Sequence record: NC_070958.1
Reading direction: 5' to 3' (one strand)
Length of the DNA stretch: 64,000 nucleotides
Part shown: piece by piece, positions 1 through 64,000 of the stretch
How positions within the stretch are numbered: position 1 is the stretch's first letter
Layout of the letters: every line of letters starts with the position of its first letter
Notes under the pieces: model-generated
What the model was told of the DNA's origin: nothing
The model's input: only the letters and a program-made list of their open reading frames with translations
The model's database searches: none
Made by a program: the position numbers and the translations under genes

Positions 1-168
1 GTTCTCACCAGGGACGGGTTCAAACGTTTCATGTTCCCCAGGGATATCATCAATGAGAATCCGGTATTAACAGAAGAGGAGTTAAAAGAATATGGGTTGA
101 AGCCCTATAAACCCGATAACGTTATCAAAGCGATAGAACGACGTAAACATCGTCAAAGTCTCGCTTAA
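1..168 (+). CDS. 3' end of an upstream gene truncated by the window edge (VLTRDGFKRF...RQSLA*)
   Basis: Frame 1 is open from base 1 to TAA at 166-168, just before the chaperonin RBS. Confidence 0.6.
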   Translation, partial: VLTRDGFKRFMFPRDIINENPVLTEEELKEYGLKPYKPDNVIKAIERRKHRQSLA

Positions 169-197
169 TCACAACACACTTAATAAAGGAACCAGAC

Positions 198-1826
198 ATG
201 TCCATTCTGAATGATGTAACTTATACCAACCGTGCCGGCACTCGTGAAATCATCGACGAGGTTGTTAAGGAGGCATTCGATAGCGTTTGCTCCACTATGG
301 GTCCGGATGGTAACTACGTCGTGATCAACCAATCCAACGTTCCGGTCACCACCAAGGACGGTGCTTCCGTAGCCAAGGCACTGGACTTCGGTGAAACCCG
401 TCGGAACATGATCGCACAACTGGTTCGCGAACCGAGCCTCCGAGTAGAGCGTGAAGTCGGTGATGGTACTACCACCACTGTCTTCATGACCACCAAGCTC
501 TATCAGGCGTTCTGTGACAACATGACTTTCCGTGAAATCCGTTTCATCGATTCCATGGTTGGTAAAGCGCTCGAGGCGCTCCGGAAACTGATCATCCCGG
601 TCAAAGCGAGCTCCCCCGAGTTTAAACTCATGTTGACTACCACTGCGAACTATGAGACCGAGATCGTTGAACGCATCCTGGAACTCTATCAGGGCGATGC
701 ACTCCCGAACATCACGCTTCGGAAGAATCCGAGCATTCCCGAGGATCGTGTTGAGCGTGTCACTGATCTCCGTTACAACGGTGCGTATCCGTCACCTGAA
801 ATTCAGGCTATGAGTAAAGCTCCTCGTAGTCGGATCACTTTTGGTGCCGGTACAACCGTGGTCGTGGTCGACAGTAACATCGAGACCATCCAGATGGGTG
901 ATCTGGCACGTTTGGCACAACCTGGTGGGGATCCGGTAGTTATCATCGCTACCAGCTTCTCTATGGCTGCTATCCAGGCTATCAAGGGTTACTACCAGAT
1001 GGCTAACGAAGAGGCACTGAAAGCACTCCAGGCTGATAAGAGTGCCAATGTCGCATTGACTGCACCTATTGTTCCGTTCACTGTTCAAGCAGGCGGGACT
1101 CTGGGGAAAGCAATGTTGCTGGAAATGGCACAACTGCTGGGTCTGACAACCGCGGTCGATCTGTCCAATGGTATCACCCTCGCCAAAGAGTGTGATGCTC
1201 CTTTCGTTCTGAGTCAAGACGGTGTGACCATTCCTCGGGAATGCGAGCATGTGGAAACTCGCCGGAAAGAGATGTTGGAAATCAACACCGCCCAGTACGA
1301 AGAGCTCGATCAAGCTACTCGTCAAAAGGCACCCGGCCTGATGCTGTTCGAACGCATCGGGATTCTTTCTGGCACCAACATCACTGTCAGTGTGACTGGC
1401 CAAACAGAAAGTGACTGTTCTGAACGTTACTATCGTTATGAGGACGTCATCACCGCTGCCCGTAGTTCACTCGGGTTCGGTGTACTTCCTGGTATCGGTT
1501 GGGGGTATCTGCAAGCAGCTAAAGAAGTCGAGGACCACTTTTACGAAGTGGGAATCACCCAGAACCAACGTATCCTGATGGATAAGTTCCTGGATGTTCT
1601 TCGTGCCCAGTACACCTACCTCACCGGTAATGTTTACCGTGACATGGATCGTGTCTCCTTCCTGGACCTCACCACTGGTGAAGAATCCAAGGATCCTGGC
1701 AAGGTCTATGATAACGCCGCTGCAACCTGTCTCGCTCTTGAGAGTGGTTGGGGCGCTGCCAAGACCCTTGGTAAACTGAGTACCATCACTGGTCGTGGTG
1801 ATACCAACTATCTCCACAAGCGTTAA
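198..1826 (+). CDS. groEL: Phage GroEL-like chaperonin (EL gp146 / OBP gp246 type)
   Basis: TMGPDG, TTKDGASVA, EVGDGTTTT, RYEDVITA and GVLPGIG match group I chaperonin motifs; 542 aa; no GGM tail; RBS AAGGA. Confidence 0.95.
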   Translation: MSILNDVTYTNRAGTREIIDEVVKEAFDSVCSTMGPDGNYVVINQSNVPVTTKDGASVAKALDFGETRRNMIAQLVREPSLRVEREVGDGTTTTVFMTTKLYQAFCDNMTFREIRFIDSMVGKALEALRKLIIPVKASSPEFKLMLTTTANYETEIVERILELYQGDALPNITLRKNPSIPEDRVERVTDLRYNGAYPSPEIQAMSKAPRSRITFGAGTTVVVVDSNIETIQMGDLARLAQPGGDPVVIIATSFSMAAIQAIKGYYQMANEEALKALQADKSANVALTAPIVPFTVQAGGTLGKAMLLEMAQLLGLTTAVDLSNGITLAKECDAPFVLSQDGVTIPRECEHVETRRKEMLEINTAQYEELDQATRQKAPGLMLFERIGILSGTNITVSVTGQTESDCSERYYRYEDVITAARSSLGFGVLPGIGWGYLQAAKEVEDHFYEVGITQNQRILMDKFLDVLRAQYTYLTGNVYRDMDRVSFLDLTTGEESKDPGKVYDNAAATCLALESGWGAAKTLGKLSTITGRGDTNYLHKR

Positions 1827-1832
1827 TTGAAA

Positions 1833-1852
1833 GGGAACCCTTCGGGGTTTCC
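1833..1852 (+). terminator. Intrinsic terminator after groEL
   Basis: GGGAACCC-TTCG-GGGTTTCC followed by a T-rich tract. Confidence 0.85.
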
Positions 1853-1928
1853 TCTCTTCTTTATATATTTTATTTTTGTCTCCAACCGGTATCTGTTGTA
1901 ACTCAATTACCAACTAAAGGAATGAGCG

Positions 1929-2771
1929 ATGTCTAAAGTGCATTTTATCTATGGTCCCATGAACAGTTCTAAGACCACCACTTTGATCACCACTGCGTAC
2001 AACTATCGTGAAGAAGCACAGAACCCGGTCATCATGAAACCTTCCCTGGATACTCGGGATGGCGTTGAACCGATGATAAAGTCTCGTCCTGGTCTGACCG
2101 CTGCCTGCCAACTTTTCGACAAGAGTGAGAATCTCTTCGTCAAGGTCGCTGGACTTTCTGGCGCTACTCAGGAAGAACTGAACTGGCTGGAAGAGAACCT
2201 CCCTCCTCGACCCGCACCGGATGTAGCCGAAATGGTCTCTGGTATCAGAACCGCCTGGATCAACAAGGGGGTGATGCTCAAGGACATCCTCCCTGGCTAT
2301 GACCAAAGTCGTCTTGACGAACTCAGCGAGATGCTGAAGACCCAGAAAGTCAGGGTGAAAGAATACCAGTACACCCGCCACCAAACTCTGGAACTCTTCG
2401 GGACCCGCATCAATAAAACCATCGACTGTGTTCTGGTTGATGAAGTTCAGTTCCTCACCGAGGAACAGGCCCTCGATCTCCTGGACATCGCCGATTATCT
2501 CCGTATCCCTGTAATGGCCTTTGGTCTCCGGAACGACTTCAAGGGGGAGATCTTCCCTGCCTCAAAGATCCTGATGGCACAGGCAGAAGTCTGTAAAGAG
2601 AACAAGGGTGTGTGCTGGTGTGGTCGTAAGGCTACCCACGTACTCCGCATCGCCGAAGATGGTACTGTGGATAGTGATGGTCCTCAGGTTAAGGTTGGTG
2701 GTAATGACACCTACAAATCTGTCTGCCGTTATCACCACCGCGCAGGTATGTATCGTAAACCAGGGATTTAA
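1929..2771 (+). CDS. tdk: Thymidine kinase (TK1/Tdk family) with an ~84-aa internal insertion
   Basis: P-loop GPMNSSKT, VLVDEVQFL, FGLRNDFKGEIF, Zn ligands VCWCG and VCRYH, lasso QVKVGGNDTY. Confidence 0.95.
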   Translation: MSKVHFIYGPMNSSKTTTLITTAYNYREEAQNPVIMKPSLDTRDGVEPMIKSRPGLTAACQLFDKSENLFVKVAGLSGATQEELNWLEENLPPRPAPDVAEMVSGIRTAWINKGVMLKDILPGYDQSRLDELSEMLKTQKVRVKEYQYTRHQTLELFGTRINKTIDCVLVDEVQFLTEEQALDLLDIADYLRIPVMAFGLRNDFKGEIFPASKILMAQAEVCKENKGVCWCGRKATHVLRIAEDGTVDSDGPQVKVGGNDTYKSVCRYHHRAGMYRKPGI

Positions 2772-2796
2772 TAGCTGAAGATTTAACATGGAGAAA

Positions 2797-2821
2797 ATTT
2801 CAGACCGATATTACTATAGTG
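2797..2821 (+). promoter_or_regulatory. Putative early (virion RNAP) promoter, copy 1
   Basis: ATTTCAGACCGATATTACTATAGTG; matches the 25-nt motif seen at 7 intergenic sites. Confidence 0.8.
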
Positions 2822-2870
2822 AAGATACATAGGGTATCTCATTAATGTAACTACATCGGAGAAATATAAC

Positions 2871-3560
2871 ATGGCTATCATCACTATCAAATCTGTATCC
2901 CTGGTTGGCGTTTCCAAGTTCGTTCGTGCCTTCGCCTTTGACGAAGATAAGATGGGTGTTCACCAGGCCATCATGGAAACTCCTGAGTATAAGGAGCTTT
3001 CCAAACTGACCGATATGAGTCAGTATGACAAAGACGTTTGTGCAATGGACTACGAAATCAAATTCGAATCCATCCGTCACAAACATCATCCGCTGAACAA
3101 TCAAACTCTGCGTCAGCAAGTCTGGTACACCACCCTGGAAATCGTTAAAGAGGAGAAGATCAAATTGGAACCCATCGAAATCAAAGTACCGCGTATCAAG
3201 GTTGAAAGCTACACCCGTGAACTGGACTTCGGTCGTCGGTACCGCAGCCTGCACGCCAACAAGATCACCAAGTCCAAGAACTACACCGGTATGGCTGTAG
3301 GTGCCCTGGCTGCCGTTGGTCTGGAAGTGCTGGCTGAAGACAGCAATGCCGCATCCATCGTAGCGGCTGCTGCCGGTGCTGGACTGGGTGCCCTGGCTGT
3401 ATCCAACGCCGCCGACATGATGGACGACAACCTGGCCAACTCTGCACTGCTGGGTCTGTACACTATGTCCGCCGGGATCATGTTCGGTCGCATCACCGCT
3501 GTACTGACTGCCGATAAAGAAGTCGAGCAGGTTTCAGCAGAATACGCCGACGAGCTGTAA
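2871..3560 (+). CDS. Hypothetical early protein with three C-terminal Gly/Ala-rich hydrophobic helices
   Basis: 229 aa, RBS GGAGA, phage-like codon use; GMAVGALAAVG, AAAAGAGLGALAV and LLGLYTMSAGIMFG segments. Confidence 0.8.
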   Translation: MAIITIKSVSLVGVSKFVRAFAFDEDKMGVHQAIMETPEYKELSKLTDMSQYDKDVCAMDYEIKFESIRHKHHPLNNQTLRQQVWYTTLEIVKEEKIKLEPIEIKVPRIKVESYTRELDFGRRYRSLHANKITKSKNYTGMAVGALAAVGLEVLAEDSNAASIVAAAAGAGLGALAVSNAADMMDDNLANSALLGLYTMSAGIMFGRITAVLTADKEVEQVSAEYADEL

Positions 3561-3565
3561 GAAAT

Positions 3566-3592
3566 ATCCCTCCTGCCATTGGCAGGAGGGAT
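3566..3592 (+). terminator. Intrinsic terminator
   Basis: ATCCCTCCTGCC-ATT-GGCAGGAGGGAT then a T-rich tract. Confidence 0.85.
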
Positions 3593-3683
3593 TCTTATTT
3601 CACATTTAATTTTTCATTATATGAACTCCGCATCCTTTCTATTGGGAGAGTGCGACTCATAACTTTTGCACAAGGATATACGA

Positions 3684-4292
3684 ATGCAATCAGTTAACCT
3701 GAAGAAACCCGTGGACTACTTCATCAATATTCTTCGTGAATATCGTCCGATGTCTCTGTTCGAGGACACTCCCGACAACAAGGATATCATCCTGTCCAAC
3801 TGGACTACCGACGCCGATGGCGTTAGCGATGTTGTGGTTCGTTCCGAAGTAACCGCCAACCAAAAGACCGAACAAGTCAAGTTCCAAGCAGGCACCCTGC
3901 TGGGAATGTTGCGTGGCGTTACCAAGGAATACACCGAGGAAGGTGTCGATGTCGGCCTGTACCTCATCGAGAACGAGCTCGCGCTCTTTATCGAAGAAGG
4001 TAACCAGGATTTCGTAGCCGCACTGGAATGCACTGGCTATCAGTTCGATGAAGGCAACCTCAGCTTTGGTAGCTCCCCCGAGGGTGACGAAGATGTGGCC
4101 GTCGCTGGTATTCTCCACATCGAGTATCCCTTTGTGGTCGGTAAGATCCCCGTCTATGTGATCGCCGATGCCCCGGTAGAAGAGGAATCCGAAGAACCCT
4201 CCCAGGAGGAAGAGAAGGAAGTCACTCAACAACCGGTACAGAAACAACATTACGGTCATCAAGGCCGTAAGAACAAACAAAAGCACAACTGA
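3684..4292 (+). CDS. Hypothetical acidic protein
   Basis: ATG at 3684 follows RBS AAGGA and is preferred to the TTG at 3666; Glu-rich then basic C-terminal tail. Confidence 0.8.
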   Translation: MQSVNLKKPVDYFINILREYRPMSLFEDTPDNKDIILSNWTTDADGVSDVVVRSEVTANQKTEQVKFQAGTLLGMLRGVTKEYTEEGVDVGLYLIENELALFIEEGNQDFVAALECTGYQFDEGNLSFGSSPEGDEDVAVAGILHIEYPFVVGKIPVYVIADAPVEEESEEPSQEEEKEVTQQPVQKQHYGHQGRKNKQKHN

Positions 4293-4321
4293 TCATTGAT
4301 GCTTATTAGTTAACACGCACA

Positions 4322-4355
4322 AATACCAAGGCTGGGGGAACCCGGTCTTGGTATT
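4322..4355 (+). terminator. Intrinsic terminator
   Basis: AATACCAAGGCTGGG-GGAA-CCCGGTCTTGGTATT. Confidence 0.8.
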
Positions 4356-4375
4356 AACTTTCTATGTCCTATTTA

Positions 4376-4400
4376 TTTATAGATCGATATTATTACAGTG
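4376..4400 (+). promoter_or_regulatory. Putative early promoter, copy 2
   Basis: TTTATAGATCGATATTATTACAGTG. Confidence 0.8.
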
Positions 4401-4468
4401 ACGAACAACTCCATGTTCATTCAATGCAGTCATACGTACTGTCAACCATAACGTATTAGAGGTCTATT

Positions 4469-5200
4469 ATGATTAACGAACAAATGCTTGCTGGTGCCAT
4501 TCGTAAGGCGATCGAACCCCTGACTTCAATCGAGGATAACAACCTCTTTATGTTTGAAGTGGGTCAAGTACTCTGTCGGTTTAAAACCAACGTTTACATG
4601 ATGTTGGACGAAGACATGTGTTGCCGAGATCCCAACGAACTGATTAACTTTGTCATCACTGCCGGTGCGGACGTTGTTAATGCTGGCGGGTACACTGAGA
4701 TCATTAAACGTGACCGAACCGTTCTTCGGATTTCTGGTGTTCATGATTACGGTGCGACTACCCTGGAACAGGGACACGAGTTCTTGTACAACGAAGATAT
4801 CAGCGATCTCATCCCTGCCGACCGTTTGGTCAGAATGCACGATACCCATTTCATGAGTGCGCGTCAAGAAGGGGAAGGTGCGCCCAAGAACGATCTGGAA
4901 CGATTCGAATCCTTAGGGTTCAATCTGGAAAGTGCTCACGGCTATCATTTCAACACTGATCGTTTCCTGGATTCCAGGGCCACTGTAAGTATGACTATCA
5001 GTGGTCGTGTCTTCGCTGCGGCGTACGCTAAGAAGCGTCGTGAAACAGCCGAACGTCATCCTGGGTCTGAAGGTCGTTATCTCAGCCAGGGTCGTGAAGC
5101 TAATCGGTTGCAACGACTGGAAGATGAAAGTAATCCTGTTCCGGAAGAACGTCCTGGTCTTTCCGGCCGTCAGTTCCACATGCAATTCATGGCTAAGTAA
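4469..5200 (+). CDS. Hypothetical protein
   Basis: 243-aa ORF, RBS GAGG, downstream of an early promoter. Confidence 0.8.
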   Translation: MINEQMLAGAIRKAIEPLTSIEDNNLFMFEVGQVLCRFKTNVYMMLDEDMCCRDPNELINFVITAGADVVNAGGYTEIIKRDRTVLRISGVHDYGATTLEQGHEFLYNEDISDLIPADRLVRMHDTHFMSARQEGEGAPKNDLERFESLGFNLESAHGYHFNTDRFLDSRATVSMTISGRVFAAAYAKKRRETAERHPGSEGRYLSQGREANRLQRLEDESNPVPEERPGLSGRQFHMQFMAK

Positions 5201-5209
5201 GGAATACAA

Positions 5210-5776
5210 ATGAGTAATCTCGTAATCTTAGAAACCAAGGGCAGGGGCTTTTGGAAACCCGTAATTTCCGAAGATGGTGCTAAATGGATCGAAACAAATA
5301 TCCCTCCTCACTTTGGTTCCATCCAAGCACACTCCACAATCATGTCGGTGGGCTATCACTGGAAGAAACATGCTGTACTGTTTAGCATCATGGGCACCTT
5401 GCGTGGATACGACATCTTTATTAACGCATGGTCCCTTACAACCGACACCTGTACTCCTCGTCTGGTAAGAGTAAGGTTGGAAGGTCAACCACTTGGATGG
5501 CTTTCCAAAGAGGAATCCCTGCGGTACCTCAAACGTTGGTTGTTGAGTGAAGGGCTCTACACAGTGGCAGGTTATCCTCCCAGAACCAGGAAGATGATCT
5601 ATCAGATGCTGGAGGAGATAAAGGATGATCATGTAACCACTTACTACCCTGGCTATCTATACAGGCTAAGTAAACATCATGGTCGTTGGCGTTTATCTCA
5701 CGACGGAAAAGTTTGCCTGGATATCAATCATCTCAATCAAATCACTCAAGCCAATCTGTACCATTTGGCCGTGTAA
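5210..5776 (+). CDS. Hypothetical protein
   Basis: 188-aa ORF, RBS AAGGA overlapping the upstream stop. Confidence 0.75.
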   Translation: MSNLVILETKGRGFWKPVISEDGAKWIETNIPPHFGSIQAHSTIMSVGYHWKKHAVLFSIMGTLRGYDIFINAWSLTTDTCTPRLVRVRLEGQPLGWLSKEESLRYLKRWLLSEGLYTVAGYPPRTRKMIYQMLEEIKDDHVTTYYPGYLYRLSKHHGRWRLSHDGKVCLDINHLNQITQANLYHLAV

Positions 5777-5785
5777 GGAATAACC

Positions 5786-6226
5786 ATGTTAAAAGACCCG
5801 GTAGTCGTTTACACCGATCCAGAGAAAACCATCATCAGTACTCACGGTGAAAATCTAGCCCAGAAAGACTTTGGTCTTTATAACAGTATAAGTGAATTCA
5901 GAAGAGAGGGGTTCAAAACACCCGATCAGATCAGATCAATTCTGGATAGGGGTGGTTTCTCGTTACGTCGTCGGGTTGATGGCAAGAAAGGATTCATTCT
6001 TGAACGCAAGTTTGGATTTACCCACATCGGGGTCATTGAAGAAATAGTGATGGAAGAAAACACCATGGCTGTTTTAGGTTGGGAAGTTCGTCAAGATAGC
6101 CATGATAAGATTTTCATTAAAGAGATCAGACATGAAGTAGGTCGCGGTAGCGAAGACTTCAACCCTCGGAAGGGATGGCTCTGTGATGTAATCTCCTTCA
6201 GTGTGTTGCTGGATGAACTTTTGTGA
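5786..6226 (+). CDS. Hypothetical protein
   Basis: 146-aa ORF, RBS AAGGA. Confidence 0.75.
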   Translation: MLKDPVVVYTDPEKTIISTHGENLAQKDFGLYNSISEFRREGFKTPDQIRSILDRGGFSLRRRVDGKKGFILERKFGFTHIGVIEEIVMEENTMAVLGWEVRQDSHDKIFIKEIRHEVGRGSEDFNPRKGWLCDVISFSVLLDELL

Positions 6227-6238
6227 TAACGTAATAAA

Positions 6239-6269
6239 CCCCTACCCCATCCTTTCGGTGGGGTAGGGG
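6239..6269. terminator. Bidirectional terminator between convergent genes (near-identical copy at 24204-24234)
   Basis: CCCCTACCCCATCCTTTCGGTGGGGTAGGGG, flanked by AATAAA and TCTTTATT. Confidence 0.85.
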
Positions 6270-6276
6270 GTCTTTA

Positions 6277-6927
6277 TTAAGGATTATTTTTGATTACGTC
6301 TTCCAACTCTTTGACGTATGTCTGGAGTTCGAGGATTTGCTGACGTTGTTGTTCAATGATGATCGTTGCCGACGGCTCATCAGTGATGCGATTTTGGCGA
6401 GACTGTTCCCATGCCTCTGCTTCCAATTTGGAAACGTATCCACGGGTAGGTACGGTAGTCACAACCACGTTAGGGTTCTGAATCCCGAATGCACCTTTCA
6501 GATACTCGTCAATGTACGCAACGGCATTATTGACACGATCTTTCAGGTGTGGTGGGCAGGAACCCAGGTCGGCCACAATGCCAACACGCTCATAGATCAC
6601 ACCATCCGCCACTGGGAACGATTTGATGTAAGTAGAGAGCACATAGGTGGGACCACGACCACGACTCGCCAGAGAGACAACTACAGCGTTTTGCGAGATA
6701 GCCGTTTCAATCTGGCTGTTCACTTCACTTACATGGTTCGGGTCATCTTTGCTATACCCGAGCGGTTCGTAAATGATTTTGAACAGATCCAGTTTGAGCG
6801 CCTGCATCTCAGGGATCGTTCGGTTAGCCTCGACAGAATAGAAGACGTCTTCTTTTACCACTTTGTCGAACGGAGCTTCTGCTACGAACTTACCAGCTGC
6901 TCTGATCGACGGAATGTTATTCGTCAT
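6277..6927 (-). CDS. Probable virion structural protein conserved in phiKZ-like phages
   Basis: 216 aa, overlaps the upstream structural gene, C-terminal coiled coil; family call is from recalled synteny. Confidence 0.55.
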   Translation of the reverse strand: MTNNIPSIRAAGKFVAEAPFDKVVKEDVFYSVEANRTIPEMQALKLDLFKIIYEPLGYSKDDPNHVSEVNSQIETAISQNAVVVSLASRGRGPTYVLSTYIKSFPVADGVIYERVGIVADLGSCPPHLKDRVNNAVAYIDEYLKGAFGIQNPNVVVTTVPTRGYVSKLEAEAWEQSRQNRITDEPSATIIIEQQRQQILELQTYVKELEDVIKNNP

Positions 6928-8254
6928 CTACAAGACCGTCCTTAATGAATTGATAGCGAGTCGCCATAGTGATCTTGGCAACGCTACTACGTTTTGTCAG
7001 GTACATCCGACCACCGATAGTCACCCGCTGCATACCTGCCGGAGGGAGGTCTGTCGGACGGTTGACTTCCGCAGCAGCCAGCATGGATTCCAAGTCGAAC
7101 ACGAACTGGTGAGTCTCTTTACTCATGTAACCAGCCTGGCTGTCGTCGGACGGAATCAGTTGGTAATCAGGGAATACCTGACGGATGTGGATGCGACCTT
7201 GGTTGTTCCGGGGCTTGCCTACAAAGGACACCGATGCCGATTTATAGAGGGAAGGAACGATCTGGAGGGATTTTATGATATCATCCTCTGCGTAGAAGTC
7301 AGCGTACTTCTTCGCAAGTGCATCTCCACCTTGGAAAGTAAAGATAGGACTCAGAGTAGAACCTCTCTGTGTCTCGTTCAACAATGCAAGCTCATTCCAG
7401 TGAGGAATGGCGATGAACTCCAGTGGGTTAAACAAGTCTGGTATGACTTCCTCCCACTTGGTTTCGGGGTGCTTGGAGTTGGAGAGAATACAGTTTCGGA
7501 TCGCCTCAAATGTTTCTTCTTCGGCGTCGTTCGGGTTCCCGTAATAAATCACCGTCCAAACAGCTTTATTGAACTTCGGCTTGTTGATCAAGTCGTAGAC
7601 ATTAAAGGTGTAAGTGGTGCGCAGTGTGTACGGATCGGTTTTACCAACCAGGGCATCAACGCGATCTTGGACCTTATCGGTGGTTTCTTCGTACAGACGG
7701 TTTTGCACTTCTTTATAGTTGTGCCCTGCCAGATAGTCGATGTCACCAGGAGGGATAGGACCAACGACGTAGATCTCCCGGTACGGGAACTCCAGAGCAA
7801 AGGCGGCATTAGCCATCCAGATTTTGAACTCGTGGACCACCCCACCTGCTTCATAGGTGAAGTTAATGCTGGAGGGTAACCAGATAGTGCTATTGGTCAC
7901 CATCTCACCAACACTCTTCCAAACCCATCCTTTCGAGAAATTGGTCTTGAGAGCTTGGAGACAGATATTGGAATCATCAGTGATGTTTCCCTTCTTCGCC
8001 TCGTTGTACAGCCAGTCCAGCATCGTGAGAACCGGGTCTTGGTGACTCGTCGGAATCTGCTCATAGCGGTTTTCCGGGGAGTCCAATTTAACACCACGGA
8101 ATCCAACCAACAGAACGGGACTGTCTTTCTTGAAATAGAAGTCAGGTTCCTTCGCATAGGTTTTGGTCTTATTGGTCAACTCACCGATTGGTGAGTTAGA
8201 ACCATTCCTTACCAAACCCGCCACTTCCGCGAAGCAACTGTAGAGGTTACTCAT
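6917..8254 (-). CDS. Probable virion structural protein (phiKZ gp157-like)
   Basis: 445 aa; N-terminal PIGELTNKTKTYAKE pattern and position next to the RNase H-like gene resemble the phiKZ-family protein from memory. Confidence 0.6.
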   Translation of the reverse strand: MSNLYSCFAEVAGLVRNGSNSPIGELTNKTKTYAKEPDFYFKKDSPVLLVGFRGVKLDSPENRYEQIPTSHQDPVLTMLDWLYNEAKKGNITDDSNICLQALKTNFSKGWVWKSVGEMVTNSTIWLPSSINFTYEAGGVVHEFKIWMANAAFALEFPYREIYVVGPIPPGDIDYLAGHNYKEVQNRLYEETTDKVQDRVDALVGKTDPYTLRTTYTFNVYDLINKPKFNKAVWTVIYYGNPNDAEEETFEAIRNCILSNSKHPETKWEEVIPDLFNPLEFIAIPHWNELALLNETQRGSTLSPIFTFQGGDALAKKYADFYAEDDIIKSLQIVPSLYKSASVSFVGKPRNNQGRIHIRQVFPDYQLIPSDDSQAGYMSKETHQFVFDLESMLAAAEVNRPTDLPPAGMQRVTIGGRMYLTKRSSVAKITMATRYQFIKDGLVDDE

Positions 8255-8297
8255 ACTTTTTGATCCTCAGGTTATTGTACAATGAATAGGGTGTGAA

Positions 8298-8732
8298 TTG
8301 ATAAAATGGTGGAACATAAAAATGTGGTTCGTGATAAGGGAGGTAACAGACCGGTTCGTTTTGAACCGGGTGGTAAACTGGGCGTCTGATAAGACCCAGA
8401 AACACCTTGTCGGTAGCCTTTCCGGTGCCGTTGTGTTCTGTGTGTTCTTACTCATGATTCTGGCTAACGTTTCCGTTAAAGCCATGACTCTGTGGTATGA
8501 ACGCCGAGCTCTTCTCGACAACTTGACTCATGTAGAGGCAAGAATGTTAGACGTGCAAGAGAACACGAATCTCTTTATCGGTGTACTCCATGAGACGAAT
8601 GAATCTAAACAGGCTTTGATCGCTGACAACATCAAGTTGAAAAATGACCTTAGCTTGTTGATGCTTCGTAACAAGGAGTTGGTAAAGAGAAATCGGCTGC
8701 TTGAAAAGGAGTTAGATCTCTCCCAGAAATAA
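8298..8732 (+). CDS. Single-pass membrane protein with a C-terminal coiled coil
   Basis: Hydrophobic LVGSLSGAVVFCVFLLMILANVSV followed by a heptad-rich tail; TTG start is uncertain. Confidence 0.6.
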   Translation: MIKWWNIKMWFVIREVTDRFVLNRVVNWASDKTQKHLVGSLSGAVVFCVFLLMILANVSVKAMTLWYERRALLDNLTHVEARMLDVQENTNLFIGVLHETNESKQALIADNIKLKNDLSLLMLRNKELVKRNRLLEKELDLSQK

Positions 8733-8806
8733 AGTGATCTAAATAAAATTTCACTCAAAGAAGAATCGGTTGTCCCATAGTTAAACCCAACGTGCAGGTA
8801 TAAACA

Positions 8807-10231
8807 ATGAATGTCGTCTATTATCTTGTCAGCACAGCTATTAAAGACAAGACGGTTGGTGTTTCGGGTGGTCATGGGTATTCCTACTCATCTCAACCCA
8901 ACGGAAACACCAGAAAGTTGACCAAGGACACTCCATCCTCCTACGGATATTTCGTTAATGGAAGTCTGCAAAGCATTGCCGTCACTCAGGAAGGGATCTT
9001 CAATGGTCGTGGTCTTGGAGCACCAACACCACACGAAGCGTTCCTTTCTCACTTTGTAGCGCTGGTAGAACATCTGAAAGATAAAGAAGTCGAGAAGCTC
9101 CTGATCATACACAACTGTCCTAATGGACAGAAACTGTTGAAAGCAGCAACCCTGACCGAAAAGTTTCGTAACAACGAACTGGTTCTGAGAGCACGGGAAA
9201 AGTTCAAAGAGCTGGGTGATCGTGTCATCCTTGATGACGAGTATTACGTTAAAGGTGGCGAAGGTGCCAAGCAAGCCCATAAACAATTGGACTTCGCAAA
9301 GGCCCTGGTAGAAGTCGGGCAACTCCAGATGGATGTCATTGATGAAATGACACCTAAAGAGTTTAAGAACCCCGAGAATGACTTCAACAAGATAGTGACC
9401 GCATCCCGCTGGTATTTCAATACCGGTGATCGTTCGACGCATTACAACGTTGATGATAAAGGTTACTTGGAGTATAACTTTGGTCGTCCCGAGCCAGCCA
9501 AGCATTATTACGGCAAGGCCACCCCGGACACCATGTACTCCAGCTTGTTCACCAAGAAACCAATTACGGTTCTGGATAAACTGTACGACTTCTGTAAGGA
9601 ACGTAAACCGAATCCATATAACCTGCTTGCAGCAGCGAATGTGGACATGGTCAAGTCCAAGGAGATTAGTCGGATTATCGACATCCTCCCTGGTACCGTG
9701 CAACGTAACAGTTTGGTAGCTCCAATGGAGATAGGTGGGAAGGAAGATCCCATCTTGGTCGATTTTATCGATCCTCCTGGCCTGTCATACCGTATCGTTG
9801 ATTTCCATGAAAAGCTTCGGTACTACCACACCTTCTTCCAGATGCGAGATGAAAATAATGTTCATGGCAAATCAGCCTTTGTGGACATTACCAATCTTTT
9901 CTATCTTACTGATGAAAAGGGTAAAGTAAAAATCCATCCTGGGTTCACCAACAACACAATCACCATTCCCATTCCTGTGGAATGTCCTGGTTGTGTTAAA
10001 CCGGTGACTATTAACTTGGCGATCAAGTATGATTGTCCTGAGCGTAATGCTTTCAACAGTCTGATCAATAACAAGGTTGTTGATTTCAAGGTATGGCTTG
10101 GTTTGGACTTCTCCAATGAGTCGGGTGTTCGGTATTACACCATCATCGAGACTCCGGAGTTCAACTATATTCATTCCAACGCTTCGGCCAATCTGCGTGT
10201 GTACAACCTGAAAGAACTCGGTCGTAGTTAA
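8807..10231 (+). CDS. RNase H-fold protein (phiKZ gp155-like), apparently lacking catalytic acidic residues
   Basis: GGHGYSY, TPSSYGY, FRNNELV and GEGAKQAHKQL align in order to RNase HI elements; long C-terminal extension with SRWYF and YYGK. Confidence 0.7.
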   Translation: MNVVYYLVSTAIKDKTVGVSGGHGYSYSSQPNGNTRKLTKDTPSSYGYFVNGSLQSIAVTQEGIFNGRGLGAPTPHEAFLSHFVALVEHLKDKEVEKLLIIHNCPNGQKLLKAATLTEKFRNNELVLRAREKFKELGDRVILDDEYYVKGGEGAKQAHKQLDFAKALVEVGQLQMDVIDEMTPKEFKNPENDFNKIVTASRWYFNTGDRSTHYNVDDKGYLEYNFGRPEPAKHYYGKATPDTMYSSLFTKKPITVLDKLYDFCKERKPNPYNLLAAANVDMVKSKEISRIIDILPGTVQRNSLVAPMEIGGKEDPILVDFIDPPGLSYRIVDFHEKLRYYHTFFQMRDENNVHGKSAFVDITNLFYLTDEKGKVKIHPGFTNNTITIPIPVECPGCVKPVTINLAIKYDCPERNAFNSLINNKVVDFKVWLGLDFSNESGVRYYTIIETPEFNYIHSNASANLRVYNLKELGRS

Positions 10232-10247
10232 GAACGTAATTAAAGTA

Positions 10248-10279
10248 ACCCTCACCTCCCTTGACGGGGAGGTGAGGGT
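10248..10279. terminator. Bidirectional terminator between convergent genes
   Basis: ACCCTCACCTCCC-TTGACG-GGGAGGTGAGGGT. Confidence 0.85.
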
Positions 10280-10293
10280 CTTTATCTTATTTG

Positions 10294-11241
10294 TTATTTT
10301 TCAGAGGGGTCAAAACCCATGAAGGCTTCTAAATCTGCGATTTCGATCATATCAATCGGCCTGAAAGCCTTTGCCACATCACCACCGGCTTCACAGAGAC
10401 GGAAGATGAGTTTGTTACAGCTATCGATCGCCCGGCCCAGTTCGTTGTTCATCTTGGTCAGGAAGTTGGTCACCTTGTTGGCGTGACGTTGTTCCATTTC
10501 CGTACCAGTTGCCAGCATCTTGTTGTAGATCTCAGCGAACTTGGTGTTCTCTGCAACAGATTTGGATTGGAGGTTACGATAGGCACCGCGCAGTCCTTGA
10601 ACCAACGATGCCAGGTTATAAGCTTCTGCTGTGGTTTTTACGACACCGCTGAAGTTACCATCTTTACGACGCTCGATCATGGAATCGACTTTGTCGTAAG
10701 CCGCCTGGATTGCTTTGAACTCCGCTTCGAAGGTGGGGCACTTCTCACCGATGGTTTCGGCTGACTTGCAAACGTCATTGATCATGCCGTTCTTGTTAGT
10801 GACGTACTTGTCACTCAAACCCTTCAAGGTTGCAGGAAGAGGCTTGGCCAGCAGGATATCGAGTTCTTTGGCTTTGGTCTCGGCCTTAGCTTTGACTTCA
10901 TCGGACGCCGTCTTGATTTCGCTCTCTACTGCTTTGGAGACCTTGTTGGTATCGGCCACAGCTTTGGTAACAGCTTGATCTTGACCACGACCTTTGGAAC
11001 CAAAGAAGAAGTCCTTGACCATCTTCAGAAAGTTCATTACCATTTCGTAGAACTTCTTACCAGCACCAACGATCGCAGTACCGAGACCTTCATTCCCTGC
11101 AATGTCTTCGAGTCCATTGAGACGGAGACAGGTATGAAGGTATTCACCATCAGGACCTTCCAGTTTGCCGGTTGTGTTCAGTTCTTCAAACCCCGCCAAC
11201 AGGGCGTCGGTATGGTCCGGCATACCAAAAGCAATATTCAT
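10294..11241 (-). CDS. Internal head / ejection protein (phiKZ gp93/gp162-like family)
   Basis: Start MNIAF at 11241 with RBS AAGGAG; acidic propeptide with AGFE and AGNE protease motifs, then amphipathic KFYEMVMNFLKMVKDFFFG; helical remainder. Confidence 0.7.
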   Translation of the reverse strand: MNIAFGMPDHTDALLAGFEELNTTGKLEGPDGEYLHTCLRLNGLEDIAGNEGLGTAIVGAGKKFYEMVMNFLKMVKDFFFGSKGRGQDQAVTKAVADTNKVSKAVESEIKTASDEVKAKAETKAKELDILLAKPLPATLKGLSDKYVTNKNGMINDVCKSAETIGEKCPTFEAEFKAIQAAYDKVDSMIERRKDGNFSGVVKTTAEAYNLASLVQGLRGAYRNLQSKSVAENTKFAEIYNKMLATGTEMEQRHANKVTNFLTKMNNELGRAIDSCNKLIFRLCEAGGDVAKAFRPIDMIEIADLEAFMGFDPSEK

Positions 11242-11251
11242 GTAAAGCTCC

Positions 11252-13378
11252 TTAGAAAATATCGAGAATGTTAGCCCGCTTGAAAATAGGCATTGCACGT
11301 TTGACAGTAAGTTCCAGATCTACTTCGAGATCTTTGTCCAGTGTAGGAACATCCCAAACCATCCCAGATTCAAAACCACCGAATGCAATCGGATTCTGGT
11401 TGAGTTGTTTCAGACCAGGGATCTTACCACCGCCCATTAGTTGGTTCACCAGCTCTTCGGACCACTGCATGATATCGATGGAACGAGAGGTGATGTTTTC
11501 TTCTTTACCAGTGTCCAAGTCGAAGAGATAGACAAAGCATTCTTCATCTTGCCCACGACGATAAATCCGAGCGATGGTCTGTACCAGTTCGTAAGAACGG
11601 AACGGGGAGTTCATCAAAAGGATTTGGTTTGCCATGGTCATCTGCCTACCTTCACGCAGAGTGTTGAAGGTGGTAACGAGCGGGTTGATTTCAGGTCTGT
11701 TGGTGAACTCATTAATGATGGTGTTGATCTCATTGGTGTTCTCACCGTACAGAGGACTCGCAATCATCCCTTGTGTTTCCAGATAACTTACTACCTCGTG
11801 CACAACGTCAACGTAAGAGGTGTAGACGAGCGTCTTCTTCTTAACAGCGTTGATGTACTTGGGAAGGTCTGCGTGAGCAATGGTAAGCCTTACAGCTTCC
11901 ATACGGGCTTTACCGAGGACATTACCCAGCGCTTCACCACGGATCTTCAAATTCACATACTTGACGGCGGATTTGATGTGACGCCAGTATTTGCGTTGTT
12001 CACCGGTCATCCCCACAGTCTGTTCCATCTCTCGCTCAAACTCGTTAGCGAACTTGGAAAGCGGACCATCGGTGGAGTTGTCGAAACCCTTGGTTCTGAA
12101 CTTGTTAACGATCTCAAGATACTTGCGGAGTTTCTCGATATTGACTTTATCGTGAACCACTGCTTGTCTGTAGGCGTTAACAATGGATGTCCAGTCTTCC
12201 AGGTATTCGTCGGCCATGGATGCGTAGAAACGAACCCGATCGGTGATGAACATCGCCATTTCAGCGCGAATAGCGTCCAGAGTGAAGTTCTCTGCACCAG
12301 GGAACTTAACCTTCACGATGATAGGTTCCGGAGGACTATCCATATTCGTAATTGCAGAAATGGTGTACTTGATCCGACCCAGTCGATGCGCAAGCATCTC
12401 GTTAAGGTAGGTGTTGTCGCGACCATAGAGCTTGAGGAACTGACTGTGTACAGCTTCATCGAACATCGGGTCGATGATGTTGAAGAGCGTAAAGGTTTCT
12501 TTACCCTGTGCCTTAATCGGCGTTCCGGACATCATCAGTACATCGGAAATAAATGGGTTCTTGCAAAACGAAGCCAAACCTTTGGACTGGGAAGAAGTGT
12601 GTACGTTGTAGTTATGGGATTCATCAACAATAACTTTGGCGGGATTCCTTCCTGACTTAGTGATTGTTTTGATAGCCAGATCCCATTCACCGGTTCGGAT
12701 TTGTTCTTTGTGGATAATGAATATCTTGGCGTCCAGGTGATCCATGATATCAGTACCGTCCAAAGTGGACCAAACCTTTGGTGGGTTTTTGTACAGTTTG
12801 TTGATCTCTTCTTTCCAAGGGTTATCGACCAACCCCTTAGGAACAATAACGAAGATAGCTCCGTCACTGATCATCTCCGCCCAAACCAGAGACGTTGGGG
12901 TCTTACCACTCCCTACTGCCGCATCCAGAAGACAACCACGTAGTTTGAACCCCTCTCTGATCCCATTGTAATTATCTAAGAAATCACGCTGGTCAGGATA
13001 TGGTGTGATGGTAAATTTCTTCAGTGCTTTATTGACGTCATGGGACGGGAAAGTACGGAAAGTGCTTTCAACCCAAGTCTGAGTTTTGATCTCATCGTAG
13101 AGTTGTTTGTACTTGTGCATACCAACGTAGTAGCGGTCAACAACACGCTTGTTACTTTGGTTTGTAAGATGATGAATCAACCAGGTGAATTCGATCATAA
13201 AGAACTGGTGAATCTTAAACGACCTTGAGGAGGTCCGAGTAATCAGGCGGCTGAATATTACGCTCGTTCCGAAATTACTCGATAAATCGTGTTCGAATGC
13301 TTTTACATTTATACCACTTACGGTATAGTAGGAACCCACCTTTTCTATTTTAGGTGAGAAGTTAAAGAAACCCTGCAT
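11252..13378 (-). CDS. SF2 (SNF2/DEXH) helicase, phiKZ gp203-like
   Basis: DAAVGSGKT, VIVDESH, MSGTP, LREG and QTIARIYRRGQ motifs. Confidence 0.9.
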   Translation of the reverse strand: MQGFFNFSPKIEKVGSYYTVSGINVKAFEHDLSSNFGTSVIFSRLITRTSSRSFKIHQFFMIEFTWLIHHLTNQSNKRVVDRYYVGMHKYKQLYDEIKTQTWVESTFRTFPSHDVNKALKKFTITPYPDQRDFLDNYNGIREGFKLRGCLLDAAVGSGKTPTSLVWAEMISDGAIFVIVPKGLVDNPWKEEINKLYKNPPKVWSTLDGTDIMDHLDAKIFIIHKEQIRTGEWDLAIKTITKSGRNPAKVIVDESHNYNVHTSSQSKGLASFCKNPFISDVLMMSGTPIKAQGKETFTLFNIIDPMFDEAVHSQFLKLYGRDNTYLNEMLAHRLGRIKYTISAITNMDSPPEPIIVKVKFPGAENFTLDAIRAEMAMFITDRVRFYASMADEYLEDWTSIVNAYRQAVVHDKVNIEKLRKYLEIVNKFRTKGFDNSTDGPLSKFANEFEREMEQTVGMTGEQRKYWRHIKSAVKYVNLKIRGEALGNVLGKARMEAVRLTIAHADLPKYINAVKKKTLVYTSYVDVVHEVVSYLETQGMIASPLYGENTNEINTIINEFTNRPEINPLVTTFNTLREGRQMTMANQILLMNSPFRSYELVQTIARIYRRGQDEECFVYLFDLDTGKEENITSRSIDIMQWSEELVNQLMGGGKIPGLKQLNQNPIAFGGFESGMVWDVPTLDKDLEVDLELTVKRAMPIFKRANILDIF

Positions 13379-13393
13379 AACGGAACCTTAGTC

Positions 13394-14491
13394 ATGAAGA
13401 AATTGGAAAGTTTGAATTTTGAGAACCTGATCAACCATGTTTACGCCATGGGTTTACAGCTCGGTGAGAACATCGATTGCGCCGCTGATGATAAAGTGGT
13501 TGATGGTCATGTCATAGCATCGGTTGGTGTCCACCGTTTCGTGGTTCGTAACGACACCTGGGACACTTTCGTCAACGTGGTGAACAACGGTACAACCGAC
13601 GAGTTTTACGGAATGGTCAACTCCGTTCAAGTGGCTATTCGTTACGAGGTGATCATGGAATCACCCAACGATTACAAAGTCATTCCTGTCGTTGGCACCG
13701 AAGTGAAAGAAATTCCGAAGGCATTGGAGCAGCTCTTGCTGGAACGCACAACAGGTCTGATGAGCATCTGTGCCGGGGCAATGGGTCGGATCGCCAAACT
13801 CGTGAATATCGCTCAAGATCGAAACCAGCGTAATGGCGAACTGGTCAAAGACTTTGATGCGATGCTCACTTTCAACACTGAGCTCGGTCATGGCTTCAAG
13901 CCAGAACTCTGCTTCGACAAGATTCCGGCCATTCTTCGTGAATACGAAGGTTTCCAGATCGACCGCACTCCGTTCACTCAGGAGCTCAAGGAGCAATTCC
14001 TGACCCACGAGTACAAGCTGATCGACCGTGAGCTGGAAATCCTCCACGACGTCGTACAGGCGTTCCTGAACTCCAAAGCAGTCAAGTCTATGGTCTTGAC
14101 CGAGGAGCTCGCGATCAACGTAGTGAACAGTGCACTGATCGCACCACTGCTGGATCAGCAAATCACCTTTATTAGTTTCGGTGGAGTTGACAACTGGCGG
14201 TTGACCGGGGATCTCACTCCTAACAGTCAGAAGTGTCACGACATCATGGATGTTGAAATCGAAAGTATCATGGACATGCTTCGGACACTCCCGCTGGAAG
14301 AAGGTGTCGACTATTGGGCGATCGATACCAAGACTCTCAACGTTTACGGTCGGACCGAACTGAATGCAACCAGTGAGAAACCTCACGACATCTCGGAAGC
14401 TATTTCCCTGAGCTATTGTGATGGTCTCCTTGAACTGTTGAAAGTTCGTCTGAGCATGCACGATAACAAACACGTCATCACTATCAACTAA
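13394..14491 (+). CDS. Hypothetical protein
   Basis: 365-aa ORF with phage codon usage. Confidence 0.8.
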   Translation: MKKLESLNFENLINHVYAMGLQLGENIDCAADDKVVDGHVIASVGVHRFVVRNDTWDTFVNVVNNGTTDEFYGMVNSVQVAIRYEVIMESPNDYKVIPVVGTEVKEIPKALEQLLLERTTGLMSICAGAMGRIAKLVNIAQDRNQRNGELVKDFDAMLTFNTELGHGFKPELCFDKIPAILREYEGFQIDRTPFTQELKEQFLTHEYKLIDRELEILHDVVQAFLNSKAVKSMVLTEELAINVVNSALIAPLLDQQITFISFGGVDNWRLTGDLTPNSQKCHDIMDVEIESIMDMLRTLPLEEGVDYWAIDTKTLNVYGRTELNATSEKPHDISEAISLSYCDGLLELLKVRLSMHDNKHVITIN

Positions 14492-14497
14492 CAAACA

Positions 14498-14535
14498 AAA
14501 GACCCTAGGGCCGGTTTCCCAGCCCTAGGGTCTTT
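14498..14535. terminator. Bidirectional terminator (CCCTAGGG arms)
   Basis: AAAGACCCTAGGGC-10nt-GCCCTAGGGTCTTT between convergent genes. Confidence 0.85.
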
Positions 14536-14541
14536 ATGGTA

Positions 14542-15309
14542 TTAGTTCAACTTCGGAAGTTGGATCACGTGGTTGGTCATGATAGCAGTGAGGTTGCTCA
14601 GCTGTTCGGTAATGAAACCAACATACTGCACTGCTTGAGCCAACGTGTTCAGTGACTCATTCAAAATTTCCTGTTGGGGTTCACTGAGACTGATTTCCTG
14701 CTCCAGGATTTTCCGCTTGAGCAGATCAGCCATCCTGATTACTTCGTCTGCGCTCTTCGCCAGCATTTCGGCATCACGAGCGTTCAACTTACCGGCAACG
14801 CGGTTGAAGTTATCGAAGATATCTTTACCAATGGTCCAGTTGGGATAGAGCTCACTAACCGGACGAGTGGACGGATTCCCAACGGTGAATACCAGGTCGG
14901 TTTTGGCTTTCAGATCAAAGATCAGAGTCATTGTGTCATGATTGAACATAGCCACAGGGACTTGACCTTTAGCTGCTGCCAGTTTCAGACCACGGTAAAC
15001 CGATTCGCAACCAGTGGTAGCAATTTGCATTGCACCGATAGCTTGCAGACACAATTCCACGTATTCCTGGAAGGAACATTTCGCCGGGTTAAAAAGAACT
15101 GGCGATTGGATATGTTTGTAAGCAATATCGAAATAGTTATTTTTGTGACGGAGGGTGTTGAACAAACCACCATCTTTAATAACGTGAACCGACTTGTTGA
15201 AATTGCGAGCATTGAACTTGTCGATGCCGAGGCTCAGCTCAGAAAAGAAGGACGAAACCTTCTCGGACAGAGTCAGGGCTTCCTGACCCGCGATATTCGC
15301 GATTGACAT
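14542..15309 (-). CDS. Probable internal head protein
   Basis: 255 aa, N-terminal IAGQEAL protease-type motif, helical composition. Confidence 0.6.
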   Translation of the reverse strand: MSIANIAGQEALTLSEKVSSFFSELSLGIDKFNARNFNKSVHVIKDGGLFNTLRHKNNYFDIAYKHIQSPVLFNPAKCSFQEYVELCLQAIGAMQIATTGCESVYRGLKLAAAKGQVPVAMFNHDTMTLIFDLKAKTDLVFTVGNPSTRPVSELYPNWTIGKDIFDNFNRVAGKLNARDAEMLAKSADEVIRMADLLKRKILEQEISLSEPQQEILNESLNTLAQAVQYVGFITEQLSNLTAIMTNHVIQLPKLN

Positions 15310-15365
15310 ACTTTGGTTATCTCCAAACCGTAACGAGTTTCATAAGATAAATTAAGAGGACATAT

Positions 15366-16829
15366 ATGCTGGGTGCATTGGATTTCCTGAAAACCTATTC
15401 TGCTGAATCTGACCTCCAGATTGGGCTGAACGTTTCTCCCATTTTCGACATGCTGACAACCAGCATGATCAAAGACCATCGTGGTGTCTGGGTACAGAAC
15501 GGTGGTCTCATGCCTATCAACGCTCTGGCCGGTGGCAACAACACTCAGAAGACAGGTCGTACTGTGAAAGACACCGCGGCGTTGCTCTACCGTTTCCAAA
15601 CCGCCAAAGTGTTGTACGGTGACTCTGAATCCACTCTGGACATTTCCCGTCTGGCCGAAGAGGTTGACCGTCTGTTTGATGAAGAGGGCTATTTCGAAGA
15701 GCACATCAACAACAAGCGCTTCTTCTACATGCCGTACTCTGCCGGGATCGATGGTACCGAACTCCACCGTCGTGTCCAAGAGATCTTCACTCGTATCGAT
15801 GCGTTGTCCAAGTCCAAGGACAAGGACGAACAGGCTGCTTACGAAGGAATGTTCATCGACACTCCGTTCGTTTCTGCCAAGACCGGTAAACGGATTCGCG
15901 TCCAGGGTCCGATGTTGTTCATCATGGACTCCATCTCCGAAATTCTGTTCGACACGCTCATGTTCAAACAGTTCGATGATGGTGACATCGATGAAGGCGG
16001 GAAGAAGCGTACCCGTGACATGGAAATCGGTAACATGCGTCGCATCCTGATGACTGACGTCTGTATGCTCGGTCCGCGTGTCGGACTCCGGAGTTACTGG
16101 ATCGCTCAGTCCGCTGACGTCATGAACATCGATGGTAAGCCCAAGGAAAAAGACTCCACCTTTCTGCGTCACAACAAGAAGATCGCTGCTCCGAAAGCGA
16201 TTCTCAAACTTCCGCACATTGGTGTGGAGATCATCCGCGGTGCGGTACTGAAACAGAACGACCACTCTGTCACCTATCCCCGTGGTAAAGAGTCCCAGAT
16301 CTGTGCCAACGCCAAGAGCAATCCGGAACTGGTGGAGTACAGCACCACTGTCTTCCGTAACAAGTCTGGTCAGTCTGGCGGTGACATCAAGTTCATCGGT
16401 TCCCAGGAAGAAGGTATCCTGGAATCTCTGAGCATGTACAACTCTCTGAAAGACGAAGGGTATTTCGGACTGAATGGATCTGCCATTCGTCACAACTGTG
16501 CCCTTATCCCCGACGTGTCGCTCACCCGACCCACCGTCCGTGACATCCTGGACGAGAACAAGAAGCTCCGCCGTGCTATCGAGATCACGTGGCAACTCTG
16601 GTACATGCAGACCTTCTGGACCAACTTCCCGGCTGAATGGCGAATCGAGCCTGCCAAGCTCTATGAAATGGGTAAAGAGAAGGGTCTGGATTGGGATGAC
16701 GTCCTCGAGAACACTGTGTACTTCTGGCATGACAACCCCGAGCACATCAAAGAACACACCCTTACTGTTTACGAACTCCTCGAGATCGTAGTTAACGGTA
16801 AGAAGCCCTATTGGAAGGAAACCAAGTAA
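15366..16829 (+). CDS. uvsX: UvsX/RecA-like recombinase (phiKZ gp152-like)
   Basis: NGGLM...LAGGNNTQKT Walker A, YGDSEST, Walker B LFIMDSISE, VFRNKSGQSG. Confidence 0.88.
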   Translation: MLGALDFLKTYSAESDLQIGLNVSPIFDMLTTSMIKDHRGVWVQNGGLMPINALAGGNNTQKTGRTVKDTAALLYRFQTAKVLYGDSESTLDISRLAEEVDRLFDEEGYFEEHINNKRFFYMPYSAGIDGTELHRRVQEIFTRIDALSKSKDKDEQAAYEGMFIDTPFVSAKTGKRIRVQGPMLFIMDSISEILFDTLMFKQFDDGDIDEGGKKRTRDMEIGNMRRILMTDVCMLGPRVGLRSYWIAQSADVMNIDGKPKEKDSTFLRHNKKIAAPKAILKLPHIGVEIIRGAVLKQNDHSVTYPRGKESQICANAKSNPELVEYSTTVFRNKSGQSGGDIKFIGSQEEGILESLSMYNSLKDEGYFGLNGSAIRHNCALIPDVSLTRPTVRDILDENKKLRRAIEITWQLWYMQTFWTNFPAEWRIEPAKLYEMGKEKGLDWDDVLENTVYFWHDNPEHIKEHTLTVYELLEIVVNGKKPYWKETK

Positions 16830-17197
16830 TGACCGAACAAACCAACACCTCGATGTTTTACGACTACTCTGTGCTGGTAGTGGTGGAACCTGAGTTCGAA
16901 TCCAAGGTTAAGGATATCGAGGCGTATCGTAACAACCTGGTCAAGCATCTGACCAAACGAGCGGGAGGGACCCCGCTCCGTATTGTGACCCCGAAAGGTA
17001 AATTTGGGTTCGTGGGTTTCGAAGAGATGGAAAGCGATGATCGTAACAAAACTGCGTTCGTTCGTTCTGTTGAGGATTATTTGACCCAACTTAACGAGAT
17101 CGTGGTTGTTGCCAACTATCAGCAGCATCCCTTCTTTGACGCTCTGAGCAACAGCGCCACAGGAGCAAGCAAGACGGTCTCTTTCTACGGTTATTAA
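16829..17197 (+). CDS. Hypothetical protein
   Basis: ATG at 16829 overlaps the uvsX stop (TAATG); 122 aa. Confidence 0.75.
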   Translation: MTEQTNTSMFYDYSVLVVVEPEFESKVKDIEAYRNNLVKHLTKRAGGTPLRIVTPKGKFGFVGFEEMESDDRNKTAFVRSVEDYLTQLNEIVVVANYQQHPFFDALSNSATGASKTVSFYGY

Positions 17198-17206
17198 GGA
17201 ACCCTC

Positions 17207-17887
17207 ATGCTTAAAAACAGAAAAGAGATTCAGAACGACATCCTTTTCTTGGCAAAGCGCATAACTCCCGGTGGTGGCAATCACCGGATTTATACCGCTC
17301 TGTTTGAAGAGATGTCCGATGATCAGTTCAAACTGTTCTGGAATGGTATCCATGATTCCGGTTTCATTCCTTTTATCGTTGACAACTACGATAACAAGGA
17401 AATGATCGATTATGACGGTATCGCCAAGCTCGCTAAGGAACTCAACATTCCATTGGAGCAGCGTATCATTATGACCGATCCTGATACCGGGCTGGAACAC
17501 ACCACTCCTGAAACCTATCTGGTTGGTATTGCCGAAACCCGTAAACAACGCCAACTCCAGGCTAAGAAGTTTGGTGCATCCAAACATGACCACGATATCG
17601 AAGACTTGACTGGTCAACCTACTGGTGACTCTAAAGCCGGTGGTATCTCTAACCCCGAAATTCAGGTTCTGCTTTCGCTTGGTCTGAAGACTATGGCTAA
17701 AGAACTCGCTGACGTTCGTGGTGGTGATATTGGGGCTTACCAAGCTTACAAGAACGACATCATCTCTGGTGGTGAAACAACTGTTCAATCTACCCTGGAA
17801 CGGGGAACTGGTGTTAAGTCCTTGAGGACGGCTCACTGGATGCTTCGTGGTCGACTGCTCGATAACAACCTGCACCGGAGGGACTGA
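17207..17887 (+). CDS. Virion RNA polymerase beta subunit, C-terminal part (phiKZ gp149-like)
   Basis: DLTGQPTGDSKAGGISNPEIQVLLSLG...ELADVRGGD aligns to bacterial RpoB TQQPLGG...GEMEVWAL...EMLTVKSDD. Confidence 0.9.
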   Translation: MLKNRKEIQNDILFLAKRITPGGGNHRIYTALFEEMSDDQFKLFWNGIHDSGFIPFIVDNYDNKEMIDYDGIAKLAKELNIPLEQRIIMTDPDTGLEHTTPETYLVGIAETRKQRQLQAKKFGASKHDHDIEDLTGQPTGDSKAGGISNPEIQVLLSLGLKTMAKELADVRGGDIGAYQAYKNDIISGGETTVQSTLERGTGVKSLRTAHWMLRGRLLDNNLHRRD

Positions 17888-18390
17888 TGTGGTTTGATGA
17901 AACCGGTAAACCGGTAATGGAAGATCAGGTAGCCATGCTTATCGATGCAATCGCACTCGAAAAGATGAATGAGCTCCAGGTCAATGGTGATGTGTCTAAA
18001 TTCTGGACTGTCGTCTCTGACACGATTAACTCTTATCCGGTCGCTGCATTTATGCAGGCGTACAAAGACTTCACCTTTTATCTCCTGAACGATCCTTCGA
18101 TGTGTAAAGAGCTTTTCGACTATACAACTTGTCTGGTTGTTCAGCTCCGTACGAAGCCTTACTACACGAAGGCGGTTGAAAGCAGTCTCTCTGTACTGAC
18201 CCAGATCAAGAATCACGATGCGTTTGCTGACGTACTCGATGAAAACGTCCAGGGTCTGGATGTGATTGCAGAGTTGTTGATGTTCATCCGACTCAACCAT
18301 CGTGTGATCGAACGTCGCCTCATCGAGATGGCGGGTGGCCAGGTGAAACTCCCTCGACCTTCATCGAAACAGGATGGAGGTGAAAGATGA
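17887..18390 (+). CDS. Hypothetical protein
   Basis: 167 aa, TGATG translational coupling. Confidence 0.75.
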   Translation: MWFDETGKPVMEDQVAMLIDAIALEKMNELQVNGDVSKFWTVVSDTINSYPVAAFMQAYKDFTFYLLNDPSMCKELFDYTTCLVVQLRTKPYYTKAVESSLSVLTQIKNHDAFADVLDENVQGLDVIAELLMFIRLNHRVIERRLIEMAGGQVKLPRPSSKQDGGER

Positions 18391-19115
18391 TCTCCATCTA
18401 CACCGAGTTAGGGTCGTTGTTCGATGAACGAAGAATGATCCTATGTAAACTTGCTCGTGAAACTGTCGGATTTAAATTCGACTGGGTTCGTAATTTTCAG
18501 CAAGTGTATCAAGAACGTCTCTACGATGTTTTTGAGTATCCCGAATTCGGGATTACCGATGAACGTTATAAAGAACGGTTTGAGCGTAGAAGTAAGGAAG
18601 ATTTCGCGGATCGCCTCGAGAACTTCCTTTACCCGTCGAAGGTATGTCGGGATATGTTCAATATCGTCCGAGAGTATGAATTCGGTGTGGGTAAGCTCCT
18701 CTCTGTTTCCAAGTTCACTGTGACTGTCAACACATGGCCATATGAACTGAACGACGAGGAGCAAGCAGAATTGATTGGTGCGATCAAGGGAACTGTTAGT
18801 TGGAGTTTCGACGTCAACTTGGTTCACCTTCCTCCCCAACAACTCATCCCGCACTTCCTTCATGGTTTCGATTACGTGTTCAAATACGACTACATGCTTT
18901 CACCCCACATGGGTAAGTATTGGGAGTTGTACGAGACCTCACTTCCTAGCAGAACCAAAATCGTGGTTCCTGGAGTGTTCAAAGGTAAAGTGACCCTTAC
19001 AGATGGAATGGAAGCGGATTCGCCGAAAGACCTCATCTTTAAGTTAAGTGCATACCAGGGCGGTAAGGTTACCTGGATACCGTGCGATAAAAGCATTTAT
19101 GACTCATACTCATAA
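18387..19115 (+). CDS. Conserved hypothetical protein (phiKZ gp147-like; degenerate HAD-like N-terminus)
   Basis: 242 aa, ATGA overlap; IYTELGSLFDERR resembles the family N-terminus from memory. Confidence 0.55.
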   Translation: MISIYTELGSLFDERRMILCKLARETVGFKFDWVRNFQQVYQERLYDVFEYPEFGITDERYKERFERRSKEDFADRLENFLYPSKVCRDMFNIVREYEFGVGKLLSVSKFTVTVNTWPYELNDEEQAELIGAIKGTVSWSFDVNLVHLPPQQLIPHFLHGFDYVFKYDYMLSPHMGKYWELYETSLPSRTKIVVPGVFKGKVTLTDGMEADSPKDLIFKLSAYQGGKVTWIPCDKSIYDSYS

Positions 19116-19118
19116 ATC

Positions 19119-19148
19119 ACCTCCTAGGACCTACGGGTCCTAGGAGGT
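19119..19148. terminator. Bidirectional terminator (CCTAGG arms)
   Basis: ACCTCCTAGGACC-TACG-GGTCCTAGGAGGT. Confidence 0.85.
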
Positions 19149-19169
19149 TTACTTTATGTTTGTTCTGTA

Positions 19170-19700
19170 TTAGAAAGTGGCTTCGATTTCAGAGATGTCT
19201 ATTTCTTGGACACCTTGGTCGATTTCTCCTTCTTTGATGCGTTCATCGAAAGAGAGTTCCTTGATAGGTTTCAAGGGATCGAGAATCATTGCCCGGTCAC
19301 CATAGTTCGGAAGCACCAGTTTACCAGCAGCGACTTCGTTGAGCGCGTTAACGAAAGTTGCAAAGTTGGCACGGTTGTCCTCGGCTTCTTTCTCTTTGGC
19401 TCGTTCTTTCCGCTCATCCCGAATAGTCTTCTCCAAGAGACCGGTCAGAGTGTTGATAGAGTCAAGCAGCTTACAGTTACTCGGCTTACTGATGTAGGTT
19501 TCCATTGCCACGTCGAGAAGCAATGCACGTTGCTTGGTGAGCATACTGACAAGCTCTGATTCGGCTTGACGCTTATCGTCGGTCTTATTCAATATGCGGT
19601 TGATCTCAGCGATAAATTCATCTTTCTTCTTAATGGACTTATCAGCTTTGGTACCCTCTACTGGCTGAGGGAGAATTCCTGAATCTTCTTCGTCGTACAT
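19170..19700 (-). CDS. Hypothetical coiled-coil protein
   Basis: Start MYDEED at 19700 with RBS GGAG is preferred to 19775. Confidence 0.75.
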   Translation of the reverse strand: MYDEEDSGILPQPVEGTKADKSIKKKDEFIAEINRILNKTDDKRQAESELVSMLTKQRALLLDVAMETYISKPSNCKLLDSINTLTGLLEKTIRDERKERAKEKEAEDNRANFATFVNALNEVAAGKLVLPNYGDRAMILDPLKPIKELSFDERIKEGEIDQGVQEIDISEIEATF

Positions 19701-19804
19701 TGTATGCTCCAGAATGTCTAAAGTTTTAACTGTTCTAAACTTTTTCAAGCAGATATTATCATGTTGTAAGTGCATGAAGATATCTAAAATTAGATGAGGT
19801 AACC

Positions 19805-20353
19805 ATGTTTGAAAAGCTACTTATGCGGTTCTCTTTCTTCAGAAGGAGGGCTAAAAGAAAGTTAAGGACTACGTTAGCAGTCCTCACTGAAAAGATAAAC
19901 CAACAAGGTGCTTTCAACGATGATGACATAGTCACTATACACAACATCGTAAAAAGCCCTCTAATCTCGTATGACGAGAGTTTGGTGTTGGGTGCTGATG
20001 AGACTATACGTTTCTATTCGGTGACCTCTAACAAGGCTCTCGTTGCTCTTGAAAAGAGACCGGATGTACTGTCCCCCGCCAACCTTAATTACGATATCAC
20101 GGCCAATCCAAAAGAGCGGCCTTTCTACACTTGGTATTCAAACCAAGATAGCGTTCGACACTACGTGGATACTGTATCTGAGATGCTGGATGCCCACGTC
20201 GACACCATCGTTACCGAGATTGATATCAAAGGCACCTGGCGACCCACATTAACAGAAGAGGACCAAGAGTTCCACGATGGGTTACTTTATCGATTGTTCC
20301 TGTTAGACCTGTTGAACATCATCAACTTCTATATGGAACGGCAATCCGACTAA
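19805..20353 (+). CDS. Hypothetical protein
   Basis: 182 aa, RBS GAGG. Confidence 0.75.
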   Translation: MFEKLLMRFSFFRRRAKRKLRTTLAVLTEKINQQGAFNDDDIVTIHNIVKSPLISYDESLVLGADETIRFYSVTSNKALVALEKRPDVLSPANLNYDITANPKERPFYTWYSNQDSVRHYVDTVSEMLDAHVDTIVTEIDIKGTWRPTLTEEDQEFHDGLLYRLFLLDLLNIINFYMERQSD

Positions 20354-20365
20354 AGGTATAAAACA

Positions 20366-20788
20366 ATGGCAAAGAAACCAACCAATAAGACAGGCTTTGA
20401 GCGTAATAAGAATTTTGTGCCGGATGAACAACTGACCGATACCCCGGCTCGGTTATTCAGGAAGATCTCCAACGCCATGGGAATGAACCTCAGCAAGTGG
20501 ACATCCTACATGGGTGAATACTTGCGTTGGTTACACCCGGAAGACTCTGGAACACCACTGGAAGTCAAGAAGGCAAGATCGACCACTCTGGGTAACGCGC
20601 AAAGTGCTTACTACTACAGCAAGTCTCTCAGCTTTAATAAGCTGATTGCAGGAATGAAAATTCTTAAATTCAAGAAGGTCACTTTCACCATTACCGGCGA
20701 AACTGCAACCGGTGAAGTTATCACCGTGAGCGAGACTACGTTCCTTAATCGCGATACACCAACACCTGAAGACCCGTCCGAAGAGTAA
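20366..20788 (+). CDS. Conserved hypothetical basic protein
   Basis: 140 aa, RBS AAGG; helical basic core typical of a phiKZ-family small protein. Confidence 0.7.
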   Translation: MAKKPTNKTGFERNKNFVPDEQLTDTPARLFRKISNAMGMNLSKWTSYMGEYLRWLHPEDSGTPLEVKKARSTTLGNAQSAYYYSKSLSFNKLIAGMKILKFKKVTFTITGETATGEVITVSETTFLNRDTPTPEDPSEE

Positions 20789-20797
20789 CGCGGTCAT

Positions 20798-20829
20798 CTG
20801 TTACCCCTACCATGTGGTAGGGGTAACAG
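20798..20829 (+). terminator. Terminator-like hairpin
   Basis: CTGTTACCCCTACC-ATGT-GGTAGGGGTAACAG, perfect 14-bp stem. Confidence 0.8.
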
Positions 20830-20870
20830 TCAACTTATCCAATTTCTTTTTTGTCTAAATAGAGGTCGTA

Positions 20871-23066
20871 ATGGCTAATAAAGTTAGCACGCAAGACAAG
20901 AACCTTGTGACGAGGTCCTTTCGTCTTTTGAGTGACGGCGTTGCAAACCCGACCGATGAGTATATAAACACAGACTACGATCTGTACACCAGTTTCTTCT
21001 CAACGGCGATCGGGGATAACAAGTACATCAACCCGCTACCAGGATATGGATTCAACACGGATCCCTATCCAGAACCCATCATGGAAAACCGATACGGTAA
21101 CATGGGTCGTTTCTACAAACGCATCCATCACGACAATGCAGAAATGGTAACACTCACTGCCTGTGTCCCTGAGTTTACAGGTATCCTTCCATTCCTTATG
21201 AATATGTTTGACTATAGCGCCGCCGTTATGGTTAACAAAGGTCGTGCTCCTGGTTGGGCGTTCTATATAGGTCAAGCCGCCGGTGCGATTGCGTTCTTCC
21301 CTGCACAGATCGTAGCCGCCAGTTGGAACTTCTTCGAGTACCTCACTCAACAACCGAAGAACCAATGGTACTACGGCAAAGCTGCGATGGGTCAGTACTT
21401 GACAGCAGCTCAAGGTATGTTCAACGACCTGATGGTTGCTGCTGGATATACATTGACTGTTCTTCCCCAAGGTTCCCAGGTAATGGATACCAAGTTGGGT
21501 GATCGACAATCAAACGGCCTCAAAGGTTATCGGACGCACAGTGACCAAGCAAAGAGTAACTACAGTTACCTAAACTCCATGTTCCCTGATGCGATTAACC
21601 AAGACGGAACTGTGGACATCACAAGGGTCGCGTTACGTGGTGTGAGGAAATATCGCTATTTCCTTAACAAGGTTAAGTCGTTGGATGAAGGCTCTCGTTT
21701 CCGCAGTGTCGGGGAGAAAGACCTCGCTATTGAACGTATTCTGAATGGTCTTATTAAAGACGGTAACTTCATGAATGGTTCTGTTGGGCCGGCGGGGAAA
21801 ATAGGGACTTACGAGATACTCACCAAGGAACTCGGGTCAGTAGGTGCGTCACGGGGTTCTGATGAGATATCCTACCCTGAAGTTGCATCTGCTTATACCA
21901 ACCCCAGCGCTTATGCCGAGATTCTTCCTGCCGACATGGACACAGGTCAAGCAAGTGGTTTTGATAGTGTCCGTGCCAAGGTGGAAGGTCAGGTGTCTGC
22001 CGAACGCGAAGAACGTTTCGGAATCAACCAAGGTAACTCCGGTGCGGCTGATGGTGCCACGTCACCACAACTGCAAGGAACAGAGGCGTTCTTTAATGAC
22101 ACCAATAATCTTTCTGAAGATTCGTGGCTGACACAAGTTGGTTCCTTGTTGATGGATCACCTTTACGGTGGTACTGACGGGATCACGTTTAGGACAGAAG
22201 GGACAGGGGCTGTTAGTGATTCATTCTCTAACGCTTCTCAACAATCTGCTATTGCTAGCAGCTTCAACAACACAGTACAAGCTGTCCAAGACTTCAAGTT
22301 CAACATGGGTGGTGGTGTTACTGGTATCGAGTTCATTGACAAGGCGATGGAGATCGTTAAAGACTCTGTAACTGGTCTGATGGCTGGTAGTGTGGTTGGT
22401 AACCTCCCGTTGGCATTGTTGGGTAACTCCAGGGTTATCATTCCAGAACACTGGCAGGATTCAACTACCAGTCTTCACAGTGAAACGATCAACCTGTATT
22501 TCCAGGCTCCTTACGCACATCCTTATTCGATCGCCACAAACGTATTCCTTCCAGTAGCGTTGATCATGCCGTTCTTTGTTCCATTCAGTACAGGTGGTGC
22601 GATGTATGGCTCTCCGTTCATGGTTAAGAGCTTTGCTCGTGGGAAAGGAATCATTCGTTCTGGTATGGTTCGTAACGCATCCATGACTTGGGGTGAAGGT
22701 CCGTTGGGTTGGACTACGGATAAGAAACCGTTGAACTGTCGAATCACTCTGGATTTGGTTGACTTCGATCCGATTCTTTCCGTTCCGGTTACTCGCGTCA
22801 CTAACCCACTTGACTTGGTTAACATCGCTAAGCAATCTTCCCGTTATCTTGGTGACATCGGTAAGTACAACGACTGGGTGAACCGGGTTGCTGGCCTGGA
22901 CTATATCGACACTGTTCTTCGTTATAACGACATGAACCGTCGACTCACTCGTTTCACCAATGACGTTGAAACCATGTTCTCCCCTGCCAACGTAGCAAAC
23001 ATTGTCAACGACTCCATTATCGGTGACGTTTCCCGTTTGTTTGTTGGTCGTCCTATGAACCGTTAA
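20871..23066 (+). CDS. Virion tail/baseplate structural protein (phiKZ gp182-like)
   Basis: 731 aa; located next to the tape-measure gene; C-terminal hub-like GMVRNASMTWGEG...RITLDLVD. Confidence 0.6.
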   Translation: MANKVSTQDKNLVTRSFRLLSDGVANPTDEYINTDYDLYTSFFSTAIGDNKYINPLPGYGFNTDPYPEPIMENRYGNMGRFYKRIHHDNAEMVTLTACVPEFTGILPFLMNMFDYSAAVMVNKGRAPGWAFYIGQAAGAIAFFPAQIVAASWNFFEYLTQQPKNQWYYGKAAMGQYLTAAQGMFNDLMVAAGYTLTVLPQGSQVMDTKLGDRQSNGLKGYRTHSDQAKSNYSYLNSMFPDAINQDGTVDITRVALRGVRKYRYFLNKVKSLDEGSRFRSVGEKDLAIERILNGLIKDGNFMNGSVGPAGKIGTYEILTKELGSVGASRGSDEISYPEVASAYTNPSAYAEILPADMDTGQASGFDSVRAKVEGQVSAEREERFGINQGNSGAADGATSPQLQGTEAFFNDTNNLSEDSWLTQVGSLLMDHLYGGTDGITFRTEGTGAVSDSFSNASQQSAIASSFNNTVQAVQDFKFNMGGGVTGIEFIDKAMEIVKDSVTGLMAGSVVGNLPLALLGNSRVIIPEHWQDSTTSLHSETINLYFQAPYAHPYSIATNVFLPVALIMPFFVPFSTGGAMYGSPFMVKSFARGKGIIRSGMVRNASMTWGEGPLGWTTDKKPLNCRITLDLVDFDPILSVPVTRVTNPLDLVNIAKQSSRYLGDIGKYNDWVNRVAGLDYIDTVLRYNDMNRRLTRFTNDVETMFSPANVANIVNDSIIGDVSRLFVGRPMNR

Positions 23067-23076
23067 GGAGTAAGAA

Positions 23077-24195
23077 ATGGGATTATTAGGTCGCAGCTCT
23101 ACCTTTAACGGGGTGGATGTAGACAACCCTATCAAGAAGGCGTCTCAATCGATCGCTGACGCAATCTCTGGCTTTGGTGATCAACTTGTCAACCCCATGA
23201 CTAACGTCTCTCAGGCGGAGACTGGTGTCGCTCTGGTTGATGAGAATAGCAGTTCCGTTAACGCATCGCTGACCAACTATAAATCCTTCACACTAGAAGG
23301 GATTATGGCCCGGTCACGTGATCTCGTTGGTGGGATACTGAACAACCCTGACTTGGGTCGGGTGTTGACCTGGGAAGATGGGTTCAATGTCGATACTGAC
23401 GAGCTGTTCCGTATCGCCGCTCAGGGTCTTGGTTTCTCACTCAATGGCATGGGTGATATCAAACGCAGTATTGGTGATAGCTTCCTCGAAAGCTTGAACG
23501 ATATGACTGGCGGTTTGAGTAGCGGTCTCTATTTTGATGACCAAATGAAACTCAAGATCGGTGACGGTTGGCAGATGGATGTTGCTGATGAGTTCCTGGG
23601 TTTCGTCAGCAAAATGGATAGTGACTTTGGAAAGGTCCTGAACCTTGCTGGTGTTAATGCGGTACTGAACACAATGGTGAATCAGGCCGCTATGAACAGC
23701 ATGTATCAGACCTACGATTCATTCGCTGATCAATACCTGTTCTACAGTGACTATGTTGATGCACTGATCAACTCCCTGGAGTTCATTCTTGGTCGTGGCG
23801 ACCTCGAGTCCATGAACAAGATCTTCGAGATCATCGAGGAAGAAGGAATCCAGAAGGTAAGGGCGCAATACCCTGACTTTATCGAACGTGCACTTGCTAA
23901 CTTCTACTTCACCAGTGATGTTTATCCTGAGGACTATGAAGAAATGGCAATCATGCTGGATAAAGTCCTTGTCCTGTATGGCGGAGAAGATTGGTTCTAT
24001 TCTCATACCGAGTTTGGTAAATTGGTTAACCTTGCCGTTGTTTCTAACATCAGTGAAGACGCTAAATTACTTCTTGGTGATTTTGAGAAATACCATGTGC
24101 TGTTACTCGGCGCAGGGATTTACCAAGATGAAAGTGCGTACGACGTATTCCTTCGTCAGATTCCCAACGCTATCGACTTCCAAATGAGAACATAA
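23077..24195 (+). CDS. Probable virion structural protein
   Basis: 372 aa, RBS AAGGAG, acidic, in the tail module. Confidence 0.55.
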   Translation: MGLLGRSSTFNGVDVDNPIKKASQSIADAISGFGDQLVNPMTNVSQAETGVALVDENSSSVNASLTNYKSFTLEGIMARSRDLVGGILNNPDLGRVLTWEDGFNVDTDELFRIAAQGLGFSLNGMGDIKRSIGDSFLESLNDMTGGLSSGLYFDDQMKLKIGDGWQMDVADEFLGFVSKMDSDFGKVLNLAGVNAVLNTMVNQAAMNSMYQTYDSFADQYLFYSDYVDALINSLEFILGRGDLESMNKIFEIIEEEGIQKVRAQYPDFIERALANFYFTSDVYPEDYEEMAIMLDKVLVLYGGEDWFYSHTEFGKLVNLAVVSNISEDAKLLLGDFEKYHVLLLGAGIYQDESAYDVFLRQIPNAIDFQMRT

Positions 24196-24203
24196 ACATA
24201 AGG

Positions 24204-24234
24204 CCCCTACCCCATCCTTTCGGAGGGGTAGGGG
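24204..24234. terminator. Bidirectional terminator, 30/31 identical to 6239-6269
   Basis: CCCCTACCCCATCCTTTCGGAGGGGTAGGGG. Confidence 0.85.
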
Positions 24235-24243
24235 TTTATTATC

Positions 24244-27200
24244 TTAACCTAATCCAACGGTGTTCGGTCGACCACCTTTACCTTGGCTGGCCATCAGGTC
24301 ATTCAACCTACCAAGCTGACTGATGATCCCACTCAACAATTGCTGAGCTCCTTCATCACTGACTGCTTGTGTTCCCGTGCCAGTCTGTTTGGGAGCTGGT
24401 TTGGGGGCTGGACCAACACTAGAAACAGTGGTGGGACCTGCCGGTTGACTTACTGGTGCCGGAGCACTCGGTTTGGGAGCCGGAGCCTGAACTGGTGCCG
24501 GACTCGGAACTGGGTTAGTAACAGCGGCGGTTGGTGCCGCACTAGGAGATACCGGCGGAGACGCTGTCGCAGCTTTCTGTTGATTAACGCTGCTCTTATC
24601 CAAGAGCTCATCGACTTCCTGCTTATGAGTCTTCTTGGTAGATGCGACTTTCTCTTCAGCGGCCTTGGGGACATTCTGATCGGCAGCGTTAGGAACATCC
24701 GCTATCTTATCTTCACCGCCAGAGGTCGGTGCAAAGTCGGAGGTCTTTGTCGGACCCGCTGCTTTGATTTGACCGTTCTGGAGTTTAGCAAGATATTCGG
24801 TATATGCCTTACGACGTTCGTCAGTAAATGGAACAGAGTTACCACCGTTGATGCCACGAACAGCACTATCGAAGTCACCAGTCGTCGCAATGGACTTGAT
24901 CGCTTTATTACCCAGAAGGTAACGAACAGCGGAGTCTGCTACAACGTTAGGATCTTCAGATACCAGTCGTGGGTTACTTACGACGTCTATCCCTGTCTCA
25001 CGCTTGTACTTTTCGTAGTTGGCTTTACCAGTGAGCTGGAACAAACCACGACCACGATACAACCAACCATCCTCAGGCTTCTCGTTACCGAGTGTGGGAC
25101 CTTTGGGCGCTCTACCATACACATACATCGCACGTTGTTCTGGTGGCATTGCTGCTACCTTTTCCGCTGTAGCCATGTCTGGTATGTTCCTGAAATACTT
25201 CTTCAGGGTTGGTGCAGACCAGTTGGTGTTTTCTACCGTGGACTTGTAGTTCCCCGTTTCAACCTTGGCAAGTGCCAGAGCGAGAGCAATCTGCTTGTTG
25301 TCTGTGATACCAGCACGGAGCAGACCTTGAAGGAGGAGTTGTTCACCCTGTTCCGGAGTCATGGAGAGACCTTGGTCATCACCTGCCTTCAGAGTGGGAT
25401 CCATTTCCCAACCTTCACTGAACCCACCACTATACTGACCACCGCTACCAGCACCTACTGTCCCTGGGGTAGTTCCCATTCCACCAGGAGGGAAGGCATT
25501 AGCAAAGCCATTGCTTGCGTAGTTGTTTCCACCGAAAGTCCCACCTTGCTTACCGGCTTGTTCCCTGCGTTTCATACGCATGGCAGTCAGTTCGGCAATA
25601 CGGGCCTGTTCAGCTTGTTTCCTGGTTTCGGACCTATCTTGGAGTTGCTCACCGATTGCTTTAGAAGCGGCCTCCTCCATTACCGGGTCGCGCAGCGCTG
25701 CTTTCATTGCATCGCTGTTAAGCGACTTAATGTAAGTATCAGCCCTATCGCTGTCGGTACCGGATTGAGCACCTTCGAACGGACTCGCTTTCACGTTCCA
25801 GACAGAAGTCTCTTCACCATCAACCATTACCATGATCTCTGACAGCACTTTAGCTATTTCGGCTTTGTTGCTATTAGAGAGCTGACGCCAACCTTGTTTC
25901 GGAGATGACCCACGTTGTTTGTAAACCAGTGCGTAGTACTTCTGGAGTACAGGGAGGAAACGTGATTCGAACCAAGCCTTCCAGTTCGCCATCATCAGTT
26001 CTGTTTTGATCCTGAACATCGGCTTGAAGAGAGCCAGTACAGACTCCAGTGGGATTTCGAGTTTCCCCAGCCCATTGGAAAGAACCATGTTCTCTTCGCA
26101 ATAACGTTCAAGTTTCAGAACTGCATCTACACGCCAGTTGATATTGGCATCGTTACCGTACACGGCAAGACGAGCAAGCGTGAATGGTTCGATTTCTGTG
26201 TCTCCATCTTTGTGGAGGTCAGATATGTCGATGTCCTTAATTTCCGCTGTGACAGCGAAGGTTTTGTCGATGTGCTCTTGTGACCTGATTAACGACTCGT
26301 TACCGAACTTATTCTGGAACCAAGCGACGACCTTATTGTCCGATACTTCCGGATTCAGGTTGGCTTGACGTTGCTCATCATAAGTCCTCAACTTGAGACC
26401 GTCTGCCTTCTTCTCGGCTGGATAAGCTTTACGAAGTTCATTCATCAAATCAGCGACTTCGCCAGTGGTAGCAATTCTTGACATCGTCCCAGTATCTTGG
26501 TCAATCGGGACGTCGATAGTGTAAGGATTGGTCGACATGTGGCCAACGGCTTCCTGTACACGCTCTGCGACAAGAACTACTTCATGGGTCTGACCGGCAT
26601 CGTACTCTTGAAGATCGCCAAACCTTGCAGCGTTAGCCGCGGCAACGAAAGTCAAGAAGATGGGCTTGAACCGTGCCTGGAACCAAGTGTTGATATTGTC
26701 ACGTGGAACCGGAGCCGAGTTCTCAACGAACTGTCTGAAGACTTCAGCGACCGCCTCGGGTTTACTGAAACCTGCCGACCCACTACCCACATTAACATGC
26801 GGGAGCAACATCATCTCGAGACGTTGTACACGTTCTGCTAAATCACTCCGCCATTCACGAATACCGTACATCGCGAAACGAAGACGTTTCTGAATGGAGT
26901 TGGCCAGCAGAGTTGTCCGGTAAGTGGTGCCGTTGTACTTGTACCCTTCCGAGTTAGCCATATGCTGTTCGGCGTCACGACGGTCTGTGAACAACTGTCC
27001 ATCATCAGTCCAGTACACACCAGTGTTCTTGATACCGTCAATCCAACTCTTGGGCATTACTGCTTCAAGAACCGTGGTCCCGATACCGATCTGAGGAATC
27101 CAGTTTGCAGCATCCTCTATCTGATCAGCAGTGGTCACTGGACGTTTCTGGTTGAACATGTTCTCTTCAGTAGGTGTGGAAGAACTGTCGTCACCTGTCA

Positions 27201-30200
27201 ACAGGTTGTATGCTAGAGCACTACCACCAAGGAGTGCGCCAACACGACCCATCCCTTTATTGAGTTTACCCCCTCGTCCACCAGGACCGCCCATACCAAG
27301 CAGTCCGCCGATACCGCTACCGGCCATCCTGGCAATGGGACCTAACAGACCACCCAACATCTTTATACCTCCGCTAAGAAGTTTAAAGATGGGAGAGCCG
27401 ATACCCAACACACCAGAGAACAACGCACTTCCAATCGTCCCTAAACGTTTCACACTGGCAGCCATGGAACCGCCAACCATCCCGAGTAATGAACCCAGTG
27501 GGTTCTTGAAGAATCCGCCGATGGAACCCATCATGTCGTAGAGCTTGCCAAAGAGACCAGGTTTCTTACCCTTCTCTTCACCTTCCCCTTTCTTCTTACT
27601 CTTACCGGTGAGTGTATCACCAATATCGATGATTGCTTTCTGGACTCGGTCAGATTGCGATGCTGCGGCCTGACGCGCTTTATCCTCAAGGGAGTTCTTA
27701 CGCATCGCCGGACCACCAGCGTCATCAAGTTCTTCGTCCTCAATCTCCATGCCAAACTTTTGGGAAAGGAGTTTGTAGATACGATCAAGACGACGCTCAA
27801 CCCCGTTCATGTTGGTACCACGACCACGAACCGCAGAGACGTGTGAGCTGGCTTGCTCGTTAGAACGCTCGAAACCAAGCTTACCCATCATGTTGGTAAA
27901 GAGTTGTTTACCCATACCGACAGCAGCACCAGCCATGTTAGAACCCATGGTTCCCACTTGTCTGATACGTTGGCCTGTACGAGTCACCAAACCTTCATCA
28001 AACTCGGCTTGGGAGATAAGTTCGTTACCTTCTTCATCGTAAACTGGACCAGAGATTTCGTTCCAACCCTTGACAGGTTTGAAAGTTCCGTTCTCATCTT
28101 TCCAGTATTCAACGTTCTTAAACCCTACTGCACGGAGACGGGGGTTCTGGAGATCACCTTTCACAAAGACGTCTTGTTGATAGATGATTTCTTTACCCAT
28201 GTCGATACCGGCGCGGAGTTTACCTATTGGGTTCACAAAGTTGTAGGCATTGACAATCATGCCCTTAGCGGTTTCGATCCCACGAAGCACTACAGCGCGA
28301 CCATCAGGACCGAAGATGCGCCCACCCAGTTCACGAACTGTGATGATTGCTTTGGATACCACGTCAATGACAGGACCTTTAATTTCACGGTACGTGTTAA
28401 TAACACGTTTAGTGATCGCGTCAATGTACTCACCAGCTTTGAGCTTTGCTGACTTCAGAATGCTTTCACCGTTTTCATCTACGATGTCTTCATCATCAGA
28501 AGGTTCGTTTGCACTGACATTTTCTTTACGATCCTTGTTACCCCAGTACTGAACGAGACCACCCAGAGCCAGTCCACCCACCGCCATAGATGCAGCGGCA
28601 ATAGGGTTAGATGCAAAGTTGGAGGCAATGCCACCAAGTACGCCACCCAACACTATCGGAGAGTTCTTGACCAGTAAGTCCATACCGCGACCGAACATAC
28701 CTTCCGGGAACAGACCTTTGATCTTACTCATCAGACCTTCTTTAGCCTGCTCTTCTTGGCGTTCCTCATTGGCGTTCTTTGGAGCACCTGAGAACAACTT
28801 GCCTTTATTAGCAAGATCCAGAAGTGAAGAAAGGATTGTTTCCATCCGCTGATTACTTTCTGCAATCTTGGATGTGTTGGAAACGATCTCTCCGGTCTGA
28901 GTGTCCATGTATGCCGTATCCGGCTTACCGGACTTGGAAGACATGTTGCTGCTAGCCAGCACGTCCAGTTTCTCTGTCAGTGTGTTGAGAGAACTGGAGA
29001 GACCAGCGAAGGAGGCACCTTCAGTACGCTTTCCATCATTGGTCGGAGCGGGGCGATCAGGAATGTGGAAACTGTTCCTGGTTTTCTTACCTTGAGTTTT
29101 GTCGCTGGGGTTCATCCCTCTGAGCGCTGGGTTGTTAGGATCGTCCATGAACATGCCGATACGTTCGTGGAATACTTCCATATCAACCTTGTCGATACCG
29201 TTCTCTGTATAGATCACACCAAGGTCACGAAGCAACTGTTCATTACCAGTGGCCCTGAGCATGTCGATACGTTCAGCGATATTCGGAGCGAGGTCTTTCA
29301 GGTTGGTTGCTGCGGACCCTGCTTTATTGAGACGCTCTTGATACCTGGAGTTCCGCATCTCTGTCATCACTTGCATCCGCTCGAAACCTGTGGTCTCGTT
29401 GAAGCGAGCAATGTCTTGATCACGCAGTCCAAAGTGACGACGTACCACCGCATGGATCTCGTCGAGCATCGGACCAGAGATACCAGGAATGTCCCCGATA
29501 TAGTAGAACGGGTTAAAGTTCTTCTCTCGGTCAACGTCTCTTGCGATCACCTTAGCAAATGCTTTACGGGCTCCCTGGGACAACGTCTTCTTGGGATCCA
29601 GGTCATCAACGAACTCAAGAGCAGCAGTCGCATACCGATCGAATTCAGCGGCGGGCATCAGGTCGGCTTGAACAGCGATCTGTTTGTTGGTTTCGTTCTG
29701 GAACTGACCACGCATGTAGTTGTAAGTAACCAACTCGGCATTACTGTCACCAGTTCTGATCATCTCCAACAGTTGGTTGGTACGAGAAATCAAACCAGGT
29801 ATTACTTCATTCAGTGTGACGTTGTTACCCTGAGTCCAGATACCAGCATCGACCAAATCACGTGGGTTACGTTTCTTGAGAGTGTACTGTGTACCTTTAG
29901 CCTGGTTCATCTCAGACATAAACGAGTTCATTGCGGCTTTAGCGCGGTTACTCGCGGCGTTCTGAATTGTCCACCTGGCTTTACTCATGGGTTGTTTGTC
30001 GGGAGGAAGACTGGCAACGTAGTCTTCGTAGTCAATGAACGGCATCTCGTCCATTGCTTGGTAGTCTTCAGCCATGAAGTTGATCAAGCCAACTCCGGCG
30101 TTAGACATGTACGAAGCTTTCGAACCTGTGTTGGAGAGTCGCTCCCATTGACGTCGCAATGCCTTTGCTTCAGCTGGGTTTTTCTTGGCAAGGCTTTCCA

Positions 30201-31305
30201 ACATTCTTTTACCAGGACCTCGGGCAAAGAAGTTGGGGAGGTTACGGACAGCAGCACCCGCTAACCCTCGACCAGCCATGTCTCCTAACATGCCAGCAGA
30301 TACTGGCATACCGTCAGACATCTCGAGCATGTCGGCGACCATTCCCAACACACTACTGGCGCTATCTGAAGCATCTTGCCTGGCTTCTTTACCAAAACGA
30401 TCCCTGATGAGACCAGTCAGGCCGCCTACACGACGCCCTACTGTACTAAACAGGGAATCCCGCATGTACTGTTTGGAAGCGGTGAAGTTCGATGTCTTTT
30501 GGTAATCAGACATCATCGTCCCTTTCAAGATCTTCTTCAGTTCAGCAACCTGGGCGTGCATGCCCTTTTCCATGAACTTGTAGTACTTGACGTTAGCCAC
30601 ATAGCCTTTCGCCATCAAGTTCAATTTGGTCTGTTCGATTTTGAACTGTACGTTGCGCTGGTAATCGTTAAGATCACGAACACTGGTTTCGATATTGACA
30701 AGTTGGCGGTTACCGGCCATGACGGCAGAACTGATTTGACCACCAACGTTTGCAGACATTACGTTGAGGGAGTTCGTCATTTCTGAGAACAACCCTTCTT
30801 GACGACTCATAACGCTGTCGAGCACCAAAGTCAAGTCATAATCAGACTCTTCTTCAATACCCTCCATGCTATTATAAGACCCATCACTCTTCTCCCAGTC
30901 AGAGAAATCTTTCTGGGAAAAGTCATCCATTTTGTTACGAAGGCCGCCAGGTAACTTCTCACCGAAACGGTTGGAAAGCTGGCCGGCAATGCTTTGTAAT
31001 GATCTGACCGATTCGTAGTTTTGCTCTTTGAGCTCTGTCTTGAGTTCATCGTAGCGTTCGATGGCACGGTTGGTTCGGTCGAAAGCGTTACTGAAAGTGT
31101 TGGGTAAAATAGTGCGGAGTGATCTAGTGATCGCCGCACCTGACCCTACTGTTTCATTAACGAGTCCACCCAAGAACCCCGACGCCATACTTGACACGAA
31201 TCCTTTACCTTTGAAAGGATCGATATCAAAATCTCCATCGAGATCGAAATCACCCGCAAACGGGTCATCCCAATCATCGAGACCGAGATCATCTTCATAT
31301 GACAT
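24244..31305 (-). CDS. Tape-measure / cell-puncturing protein with a C-terminal GH19 lysozyme domain (phiKZ gp181 position)
   Basis: 2353 aa; AKVETGNYKSTVEN, DGWLYRGRGLFQLTGKANY and INGG are GH19 motifs (about 24790-25320); Pro/Ala-rich tail; divergent from the vRNAP genes. Confidence 0.9.
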   Translation of the reverse strand: MSYEDDLGLDDWDDPFAGDFDLDGDFDIDPFKGKGFVSSMASGFLGGLVNETVGSGAAITRSLRTILPNTFSNAFDRTNRAIERYDELKTELKEQNYESVRSLQSIAGQLSNRFGEKLPGGLRNKMDDFSQKDFSDWEKSDGSYNSMEGIEEESDYDLTLVLDSVMSRQEGLFSEMTNSLNVMSANVGGQISSAVMAGNRQLVNIETSVRDLNDYQRNVQFKIEQTKLNLMAKGYVANVKYYKFMEKGMHAQVAELKKILKGTMMSDYQKTSNFTASKQYMRDSLFSTVGRRVGGLTGLIRDRFGKEARQDASDSASSVLGMVADMLEMSDGMPVSAGMLGDMAGRGLAGAAVRNLPNFFARGPGKRMLESLAKKNPAEAKALRRQWERLSNTGSKASYMSNAGVGLINFMAEDYQAMDEMPFIDYEDYVASLPPDKQPMSKARWTIQNAASNRAKAAMNSFMSEMNQAKGTQYTLKKRNPRDLVDAGIWTQGNNVTLNEVIPGLISRTNQLLEMIRTGDSNAELVTYNYMRGQFQNETNKQIAVQADLMPAAEFDRYATAALEFVDDLDPKKTLSQGARKAFAKVIARDVDREKNFNPFYYIGDIPGISGPMLDEIHAVVRRHFGLRDQDIARFNETTGFERMQVMTEMRNSRYQERLNKAGSAATNLKDLAPNIAERIDMLRATGNEQLLRDLGVIYTENGIDKVDMEVFHERIGMFMDDPNNPALRGMNPSDKTQGKKTRNSFHIPDRPAPTNDGKRTEGASFAGLSSSLNTLTEKLDVLASSNMSSKSGKPDTAYMDTQTGEIVSNTSKIAESNQRMETILSSLLDLANKGKLFSGAPKNANEERQEEQAKEGLMSKIKGLFPEGMFGRGMDLLVKNSPIVLGGVLGGIASNFASNPIAAASMAVGGLALGGLVQYWGNKDRKENVSANEPSDDEDIVDENGESILKSAKLKAGEYIDAITKRVINTYREIKGPVIDVVSKAIITVRELGGRIFGPDGRAVVLRGIETAKGMIVNAYNFVNPIGKLRAGIDMGKEIIYQQDVFVKGDLQNPRLRAVGFKNVEYWKDENGTFKPVKGWNEISGPVYDEEGNELISQAEFDEGLVTRTGQRIRQVGTMGSNMAGAAVGMGKQLFTNMMGKLGFERSNEQASSHVSAVRGRGTNMNGVERRLDRIYKLLSQKFGMEIEDEELDDAGGPAMRKNSLEDKARQAAASQSDRVQKAIIDIGDTLTGKSKKKGEGEEKGKKPGLFGKLYDMMGSIGGFFKNPLGSLLGMVGGSMAASVKRLGTIGSALFSGVLGIGSPIFKLLSGGIKMLGGLLGPIARMAGSGIGGLLGMGGPGGRGGKLNKGMGRVGALLGGSALAYNLLTGDDSSSTPTEENMFNQKRPVTTADQIEDAANWIPQIGIGTTVLEAVMPKSWIDGIKNTGVYWTDDGQLFTDRRDAEQHMANSEGYKYNGTTYRTTLLANSIQKRLRFAMYGIREWRSDLAERVQRLEMMLLPHVNVGSGSAGFSKPEAVAEVFRQFVENSAPVPRDNINTWFQARFKPIFLTFVAAANAARFGDLQEYDAGQTHEVVLVAERVQEAVGHMSTNPYTIDVPIDQDTGTMSRIATTGEVADLMNELRKAYPAEKKADGLKLRTYDEQRQANLNPEVSDNKVVAWFQNKFGNESLIRSQEHIDKTFAVTAEIKDIDISDLHKDGDTEIEPFTLARLAVYGNDANINWRVDAVLKLERYCEENMVLSNGLGKLEIPLESVLALFKPMFRIKTELMMANWKAWFESRFLPVLQKYYALVYKQRGSSPKQGWRQLSNSNKAEIAKVLSEIMVMVDGEETSVWNVKASPFEGAQSGTDSDRADTYIKSLNSDAMKAALRDPVMEEAASKAIGEQLQDRSETRKQAEQARIAELTAMRMKRREQAGKQGGTFGGNNYASNGFANAFPPGGMGTTPGTVGAGSGGQYSGGFSEGWEMDPTLKAGDDQGLSMTPEQGEQLLLQGLLRAGITDNKQIALALALAKVETGNYKSTVENTNWSAPTLKKYFRNIPDMATAEKVAAMPPEQRAMYVYGRAPKGPTLGNEKPEDGWLYRGRGLFQLTGKANYEKYKRETGIDVVSNPRLVSEDPNVVADSAVRYLLGNKAIKSIATTGDFDSAVRGINGGNSVPFTDERRKAYTEYLAKLQNGQIKAAGPTKTSDFAPTSGGEDKIADVPNAADQNVPKAAEEKVASTKKTHKQEVDELLDKSSVNQQKAATASPPVSPSAAPTAAVTNPVPSPAPVQAPAPKPSAPAPVSQPAGPTTVSSVGPAPKPAPKQTGTGTQAVSDEGAQQLLSGIISQLGRLNDLMASQGKGGRPNTVGLG

Positions 31306-31332
31306 TTTTAATACCCCTAAGGAAAAGTTTTA

Positions 31333-32952
31333 ATGAGTCGACAACCCACTAACTTTACGTTGCTTAATCCGAGGGCCTTCCCTTGGCAAGCAATGGAACC
31401 GGTTACGACAGGCGACACTTTTGAGGGACAGACTACGAACCTTCACGAAGAAGGCTTGTACTCAACTCGCATCTTCGGACGTGTCGGTACTGATGACCGT
31501 GATAACACTGAATCCTACATCAACACCATCCTCCCCATTTTCAACCCCACCTTCTTTAAAGCACTGATTCAACTCAAGGCTTTGTATGGTGAGATCTTCA
31601 AAGGCAAGGTATATGCCAAGTGGGATCCCGAGGAAAAGGATTTCATAAAATCCAACGTCCTTGAAGGTGATACTGGTTATGCCTTCTTTATGTCTCACTA
31701 TGGTGAGTTAAGTCCGGCTAGTAACGCCTCTTTCAAGCGGACACAGAAAATCCAAATGCTGGAACGGCATCGCGACATTGCACTTCATAGTCGTATCCCT
31801 GTTATTCCAGCCGGTCTCCGTGATGTAGAGATCTCTCCTATCAACGGGCAAGTTACAGAGAACGAGATCAACGATCTTTATCGTAAACTCTTGTTCCGTA
31901 GCAAATCACTGAACATCAAGAACCCTGATGAAACAGATCCTGTCTACGATAACATCCGTTGGGGGCTCCAAGAGTCTCTTAACAATATCGATCAGTATTT
32001 GTTCGACCTTCAGGAAGGTAAACGTGGCTACATGCAACGTCGCATGTCTCGTCGTGCTGTACACTCTGCAACACGTAACGTCATTACCTCTCGTAAGGTT
32101 TCCGTTGAGGACATGGATAACAACCATACCGGTGATCCTAACTCCACTATCATCGGGATGTATCAAGCCCTGCTTGGTTACTCGCTCACCTGTCAACACG
32201 AGCTGTTGAACGGTTATCTCTCTGAGTGCTTCACTCCAGGGATGCCCACTGCTCGACTCATTGACACCAAGACGCTCGAAAGTGTCTATATCGATGTTGA
32301 CCCGAGTGTTGTGGACCGATTCACGTCCGCTGACGGGATTGTTGGTCTGATCAACAAGTTCTCTGATCCGGAACTCCGTAACCGACCGATTAAGATCGAA
32401 GGGAAGTACCTGGCCCTGGTATATGATGACGGTAAGCGTGTTTGCTTACTCCATGATGTTAACGATCTTCCTGAGTCCATGCCCAAGAAGTTCGTCCGTC
32501 CGGTAACTTATATTCAGTTCTTCTACATGCAGTGTGTAAAAGCAATTGAACGTAAAATGTTACAAGTTACTCGGTACCCAATTACAGGGATAGGCTCCAT
32601 CTTCCCGAGTCGTGTTTTCGTTCTTCCTACCAACGCTACTTCTGAAGAGCGTCAATTGGTAGACTTGGATGGAACCGTCATCGGTGGGTATCATTTCTTC
32701 CCGTATTGGACAGAACAGCCCAGTTACTTTGATGGGATGTCCATCAGCAACATACGACTTGGTCTGGCCGGTGGTGACTTTGACGGTGACCAACTTTCGG
32801 CTAACTCCATTCAGGCCGCTGACTCCATCAAGGAAATCGAAGATATGTTTGATAAACGTATTTTCTATATTTCCGGTGCTGGTGAGTTCCTTTACGACCC
32901 GGTTCAAGAACCGCACGAGTTTCTCCTTCGTGCATTAACTAATGGACTCTAA
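31333..32952 (+). CDS. Virion RNA polymerase beta-prime subunit, catalytic part (phiKZ gp180-like)
   Basis: EGLYSTRIFG, IPVIPAGLR, TRYP and the catalytic GGDFDGD. Confidence 0.95.
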   Translation: MSRQPTNFTLLNPRAFPWQAMEPVTTGDTFEGQTTNLHEEGLYSTRIFGRVGTDDRDNTESYINTILPIFNPTFFKALIQLKALYGEIFKGKVYAKWDPEEKDFIKSNVLEGDTGYAFFMSHYGELSPASNASFKRTQKIQMLERHRDIALHSRIPVIPAGLRDVEISPINGQVTENEINDLYRKLLFRSKSLNIKNPDETDPVYDNIRWGLQESLNNIDQYLFDLQEGKRGYMQRRMSRRAVHSATRNVITSRKVSVEDMDNNHTGDPNSTIIGMYQALLGYSLTCQHELLNGYLSECFTPGMPTARLIDTKTLESVYIDVDPSVVDRFTSADGIVGLINKFSDPELRNRPIKIEGKYLALVYDDGKRVCLLHDVNDLPESMPKKFVRPVTYIQFFYMQCVKAIERKMLQVTRYPITGIGSIFPSRVFVLPTNATSEERQLVDLDGTVIGGYHFFPYWTEQPSYFDGMSISNIRLGLAGGDFDGDQLSANSIQAADSIKEIEDMFDKRIFYISGAGEFLYDPVQEPHEFLLRALTNGL

Positions 32953-32954
32953 CA

Positions 32955-35900
32955 ATGACAGAAACCCAACTCGCGTTACTCGGTCTTGCCGGTAACGAGG
33001 CGATTGAGTACAACCAGTTTGTTAAACTCTTCGCCACGAGAGAACGGGCCAGTGATGTCGTCAATCCCCGATACCAGTCTATCGGGGATGTGATGCTTCC
33101 ACGAAGCTCTGTGTTCCATTATCAGCCTAAAGGGTTGAAAGAGATGGGACCGAGCAATACCGCTCCGTTCATCTCTAACTATGATCGCCAGATCAACATG
33201 TTCTTTAACCCCAACTACGTTCATGACCGTGGTGCCATCAAAATGGTTCCGCTTCAGATGAGCAAGTTGGAGAAAAGCTATTTGGCTGGTCACTACAACT
33301 ATCGTCGCACCCGTCAGATCTCTGCGGTTGCCAGCAAGCCTGGCGAACTGCTCATTGATAACATGGCACCTGGTCGACTCCCGGTTGTTTACCGGCGCAT
33401 CACCATTCAAACTGGTTTCGACCAGGCTTACAACGAACTTGCCACTTTGATGGCTAACGTTGGTCAGTTCAGTAGCTACAATCTGAACCAATTTGCCGAG
33501 TTCCCACTTCCCCGTGCTTTCCCCAGTTACAAGTTGCTGGAGTTCAAGTTCGAGAAGTATATGAAACACTTCTTTAAGCGTTCCAAGGATGGCGAGAGTC
33601 TCGTTATGGAAGGCTGGGATAAAGAAACTCTGAAAGAGTTCCAAGCGGAATCTTCTTTCTGGCTTCTTGATCTTTATGGAATGATCATGGGTCATGGTTA
33701 TGAACAGTACTCACTGTTCAACCGTCTGAACGAGAAAGCTCGTTCTCAGTTCAACATGATTTTCACTTACAACGGTCGTTGCTGGATTGTTAATCTTCAG
33801 ACCCTGATCAACCTGATCGGTTATGACGATAAACCGAGTGATAAGAAACCGTCCGCGATCAAGATTGCGTACTTCAAGCGTTTCTACCTGTCACTGATTT
33901 CTCTGGTAACACCGATTACTCAAGAGACGCCAGAGGTCAGTAACGATGAGCACGTTGTGGAAGAAGATGCTGAAAGCGAACCAGCGTCTGTCGGAGATCA
34001 AGGGAAGAACACCAATGTGGACAATCGTTCTGGTGGGGGTTCTCTTGACGACCTTTATAAGAAGCCTGTGGACGCTAAGTCTGTGGGTAAAGGACAGCCA
34101 AGCGATGTCGAACCAACTCCAGTTGGAAGTCAGGACGGAGGCAATAACAAGGAGTCGGAAGGGGCCGGATCAAACAGCGATGGAGCTGGAGATGCGACTG
34201 ACGGAACAGAGTGGGGGACTGACATCCCAGATGAAGTATTCGAACGAGCTACTGTTGAACAAGCAGAAGTAGTTGCTGCTGACTCCAGCTATGGACCAAC
34301 AGTTACTGCTGACCGCATTCTTCAACGTCTTGCACGTCAGGGTCAGTTGACCACTAAAGAACTCAAGTACTACACCGACATCTCTCGTAGTTATAAAGAC
34401 ATCGAGTTCGGTGGTCGTACCTTGGAAGAGATCGTTGACATCAAGTATAGCGATCTCGAGTTGAAGCCTGAGAAGATTGGTACAGACTCTGTATTGGTCG
34501 CCGATAAATCTGTTCAGCAGTCCAGGACTCAACAGTTTGTTAATGGCTACACCAAGGAATATCTGGAACGTGACATTATCAACATGATCCTGGGTGTTCA
34601 GAACGGTGGTACCGCACTGGTTGATTTCGATCGTGAAACAACTATCACCGCCGAATCCAAGTACGACGTGTACAAGCTTCGCCTCCAACCCGTTGAAGGT
34701 GGTGCGCTGACCACTCGGCCATTCCGTATTCCCAAGGTTGATGATGACGGCACTCTGTTCATGGGTGGGGTAAAGATCTATTGCCAGAATCTCCGTGTAG
34801 ATATTCCGGTAAGAAAGATTTCTCCGACCAAGGTCAGTCTCTCTTCTTATTACGATAAGAAGATCATGATCGAACGCAGTCCGTACAAGGTCAATGACTT
34901 TGCTGCGTGGTTGAAGGCCGCTATCCTGAACAAGAGTCGTGTGGATAAATCCCTCGTCGTCACTCTGGGTGGTCAGAAAGCAGATCAGAAAGAAGTGTGT
35001 TGGTACTACTCTGTACTCGCCAGCCGGTTCAAGGAAATTCAGTTCGGAAACTACCATTTCAAGTTTGACACCAAATCTTTGATTGGTGATAACAAGGCGT
35101 GGGGGAAACTCTGTAACGCTGAAACCTGGGTGATAGGGGTAGAAGGTGATAAACCTGTTCTGATCGACAGCTCTGGTTTGATTTCTGTGGAAGGTGAAGA
35201 GCGTGGGTACATTGAGGAAATCCTCGGTCTGGAAATCTTCAAAGCGCCGATACCGAACTGTACTGTAAACATCAACGGGTTCATGTTCCCGATCATTGCA
35301 GTGCTTTCGTATTGGGTTGGGTTCTCAGAGGTGATGAAACGCCTCAAACCTGTTTACCGGAGTATCGAACCTGGTGTCCGTCCTCAGCTTAGTGCTGATG
35401 AATACATGGTACAACTCGCCGATGAACGACTCGTGTTCAACCGTCGTGATGAGTTCGCCACGCTGATCTTCTCCGGTCTCGAAAACATGCCGGGTACCAA
35501 GAACTTCGCTCGTTCACAACTTGACGATCCGAACGTGTGGTTCTCCATCATCAGTAACGATAAAGTTAAACCTTCTCACTTTAGCGAAATGGGCTTGATC
35601 TACGATATGTTTATCGACCCCATCACAGCTCGTGAGTTGGAACGTCGCAAATATCCGCTGGTGATGGACCAGTTGCTGATGGCAGCGGCTAAACTGTTGT
35701 TGAGTAACGAAGCTTCTCACGAAGTAGAAATCACCGAACAGCGATTTGTCGGTACCGAACGTATTCCAGGTCATGTTTACCGGGAGTTCGTGAAGTCTAC
35801 CCGACAGATGCGTAACAAGCCAGGTAAGAAGAAGACATTCGATCTGAACCCCGAAACAATCATGATGAACATTTTGACTGACTCCTCGTTCCAAAGCGTG

Positions 35901-37313
35901 GAAGAGGTTAACCTTGTTCACCAGGTTAAGCAGCAAGAAGAAGTAACATTCGGTGGTTCCTTCGGTCGTACCGATCAAGCAATGGTTCGTCGTACTCGTG
36001 GTCAACTGGATAACTATGCTGGCATCATCTCTGAGGCTGGTAAAGACTCCGGTAAGGTAGGGTTTATTTCCTACATGACGTCCGATGCAAAGATCGTCGA
36101 CCTTGCTGGTAACATCGATGTTGACCTTCCTGGCACTCCTGCTGGTCGTGGTTCTATTACCGCCAACCTGCTTTACGGCACCACTCGAGACGATACCAAG
36201 CGTTCTCTCTTTGCTGGTGTACAGCTGAGTCAGTGGATGGCTACTGATAGCTACGGTCCCGTTCCGCTCCAAACGTCCTATGACACCCAAATCGCTTATC
36301 GTACTAGCGAACTCTACTCTTCTGTTGCCAAAGATGACGGTGAAGTCATCGAAGTAACTAAAGAGGGGATGGTGGTCAAGTACAAGAACGGAAACACCGA
36401 TCGGTTCTTCTTGGGATATGAGATTGGCAAGGGTGCTGGTGAAAACCACAAACACCTTAAGATCACCGACATGAAAGTTGGTGACAAGTTCACCAAGGGC
36501 AAAGTCGTTGCTTGGGACAGTATGTTCCTGGCTCGTGATATTCGTGACCCCAACCGCGTTTGTACCAAACTCGGGACAATGACACGGATGGCACTCGGTG
36601 AAGGTCAATTCACCTTCGAAGACTCGATAGCGATCAGTAAGAACTATGCGCTGAAGAGTACCACTCCTTACGTTAAGGAGAACCACTTCGTTGTGAACTA
36701 TACCGACGTCATCACCATGCATGTTAAGGTGGGTGACAAGGTTGAGTACGCACAGCCTTTGGCAGATCTGCAAGACCCGACATCCGCAACCTTTAATGAT
36801 GATAGCATCATGAACGGATTGGATCGTCTGGGGATCAAACAGATCAAGGCTAAACAGGCTGGGGTAATCACCAAGGTCGAAGTCGTCTACAATGGTGACA
36901 TTGAGGATGCTGATCCGTCAGTTAAGAAGTTCATCCAGCAGCAAGACTCTGTCCGCGGTAAAATGGCCAAGTACCGCAACAACACGGCTACCGATGGTAA
37001 CGTTGGTGGGAACACCTCTGTAGGTAAGAGCAAGGTATACCCTGGTACTGCCTCTGTCTCCATTTACATTGAGAACAGTCTCACTACCACCGTCGCGGAT
37101 AAGTTCGTTGCAGGTAACCAAATGAAGGGTACTGTCGGGTTCATCTACCCCAACCCCATCTACACTGAAGATGGTCGAGAGGTTGATTGGTTCTTCTCCT
37201 TGAAGTCCCTTCTGAACCGCATGGTGCTCAGTCTCCGTGATAAGCTTGTTGCCAACGAGGTCAATAACGTTTACACGATTCGCATGATCGAGAAATATCC
37301 GAGGTATGAATGA
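32955..37313 (+). CDS. Virion RNA polymerase beta subunit, main part (phiKZ gp178-like)
   Basis: 1452 aa; EAGKDSGKVG, FEDSIAIS and DKFVAGNQMKGTVG are RpoB-like motifs. Confidence 0.93.
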   Translation: MTETQLALLGLAGNEAIEYNQFVKLFATRERASDVVNPRYQSIGDVMLPRSSVFHYQPKGLKEMGPSNTAPFISNYDRQINMFFNPNYVHDRGAIKMVPLQMSKLEKSYLAGHYNYRRTRQISAVASKPGELLIDNMAPGRLPVVYRRITIQTGFDQAYNELATLMANVGQFSSYNLNQFAEFPLPRAFPSYKLLEFKFEKYMKHFFKRSKDGESLVMEGWDKETLKEFQAESSFWLLDLYGMIMGHGYEQYSLFNRLNEKARSQFNMIFTYNGRCWIVNLQTLINLIGYDDKPSDKKPSAIKIAYFKRFYLSLISLVTPITQETPEVSNDEHVVEEDAESEPASVGDQGKNTNVDNRSGGGSLDDLYKKPVDAKSVGKGQPSDVEPTPVGSQDGGNNKESEGAGSNSDGAGDATDGTEWGTDIPDEVFERATVEQAEVVAADSSYGPTVTADRILQRLARQGQLTTKELKYYTDISRSYKDIEFGGRTLEEIVDIKYSDLELKPEKIGTDSVLVADKSVQQSRTQQFVNGYTKEYLERDIINMILGVQNGGTALVDFDRETTITAESKYDVYKLRLQPVEGGALTTRPFRIPKVDDDGTLFMGGVKIYCQNLRVDIPVRKISPTKVSLSSYYDKKIMIERSPYKVNDFAAWLKAAILNKSRVDKSLVVTLGGQKADQKEVCWYYSVLASRFKEIQFGNYHFKFDTKSLIGDNKAWGKLCNAETWVIGVEGDKPVLIDSSGLISVEGEERGYIEEILGLEIFKAPIPNCTVNINGFMFPIIAVLSYWVGFSEVMKRLKPVYRSIEPGVRPQLSADEYMVQLADERLVFNRRDEFATLIFSGLENMPGTKNFARSQLDDPNVWFSIISNDKVKPSHFSEMGLIYDMFIDPITARELERRKYPLVMDQLLMAAAKLLLSNEASHEVEITEQRFVGTERIPGHVYREFVKSTRQMRNKPGKKKTFDLNPETIMMNILTDSSFQSVEEVNLVHQVKQQEEVTFGGSFGRTDQAMVRRTRGQLDNYAGIISEAGKDSGKVGFISYMTSDAKIVDLAGNIDVDLPGTPAGRGSITANLLYGTTRDDTKRSLFAGVQLSQWMATDSYGPVPLQTSYDTQIAYRTSELYSSVAKDDGEVIEVTKEGMVVKYKNGNTDRFFLGYEIGKGAGENHKHLKITDMKVGDKFTKGKVVAWDSMFLARDIRDPNRVCTKLGTMTRMALGEGQFTFEDSIAISKNYALKSTTPYVKENHFVVNYTDVITMHVKVGDKVEYAQPLADLQDPTSATFNDDSIMNGLDRLGIKQIKAKQAGVITKVEVVYNGDIEDADPSVKKFIQQQDSVRGKMAKYRNNTATDGNVGGNTSVGKSKVYPGTASVSIYIENSLTTTVADKFVAGNQMKGTVGFIYPNPIYTEDGREVDWFFSLKSLLNRMVLSLRDKLVANEVNNVYTIRMIEKYPRYE

Positions 37314-38182
37314 ACAACAACCGTGAAGTCTTTGGACTGAAAAGTATCCAAAGCTTGATGCGGGAAGTTGGTCTTTATGGAGGGCGCATCGACGCCCTCT
37401 TTGGACCGTCCTGTGTCGACGCAATGAAAGCCCTGGTGGCTAATGCAAATCCGTCCTACAACCCGATTGTAGCCGTTCCTACTTATGACGCTACCGATGT
37501 ATTCAAGTGGGTACAGGAGTACCTTGTACGCGCTGGCAAGACCCCTAACGGGTTTGCCGTAGATGGTAAGTGGGGTAGTGGTACCGAAGGTGAACTCGGT
37601 AAACTCTGTAACATGTACGCTGAAGCACATTCGCTTCCTTTCTATAGCTACGCTTGGACCGCTCACCCCAGGATCACTCCTGAGATGGTCGCGAAGGTAG
37701 AAGCATGGATGGTGAAGTGGGGTAAGCCCAAAGAACACGTCAACTATTTGTTCAGTTGTATGGCACTGGAAACAGGTCGTACTTTTGACGCTTCAATCAA
37801 GAACAAGCATTCCGGTGCTGTTGGACTGATCCAGTTTATGCCCGGTCCTAATGGTTCCGCTGTTGATCTCGGAACCACCACCGATGCCTTGGCGAAGATG
37901 ACCGAGGTTGACCAGCTGGACTATGTCTTCAAATACTTTGAAAAGTACGGGTACATCAAGAAGTGTGCTCGACTGGAAGACTACTACCTCACCATTTTCT
38001 ATCCTGCCCATGTCGGTAAAGACCCCAACATCAAAGTTGGCGTGGAAGGAACCAAACTCTATAGTCAGAACTTTGGTTTTGACCGTGAGAAGAAAGGGTT
38101 CTACACCGTCGGTGATATCGCTTTCGCGATTACCGAATTCTACTGGGAAGGTATGGATCCGAAGAAACGTACCATTAAGTAA
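37310..38182 (+). CDS. Modular endolysin: peptidoglycan-binding repeats plus lytic transglycosylase (EL188-like)
   Basis: IDALFG and VDGKWG PG-binding motifs; MALETG catalytic Glu and GAVGLIQFM SLT motif; ATGA overlap with the beta gene. Confidence 0.88.
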   Translation: MNNNREVFGLKSIQSLMREVGLYGGRIDALFGPSCVDAMKALVANANPSYNPIVAVPTYDATDVFKWVQEYLVRAGKTPNGFAVDGKWGSGTEGELGKLCNMYAEAHSLPFYSYAWTAHPRITPEMVAKVEAWMVKWGKPKEHVNYLFSCMALETGRTFDASIKNKHSGAVGLIQFMPGPNGSAVDLGTTTDALAKMTEVDQLDYVFKYFEKYGYIKKCARLEDYYLTIFYPAHVGKDPNIKVGVEGTKLYSQNFGFDREKKGFYTVGDIAFAITEFYWEGMDPKKRTIK

Positions 38183-38191
38183 GGAATTCAC

Positions 38192-38359
38192 ATGTCCAAG
38201 CTGTTCGTCGACAACGTAACTACGCTGTCGAACCTCTACGAAGTCATTGCAGGAACGCTCCAGCAAATTGGCTACGAATACCAAGCCCCTCTGTCTCCGG
38301 CAGAGGAACAGGAAGTGATCTCTCGTCAGATCAAAAACAAAGTTCTGAGTGAGGACTAA
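38192..38359 (+). CDS. Small 55-aa protein missing from the ORF track (MSKLFVDNVT...KVLSED)
   Basis: RBS AAGGA, fills the gap between the endolysin and the next gene, phage-like codons. Confidence 0.75.
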   Translation: MSKLFVDNVTTLSNLYEVIAGTLQQIGYEYQAPLSPAEEQEVISRQIKNKVLSED

Positions 38360-38361
38360 TA

Positions 38362-39870
38362 ATGATCCGTCAATCAACCATTCTGGCGATGACTCCTATC
38401 GCTATGGAACTCTCCAACAAAAACCTCGATTTGTCTGATAAGGTTGGCGACATCATCAAAGGTCTGAACGATGTTTCTGTTGGCGCTGTCGCCATGACTG
38501 AAGACAACGTTGCCGTGAACCTTCCCGAAGCTGCTGATGATGGCGACCACTCCATGATCCAGGCCGAGGTCAACGCTCGACTCGCTGCGGTTATCCGCGC
38601 AAGTATGGGTGTGATCAGCAACTGTGTCAAACCGATCCTGAAGGACGCGGACCGTCTGATCTCCAACTGTATCGGTGAAGGTGGTGCTCTCGATGCAGCA
38701 CTCTCCCAGATCCGTATCGACATGACCAACATGGAACCGGCGTTCCTGGCTTCTGGGATGTGTCCCTCTGAAGTTCCCGCTTCTTTCGCCCAGAACCCCA
38801 CCATCAATGTGAACAACATTATCAAGGGTAACTGGCCGCGTATCGAAGACGCTCACGAAGTGTATAAGTTGATCGACGTTGACGTTGACGTTATCAACCC
38901 GTTCCTGACCGATCCGGACGAAATCAAGAAAGTCTATAACGACTTCTTCGCCGACAAGTACTACTGGACCATCTTCGAAAGCCGTGTTCGTGAAGGTGAC
39001 GTGGTGAACGTCCTGAACCCGCACCACTACAAGTTCAGTTCTTTCCGTTCGATGGTTATCCTGTCCCTGCTGGTCAACAAGTTCCGTTCCATGGACGATC
39101 CGTTCGATGGCGTAATGGGTGTCTCCCTGGAAGACTACCGTGCCAACCTGAACTTCCTCCGTGACCTGACCAACACAGTTCTGGCTCGTTTCCGCTTTGT
39201 ATGGTTGGATCGCGCCAAGGCTGGTCTGGTGATCATCGATGAAGACGTCAAGGTAGCTCCGGCTACTTTCGGACCGCTGGAAGGTATCGAGACTGTTCAA
39301 GGTACCATCCGGATTGGTTATAACAATTCCATGTTGGAAGTGTTCGCCAATAAGGAAGAAGAGTCCATCATCGACTACGCCCTGGGTTATGCTTACGCCA
39401 AGTACCGTGGTTACAAGGTACGTGATGTCATCACTGATGGCGACGTTGTCGTAAGTGCGTACAAGGAGTACATTCACGGTATCTCTGCCGCCATGACCGT
39501 TAACGCGGACAAGCAGGGTCGCGAAGCATTCCTGACAGCCTGCCGTAACTTCTCCACTGATGAGAAGAACAAGGGTTACCTGGAAGTCATCAAATCTGAT
39601 GTTCCTCTGAGCAATCGCATTGCGGTGGCTGTCAACTCCAGGATCAACCTGGAAGGTTTCTTCACTGAATACCTGGTGAACGGGATTGCTCGTGGCGAGC
39701 GTTCCACCATGGGCACTGCTCTGGCAGTGGAGTTGGCTGAGATCTTTGGTTCTCCCATCGCCGCCGAGATTCTGAAGAACAACATGGGTGGCACTCCTGC
39801 CTCCATCGAACAGCAGCGGAAAATCCTGACTGGTTCTATCGTTGCTGCAATCCTCAAGCGACTGGTGTAA
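38362..39870 (+). CDS. Probable virion head protein (phiKZ gp177 position)
   Basis: 502 aa, strong codon bias, located between the vRNAP and protease genes. Confidence 0.6.
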   Translation: MIRQSTILAMTPIAMELSNKNLDLSDKVGDIIKGLNDVSVGAVAMTEDNVAVNLPEAADDGDHSMIQAEVNARLAAVIRASMGVISNCVKPILKDADRLISNCIGEGGALDAALSQIRIDMTNMEPAFLASGMCPSEVPASFAQNPTINVNNIIKGNWPRIEDAHEVYKLIDVDVDVINPFLTDPDEIKKVYNDFFADKYYWTIFESRVREGDVVNVLNPHHYKFSSFRSMVILSLLVNKFRSMDDPFDGVMGVSLEDYRANLNFLRDLTNTVLARFRFVWLDRAKAGLVIIDEDVKVAPATFGPLEGIETVQGTIRIGYNNSMLEVFANKEEESIIDYALGYAYAKYRGYKVRDVITDGDVVVSAYKEYIHGISAAMTVNADKQGREAFLTACRNFSTDEKNKGYLEVIKSDVPLSNRIAVAVNSRINLEGFFTEYLVNGIARGERSTMGTALAVELAEIFGSPIAAEILKNNMGGTPASIEQQRKILTGSIVAAILKRLV

Positions 39871-39873
39871 TAC

Positions 39874-40623
39874 GTGATCGATATCACTACTCTTAAACAT
39901 GATCGAGGACTGCCTAGCGCAGTCCTCAAACTCATGCCTGATGGCTCCGCTGTCGCTACCAAGCGATTGAAGTGTTGTATACCCAAGAACTGGGAGCGGA
40001 GTAATCTTGCTGAGATCGCTGACGTTGTAACGACTATTCTGATGGTGGGTTTGATCTGTGACGGTAAGTATGCAATGCTGGGTGGAATGACTCGCATTGT
40101 TATGAAGCCGGGTGAGATCGATGAAATCTCTATCGGTGGTACTCGGTACTACATCTTTGATTTCGAGCCGGGTGAAGTGGTTATCGAGAACATGACCATT
40201 CCTCAGGACAGCAACATCGGATATTACTACTACCTCGAGTTCACCAAATATGCTCGACTACCGTGGTATTGTTCCGAGGCCAGTTTGCTCGCCGTTTACG
40301 ACGCAGCAAAGTTCTACACTGGCAAAGGGTTTGGGACCAGTAACCAATGCATCCGGGTTTTGTACGCGCTTGTAATGCGTGATCCCAACAACCTGGATTT
40401 GCCATTCCGTTACTCCCCTGATTTAAACAAAGGTGGGAAACCGAAAATCATCGGTATCAACAACCCGGGTCAACTGCTCAACAGTACCTTCTCTCGTCTC
40501 TCGTCTGGTTATATGGCTGATAACATCATCGGTGGTATCCTCAACCCTGATACGAAGGTTACTGAGCTTGAAGAAGTAATCCGTGGTCTTCCTGCCGAAC
40601 TGAGAGACAATAGCAATGTCTGA
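39874..40623 (+). CDS. phiKZ gp176 / SPN3US gp244-like protein, putative additional vRNAP subunit
   Basis: 249 aa, GTG start, immediately upstream of the prohead protease; PWY and FRY patterns recalled for this family. Confidence 0.6.
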   Translation: MIDITTLKHDRGLPSAVLKLMPDGSAVATKRLKCCIPKNWERSNLAEIADVVTTILMVGLICDGKYAMLGGMTRIVMKPGEIDEISIGGTRYYIFDFEPGEVVIENMTIPQDSNIGYYYYLEFTKYARLPWYCSEASLLAVYDAAKFYTGKGFGTSNQCIRVLYALVMRDPNNLDLPFRYSPDLNKGGKPKIIGINNPGQLLNSTFSRLSSGYMADNIIGGILNPDTKVTELEEVIRGLPAELRDNSNV

Positions 40624-41461
40624 AATTAGTTTCGGGAATATCATCCTGGCTAACAGCGGTAAACAGGGCATACTGAAACCCGACGCTACCGGTCGTTATC
40701 TGTTGAATGCTGGCGGGTTCAATATCGCCAATGCTAGCGGGATTAACTATCCCGCTAACCAATACATCGTCTCCCAGATGGACAAGAACTCCGACCTGAT
40801 GCGTCGTGTCAGTCAGGGTTATTGCAAGATGGAAGTTGAACATCCGGAACCTTTCGTTTATGTGGAAGAGAACGGTGTTCGCTACAAGAAAGCAATGACT
40901 TCCATTCTGGAGTGGATCAACCGGCTCCGTAGCTACGATCCTGATCGTATTTGCGGGCTCATCAGTGAGATCTCCTTCCGTCCCACAGATCCCAACGATC
41001 TGACCAAGCCGATCTACAACATGATCTACTGTGAACCCTTCGGTCCCCGTGGACCTGAGTTCAAAGAGTCGCTGAACAACCCCCGTCACAACACGGCCGT
41101 TTCCATCCGTACTCAGGTTTCTCCTTTCCGTCCTGGTGACAACAAGAAAGAAGTTGAGTACTGGGTTGGTTATGACTGGGTCGGTGAACCTGGTATGGTT
41201 CATGCCAACAAGCACATGACCGCTGGTTGTGAATCGCTGATCCTCAATCTGAACGACAACGTACAGAAGTTCAAAGTCGCTGACGTTCTGGATGCAATGG
41301 AAGAGATGTTCACCGATGCCAGCGCTAATGCTGAAGCTCTGGAGCGGGTTGGTGGTATGGAGTCTCTCAATGCCATGCGTGAAATGCACAACCGTCTGAA
41401 ACAGAATTACCGCACAGGCGAAACTGTTCGGATGGGCGCCAGCTTTGCCGATATCTTCTAA
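40616..41461 (+). CDS. Prohead (head maturation) serine protease, phiKZ gp175-like
   Basis: MEVEHP (His), AVSIRT (Ser), YDWVGEPG (Asp); C-terminal AGCE and GGME self-cleavage-type motifs. Confidence 0.88.
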   Translation: MSEISFGNIILANSGKQGILKPDATGRYLLNAGGFNIANASGINYPANQYIVSQMDKNSDLMRRVSQGYCKMEVEHPEPFVYVEENGVRYKKAMTSILEWINRLRSYDPDRICGLISEISFRPTDPNDLTKPIYNMIYCEPFGPRGPEFKESLNNPRHNTAVSIRTQVSPFRPGDNKKEVEYWVGYDWVGEPGMVHANKHMTAGCESLILNLNDNVQKFKVADVLDAMEEMFTDASANAEALERVGGMESLNAMREMHNRLKQNYRTGETVRMGASFADIF

Positions 41462-41471
41462 TACCTAAATT

Positions 41472-41501
41472 GAGTAACCAGGGCTTCGGTCCTGGTTACT
41501 C
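41472..41501 (+). terminator. Intrinsic terminator
   Basis: GAGTAACCAGGGC-TTCG-GTCCTGGTTACTC then TTTT. Confidence 0.9.
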
Positions 41502-41564
41502 TTTTCTTTTGTACTCAACTGTTATTATATTGTTAAGCAATCGTCATCAACCAAGGAAATAGAA

Positions 41565-42137
41565 ATGAACTTTGACCACCTTCGCATTTACACGCAACTC
41601 CGCGCACTGATCCAAACTGCGTACACTATCAAGAACACCCGTACCGCTATGGTCTCCACTTGGGATGAACTCAAGGACGCCGAAGGTAAGGAAATCATCG
41701 TGGAGCAGTACATGACCAGGGCGAAAGCTCAGTTGGTTCAGATGTACGCACGTCGTCTGATGAAGTACATGGAAAGTATCGCCAACCTGGACGTCATCCC
41801 GATGACTACCGAAGATGTTAAAATCGGTAATTGGCGTGTGGACTCCATCATCATCCAACTCGCCAGTAACGAGATCAAAGATCACGACCACATGTTCCAG
41901 CTGATGATGACCAACATCTATGGTGTCACGACCAAGATGTTCGATTTCATCGACTCTGGTTTCAAACTGGAGAAATTGCTGGACCTCATGTCTAAGCAAT
42001 ACCTCTCCAGCTTCGAAGATCTCAATGACGAGTCCTTTGAAGTAACTGAGGAATGGGCTGAAGATCTCATCAAGGCGTTCATCAACGGTGAGCTCCAGGA
42101 TCCTGGTTTCAAGTTGCTTTCTTTGACTAAGAAGTAA
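41565..42137 (+). CDS. Hypothetical protein
   Basis: 190 aa, RBS AAGGA. Confidence 0.8.
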   Translation: MNFDHLRIYTQLRALIQTAYTIKNTRTAMVSTWDELKDAEGKEIIVEQYMTRAKAQLVQMYARRLMKYMESIANLDVIPMTTEDVKIGNWRVDSIIIQLASNEIKDHDHMFQLMMTNIYGVTTKMFDFIDSGFKLEKLLDLMSKQYLSSFEDLNDESFEVTEEWAEDLIKAFINGELQDPGFKLLSLTKK

Positions 42138-42146
42138 TAACCACTC

Positions 42147-42179
42147 TAGAACTAGGAACCCACTGGGTTCCTAGTTCTA
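42147..42179 (+). terminator. Intrinsic terminator (CTAG arms)
   Basis: TAGAACTAGGAACCC-ACT-GGGTTCCTAGTTCTA then TTTT. Confidence 0.9.
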
Positions 42180-42197
42180 TTTTATTTGGTCTATTTA

Positions 42198-42222
42198 TTT
42201 TCGGATATACATTATTAACATG
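42198..42222 (+). promoter_or_regulatory. Putative early promoter, copy 3
   Basis: TTTTCGGATATACATTATTAACATG. Confidence 0.7.
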
Positions 42223-42291
42223 AGCATAGAGCATTGAACAACCGCGGACCACTTCCGGTAAAACTCTTGTCTCTTTTAAAGGAGAAACAAT

Positions 42292-43350
42292 ATGTTTAAC
42301 GACTACTACGGATTTCGCACTTCCATTAATGGTGGTGTGACATTCACCATCACCCCGCTAGGGGATAGACAGTATCTGGAATTCCATCTTCGGGATTTGG
42401 ATACTGGTGAAATGAAAGTATCCAGGATGAACCTCACCGCCGAGTCCGGTGGGACACTTTGTTCACTCCTGCTTCGGATGATGACCCATATGGAAAGTGG
42501 GGGTGGAAAGAAGACCTTCAAGTGGGATGGTTCTATTCCATTGGTGTTTGTTTACGAAGTAGGTGTTGGAATACGGATCTGTGCAGATGGGAAACATTAT
42601 GTGTTCCTGTCTGGTAACAAGAACTTGTTGCTGCGTGGATTGGAAACAATCGGTGAGATGACGGAAGCGTGTGTCAAGAAAGACTATGACTACGCCCAGC
42701 ATATCGCCTATTGCTACAGGCTACTCCCGAACTATGTGGATCAGGTATTCGAACAACAAGAATCCCGGGTCCGGATGGTTCACAATACCAGGTTCGGTTT
42801 CGACATCTGTCACGAAGACAAGCAAGGTAGCTTCCGGCTTTCCTTTGGTGGGAAACGTCTTGATGTTATCGATATCCACGAAATGATAGTTGCAATCATC
42901 AAGTTAACCTGTAGCGTTAACGATGGTAAAACAATCAACATCGGAAAGTACATCTTTACCAACCTCGATACAGAGAGCGGGGATCGTTACATTGGAATTT
43001 TCCGTAATGCGATTCACGTTTCTTGTCGTGCCAAGATGTTACTGGTGGGCACTGGAGAACTGGAAGCTATTGTCCAATCTCTGGGTAACATCATTTTCAT
43101 GGAGACGACACGTCGTGGAAGTGATAGTAAAGAACTGGCTCGTTTCACCAGAGCAGAGAGCGAAAACCTGAAGAAGAACGTACAGCGACTGTGCGAGCTT
43201 TACAGCGATCGTCACAAATGGACGGACCAAGTTTACACCTGGTTGAGAGAATGCACTACAATGAGCTTACAAGAGCTCTCAGTGGAGTACGGTGGGGTAC
43301 AGATCAATCGTAATAGACTGCTCCGTAACAAACCGCTACTCAACAAGTAA
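42292..43350 (+). CDS. Hypothetical early protein with repeated beta-strand/helix modules
   Basis: 352 aa, RBS AAGGAG. Confidence 0.8.
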   Translation: MFNDYYGFRTSINGGVTFTITPLGDRQYLEFHLRDLDTGEMKVSRMNLTAESGGTLCSLLLRMMTHMESGGGKKTFKWDGSIPLVFVYEVGVGIRICADGKHYVFLSGNKNLLLRGLETIGEMTEACVKKDYDYAQHIAYCYRLLPNYVDQVFEQQESRVRMVHNTRFGFDICHEDKQGSFRLSFGGKRLDVIDIHEMIVAIIKLTCSVNDGKTINIGKYIFTNLDTESGDRYIGIFRNAIHVSCRAKMLLVGTGELEAIVQSLGNIIFMETTRRGSDSKELARFTRAESENLKKNVQRLCELYSDRHKWTDQVYTWLRECTTMSLQELSVEYGGVQINRNRLLRNKPLLNK

Positions 43351-43466
43351 TTTCCTACTCATGTAGGGATGAGGTGGAGGAACAATTCCGTTCCTCCTTT
43401 TTCGCAGTGCTACCCCGTAAAACGGATGACTGCATTATTGCCATGGCTAAACGCCTAGGAGTAATT
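43351..43466 (+). promoter_or_regulatory. Structured intergenic element of three hairpins, including terminator-like GGAGGAAC-AATTCC-GTTCCTCC-TTTTT
   Basis: Hairpins at 43353-43368, 43376-43397 and 43404-43433. Confidence 0.6.
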
Positions 43467-44450
43467 ATGAACGTTATGAAAATGATTCACGCACCGCTTG
43501 ACAATCTCGGTGAGTACCACGTCGGGATGTTCCCCGAAGATCCTGAACGAGTCTACTTGATGGACTTAAACTTCCACGAACACAATTCCATGGTGATCCA
43601 TCGCTACACCAAACACGAAATGGGTGAACTCTCAAAGATATTCAAGAGTGTTCTTACCTCCATGCAATTTGCAAGGAATGCGACCATCAAGTTCGATATT
43701 GCTGAATACGGCGTATCGGTCATCAAAGGGGCGAGTATCGAGATCCGTAATCTCGAACACGTTCATCGCCCTAATCTGACAATGAGATTCTGGGGACGGG
43801 CGAGTGATAAAGACCCTAGCGGTGAACTCGATTGGTTCTCCCAGACTGAGCGTGCACTACTGGTCCTTTCTGAAATCTTCGGAGCAATGCACGAGCTTAA
43901 CGAACCAGGTAAGAAAGGAAAACTCTCGACAGTGATGCGGTTGTTTAAGAAGCATTCGTCAGAACATGAACTATCGGAAAAGCAGTTTGTCGATTTCATC
44001 GGCGCTACCAGACCGGATAGACGCGAACTGATAAACGACATCATCATGATCGGGCACTCGCTGAGCGATGGTCCTGTTCACCATTCCGGGTTAACGTTTG
44101 CAAGTACCGCTGACCACTATCATCTTGCACTGGATAAAGGAGAGCACCTCCCTGCATTGATAAATAGTTTCAGCAAAGTAGTCCGGGGTGAAGATGCCGT
44201 GGATCACTTCACGGAATACAACGGGGAATACCCCTGGATGTCCCATAGCTTTATGGGTTATTCTGCAAAGAAAGGGATGCCCGCCTGGAGAGACCGAACT
44301 GTCGTTATGGGGTATAACACCTACATGAAGACAGGACGGTTCAGTACTTTGACGAGTGTAGATGTACTTGAGTATATTGTTCAAGTACTTATCGAGATTG
44401 AGGAACGAGTGAAACGACTAGTCGAACTCTATCCTCCTAAGACCAAGTAG
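43467..44450 (+). CDS. Hypothetical protein
   Basis: ATG at 43467 with RBS AGGAG is preferred to the GTG at 43374, which lies in a hairpin region. Confidence 0.75.
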   Translation: MNVMKMIHAPLDNLGEYHVGMFPEDPERVYLMDLNFHEHNSMVIHRYTKHEMGELSKIFKSVLTSMQFARNATIKFDIAEYGVSVIKGASIEIRNLEHVHRPNLTMRFWGRASDKDPSGELDWFSQTERALLVLSEIFGAMHELNEPGKKGKLSTVMRLFKKHSSEHELSEKQFVDFIGATRPDRRELINDIIMIGHSLSDGPVHHSGLTFASTADHYHLALDKGEHLPALINSFSKVVRGEDAVDHFTEYNGEYPWMSHSFMGYSAKKGMPAWRDRTVVMGYNTYMKTGRFSTLTSVDVLEYIVQVLIEIEERVKRLVELYPPKTK

Positions 44451-44456
44451 TGTGGC

Positions 44457-44482
44457 AGGGTGGAGACTTCGGTCTCCACCCT
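44457..44482 (+). terminator. Intrinsic terminator
   Basis: AGGGTGGAGAC-TTCG-GTCTCCACCCT. Confidence 0.85.
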
Positions 44483-44513
44483 ATAAACCTTTATTATTTC
44501 TTTGCTCTATATC

Positions 44514-44538
44514 TTTTCAAATCGATATTATTAAGGTG
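44514..44538 (+). promoter_or_regulatory. Putative early promoter, copy 4
   Basis: TTTTCAAATCGATATTATTAAGGTG. Confidence 0.82.
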
Positions 44539-44592
44539 TATGCAAGGCCATATAAATTAACTAATCTTCAACAATGACTAGAGGAAATACCC

Positions 44593-45564
44593 ATGAATGA
44601 TTTCATCGCTGCTCGTTTCGGACATAACGTTTTCATCGGCTTCGATCTGGAGACACCTGATTGCTTGGATGTGATCAGTGCTTCCGGTGAACGCATGGAA
44701 GTGCTGGCGATCAGCCATTACCGTCAGGATGCTCGCGGAATGTTCCGTGATCGTCGTTACGCACTGGTCCGTGCTATTGAAGGGATGTTGATCCATCTCT
44801 CCGTTCTCCCCAACGAGAAACACATCAAAGCGTTTGACTTCCTGGAACTGTCCTACATTCCAGGGGAAGGCTGCATGCTTCGTTACGACCGTCAGCGTGT
44901 ATACCTGATGCGTTGCCCGCGACACATCAAAGCTCAGGAATTCAATGTCCCTGGCTTGGTCGTCGTCCTGACTCGTTTGATGAACTTGATCAAGGCCAAC
45001 ATCGAGTACTGTGACAATGACCTGAATGAAAAGGAAGCGCGTCTCAAGTACAAAGAGAATGACTACCTGATCAACACCCATCTTTACGAAGTGACCCGGA
45101 TGGCAAGCCCTACTGGTAACTTCAATCGCAGTTATCAACGTTACTGGGCTTTGGCAGTCCGGATGTTCCAAGGTACCCAGGGAACTCCTACTGATCCGGC
45201 ACAACCGTATGCTTACGCCAAGGTACGGTTCTACAGTCCGCGTGGTTTCATGATCTATCAGACTGGTGCTGGTGTTGGTTGCAAAGAACGAGATGCGAAA
45301 CTGTTTGACGCTCTCGATCGTTGCCGCCTGGGTGATCATCTCCAAGTGGTGTACACTACCCAACGTGGTGCGATGACACTTTCAACTACTCCGGATTGCG
45401 AACCGGATGGTTATGGTGAAATCAATATGCACCTGGTCAGTGGTCCTGCCGGTAGTTCGTTGACCATCCCGTATGAAACAGACGCGATCGTGTTCATTAA
45501 GAACTCCATCGCTGCGGCGAGTCGTGAAGCAACTGAAGCAGTCCGTGCACTGCGTTCGGCATAA
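44593..45564 (+). CDS. Hypothetical early protein with repeated beta-strand/helix modules
   Basis: 323 aa, RBS GAGGA. Confidence 0.8.
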   Translation: MNDFIAARFGHNVFIGFDLETPDCLDVISASGERMEVLAISHYRQDARGMFRDRRYALVRAIEGMLIHLSVLPNEKHIKAFDFLELSYIPGEGCMLRYDRQRVYLMRCPRHIKAQEFNVPGLVVVLTRLMNLIKANIEYCDNDLNEKEARLKYKENDYLINTHLYEVTRMASPTGNFNRSYQRYWALAVRMFQGTQGTPTDPAQPYAYAKVRFYSPRGFMIYQTGAGVGCKERDAKLFDALDRCRLGDHLQVVYTTQRGAMTLSTTPDCEPDGYGEINMHLVSGPAGSSLTIPYETDAIVFIKNSIAAASREATEAVRALRSA

Positions 45565-45581
45565 TCTAAGAGGAAGCTAAC

Positions 45582-45920
45582 ATGTCAGTAGAAAGCATTA
45601 AGGAACGTGTTAAGAATTTCGTTAACATGTCCGGTATCGATGTGAACTTCAATGGTCGCATCATTACACCCAAGGCCAGGTTCCGTAAAGACAGGATGAA
45701 AGCCACCCAGGAAACCGCTCGTCACTATCGTGAGATCAGGATTTCTGATGACGTACTGGACAACCTCGGAATCGAGAAAACGGATGGCAAGAACATCCCG
45801 ACCATCGCCGAGTGTTTTGAGATGCTTCCTCCTCACTTCAAGCGGAAGGACAGCATCGTCAAGTACATGGAATCCCGCCGCACCGAATTTGACAACCGAC
45901 TGAAGGAGTTCTTGCAATGA
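45582..45920 (+). CDS. Hypothetical basic protein
   Basis: 112 aa, RBS GAGGA. Confidence 0.75.
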   Translation: MSVESIKERVKNFVNMSGIDVNFNGRIITPKARFRKDRMKATQETARHYREIRISDDVLDNLGIEKTDGKNIPTIAECFEMLPPHFKRKDSIVKYMESRRTEFDNRLKEFLQ

Positions 45921-46063
45921 CTGATGATAATCTTCCTCGGTACATCCCTTTGGACTATATAGGGAAAATCAGGAGTCGAGTCAAAAAGCACGACGCGGCA
46001 AGACTCAAAGCGATGTACGAACGTGCACGCAATGTCGTCAAGAACAATACCCAGTCTAAATGA
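45917..46063 (+). CDS. Small 48-aa basic protein missing from the ORF track (MTDDNLPRYI...NTQSK)
   Basis: ATGA overlap with the upstream gene, AAGGAG RBS upstream. Confidence 0.65.
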   Translation: MTDDNLPRYIPLDYIGKIRSRVKKHDAARLKAMYERARNVVKNNTQSK

Positions 46064-46139
46064 CTGGGTTATCGAGTTGCGAGTATTCAGGTGGTATTAT
46101 CCTGAGCTCGCAATCATGATGGACAATTCCGTTCATCAT
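46049..46139 (+). promoter_or_regulatory. Structured intergenic element of three tandem hairpins
   Basis: Stems at 46049-46069, 46077-46113 and 46116-46139 (loop AATTCC), ending just before RBS AAGAGG. Confidence 0.6.
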
Positions 46140-46158
46140 AATCTAAGAGGAAAGTAAG

Positions 46159-47073
46159 ATGTCCTGTAAACTGCTGAGTATTAATGTTCACCCGACCTTG
46201 TCCATGGTTATCACTGAGGATAAAAGTTCTCATTTGCGTTTCCTTGGTCACACCAGTGAAAAGATGGCGCTGACAACCACACCCATCAAGTTGGCTGGGG
46301 AGTTGATCGAAATCACTGATTTGTGGCGGGCGAGTGAATCAACATCCGGGATCGCGACCACACGCTTTAAGGTGATCAAGTCCTGCCTGGTCTATTACCC
46401 ATTTGGCGGTAACGCAATAACGCTGATGAAAGCCGAGAACCGCGAAGAAGGTATTCGGAAATTGGAACGGCTCATCCAAATATTCAAGCAATTCACCGAC
46501 TACATTGCTGACGTTATTGACTTCGAAACAGCGACTAAACAGTTGCGTGAATTAGAAGATAAAACGATGGATGGATTGGTCTTCATCTATGGTGGTAAAA
46601 CTTCGCAAGGTGGTAAACGTTTCTTCGAGAAGACCGAGTTCTTGGTCGGACGGTTGGTTGTAAGAACCACTTCTTTGGTTACCACTGAACTGGGTGAACG
46701 TAAAGAAGTTCCCGTTGGACTCCAACTGGTTTTCACTGGGACAACAGGTAGCGCTATATTTGCTGTCCTGGACAACCCTATCAACAATGACAAGTACGAG
46801 GCGATCATGAGGATGACCAAACCTCATCCCGATTGCGTTCCTCGTATTTTTCATACTGCTGGATCTACTGCACACGTTAGTAGTGGACACGGTCAGAATT
46901 TACCTGACGGATTCCCCGTCGGGATTACGTTCACCTATGTATCACCGGTGACCGCTAGACAACTCACTCTCTATCGGGATGCCGATGGAATGGTCGAGTT
47001 CTTCGAGAAGACCTATCATGATGCAATGCTTCACGGTCATCTCAACCCTATCAACAACGAAAGTAAGGAGTAA
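46159..47073 (+). CDS. Hypothetical protein with internal repeats
   Basis: 304 aa; PVG(L/I)x(L/F)x(F/Y) and NPINN each occur twice. Confidence 0.8.
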   Translation: MSCKLLSINVHPTLSMVITEDKSSHLRFLGHTSEKMALTTTPIKLAGELIEITDLWRASESTSGIATTRFKVIKSCLVYYPFGGNAITLMKAENREEGIRKLERLIQIFKQFTDYIADVIDFETATKQLRELEDKTMDGLVFIYGGKTSQGGKRFFEKTEFLVGRLVVRTTSLVTTELGERKEVPVGLQLVFTGTTGSAIFAVLDNPINNDKYEAIMRMTKPHPDCVPRIFHTAGSTAHVSSGHGQNLPDGFPVGITFTYVSPVTARQLTLYRDADGMVEFFEKTYHDAMLHGHLNPINNESKE

Positions 47074-47076
47074 ATA

Positions 47077-47442
47077 ATGGGCGGTGTAAACCCTCTGTTC
47101 GCAGCACTGTTGGAACTGATCGGCATCGATGTCTATGACACCGACAACTATCAAATCGGTCGCACTCGTTCCGGTAACTTCACCGACAACGGTAACAAGA
47201 TCGAGTACGCAATCCGGACCATTCGTCTGGGTGGTTCACTCTGGGTCACCGGCACCCTGGGTAGTGACGTAGTTGAACTGCGTGTCGTAGAACCTGGCGT
47301 AGCTGCGTTCAGTATCGGTCTTCCCAACAAGAACGATGCTGAGACTACCAGCAAGATCGAGTTCAACATCTCCTTCACCTGCGAAGAAGATCTCCGTACC
47401 GCCTGGCGTCGTGTTGAAGGTCTCTTCAGCTACGCCGGTTAA
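47077..47442 (+). CDS. Hypothetical protein
   Basis: 121 aa, RBS AAGGAG, strong codon bias. Confidence 0.8.
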   Translation: MGGVNPLFAALLELIGIDVYDTDNYQIGRTRSGNFTDNGNKIEYAIRTIRLGGSLWVTGTLGSDVVELRVVEPGVAAFSIGLPNKNDAETTSKIEFNISFTCEEDLRTAWRRVEGLFSYAG

Positions 47443-47449
47443 ATCGTCA

Positions 47450-47472
47450 AGGAGGGAAATAAATTCCCTCCT
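47450..47472 (+). terminator. Terminator-like hairpin
   Basis: AGGAGGGAA-ATAAA-TTCCCTCCT. Confidence 0.7.
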
Positions 47473-47477
47473 ATAAT

Positions 47478-47502
47478 CTTTCACACCTATATTACTTAGG
47501 TG
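47478..47502 (+). promoter_or_regulatory. Putative early promoter, copy 5
   Basis: CTTTCACACCTATATTACTTAGGTG. Confidence 0.8.
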
Positions 47503-47586
47503 CTGGTACGAATAGTAAAGCTTTACGCTTCGTGCTATAACTTGTTAACCAATTGTTTCATTCCATAACTAAGGGAAATCTGAAAA

Positions 47587-48033
47587 ATGTCCAAGAAAAC
47601 TGAACTGACCTTCGCTGAAATCATGTCCGCCGGTAAAGACTCCCTGGTGAAGGGTGCTGACATCCACAACGCGACCCACACCATCAAGTTCAAGGCCGAA
47701 GACCTGACCATGCCCAAGGGCGTGACCGCTGAGTCTCTGGACCTCCACATGAACTTCATCAATCAGTCTTCCGAGCAAGTCAGCGCCGCTGTCATGGACA
47801 TCGCCCAGGACCGCTACGAAGACACCAAGCACCTGGCTTGGGATGGTGTTCTGGAAGTGACCCCCGGTCTGACCCTGACCGGCTTCGCCAACCTCCGTGA
47901 AGAAGTCGACGGCGAAGCTGTCTTCGGTTCCATGTCCAGCCTGGTCGACTACAACTACGGCACCGAGCTGACCGACTGGATCACCAGCAACCAAGAGCTG
48001 ATGGCCGAGAAAGCCAAGAAGCTCTTCGAGTAA
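47587..48033 (+). CDS. Hypothetical, probably highly expressed monocistronic early protein
   Basis: 148 aa, extreme C-ending codon bias, own promoter and terminator. Confidence 0.85.
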   Translation: MSKKTELTFAEIMSAGKDSLVKGADIHNATHTIKFKAEDLTMPKGVTAESLDLHMNFINQSSEQVSAAVMDIAQDRYEDTKHLAWDGVLEVTPGLTLTGFANLREEVDGEAVFGSMSSLVDYNYGTELTDWITSNQELMAEKAKKLFE

Positions 48034-48044
48034 ATGTTCGATCG

Positions 48045-48068
48045 CCCGTTCCTGGAAACAGGAACGGG
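48045..48068 (+). terminator. Intrinsic terminator
   Basis: CCCGTTCCTG-GAAA-CAGGAACGGG. Confidence 0.85.
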
Positions 48069-48101
48069 TTACTTCATCTCTTTTTATTTTTGGGTTTTTG
48101 T

Positions 48102-48683
48102 ATGAACGATCGTCCCAATGCTAAACAAGTTCTTGCGAGGCACACATCTAGAACGTTCCTTTGTGATGGTGATCGTTTAAGTTGTGTGTCCTTTATTCAT
48201 CACGTAACCAAACACGTCTGGATAAAGGGTGGTGATAGTTCGACTTATTTCCATGACGCCACCAACTTGAAACTTTTCCTGGGTGGAAAGATCATCAAGC
48301 TTCATAGCTGTGATCTGGGTAGTGTTCACTACGGCCTGGTTGATTTCGTTCGTAAACTGGACGTGATTATAAAAGCTGTCAGTAACACACTCGACTTCCT
48401 TGGCAAGAATCCCAAGTACGGTGACCGTTTCGTAGTGAAGGAATTCCTTAACCCGGTGGATGGTAACTTGGTGGACATCTATACCAGTTCCATAGCTATT
48501 ACATTTAGCTCCACTCACGGGTTGACGTTTGAACTCGCGTCATGTGACTTTAAGAGCCGTATCACCCTACAACGCAAATCCGGTCCCAAGTTCCTGAGGA
48601 AGTTTCTTGATTTCGTCACCAAATGCCGAAATGAAGTTCAGAGTACTCTGGACAAGCACACTGGTACATTACAGGAGAGTTAA
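48102..48683 (+). CDS. Hypothetical protein
   Basis: ATG at 48102 (the track uses TTG 48090); about 193 aa. Confidence 0.7.
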   Translation: MNDRPNAKQVLARHTSRTFLCDGDRLSCVSFIHHVTKHVWIKGGDSSTYFHDATNLKLFLGGKIIKLHSCDLGSVHYGLVDFVRKLDVIIKAVSNTLDFLGKNPKYGDRFVVKEFLNPVDGNLVDIYTSSIAITFSSTHGLTFELASCDFKSRITLQRKSGPKFLRKFLDFVTKCRNEVQSTLDKHTGTLQES

Positions 48684-48685
48684 AA

Positions 48686-49222
48686 ATGCACCCTAATGCA
48701 GAACGTGTTATGAACGGGGCTTTTGATGAAATCATTTTTTATGATAAGATCGAAGGTCCGCGAATTTACATGGATTGGGACTTCGGTCAGAATCCCATCA
48801 CTGTAAGCGGAAAAGAAAGTGACATGAAGATCCCTAGGCTTGAGCGGCTGGCAAAGATTCTGGAGTGGGAGGATAAAACCTCTTGGGTCCTGACATTTAC
48901 CAATGGTGAATGGCCGAGCTGTTCCATCGAGTCTGTTGACCGTCGTGTCACCAAAGATCCTGACTGGGAGCTTCCCTTTGACACTGTGGAAGAATGTCTT
49001 CTGCACATCCACGATCACATGGGTGAGAAAGGGTTGGTCTATCGTTCCAAGCAAGAAATGCCGCTCGATTTGACCAGTGTTGTCAAGCCGTGGGATCTCA
49101 GTAAGGAAACCTACACCAACGAGGAAGTTCGCATTCTCATGGAAATGATGAAGGCGGAATTCGTTGAGACAACCAACCAACTTTTCGATCGTATGCTGGG
49201 TCGTCTGGCAATAAAGGAATAA
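48686..49222 (+). CDS. Hypothetical protein
   Basis: 178 aa, RBS AGGAG. Confidence 0.8.
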   Translation: MHPNAERVMNGAFDEIIFYDKIEGPRIYMDWDFGQNPITVSGKESDMKIPRLERLAKILEWEDKTSWVLTFTNGEWPSCSIESVDRRVTKDPDWELPFDTVEECLLHIHDHMGEKGLVYRSKQEMPLDLTSVVKPWDLSKETYTNEEVRILMEMMKAEFVETTNQLFDRMLGRLAIKE

Positions 49223-49233
49223 GGAGTATAAAA

Positions 49234-49782
49234 ATGAAAAAGCTGGGTGTGTTTATTGTACTACTCTTTGCATCGATGTTTGCCATGGCCGGTGGTACTA
49301 CGAAGGCCAATCTGGACCTCGGTAGCATGGGCTGGGTAGTCGACAAACGTACCGAAGACGGCAAAGCGTACATGATTCGTAATAAAGGGAACAACGGTGG
49401 AGTCATTCGACTCGGCTGTAATGTCCCTGGCGGGGATGTTTCCGTCAAGTACATCTATCGGGGACTCAATAAAGACTTTTTCATTATTGAGCTTCTCACT
49501 GATGCCAGACTGGATTCCTATCCCTATACGGCCATGTATGGAGTTAAGTCATTGAACCAAGCAGCGATGTACAAGCAGTTCGCTATGACCGATGCTGGTT
49601 TCATGATGACTCGTTTTGCCGAAGGTGCGGCTGAGCGATTCTTTAAGAGTCGCAAAGATCGTGAGGTTTACGGACTCCCCCGTCCCATTGGTACGGAGCT
49701 GTTCGTTGGTCACGAGCAAGTAGCTGATTATATCAATGATGTTAAAGCCACTTGCGGTTTCACTGAGGAACCTCTTCACTGA
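49234..49782 (+). CDS. Exported protein A (Sec signal peptide, Cys62/Cys174)
   Basis: MKKLGVFIVLLFASMFAMA signal with AxA cleavage site; RBS AAGGAG. Confidence 0.85.
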   Translation: MKKLGVFIVLLFASMFAMAGGTTKANLDLGSMGWVVDKRTEDGKAYMIRNKGNNGGVIRLGCNVPGGDVSVKYIYRGLNKDFFIIELLTDARLDSYPYTAMYGVKSLNQAAMYKQFAMTDAGFMMTRFAEGAAERFFKSRKDREVYGLPRPIGTELFVGHEQVADYINDVKATCGFTEEPLH

Positions 49783-49815
49783 GGAACCTTTTCTATTAAC
49801 TTAGGAAACCGGTAA

Positions 49816-50310
49816 ATGTCCTGTGTAAATATTGAAAGACTTGAAGAGGTCGGATACGTCATAGAACGTAGGTCGGATAGACTGGACCAATTCATTTTAA
49901 GATCAAGGGAGCCGGGTGATCGCCCTGGGGTATTTGCGAGTGATGGTATCGAAGACAATCCTCGCTGGACTTCTGGTGGACGTATGTCATTCACAGTGGC
50001 ATGTGACGTTTCTGCAAAGAAGTACATCATCTCACTGTTCATCTTTGGACGGTCGGATGAACTACCCCCTACGTATTTCCTGTTGGACGTTGAACCGACA
50101 TCTCTTTGGCTGGCTGTTGAAACAGTCTTAGAGACTCAACCTCTGACTCCGGTTGACGAAATGATTGAAGCTCGAGACGACATCATTTCTGACGGAAAGG
50201 TTTATACTACCGACCAGGTGGTCACCCTGATAAAGTTAGTCCGCGGAGATCTCAACTCTCCTGAGGGTGATAAGCACATCGCGATGCTGCTCAAGAGTGT
50301 GCAGCCATAA
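49816..50310 (+). CDS. Hypothetical cytoplasmic protein
   Basis: 164 aa, RBS AGGA. Confidence 0.75.
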   Translation: MSCVNIERLEEVGYVIERRSDRLDQFILRSREPGDRPGVFASDGIEDNPRWTSGGRMSFTVACDVSAKKYIISLFIFGRSDELPPTYFLLDVEPTSLWLAVETVLETQPLTPVDEMIEARDDIISDGKVYTTDQVVTLIKLVRGDLNSPEGDKHIAMLLKSVQP

Positions 50311-50318
50311 TAAATAAG

Positions 50319-50350
50319 CTCCTAGGAACGCTTGTGGGCGTTCCTAGGAG
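50319..50350 (+). terminator. Terminator-like hairpin (CCTAGG arms)
   Basis: CTCCTAGGAACGC-TTGTGG-GCGTTCCTAGGAG. Confidence 0.8.
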
Positions 50351-50422
50351 TATATGTGTGTCATTTAATACAGATGCTGTAACTATTCGTTATAGAGCGT
50401 TACAGGGCTCTAGATACATAAT

Positions 50423-50447
50423 TTTTCAGCTATACATTATTATAGTG
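50423..50447 (+). promoter_or_regulatory. Putative early promoter, copy 6
   Basis: TTTTCAGCTATACATTATTATAGTG. Confidence 0.8.
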
Positions 50448-50481
50448 TAATGACAATCATTATTCTACTAAGGAGCACGAC

Positions 50482-51087
50482 ATGAAAACCATTATTGCTT
50501 TTGTATTGTTTATGTTCGCTGTCGGTGTAGAAGCCGCCAGCTACGATATCAAAGAGGACCCGGTCTTCAATCTGGAAACTGCGGTCAACAATGATGTCAG
50601 TGTTAAAAAGATCTCTGGTAAAACTCACATCAAGATCCAGGGTGTGAGTGCCGAGGGTAAACACAATCAGTGGGAGTTCATCTGCACTCCTTTCAAACCT
50701 GAACTTGTCATCAAGAACAACTCGGTTAACGAGGATGGTCAGATGACGAAGGAGGGAACTGGTTTCGCCATTCAGTTCTATATGGATGAGGAAGAAGTGG
50801 GACGTCCAATTGGCGAATGGGACAACGCGGACATTTATGTTTGGGATGATGGTCGTCAAGCTCTCGACCTCGCTCTTAACCGTTTACTTCCTATCGGCCA
50901 AGGCTGGATCGTATTTACAGTGTACGACATCGGGATGGGTAATGACAGGATTCCGGTTTCTTACAGTCACAAGTACCCGGTCGGTGTTGCACAAGACATC
51001 GTGCGGAAACTGGTTAAAGCGGACGCTCTGGTTGATTGCAACTCTGCATTGATTCAAACTGGCGCTACCATCAAGTTCACTAACTAA
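50482..51087 (+). CDS. Exported protein B (Sec signal peptide, Cys68/Cys186)
   Basis: MKTIIAFVLFMFAVGVEA signal; RBS AAGGAG. Confidence 0.85.
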   Translation: MKTIIAFVLFMFAVGVEAASYDIKEDPVFNLETAVNNDVSVKKISGKTHIKIQGVSAEGKHNQWEFICTPFKPELVIKNNSVNEDGQMTKEGTGFAIQFYMDEEEVGRPIGEWDNADIYVWDDGRQALDLALNRLLPIGQGWIVFTVYDIGMGNDRIPVSYSHKYPVGVAQDIVRKLVKADALVDCNSALIQTGATIKFTN

Positions 51088-51098
51088 GGAAAAATACC

Positions 51099-51719
51099 AT
51101 GCGTTTTATTATTGCTTTTCTTACACTGGTTCTCTCCACTGGCTCCTATGCTTTCAGTTTCGGTAAGAAAGCTGTTCCGGTAGAGGAGAACAGCTTCGAA
51201 ACATCTTGGGCTCGTGTCCTCACTCTCAAAGATCAAATCTCTATGGGATGGACTGCTCGGGACATGAGTGACCGGGAATTCGGTATTACCATGATGTGCG
51301 ACAGCATCCGCTCGACCATCTGGAATTACAAGTTCCCAGGCCAACCTGGTGTAAAGGTAGACGGTCTTGCCATGTTGATGGTCCGTGACGTCGGAAACGA
51401 TTTGTCGAAGATCGACCTGGAGACAGAAAGCCGGAACTACATGGTGATCTTTGATAGCAACTATGCAATCGACGGTTCTGCGAATCTGGAAGTGCTGGTG
51501 AAAGACTCCAAGCGCATCGATGTGATTCCTGAACACATCAAGTTCCTGTGGGTTGGTTATAAAGCTAACCATACTGGTACCTGGATTGTTGCATCTGGAC
51601 CCAAGATGTCCGCTGAAGGTATGTTCGGTCGTATGCAGTCTTACGCCGACTTCCCTCGTAGTCAATTGGACACTTGCAGTCGTTCCATGGAGGAACCTTC
51701 TTATAAGGTAGCCAACTAA
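51099..51719 (+). CDS. Exported protein C (Sec signal peptide, Cys67/Cys193)
   Basis: MRFIIAFLTLVLSTGSYA signal; RBS AAGGA. Confidence 0.85.
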   Translation: MRFIIAFLTLVLSTGSYAFSFGKKAVPVEENSFETSWARVLTLKDQISMGWTARDMSDREFGITMMCDSIRSTIWNYKFPGQPGVKVDGLAMLMVRDVGNDLSKIDLETESRNYMVIFDSNYAIDGSANLEVLVKDSKRIDVIPEHIKFLWVGYKANHTGTWIVASGPKMSAEGMFGRMQSYADFPRSQLDTCSRSMEEPSYKVAN

Positions 51720-51725
51720 GAAAAG

Positions 51726-51747
51726 CCCCGTGTTCACGGACACGGGG
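51726..51747 (+). terminator. Terminator-like hairpin
   Basis: CCCCGTGTT-CACG-GACACGGGG then TCTTT. Confidence 0.7.
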
Positions 51748-51764
51748 TCTTTAAGGAGTTATCC

Positions 51765-51899
51765 ATGAATAACAAAACTGTTGTATTTCTTTTAATAATA
51801 GGACTGGCCATAATCTGGTTAGGTAGTGAACACGTTGAACTGGAAGAAGCTGTCGATAACCTCACAGAAGTTATCGGTCAGTGTGTCAATCAAGAGTAA
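51765..51899 (+). CDS. 44-aa membrane-anchored peptide missing from the ORF track (MNNKTVVFLLIIGLAIIWLG...GQCVNQE)
   Basis: Strong RBS AAGGAG, N-terminal hydrophobic helix, acidic amphipathic tail. Confidence 0.75.
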   Translation: MNNKTVVFLLIIGLAIIWLGSEHVELEEAVDNLTEVIGQCVNQE

Positions 51900-51929
51900 T
51901 CTCTCGTCTTTCTTAATGGAGTTCTGTAA

Positions 51930-52628
51930 ATGTTTAAGTCACTTGCTCGTCAAACTGCTGTTATCGCTTTATTTGTTGGTGTTCTATTTGGCGGCATTGG
52001 TTACAAGTTAGCCGACTACCGTACTCACGAAGTTAAGAGTGATGCCATTGTCACTCATGAAGTAATGCCTGAGTGGAAACTTTTACAGCTCCGGGAGATC
52101 TCTAAAGAAAGCAGGGGTGATGCTATCGCTCCCGTCGATCAGCAAGAACTCATTATGAACTATGCTGAAGTCCAAGACCATGCTGCGTTCTACGAGTTCA
52201 TCGCTAAGGGTTCCGATGACCGAGTGGTTCTTTACTGTGACGCTCACACCAACTCTGTCAACATCGGTTACCAGTTTGGTTTGGTAGATGAGGAACTGTC
52301 CGAACGGCTTGATGGATTCTCTATCAAGGTTCTCCGTCCAGGCAGTACTGGTTACTTTATCTTTGATGAAATGCGTCCTGCGCTCTATGACACTCATCAA
52401 GAAAGCACCTATCTCAATGCAGGAATGAAAGCGTTGGCTGATGAAGATCCCGAAGCTCTGGTGGTCTTTACTCTTCGTTATAGCGGTACGGAAGAGGAGT
52501 CTCTGGTAGCAGGTGTATCGCCAGCCTTTAAGGTTCGGGATGTACTTGCAGCCTGGAATGCAGTTCCTACATCAGCGTGTGAATTCGTCAACCTCACTGA
52601 TTACCCTTCTTCGTTTGAACAGAAATAA
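51930..52628 (+). CDS. Membrane-anchored/exported protein D (Cys103/Cys217)
   Basis: N-terminal AVIALFVGVLFGGIGY signal-anchor; RBS GGAG. Confidence 0.85.
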   Translation: MFKSLARQTAVIALFVGVLFGGIGYKLADYRTHEVKSDAIVTHEVMPEWKLLQLREISKESRGDAIAPVDQQELIMNYAEVQDHAAFYEFIAKGSDDRVVLYCDAHTNSVNIGYQFGLVDEELSERLDGFSIKVLRPGSTGYFIFDEMRPALYDTHQESTYLNAGMKALADEDPEALVVFTLRYSGTEEESLVAGVSPAFKVRDVLAAWNAVPTSACEFVNLTDYPSSFEQK

Positions 52629-52632
52629 AAAT

Positions 52633-52662
52633 AACTCTCTAGCCTTAACGGGCTAGAGGGTT
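52633..52662 (+). terminator. Intrinsic terminator (CTAG arms)
   Basis: AACTCTCTAGCC-TTAACG-GGCTAGAGGGTT. Confidence 0.8.
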
Positions 52663-52695
52663 CTTCATTCTATATTTGTTTTTGACATACATTCC

Positions 52696-52720
52696 ATCTC
52701 AGATAGATATTACCTAAGTG
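52696..52720 (+). promoter_or_regulatory. Putative early promoter, copy 7
   Basis: ATCTCAGATAGATATTACCTAAGTG. Confidence 0.75.
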
Positions 52721-52756
52721 ATAGATAACCAATATCTTTATTCACACTTAGGAGAG

Positions 52757-52945
52757 ATGACGATGTTCGCTATCAAAAACATTACTGTTCTGTTCACCGT
52801 TGTTATCTCCCTGGTGGGGATTAACCATTTGACAGTTAACAACCACATGAAACTCCATGATGGTGTCCGACCTGTTGTTCAGTACGATCACGCAAATCGT
52901 ATACTGGATGTTAGCAATCTCGAAGTAAAACCAAATACCTTTTAA
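52757..52945 (+). CDS. Small single-pass membrane protein
   Basis: ATG at 52757 after AGGAG; ITVLFTVVISLVGI hydrophobic segment. Confidence 0.7.
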   Translation: MTMFAIKNITVLFTVVISLVGINHLTVNNHMKLHDGVRPVVQYDHANRILDVSNLEVKPNTF

Positions 52946-52955
52946 GGGGAAATAA

Positions 52956-53678
52956 ATGAAAAACCAACCTAATGGCGAACTCAGCGTTCAGGTAGATTAC
53001 ATCCGTAAATTCATGTTTCTGTTTCAGGAGCATGATGTACCTATGAGCTTGATCCGTGCTTGTGTTAAGTCCATTGCACAGAACGATCTGGCTCACAACC
53101 TTGGACATGTTCATGGTGTTTGTGAACTGGCCAGTCAGATGGCCGAGTGCCGCGTCAATAAGGATGACCAATTGAAGGTTATGCTGGCAGCACTGTTCCA
53201 CGATCTGGGTTGTCGTTATAACCGGGATGATCATCATCTCATCAGCTACGGTCTCACCTATCAGTATCTGGCTGAGTACTGGCCTGAGCGTTTCACTCCT
53301 GATGAAATCAAGGAGATCGCTGTGGCTGTGCTGGAACACCGTAGTTCCAGTAAGGGTAAACCGACCAGTCTGATTTCTGAGATCGTTTCGGTAGCGGACA
53401 GTGGCAAACCTAACATCGAGATCTATATCAAGCGGGCGTTGCAATTCCGCATCTCTCGTGGTGATCTCGAAAACAAGGGTAAAGATGTACTGTTCGATGA
53501 AGTATATCATCACCTCCTGGAGAAGTTCGAGAGCAATACCGGGTACCACTGGAACAGCTACCCTGATATAGGACTCATGCACTTCAAAGAAGAATGGGAT
53601 GAATTCCAGGTTCTTCTTCACCCGACTCTTGTAAGTCACGCTATGAGAACCATAAGCGAGATTTACAACAAGCTGTAA
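52956..53678 (+). CDS. HD-domain metal-dependent phosphohydrolase
   Basis: DLAHNLGHVHGV, AALFHDLG, AVLEH and VSVAD give the H...HD...H...D ligand pattern. Confidence 0.88.
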   Translation: MKNQPNGELSVQVDYIRKFMFLFQEHDVPMSLIRACVKSIAQNDLAHNLGHVHGVCELASQMAECRVNKDDQLKVMLAALFHDLGCRYNRDDHHLISYGLTYQYLAEYWPERFTPDEIKEIAVAVLEHRSSSKGKPTSLISEIVSVADSGKPNIEIYIKRALQFRISRGDLENKGKDVLFDEVYHHLLEKFESNTGYHWNSYPDIGLMHFKEEWDEFQVLLHPTLVSHAMRTISEIYNKL

Positions 53679-53683
53679 TAGAT

Positions 53684-53705
53684 GGAGGGAGACTATTCTC
53701 CCTCC
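53684..53705 (+). terminator. Hairpin after the HD gene (weak terminator candidate)
   Basis: GGAGGGAGA-CTAT-TCTCCCTCC, poor T-tract. Confidence 0.5.
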
Positions 53706-53726
53706 CAATTTAAAGGAAACAAGCGA

Positions 53727-54020
53727 ATGAACAACCAACTCAAAAGCACCTGCGTCAATCTGACCAACAACTTCTTCTTCTACAAGAATGAAAACGGCGT
53801 GGTCTATTTTTCCAGTTATCAACTTTCACTGGATGGGTTCCTGGAAATCACCAGTGATGAACTTTATGCGGTCCTCGATGGACTCGATCACTTCTATCTG
53901 AAGGCCGAGATAATCGGTGAAGTAGAAGTGCACGAACTGGTCACCGAGACCACCAAGGCTCACGCCACAATGTCTGGTCACAAACATGTGATCGCCGATA
54001 CTTTCTACTCCGTCTGGTAA
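53727..54020 (+). CDS. Hypothetical protein
   Basis: ATG at 53727 after AAGGA; the track start at 53682 lies in a hairpin. Confidence 0.75.
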   Translation: MNNQLKSTCVNLTNNFFFYKNENGVVYFSSYQLSLDGFLEITSDELYAVLDGLDHFYLKAEIIGEVEVHELVTETTKAHATMSGHKHVIADTFYSVW

Positions 54021-54029
54021 GGTTGTGAT

Positions 54030-54344
54030 ATGTCCAATATGCAAGTACAAATCCTTCGTCCCTTTGACATCGTTCGCTGTTGCAAACATGGAGACACGTC
54101 AATCGGGATGGTGACCGAGGTCACTGATGGCAATCGTTGTAGTATCGATTGGTTCGTTAATGACGCCAACATGCCCAATGCTTGGATTAACGCTATGCAG
54201 CTTACCATACTGGGTAACTGTATGAACGCTATTGCAAGAGCAATGGCACATCCCATGGGGTCAGGTGCTAAACATCCGGACGACATGTTCCCAATGACCG
54301 TAGACGGTCAAACCACTCCCTACCGTCACAACTCAGGACGTTAA
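54030..54344 (+). CDS. Hypothetical protein, possible SH3/KOW-like N-terminus
   Basis: PFDIV...GMVTEV...SIDW...AW beta pattern then AHPMG. Confidence 0.7.
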   Translation: MSNMQVQILRPFDIVRCCKHGDTSIGMVTEVTDGNRCSIDWFVNDANMPNAWINAMQLTILGNCMNAIARAMAHPMGSGAKHPDDMFPMTVDGQTTPYRHNSGR

Positions 54345-54346
54345 TA

Positions 54347-54616
54347 ATGTATCACTTACTCGCACAACAAAACAACCCGCTGGATCCTAAAGTCTCTAAG
54401 GCGATGGAAGCTATTGCTATGGTAGAGGCACGGTTCGGTATACGCGCCAGTTTGGAAACTGCGCTCACCTGTCTGGCCCGGGAAGAACCAGGCTTCATGT
54501 GGATTCCTCCACAGACTTCCAACGTAGCGTTGCGACCAAATATCGTCGGGACCGATTTCAGTCCTGAAGGGATCGCAGCTCGCCGACTCAACCCCAATTA
54601 CAATCGACAACCCTGA
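54347..54616 (+). CDS. Hypothetical protein
   Basis: 89 aa, TAATAATG coupling. Confidence 0.7.
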   Translation: MYHLLAQQNNPLDPKVSKAMEAIAMVEARFGIRASLETALTCLAREEPGFMWIPPQTSNVALRPNIVGTDFSPEGIAARRLNPNYNRQP

Positions 54617-54634
54617 TAACACAAGAACAGCAAA

Positions 54635-54665
54635 AGAGCTAGCCACCCAATGGGTGGCTAGCTCT
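54635..54665. terminator. Bidirectional terminator (CTAG arms) between the early island and the tail tube gene
   Basis: AGAGCTAGCCACCC-AAT-GGGTGGCTAGCTCT. Confidence 0.85.
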
Positions 54666-54690
54666 AGTTATATTACTGTTTTTTTTTTGG

Positions 54691-55593
54691 TTAACCGACG
54701 TAGTCAGGACGTACGATTGTGCGCTTCTCAGCGTTCATCATTTCCTGAATACCGTTATCCTTGAGACCTTGCAGGGTCGCAGTCTGGGTCTTGAAGCCGG
54801 CAGGAGCATCACGACCAGCAGGGTTGTAAAGCGGCATACGTTGGAGCATGGCTTTTGCAATCTGCTTGGCAGCGTAGGTGTCGAATTCGATCAGACCGGT
54901 GAACTCGGTGTTAACTTCACGAACACGGCCAGCAGTCTGGTCGATATCGAAGGACATCTCGATGGAAGGAGTTTCCTTCGGCATCTGTGCCAACACCAGG
55001 GCGGCGTGACGGATTTCCTTGAAGTTACGGGTCGGTTCGAAGTAGATCGAAGCCATGGAGATTTCATCCAGCAGCAGATCACCCGGATAGTTCAGAGTGA
55101 TTGCTTTGGGGTGCAGGATGGTCGGATCCATGATCAGGTATTCGGACCAAACTTGCATCAGCTTGGAGAAGGACTCGCCTTCCGGATCCAGGGCGTTGTG
55201 GCTGATCGCACCGAACTGGCGTTGTGCACCGGTCGGGAAGGACAGCTGGGCGCCACCGGCCCAAGTGATGTCGTGGTAGTCGAGGGAGGTACGAGCGGTC
55301 AGACCGCTCCAGTTACGACTACGGGTTTCCATGTATGCACGCAGCAGACCGTGGAACTGACGACCGCCAGGGATATGGTCGAAACCAGCCGGGGTTGACA
55401 GTACAACACAGTACGGACGCTGGGACACATACGGTTGCTCTTCGACATAGCGGTAGTTGTTCGGCGCGTAGCCGTACTGACCACCATGTGCGGCGTTGAT
55501 CACGGGAGCGTTGCCTACGTTAAAGGCGCGATGGAATTCGCTGTTCCCGGGAAGCAAGGTCTTATTATCACGGTGCGGATAATTAGTTGCCAT
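54691..55593 (-). CDS. Tail tube protein (phiKZ gp30-like)
   Basis: 300 aa; GGQYGYAPN...QPYVSQRPYCVVLSTP pattern; downstream of the sheath gene; strong codon bias. Confidence 0.88.
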   Translation of the reverse strand: MATNYPHRDNKTLLPGNSEFHRAFNVGNAPVINAAHGGQYGYAPNNYRYVEEQPYVSQRPYCVVLSTPAGFDHIPGGRQFHGLLRAYMETRSRNWSGLTARTSLDYHDITWAGGAQLSFPTGAQRQFGAISHNALDPEGESFSKLMQVWSEYLIMDPTILHPKAITLNYPGDLLLDEISMASIYFEPTRNFKEIRHAALVLAQMPKETPSIEMSFDIDQTAGRVREVNTEFTGLIEFDTYAAKQIAKAMLQRMPLYNPAGRDAPAGFKTQTATLQGLKDNGIQEMMNAEKRTIVRPDYVG

Positions 55594-55605
55594 TTTCTAC
55601 ATTCC

Positions 55606-57807
55606 TTACTGGGTAGCCAGTGAATCTTCGTTGTACGCTTCCAGTGTGGAGTCCATCATGTACACACCCTTGGAGAACCAGAGGCGGGTAGTGGTGAACA
55701 TCACAGACTTGGCGTTCGGACTGTCTTCACGGAAAGTCGGGTCAACAGAGTAGTTGACGATGACAGCACCGAGTTGCTCACGGATGCGAGCTTCGGCGGC
55801 GTCCTTCAGACGAGCGATGTAACCTTCCCGGCGGAGCTGGGTGTTACCAGAGATCTTGATCCATTCGTCTTGGAGGATCTTCTCAACGCAGATACAGGCC
55901 CATACGTTGGGGAGGTCTTTCAGAACGGATTCGGTACTGTTGTACACAGTCGGCAATGCCGGGCGGCAGAACTGAGAGGTGTTCAACGGAGTGACCGTGA
56001 TGGAACCCTGGATCAGGTTGTTCGCTGCGGGATCGTCATCTTCGAACTGTACCAGCGGATCGTGCATTACACGGAGAGTACGGTTACCCTCGTTATCCGG
56101 CATCAGGTTCGCGTAAACCTTACCATCTTCACCACCGCCCGCGATAGCGAATGCGTACATGGTTTCGATGTTCAGGGAGAACTGACTGAAGGTCGGTTCG
56201 TCGATAACACGACCGGTCCACAGGTTGATGGCCGAACGGCAAGCATGAGACTGGAAGGTCTCGCTTTCCGGGATCATGGCGATCTTGGTGTGGAGTGCTT
56301 CGCGAGTGGAGTACAGTTGCTCTTGGCTCTTGTTCACCAGGTACTCGGTAGCGCACGGTACGACGATGATGTCTTTACGTTTGCCCAGGAAACTGATCAG
56401 CAGATCTTTGATCGCGTCGTTGTAACCGAGGTCCCACATAAAGGAGGTACGGTTACGGATCACGTCTTTGACATCCAGGGAACCACGGTAACTGGTCAGG
56501 TAGCCTTCGATCAGGATCTGGTTCATAGCCCAGAACTGTTTGTGGCTTACCAGCTCGTCGGTACCGGATTTGGTAACCCAGGGACCATCGACTGCTTCGA
56601 TCCAGCTATCCGGAGCGGCAGGGTAGTCACCATTAGCGAGAGCGTACGGATCAACACCACCAGAAGCTTGGAAGTAGTGGTTCATGCTCACACGAGAAAC
56701 CTCCAGCTTATCGCCAGGGAATTTCGTGTTCCCGCCGAACACAACGTGATGATACGGATTACCGTTATGATCGACGAAGGAGAACGGGTTCATGATTGCA
56801 CGAACCGGGAGCTTGTTGCTCAGGACTTCAGGGGCGACGCCCACACCATCAACATACTCGGCTTTGTACAGGGCTGCACAAACGGTATCGATGTTGGTGT
56901 TGTAAACAAATGCGTCGGTAAACGGAGCAGGGCGCTCTTGTACCGGACGGTTTACGTCACGACCGGTGAAACGGTCCAGGGCTACTTGGACGCCATAGCG
57001 GACATTGTTGTTGTCAGCCATGTTGTACAGAGTGAACTGTGCATCCGGAGTACCGGAAACAGTAGTAGCCGGAATACGCATCCCGTTATCCAGACGCTCA
57101 CCGATGTTCATGACGAACGGGAAAGCACCGTAGGTGATAACGAAGCGCGCCACTTCGGTCCAGTCAGTAAAGCTGGGGTTACCGAACGCAGCATACATTG
57201 CGTTATAGGCATCGCCCACGCCACCTACCAGTTCGAACAGAGGGTAGAACTTACCCTTGGCGTCATCGGGGAGGGTACCGCCGGCAACTGCGTTCACTTC
57301 GAAACTGTTGGCTTTACCGACAGGGGTGTCGGGACTGGCTTTCAGGATTGCGGGGAAACCAACCACACCTTTTACGGTAGGGGTCGTTTTGTCGACAATC
57401 GGCTTACCGGCATCGTCGAACTCGTAACCGCCAGCGGCGTTACGTTCGTAGTTAGGTACATCCTGTCCTTCGAACAGAATAACACCCATGATCACCCGAG
57501 CGTGCTCTTCGTTAGCCGTCAGACGACGGAAACTGAAGGATGCTTGACCGGCTTTACCCAGGACACCGATGGCTACTGCAACAGGGTTGTAGTAGGGACC
57601 GTTCGGGTCTTGGATGTCACCGAACTTCTCGGAGAAACCGGACATGGCAACAGTTGCACGACCGATGGGACCACGAGGAGTTACGCAGGCGAAGTCAGGG
57701 AAGTGAGCGGGAGAAGAGATGATCGGATTGGTCGGCGTCAGGTTTTCACGACTGACGATACCGTTCTGATGGACCTTCCCCGGTACCAATTTGGTAGTAG
57801 TACTCAT
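55606..57807 (-). CDS. Contractile tail sheath protein (phiKZ gp29-like)
   Basis: 733 aa; MWDLGYN...KRKD and FCRPALPTVY motifs; sheath-tube order. Confidence 0.9.
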   Translation of the reverse strand: MSTTTKLVPGKVHQNGIVSRENLTPTNPIISSPAHFPDFACVTPRGPIGRATVAMSGFSEKFGDIQDPNGPYYNPVAVAIGVLGKAGQASFSFRRLTANEEHARVIMGVILFEGQDVPNYERNAAGGYEFDDAGKPIVDKTTPTVKGVVGFPAILKASPDTPVGKANSFEVNAVAGGTLPDDAKGKFYPLFELVGGVGDAYNAMYAAFGNPSFTDWTEVARFVITYGAFPFVMNIGERLDNGMRIPATTVSGTPDAQFTLYNMADNNNVRYGVQVALDRFTGRDVNRPVQERPAPFTDAFVYNTNIDTVCAALYKAEYVDGVGVAPEVLSNKLPVRAIMNPFSFVDHNGNPYHHVVFGGNTKFPGDKLEVSRVSMNHYFQASGGVDPYALANGDYPAAPDSWIEAVDGPWVTKSGTDELVSHKQFWAMNQILIEGYLTSYRGSLDVKDVIRNRTSFMWDLGYNDAIKDLLISFLGKRKDIIVVPCATEYLVNKSQEQLYSTREALHTKIAMIPESETFQSHACRSAINLWTGRVIDEPTFSQFSLNIETMYAFAIAGGGEDGKVYANLMPDNEGNRTLRVMHDPLVQFEDDDPAANNLIQGSITVTPLNTSQFCRPALPTVYNSTESVLKDLPNVWACICVEKILQDEWIKISGNTQLRREGYIARLKDAAEARIREQLGAVIVNYSVDPTFREDSPNAKSVMFTTTRLWFSKGVYMMDSTLEAYNEDSLATQ

Positions 57808-57923
57808 AAGGAATTGACTCCGGAAATATTGGAAGTTTTTTGATCAAAAAACTCAATCGTATGACCTTACGGCCACTTGATTACTGACGTTAACACGCAT
57901 AACATTAATTTGGAACTGAAACT

Positions 57924-58799
57924 ATGATCTTAAATGGTTACGATACCACTGTTGGTACTCGTTTTAAAGTAAAAGATAAGGTTACGGAAACACTCCGTGC
58001 CTTGCAAAGTTCCGACCGACTCGAACTTGTTGAGAACCGTGGTGTGTACGCCATTACTCACAAGAACGACTTCGGTCTTCCTCCTTTTATTTTCCCGATG
58101 TCTATCCAGAACTACATGCGCAAGCCTGTAACTGTATTTGATCAACGGGGGTACATCAACCGCGAAGGACGCAATATCAACATCCCGGAGTACAACGTAA
58201 TGCTCCTGGCTGCGTGTTTACAGCAAGACCTTCAACTGGGTAACAAAACACTTATTAAGAGTGTGCGTCCCTTCACTGTCAAAGCATTCGCCAATGCCAT
58301 GGGTCGGAAGCTGGAACGGACCGTTGCAATGGATATGACCCAGAAGCGGATCCTCCGGACCATCCTGGCCTACTACTACGTTTGTCTGATGGAAGATCCC
58401 AATGTGGATTACAAGTTCATCGCTCAGAACGTAATAAAGGCAGCGTTGCGTTATGACATCAATGATGTTCGTGAAGTGATCGACGAGCTGGGTTACGTGG
58501 GGACACTCCCTGATCTGTTGTCCGCTATCGTTAACCATCCTTCCCTGTTCGCTCTGAAGAACTTGGACATGGCTGGTTTGGTTGGTGTGGCCGGAACGAT
58601 CTTCTTCAGTACGTCCGGGTTCAAGTTCATCGTCAGCGCAGCTATCGAACTTCCGACTCTGTTCACTGCAATGTGCTGGGGTGCTGCTAGTCAACGCATT
58701 TACCAGAACACTACTCTGGGTGAAGAGCTCAACGTCAAACAAGATAAGAACGTTGAAACCTTCATTAAACAAGTAGGTTACTATTTCCAATCGGTATAA
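57924..58799 (+). CDS. Virion structural protein (phiKZ gp28 position)
   Basis: 291 aa, divergent from the sheath gene; ELPTLFTAM family-like motif. Confidence 0.7.
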   Translation: MILNGYDTTVGTRFKVKDKVTETLRALQSSDRLELVENRGVYAITHKNDFGLPPFIFPMSIQNYMRKPVTVFDQRGYINREGRNINIPEYNVMLLAACLQQDLQLGNKTLIKSVRPFTVKAFANAMGRKLERTVAMDMTQKRILRTILAYYYVCLMEDPNVDYKFIAQNVIKAALRYDINDVREVIDELGYVGTLPDLLSAIVNHPSLFALKNLDMAGLVGVAGTIFFSTSGFKFIVSAAIELPTLFTAMCWGAASQRIYQNTTLGEELNVKQDKNVETFIKQVGYYFQSV

Positions 58800-58815
58800 C
58801 TTTTGGAGTTATTAA

Positions 58816-61800
58816 ATGGCTGATCAAACCGCCAAGTTCCAACTGGAACGGGCTCGCTCATTTGTGAGTGGTTCTGATCTGTCTGTGACCTTCAATATCA
58901 TCCCAGCAACGCCTGATGAAAAGGCGTTGCTGGCACATGTCGAAGATCTGGACAAGGTTACGAACACCGTAGGTTCCACAAGGACACCAACCAGCCAGAA
59001 GTTTGACTCTGCTAAACAGACAATCTCTTTTATCATCCCTGTTGTTCGCAGTGATGCCAAGAACATGACGTACATCTTTATTGGTGACGTTACTATCGAT
59101 GGCGTTCGCTATCCTTACAACTACTCATTGACAATTGAACCGGTCGATGTGGAAGTAAACAAACTGTTCGATGATGGGATCGACATGGTGTTTGAGTTCG
59201 GTTACACCGTGCACAACACTAAGCTCCCAGTCACCATCCCTGGCGTAGTGACTCTCAATGAGGGTAGCTATGTAAAGGAAGGGGCCGAACTTCGTAAGGT
59301 GTCCGAGACAACTGCCGCTGGGGTGGCATTGTATCGAGTAGAGATTGAGCTGTTCCAGGTCAAACATCCCAGGTTGTTTATCAAGGGCTCTGTTGCCTTT
59401 GAATACCCCGAATACACAATCCATGTTCCCTTTGAGAAATGGCAAGATGAAAACATCGCTTGGGAAAGTTATCCCCGACCGCTTGTTGACTATGCCAAGA
59501 AACATATGTGGGGACACCGTGAACTGGATAACAACTACCAACTTAAGTTGGGACGTGTTTCACCAGCCAACGGGTTAATCAATAACTTTTTCTTTGCTGG
59601 TAAAACTTTCCTTCTTCCTGGTCCTAGTCACTTCTACCATGTCTTTAGCATGGGTGGGTTTGACATCAACTTCTGGAACATGGGGCAAAGGAAATTAGAC
59701 TGGTGGCCTTTCAACACATGGAAGACACTGTCTGAGATTTCCAACCAGCGTGGTACCAGCCTCGACGTCTATAATGGCCGTGGTCGGATGTTCCCTCGTG
59801 GTGATGTTTGGATGTTGAACACTTATCAGGGTGTGACGTTCATAGCAATGCCAGTGACTCAGATGTACCCTATCCCCATGGATAAGAACATGTACATCCG
59901 GTGCTACACGTCGGATATTAATACCGCGACCATCTCCGAGGAAGAACAAACCAAATATCGGTTCGGCTATGCGTTCAGGGAATATTCCGATCCCGCTGAT
60001 TTTACTTACATCACCGAACAGTACAACATGTACAACAGTTTCAATACTGGCCGTGTTCAATTCTTCTTGAACGGGGTGGTGAGTGACATCAGTAAATATG
60101 TCAGGGTTAGTGGAGACCTCTTGGAGGTAGCGTACGACCCGACGATTGGTCAGACTCATACATACAAGTTCAAAGACTTGGCCGATTTCTATTCGGTAAT
60201 GGATGAGAAACGTAAACTGATCATCTTCCCTGGAGATTTGTCAAAACCTCGGTACTACAAGTATCATAACGATATCGACGTCTACGTTGTCAACCGTCGT
60301 ACCAAACAAGCATTGTATTACCATCGTAACAAGGTGGATGCCATTCGTCAGCTTACACATCATGACTTCGCACTGGCCGCTGGCTATGTGGAATTCTTGA
60401 TCAGTGAACTGATGAACATGGATAGTACAAAGCGTACTACGGTCAATGACATCGACATCCAGATCTATCATCGGGAAACCAAGTGGAAGTTCGAATTGGG
60501 TCCGACCTCAAGTCGTATCAACGACTTGTATCTCCTGGAGGATCCAGAAAAGATTCTTGGGGCGATGACTGGTGCACAGAGTACAGTTAAGGAATGGTCT
60601 GCTCCGGAGTTGGAAAAGGGTGCGACGAACTTTGTTCTGAATGCCATCCTTCAAGAGCTCTCTACAACGACTGTGCGTGAGGGTCTTGGATATAACGGTT
60701 GCTCTGTTGCACTGAGCGCATCTCCGTTGTATATGCCGTACATCACTCCGGGTGATCCTGGTTTTGAAGATGTCTTCCCGACACCTCCTTATGAAACCGG
60801 TCTGGGTTATCGTATCCCTGCGAGTTATGTTGAATCATCTACCGCATACGAGTACGACAAGAACGGTCTGTATATTCGTAAGGTAGGGGTGATCAAGTCC
60901 GAGTGGTATAAGCCCGGTCCTGACTGTTACTATGTCGAGTTCGTGGTTGGACAAGCTTCCACATGGTTGGACTGTGCAATCAGCAGAACAGACGTAAAAC
61001 TCAGACCTGGGTTTGGGTTCAGAGTCTATACAGCCGGATGGCTGATTGATCCTGACGATCCGGAAGTGCCTGACAACTCACTCTTCAAGAAAGAGTTTAA
61101 CATCACTGCTGACGGTAAAGAGATCTATCCTGAACCTTATGAGATCAAAATCTATGGTGATGGAGAGAATACCGCTCCTGACCTCGAGATCGTCACCAGC
61201 GGTGGTCGACCGGATGGTAAGTGGGTGGATGTTACCGGAACTGATGAGTATCGGATAGTGAACGGATACATTTCCTGGAACTTCGACACTCGGAACAAAG
61301 TGGGCATGGTGATCTTTGATACCGTTCATTTGTTCAATCAGTTTGAACTGTATCACATCGATAACAGTATCAGTTTCCAGATCATGCACACCTGGGATAT
61401 CGGTGGTCTTCCATTACCGATTGAACCTGGTCAGATTGATCTGTGGATCAACGGACATCCTGCGATTGAAAATGTCGACTACGTACTTGACTTCCCCAAC
61501 GTTTACGTTATCAGCAAAATGTGGCTGAAGGAAGGTGGGCGTAACACATTCGCTTATCGCGGTCGCGGTCTTTCTGGTAAAGGACTGATTCCTTCTAGCG
61601 AGTTGGGTTTTGTCTACGACGGTGTACTGGGTATCAATGGTCGGTACAATCTGCGTATCGATCGTCCTACCAAGACAATCATCAATGGTCGGTTGTATCT
61701 TACTGAAGCACTGGACTGGTCCGAGGATATCAACCACGGTCAAAACGTCGGTGCACTGAACGGGATGCCTTATGAGGTCAAGCATATCTACTGCGATAAT

Positions 61801-62265
61801 AAGTATGTAGAACAGTTCGATCTTCATTGGGGCTTTGATGCAGCTCGTGAGTTGGATCAACGGATCAGTGATTACCTCACTGTTAACGCCGATTACAAAC
61901 AGAATCTCCCTGTGGACTATCCCTATCTGGAAGAGGACCGTTATCGGTTATTCAGTCCGTTCATGAACCAACTTGCCAACGAAATGCAACTCGGTTTCTT
62001 GACAGTTCCCGCTCCTACCGAGACAGAGATTGGTTATAGTGATCAAGCGATCGACGATATCACTCGTCCTTATCAATGGTTGCTGAAATACGATCCCTCT
62101 CAAATGGATCTGGATCTGAGGTATTTCATGATCCACCCGTACAGTAATCTTCAGCGGATTACAGTCACTCCCAATCAGTTGACCGTACTCTCCAGGGTCA
62201 ATGACCTGTATCTTAAAGGGAAACTTCGTATTGAAGGCTTCTTCGAGGTAAAACACGATGTTTAG
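58816..62265 (+). CDS. Baseplate/virion structural protein (phiKZ gp27-like) with an N-terminal beta-rich extension
   Basis: 1149 aa; LVDYAKKHMWG family-like start at about residue 225; LYYHRN, LGYNG, NGHPAIENVDY and LFSPFM motifs. Confidence 0.75.
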   Translation: MADQTAKFQLERARSFVSGSDLSVTFNIIPATPDEKALLAHVEDLDKVTNTVGSTRTPTSQKFDSAKQTISFIIPVVRSDAKNMTYIFIGDVTIDGVRYPYNYSLTIEPVDVEVNKLFDDGIDMVFEFGYTVHNTKLPVTIPGVVTLNEGSYVKEGAELRKVSETTAAGVALYRVEIELFQVKHPRLFIKGSVAFEYPEYTIHVPFEKWQDENIAWESYPRPLVDYAKKHMWGHRELDNNYQLKLGRVSPANGLINNFFFAGKTFLLPGPSHFYHVFSMGGFDINFWNMGQRKLDWWPFNTWKTLSEISNQRGTSLDVYNGRGRMFPRGDVWMLNTYQGVTFIAMPVTQMYPIPMDKNMYIRCYTSDINTATISEEEQTKYRFGYAFREYSDPADFTYITEQYNMYNSFNTGRVQFFLNGVVSDISKYVRVSGDLLEVAYDPTIGQTHTYKFKDLADFYSVMDEKRKLIIFPGDLSKPRYYKYHNDIDVYVVNRRTKQALYYHRNKVDAIRQLTHHDFALAAGYVEFLISELMNMDSTKRTTVNDIDIQIYHRETKWKFELGPTSSRINDLYLLEDPEKILGAMTGAQSTVKEWSAPELEKGATNFVLNAILQELSTTTVREGLGYNGCSVALSASPLYMPYITPGDPGFEDVFPTPPYETGLGYRIPASYVESSTAYEYDKNGLYIRKVGVIKSEWYKPGPDCYYVEFVVGQASTWLDCAISRTDVKLRPGFGFRVYTAGWLIDPDDPEVPDNSLFKKEFNITADGKEIYPEPYEIKIYGDGENTAPDLEIVTSGGRPDGKWVDVTGTDEYRIVNGYISWNFDTRNKVGMVIFDTVHLFNQFELYHIDNSISFQIMHTWDIGGLPLPIEPGQIDLWINGHPAIENVDYVLDFPNVYVISKMWLKEGGRNTFAYRGRGLSGKGLIPSSELGFVYDGVLGINGRYNLRIDRPTKTIINGRLYLTEALDWSEDINHGQNVGALNGMPYEVKHIYCDNKYVEQFDLHWGFDAARELDQRISDYLTVNADYKQNLPVDYPYLEEDRYRLFSPFMNQLANEMQLGFLTVPAPTETEIGYSDQAIDDITRPYQWLLKYDPSQMDLDLRYFMIHPYSNLQRITVTPNQLTVLSRVNDLYLKGKLRIEGFFEVKHDV

Positions 62266-64000
62266 TAACGCACCTAAAGCCACCAGTAATGACGGTGGTG
62301 TCGTTCCGGGTAACAAACCCAGCATCGGTAATAATGACGCTCGCAAGGTCGTCCATTATATCGAGCAAATTTTCGATCCCGATATTCACCCCATCGAGCT
62401 GATGTCCAAGTACATCGTTCCTGAAGAGGGTGAACTCGTAGTAGACATGCCGAACCATGTTTTCTACGAGGTAGAACATGTGGATCGTCACGCCACTTGG
62501 AAAACGACCCTTGGTCCTTGGAACCCGATTCCCGAGGCCAGTGGTAATGACTACACCCTGTTCCCGAAACACGAATACGGTTTCTTGCAGGGTGAAATGG
62601 CACTGATGATCGATTACAGTGTCCGTCCTCCTGTGGCTCGGGTCGATGCAAACTGCGTCGCTCCTAATGCAGCATACGCTCATCTCTATAACGGTGATGT
62701 GTTCCAGGATACTGACATTATTTCAGCCACTTATTCTGGTGTTGATTTTATCGACAACAAAATCCCGGTATCCCCGGTTGTTCTCGATAACTTCGAAAAC
62801 CTCACCATTATGGGTGCGAATACGTTCTCTGTCCAACGAAGTGATAAGGAACTCCCTAACGGTTCACGGTGTAGCCTGATCTTCAAGGATCAAGCGGGTC
62901 GACCGATCCCACCCATCTATCCGTTGGCTGTTCAGCACTGCTCTCATCTCCGTGACCATGAGCTGGGTACTCGCTACGTTAAGAGCATTGAACTCATCTC
63001 TCCATGGTTCACCAATACGTCCAATCCGAAGACCCTGTTTATCAGGATCAACGTATTGCTGAAGACGGTTGAGTTCCGTGCACGAGTTCACTACTCCGAC
63101 GGTACTTCTTCTGATCCGGTTCCTGTGAATACCTTCAACGGTAATAACGGGTTCAAACTCTTGGGTCTGGACCAGTGGAAACCGACAGTACCTGGTCAGT
63201 CTTCTGACAGTCTGGTTCTGACGTATGCATTCGCTGAACACGAACAGGCTTACATGGCCCAACCTGGTCAGCCTCGTCATATGTCCGAGAAGTACACCAT
63301 CGTTGCTGTCCCTGGTGAGGGTACGTACACTCCGCGTATCTACTCCTACCCGTATTGGGATAACATGAACGGTTGGAAGTTGAAACACTTCCTGACTGAC
63401 CTGGATCGCAAGTACTGTCGTGACGTCACTGACATTGTCACACTGAACGAATCCAGTCCTGCGTTTGATGGCCGTAAGTATGGTGAAGAGCAGAACCTGA
63501 TCTTCAACCTGAACATGCGTGATGTCTCCGCTAGCTATGAACCCTGGTCGTTCATGCAACACACCTCTCCAACGTTGTACAACGATGCAACAGCGGAAGG
63601 ACGTAAGTGGGATGTTCGTCATTCTCGTGGTAAACCGCCATTCGTGTCGATGACTGTCGAGTACATTGCTCAAGCTGGTGGTGGTGTTAAGGCCAAGTTC
63701 GCCGGGATTGCCAATGACAAAGAGTTCCTTGATAAAGGTTACTGGGCATTCGATCCTCTTATGGATCCGCTCACTGAAATCAAGGCTCCGACTCCGACCC
63801 ACTTCGATCTCGTTCGGGTCAATGGTTCTGTTCGGACCGGTATTCCTATTGCTGGCTGGAAAGAACTTCCCATCGATGCGTTCAGTCTCACTCCGGGTGA
63901 AGGTCTCTTCATTCGTTGGGTACGTCGTGAATCCGATGGCAATGAATTCCAACTCGGTGTTTCTGCTGCTGTCAGTAAGAAAGTCTCTGTGTTCTCATAA
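62258..64000 (+). CDS. Virion structural protein (phiKZ gp26-like)
   Basis: 580 aa ending at TAA 63998-64000; YIVPEEGELV, SIELISPW and YSYPYW motifs; synteny after the gp27-like gene. Confidence 0.75.
   Translation: MFSNAPKATSNDGGVVPGNKPSIGNNDARKVVHYIEQIFDPDIHPIELMSKYIVPEEGELVVDMPNHVFYEVEHVDRHATWKTTLGPWNPIPEASGNDYTLFPKHEYGFLQGEMALMIDYSVRPPVARVDANCVAPNAAYAHLYNGDVFQDTDIISATYSGVDFIDNKIPVSPVVLDNFENLTIMGANTFSVQRSDKELPNGSRCSLIFKDQAGRPIPPIYPLAVQHCSHLRDHELGTRYVKSIELISPWFTNTSNPKTLFIRINVLLKTVEFRARVHYSDGTSSDPVPVNTFNGNNGFKLLGLDQWKPTVPGQSSDSLVLTYAFAEHEQAYMAQPGQPRHMSEKYTIVAVPGEGTYTPRIYSYPYWDNMNGWKLKHFLTDLDRKYCRDVTDIVTLNESSPAFDGRKYGEEQNLIFNLNMRDVSASYEPWSFMQHTSPTLYNDATAEGRKWDVRHSRGKPPFVSMTVEYIAQAGGGVKAKFAGIANDKEFLDKGYWAFDPLMDPLTEIKAPTPTHFDLVRVNGSVRTGIPIAGWKELPIDAFSLTPGEGLFIRWVRRESDGNEFQLGVSAAVSKKVSVFS

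What the first reader, a model, noticed from the sequence alone, without database searches (positions are those of the whole stretch)
49234..52628. Array of four cryptic paralogous exported two-cysteine proteins: candidate phage periplasmic system
Seen in sequence: ORFs 49234, 50482, 51099 and 51930 all begin with a signal peptide or signal-anchor. Each has exactly two cysteines with near-constant spacing (62/174, 68/186, 67/193, 103/217; 112-126 aa apart). The first Cys ends a beta-hairpin with the same pattern (GGVIRLGC, NQWEFIC, FGITMMC, DRVVLYC) and the second lies 8-15 aa from the C-terminus (KATC, LVDC, LDTC, TSAC). Pairwise identity is otherwise low. B and C lie directly behind an early promoter (50423), and two small membrane peptides flank the cluster. 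Established: periplasmic Cys pairs are oxidised by host DsbA, and phages use exported disulfide proteins for superinfection exclusion, lysozyme inhibition and lysis inhibition (T4 Spackle, T4 RI). Inference: this is a diversified family with one fold deployed early into the periplasm. It may inhibit tail lysozymes of competing phages (this phage carries a GH19 tail enzyme and an SLT endolysin), mask receptors or importers, or block envelope-sensing defences.
Basis: partly seen in the sequence, partly recalled or inferred. Interest (0 to 1): 0.82.

Follow-up and report, generated by a model that had tools for sequence, protein, structure and literature searches.

The report
Exported two-cysteine protein family, jumbo phage
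A nucleus-forming giant phage of Aeromonas carries four very diverged copies of a previously undescribed exported protein, probably made early and held together by one disulfide bond; related phages keep the same gene cluster, which points to an unstudied activity at the cell envelope.

Summary
The window is the right end of Aeromonas phage D6 (Ludhianavirus, Chimalliviridae). ORFs A 49234-49782, B 50482-51087, C 51099-51719 and D 51930-52628 each have a hydrophobic leader and exactly two cysteines at the stated positions. They are the only four such ORFs in the whole D6 genome.

The cluster is syntenic in one Chimalliviridae clade, between a conserved 200-aa gene and an HD phosphohydrolase, beside the tail tube and sheath genes. 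All 73 cluster proteins examined have exactly two mature-domain cysteines, 103-129 residues apart.

With leaders trimmed, profile comparison shows:
- B and D are homologous (98.5 %, E 2e-15).
- C is a probable remote member (62 %, z 10 against shuffles).
- A is a probable remote member (12-28 %, z 7, and linked through the Kc263 orthologue).

A recurrent intergenic motif of the kind that marks early virion-RNAP promoters sits upstream of both operons. D is always tethered to the membrane, by a TM anchor or by a lipobox, most with Asp at +2.

No Pfam, PHROG, NCBIfam, PADLOC or PDB relative exists. The four proteins behave as one undescribed, fast-evolving periplasmic family, probably non-enzymatic binders. 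A role in superinfection exclusion or envelope control is inferred, not shown.

The parts
47489..47502 (+). Promoter-like motif (ATATTACTTAGGTG) heading the unit D6_0249-0250-0251-A-X
   Evidence: One of 6 intergenic + strand matches to ATATTAYTWWRGTG, 0.11 expected. Motifs of this type are early virion-RNAP promoters in other RNAP-encoding jumbo phages (PMC7598289).
49234..49782 (+). Gene A (D6_0252), 182 aa: signal peptide, mature beta-rich domain, Cys62 and Cys174
   Evidence: Orthologues occur across the clade. AF2 model: pLDDT 77, pTM 0.68. Remote link to B/D/E.
49816..50310 (+). Interposed cytoplasmic gene X (D6_0253), 164 aa; not a family member
   Evidence: No hydrophobic leader and no family HMM hit. 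Lineage-specific: other Ludhianavirus-like contigs carry different 125-168-aa cytoplasmic genes here.
50319..50350 (+). 13-bp-stem hairpin ending the A-containing unit
   Evidence: The run of T is on the opposite strand, so terminator function is inferred from position only.
50434..50447 (+). Promoter-like motif (one mismatch to the pattern) heading B-C-s1-D
   Evidence: The exact motif lies directly upstream of B or A in AhC3_1, PS1, L011, L012 and L023.
50482..51087 (+). Gene B (D6_0254), 201 aa: signal peptide, Cys68 and Cys186
   Evidence: Homologous to D: hhalign 98.5 %, E 2e-15 with leaders trimmed.
51099..51719 (+). Gene C (D6_0255), 206 aa: signal peptide, Cys67 and Cys193
   Evidence: C against the B/D/E profile: 62 %, E 8e-5, both Cys aligned, z 10. 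AF2 model is of low confidence, pLDDT 54.
51765..51899 (+). Small single-TM peptide s1 (D6_0256), 44 aa
   Evidence: Peptides of 46-48 aa occupy the same slot in L025, L026, AhC3_1 and CF8.
51930..52628 (+). Gene D (D6_0257), 232 aa: N-terminal membrane anchor, Cys103 and Cys217
   Evidence: Orthologues have either a TM anchor or a lipobox, most with Asp at +2.
52633..52662 (+). Hairpin after D
52707..52720 (+). Promoter-like motif heading s2 and the HD phosphohydrolase
52757..52945 (+). Small single-TM peptide s2 (D6_0258), 62 aa
   Evidence: Clear 60-61-aa homologues sit in the same place in L021, L025 and L028.

Best explanation
The four genes are diverged paralogues of one undescribed protein family. 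The family is confined to one clade of nucleus-forming jumbo phages (Ludhianavirus, Ferozepurvirus, Chaoshanvirus, Nimduovirus, Petsuvirus, Branisovskavirus and uncultured relatives). Each protein is exported by the Sec pathway. A, B and C are released into the periplasm after signal-peptide cleavage. D stays tethered to the outer face of the inner membrane. The mature domain of about 140-220 aa is a beta meander followed by alternating helices and strands. One disulfide, presumably made by host DsbA, would tie the end of the third strand to the end of the last helix. The genes lie behind motifs of the kind that serve as early virion-RNA-polymerase promoters, so the proteins would reach the envelope within minutes of infection. 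The B, D and E families conserve nothing but the cysteines, and the family evolves about twice as fast as its cytoplasmic neighbours. Yet A, B and D are kept as separate orthologous lines. The most likely mode of action is therefore stoichiometric binding of envelope targets rather than catalysis. The likeliest role is an early-deployed periplasmic set that closes or re-programmes the envelope, for example by blocking later-arriving phages at the peptidoglycan or inner-membrane step. Shown here: the anatomy, conservation, homology and promoter motif. Inferred: export, the disulfide, the timing and the function. The confidence given is for the whole statement: about 0.85 for what the cluster is, about 0.35 for the proposed role.
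For: Identity of the window and taxonomy. Exact Cys and leader anatomy. These are the only such ORFs in the window and in the D6 genome. The cluster is syntenic in 8 isolates and 10 metagenomic contigs. All 73 members have exactly two mature Cys, spaced 103-129 residues. The two Cys are the only invariant mature-domain columns (besides the start Met) across 30 B/D/E sequences. Homology with leaders trimmed: B-D 98.5 %, B-E 96 %, D-E 87 %; C against B/D/E 62 %; A against B/D/E 12.5 %, with both Cys aligned. Cys-fixed column shuffles: C z 10, A z 7, 0 of 200 each. After its own members, the B/D/E HMM ranks A and C members above 478 other ORFs, with one exception. Kc263 gp238, an A orthologue outside every training set, is hit by the B/D/E HMM at 2e-5. 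The C model's best non-self BFVD matches are proteins of 212, 235, 197 and 201 aa. A and C models have matching element order, with Cys1 at a strand end. Promoter motif; its meaning: PMC7598289 and PMC8244752. Fast divergence: N1M2 against Yubaba is A 65, B 39 and D 74 % identity, against 88 and 92 % for the flanking genes. Membrane tether of D. The cluster is not the lysis cassette: lysis-type genes lie elsewhere (phiKZ cassette in PMC12894885).
Against: No function was tested and no known family matched, so the functional part rests on analogy. The A model found only A orthologues in BFVD, not B, C or D members. Direct A-C, C-E and F-D comparisons are not significant. The C model is of low confidence, and the identity of its BFVD hits could not be verified by accession. 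No model of B or D could be made. Stable orthologous lines in a fixed order would also fit subunits of one complex. The A family keeps an invariant Asp and Glu, so catalysis by A is not excluded. Signal peptides were judged by hydropathy and the -3/-1 rule only.
Confidence: 0.45

Rival explanations
1. The members are subunits of one hetero-oligomeric periplasmic assembly anchored in the inner membrane by D (and by the signal-anchored C-slot member in other phages). It would be a single machine or scaffold, not a set of independent binders.
For: A, B and D are kept as distinct orthologous lines in a fixed order across genera. B, C, s1 and D are co-transcribed. One member is always membrane-tethered. 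Small TM peptides are embedded in the cluster.
Against: Membership varies: B is missing in L021, L026 and L028. The C slot holds at least five different lineages. E occurs only in L010-L013. Divergence is fast and uneven (B 39 % where D is 74 %), which is unusual for co-assembling subunits. No complex prediction could be run.
Confidence: 0.2
2. The proteins are Spackle-like periplasmic inhibitors of peptidoglycan-degrading tail enzymes of competing phages, or of the phage's own GH19 and transglycosylase enzymes.
For: They are probably early, periplasmic, disulfide-bearing and fast-evolving, as expected of exclusion factors. D6 encodes a 2352-aa protein with a marginal GH19 domain and transglycosylase-like proteins.
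Against: No Spackle, RI, Ivy or MliC/PliC family or structure came back from Pfam, PHROGs, the PDB sequence search or the Foldseek PDB search with the A model. The models are beta-rich. The tether of D points to inner-membrane targets. Nothing links copy number to lysin type.
Confidence: 0.15
3. A, and possibly C, is not a homologue. The four are at least two unrelated exported families that share only a generic periplasmic feature, one disulfide spanning the domain.
For: There is no pairwise similarity. hhalign probabilities for A are low (12-28 %). The A model does not retrieve B, C or D members from BFVD. A lies in another transcription unit.
Against: Cys-fixed shuffles give z 7 for A and z 10 for C. 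Alignments are colinear over the full domain, with both Cys and the strand-Cys-turn-strand motif matched. A members are the top non-member hits of the B/D/E HMM. Kc263 gp238 acts as a bridge. The Cys spacing is constant in 73 of 73 proteins.
Confidence: 0.15
4. The cluster controls lysis, either as periplasmic antiholin or lysis-inhibition sensors like T4 RI, or as spanin-like envelope disruptors.
For: The proteins are periplasmic or membrane-tethered, and some D orthologues have lipoboxes. A lysis-inhibition-like phenotype has been suggested for phiKZ (PMC12894885).
Against: The cluster is far from the lysis-type genes of D6. These are a transglycosylase-like protein with a signal peptide at record 129841-130599 and a lipobox/TM pair at record 109642-110386. 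The promoter motif is of the early type. The predicted structure is beta-rich rather than coiled-coil. The phiKZ lysis cassette sits beside its endolysin.
Confidence: 0.07

Closest known systems
T4 Spackle (Sp, gp61.3) and T4 Imm: early superinfection-exclusion proteins acting in the periplasm or inner membrane
   Same: They are phage-encoded, exported, made early and non-enzymatic, and they act on the envelope from inside the infected cell (own knowledge). The D6 genes share the export signals and the probable early timing.
   Different: No sequence, family or fold match came back. The D6 proteins are about twice as large, beta-rich, present in 3-5 paralogous copies, and kept as a syntenic cluster. 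Their function is untested.
T4 RI antiholin (periplasmic lysis-inhibition sensor)
   Same: It has an N-terminal membrane-anchoring signal and a small periplasmic domain, and it is a phage-encoded regulator acting in the periplasm (own knowledge).
   Different: No match in any search. The cluster is not next to a holin or endolysin. The domain is beta-rich. The promoter motif is of the early type.
Bacterial periplasmic lysozyme inhibitors (MliC/PliC, Ivy, PliG)
   Same: They are periplasmic or lipoprotein-anchored, small disulfide-containing beta-rich proteins that bind peptidoglycan hydrolases (own knowledge).
   Different: No Pfam or NCBIfam hit, and no PDB hit by sequence or by fold for A. 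The D6 proteins are larger and have no conserved inhibitory loop, since only the Cys are invariant.
Phage exclusion lipoproteins (T5 Llp, Cor type)
   Same: D orthologues in N1M2, Yubaba, OBP, Kc263, SXP01 and L010-L013 carry a lipobox.
   Different: Most of them have Asp at +2, which in enterobacteria retains lipoproteins in the inner membrane (own knowledge). The Aeromonas-phage versions use a TM anchor. Outer-membrane receptor blocking is therefore unlikely. The D proteins are also about three times larger.
phiKZ spanins gp141/gp141.1 (PMC12894885)
   Same: Both involve a membrane-anchored protein and a lipoprotein in a Chimalliviridae genome.
   Different: Spanins lie in the lysis cassette beside the endolysin, overlap each other and are coiled-coil. 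The D6 cluster lies by the tail tube and sheath genes and is beta-rich. D6 has a separate spanin-like pair elsewhere.

Membership tests
One paralogous superfamily comprising A, B, C and D | B and D are homologous | tested here: met
   hhalign of leader-trimmed ortholog alignments: 98.5 %, E 2e-15, 144 columns. Both Cys are invariant columns.
One paralogous superfamily comprising A, B, C and D | C is homologous to B/D | tested here: inconclusive
   C against the combined B/D/E profile: 61.6 %, E 7.8e-5, 148 colinear columns, both Cys aligned. Shuffle z 10, 0 of 200. Foldseek hits of family-like length, but the model has pLDDT 54 and the hit identities are unverified. Direct C-B and C-E comparisons are not significant.
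One paralogous superfamily comprising A, B, C and D | A is homologous to B/D | tested here: inconclusive
   A-D 28 %, and A against B/D/E 12.5 % over the full domain. Shuffle z 7.0-7.5, 0 of 200. A members are the top non-member hits of the B/D/E HMM. Kc263 gp238 is hit at 2e-5. However, the A model retrieves no B, C or D member from BFVD.
One paralogous superfamily comprising A, B, C and D | Same three-dimensional fold, with the two cysteines in contact | not testable with these tools
   Only A (pLDDT 77) and C (pLDDT 54) could be modelled. No coordinates are exposed, so no superposition or Cys-Cys distance could be computed.
Sec-exported, DsbA-oxidised periplasmic proteins | N-terminal signal peptide, lipobox or signal anchor | tested here: met
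   Hydropathy and the -3/-1 rule on all 73 members. This is a heuristic; no dedicated predictor was available.
Sec-exported, DsbA-oxidised periplasmic proteins | Even number of cysteines in the exported part | tested here: met
   Exactly two in 73 of 73. The flanking cytoplasmic genes have 0-4.
Sec-exported, DsbA-oxidised periplasmic proteins | The disulfide is actually formed and the protein is actually periplasmic | not testable with these tools
   This needs fractionation and redox proteomics.
Early (virion-RNAP) genes of RNAP-encoding jumbo phages | A conserved AT-rich motif upstream of the operon that recurs in intergenic regions | tested here: met
   6 hits in the window against 0.11 expected, and 10 strict hits genome-wide, all on the + strand. 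The same motif lies upstream of A or B in five relatives. The definition comes from PMC7598289.
Early (virion-RNAP) genes of RNAP-encoding jumbo phages | Transcripts present in the first minutes of infection | not testable with these tools
   No transcriptome of this clade was found in the library.
T4 Spackle / T4 RI families | Sequence or fold similarity to the family | tested here: not met
   No such named hit in PHROGs, Pfam, the PDB sequence search or the Foldseek PDB search with the A model. The fold test covers A only.
MliC/PliC, Ivy and PliG lysozyme inhibitors | Family HMM or fold match | tested here: not met
   No Pfam or NCBIfam hit for any member. The best PDB fold hit for A has E 0.2 and TM no higher than 0.3.
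Two-component spanins | Adjacent or overlapping i-spanin and o-spanin genes in the lysis cassette, with a coiled-coil periplasmic domain | tested here: not met
   The cluster is about 115 kb from the transglycosylase-like gene that has a signal peptide. It is separate from the spanin-like pair. The models are beta-rich.

The most novel reading that the evidence does not exclude
The cluster encodes a clade-specific, inner-membrane-anchored periplasmic apparatus made of A, B, the C-slot member, D and the small TM peptides. Nucleus-forming phages would install it through the host Sec machinery in the first minutes of infection. It could act at the site of genome entry. Sec-competent membrane is also what the early infection vesicle is thought to derive from, so some members could even end up in that vesicle's lumen or membrane. 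That would add an envelope- or vesicle-side component to the Chimalliviridae infection programme, which has so far been described only from the cytoplasmic side.
Probability: 0.07. Interest if true: 0.85.

Novelty: new variant of a known kind. Interest (0 to 1): 0.58.

Why it matters
Work on nucleus-forming phages has concentrated on the cytoplasmic compartment: chimallin, PhuZ, the import factors and the early vesicle. A conserved, probably early, multi-copy set of exported proteins shows that one large clade also invests in the periplasm. This clade infects Aeromonas, Klebsiella, Serratia, Kosakonia, Edwardsiella, Pantoea, Pseudomonas and Shewanella.

The family is absent from Pfam, PHROGs and the PDB. 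It has a simple, testable structural hallmark: one domain-spanning disulfide. It also evolves fast, as host-interface or phage-competition proteins do.

If its members are exclusion or envelope-control factors, they would bear on co-infection outcomes among jumbo phages that are being considered for aquaculture and therapy. If they form a complex, it would be a new envelope apparatus.

The work also yields the probable early-promoter consensus for this clade.

Tried and rejected
- Pairwise BLASTP and phmmer among the four D6 proteins found only the B/C signal peptides.
- Pfam, PHROGs, NCBIfam and PADLOC, run on the four proteins and on 45 relatives, gave nothing recurrent.
- PDB sequence profiles for the A, B/D/E and C alignments gave nothing.
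- The Foldseek PDB search with the A model gave a best E of 0.2.
- The search for related loci with the A alignment failed because no stretch was conserved enough. I used the neighbouring HD gene instead.
- The search for homologous proteins with the B/D alignment returned only 4 proteins because of its word limit.
No B or D model exists as a result.
- A phmmer link between OBP_302 (A) and OBP_305 vanished once leaders were trimmed, so it was a signal-peptide artefact.
- Sigma-70 promoter scan: fewer hits than in shuffles, so uninformative.
- A k-mer recurrence search of the B upstream region found nothing. The motif appeared only when the intergenic regions were listed side by side.
- EL gp002, an exported two-Cys protein at the equivalent locus, is not detectably related.
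- The phmmer hit of C to a 1658-aa protein with 14 repeats is a sum of weak matches to Calx-beta repeats. C itself has no Pfam hit, so I treated it as unexplained rather than as evidence.
- I could not confirm which proteins the BFVD accessions hit by the C model stand for.
I believed it to be the core of the phiKZ early promoter. It occurred nowhere, and nothing in this report rests on it.

Full report
**What the window is**

Bases 49000-53000 are 100 % identical to Aeromonas phage D6 (MN131137.2). Window base 1 is record base 195832, and the window runs to the end of the 259,831-bp record. D6 belongs to Ludhianavirus in the family Chimalliviridae, the nucleus-forming jumbo phages. The four ORFs are annotated as hypothetical proteins D6_0252, 0254, 0255 and 0257.

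**The observation**

Translation confirms every number in the finding: lengths, cysteine positions, flanking residues and distances to the C-terminus.

- A, B and C begin with a short basic n-region, a hydrophobic core of 12-16 residues and a small-x-small site (AMA, VEA, SYA).
- D has a longer hydrophobic stretch with no obvious cleavage site.
- Of the 54 ORFs of at least 100 aa in the window, only these four have such a leader.
- Only these four combine two cysteines 100-130 residues apart with the second near the C-terminus. Two cysteines as such are common: 9 of 21 size-matched ORFs have exactly two.
- I read the rest of the D6 genome in four further pieces. It contains about ten other exported proteins. 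None has the pattern, and none is hit by the family HMMs.
- The four show no pairwise similarity beyond the B/C signal peptides.

**Relatives**

tblastn finds orthologues of A, B and D at 17-40 % identity in these jumbo phages:

- Aeromonas phages PS1, PS2, pAEv1810, CF8, ZPAH34, AhC3_1, AerS_266, AVP1 and ACP1.
- Klebsiella phage N1M2.
- Serratia phages Yubaba and Sureiya.
- Kosakonia phage Kc263.
- Edwardsiella phage pEt-SU.
- Pantoea phage Survivor.
- Pseudomonas phage OBP.
- Shewanella phage SXP01.

These are exactly the phages whose tail-tube protein is 62-72 % identical to that of D6. In the next clade out (EL, Miami, VP4B; 44-48 %) the locus has no such cluster.

Wherever I looked (seven further isolates and ten metagenomic contigs) the genes form one syntenic block. 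The order is: a conserved 200-aa cytoplasmic gene, A, B, a variable "C slot", sometimes a small TM peptide, D, the HD phosphohydrolase, then the convergent tail tube and sheath genes.

C had no tblastn or word-based hits. An exhaustive HMMER scan of 1.84 billion representatives found four homologues at 28-36 % identity. The three on contigs long enough to show neighbours lie in the same block on Ludhianavirus-like contigs.

**The hallmark**

I trimmed the leaders from 73 cluster proteins. Every one has exactly two cysteines, 103-129 residues apart, with the second 2-32 residues from the end. In a 30-sequence alignment of the B, D and E families, the two cysteines are the only invariant mature-domain columns; the start methionine is the only other one. 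The cytoplasmic neighbours have between zero and four cysteines. An even, minimal cysteine count in exported proteins is what hosts with DsbA select for (own knowledge). The disulfide itself was not shown.

**Are they paralogues?**

Profile-profile comparison of leader-trimmed ortholog alignments gave the following:

| Comparison | hhalign result |
|---|---|
| B vs D | 98.5 %, E 2e-15, 144 columns |
| B vs E (a fifth member in L010-L013) | 96 % |
| D vs E | 87 % |
| Signal-anchored C-slot members of L010-L013 vs those of Yubaba, OBP and L024 | 96 % |

Against a combined B/D/E profile:

| Query | hhalign result |
|---|---|
| C | 61.6 %, E 7.8e-5, 148 colinear columns |
| OBP_305 | 67 % |
| A | 12.5 %, E 2e-3, 127 columns |

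In each of these alignments both cysteines and a strand-Cys-(D/N)-turn-strand-Tyr motif are matched.

Matched cysteines could inflate such scores. I therefore shuffled the query columns while keeping the Cys columns fixed. The real scores exceeded all 200 shuffles for C (z 10.1), A (z 7.0) and OBP_305 (z 8.4), but not for the signal-anchored F group (z 2.5).

I then ran an HMM of B/D/E against 517 ORFs from all loci. After its 39 members, the next 13 hits were nine A members, OBP_305, two C members and one decoy. Kc263 gp238 is an A orthologue that was in no training set. The B/D/E HMM hit it at 2e-5, and the A HMM hit the Kc263 B orthologue at 0.014.

**Structure**

Only two predictions were allowed.

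*Model of A* (15-sequence alignment): pLDDT 77, pTM 0.68.
- Seven strands come first, with Cys62 immediately after the third.
- Then helix, strand, helix, strand, helix, with Cys174 immediately after the last helix.
- Foldseek found only A orthologues in BFVD, plus a weak Vibrio phage VP4B protein. It found nothing in the PDB: best E 0.2, TM no higher than 0.3.

*Model of C* (5 sequences): weak, pLDDT 54, pTM 0.50.
- It shows the same order of elements, with Cys67 at the end of the third strand.
- Its best non-self BFVD matches are four proteins of 212, 235, 197 and 201 aa, with E from 9e-5 to 1.6e-2 and TM about 0.4.
- These lengths are those of B-, D- and E-type members, but I could not confirm the accessions.

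A model of B or D could not be made.

My reading is this. B and D are certainly homologous. C is very probably a member. A is probably a member. All three share a common architecture in which the disulfide would staple the C-terminal helix to the beta meander. That the A model does not retrieve B or D members remains a point against.

**Topology**

D orthologues in N1M2, Yubaba, OBP, Kc263, SXP01, L010-L013 and L024 have a lipobox. Seven of the ten have Asp at +2, which is the inner-membrane retention signal in enterobacteria (own knowledge; the rule differs in Pseudomonas). The Aeromonas-phage versions have a TM anchor instead. D is therefore held at the inner membrane by one device or the other. 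A, B, C and E look soluble.

**Timing**

The intergenic regions of the window share the motif ATATTAYTWWRGTG, preceded by T-rich sequence.

- There are six matches in the window, all intergenic and on the + strand, against 0.11 expected.
- There are ten strict matches genome-wide, all on the + strand.
- The copies at 47489, 50434 and 52707 head three units: D6_0249-0251-A-X, B-C-s1-D, and s2-HD and onward.
- Hairpins at 50319-50350 and 52633-52662 close the first two units.
- The exact motif also sits just upstream of A or B in AhC3_1, PS1, L011, L012 and L023.

In jumbo phages that encode their own RNA polymerases, the one motif that can be found bioinformatically has in every tested case been the early, virion-RNAP promoter. 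Middle and late promoters are not recognisable in this way (PMC7598289; phiKZ: PMC8244752). Early expression is therefore a reasonable inference, not a measurement.

**Evolutionary rate**

Between N1M2 and Yubaba the flanking genes are 88 and 92 % identical, but A is 65, B 39 and D 74 %. Between D6 and the other genera the HD protein stays at 46-48 %, while A, B and D fall to 17-35 %.

The C slot has been refilled several times: by D6-type C, CF8_239, AhC3_82, OBP_305 and the signal-anchored F group. In the metagenomic contigs nearest to D6 (L021, L026, L028), B is missing.

**What it is not**

- None of Pfam, PHROGs, NCBIfam, PADLOC or the PDB knows the family.
- It is not the lysis cassette. 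In phiKZ that cassette sits beside the endolysin (PMC12894885).
- In D6, a transglycosylase-like protein with its own signal peptide lies at record 129841-130599. A lipobox/TM pair lies at record 109642-110386.
- The 2352-aa protein in the window carries only a marginal GH19 match. D6_0236 gives only a weak peptidoglycan-binding hit.

**Mechanism**

The features are export, one structural disulfide, no conserved polar residues in B, D and E, fast divergence on a conserved scaffold, one member fixed to the inner membrane, and probable early expression. Together they fit stoichiometric binders sent to the envelope at the start of infection.

The best-known precedents for that profile are superinfection-exclusion and envelope take-over proteins. 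I rank that reading first, with the specific target unknown. A single hetero-oligomeric apparatus comes second, because A, B and D persist as separate orthologous lines in a fixed order. A lysis role is unlikely. None of this was tested.

In some searches I used an 8-base string recalled from memory as a literature search term. It matched nothing, and no conclusion depends on it.

Noticed in passing
window 2808, 4387, 44525, 47489, 50434, 52707 (+ strand); D6 record 38394, 62215, 140843, 150361, 186328: The recurrent intergenic motif ATATTAYTWWRGTG with a T-rich upstream region is probably the early (virion-RNAP) promoter consensus of this clade. It also occurs in more distant jumbo-phage contigs (L014, L016, L018).
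   Followed up: partly
L031:11135-11590 (- strand), Pseudomonas phage EL gp002: A 151-aa exported protein with two cysteines (32 and 129) sits next to the HD-like gene at the equivalent locus of Elvirus. It has no detectable similarity to the family. The A model also weakly matched a 151-aa Vibrio phage VP4B protein in BFVD.
   Followed up: partly
L002, L006, L007, L008, L010-L013, L024, L038 (D orthologues): The membrane tether of D has been exchanged during evolution: a lipobox, most with Asp at +2, in phages of enterics, Pseudomonas and Shewanella, against a TM anchor in Aeromonas phages.
   Followed up: partly
window 51099-51719, residues 53-110 of C: phmmer gave E 1.6e-10 to a 1658-aa protein made of 14 Calx-beta repeats, and E 1e-6 to an NHL/PEGA repeat protein. 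These are sums of many weak repeat matches, and C itself has no Pfam hit. It may be a beta-sandwich hint or a composition artefact.
   Followed up: partly
window 24244-31305 (- strand), D6_0233: A 2352-aa protein annotated 'putative endolysin' has only a marginal GH19 match at residues 2079-2136 (25.7 bits, cutoff 25.5). It is probably the tail-associated lysin.
   Followed up: partly
window 40616-41461 (+ strand), D6_0240: Strong Peptidase_S80 match (E 3e-69), annotated only as a hypothetical protein. The orthologue in Klebsiella phage Miami is annotated as head maturation protease.
   Followed up: no
D6 record 183050-184189 (D6_0183, D6_0184); 153024-153482; 190682-191683; 155357-158227: There are other exported proteins elsewhere in D6, including two adjacent signal-peptide proteins with near-identical leaders and a 956-aa YadA-like protein with a signal peptide. 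None is related to the family.
   Followed up: no
D6 record 129841-130599 (D6_0122) and 109642-110386 (D6_0113, D6_0114, - strand): A transglycosylase-like protein with its own signal peptide and no cysteine, and a lipobox protein overlapping a TM protein that looks like a spanin pair. These are the likely lysis functions, and they lie apart from each other and from the cluster.
   Followed up: no
L038:396-647, 3935-4549, 4643-5266 (Kosakonia phage Kc263): RefSeq names the A orthologue 'adhesin' and the B orthologue 'putative exopolygalacturonase'. It names an 83-aa exported protein upstream 'outer membrane lipoprotein RcsF'. No search here supports the first two names. The A orthologue also seems to start 22 codons downstream of the annotated start.
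   Followed up: partly
window 49816-50310 and L021:4452-4829, L025:5570-6076, L026:4308-4814, L028:4321-4821: In the Ludhianavirus-like lineage a cytoplasmic gene of 125-168 aa has been inserted between A and the next member. The inserted genes look different from one contig to the next.
   Followed up: no
D6 record 8468-8731 (D6_0007): The phage encodes a putative thioredoxin. It is cytoplasmic and has no evident link to the exported disulfide proteins.
   Followed up: no
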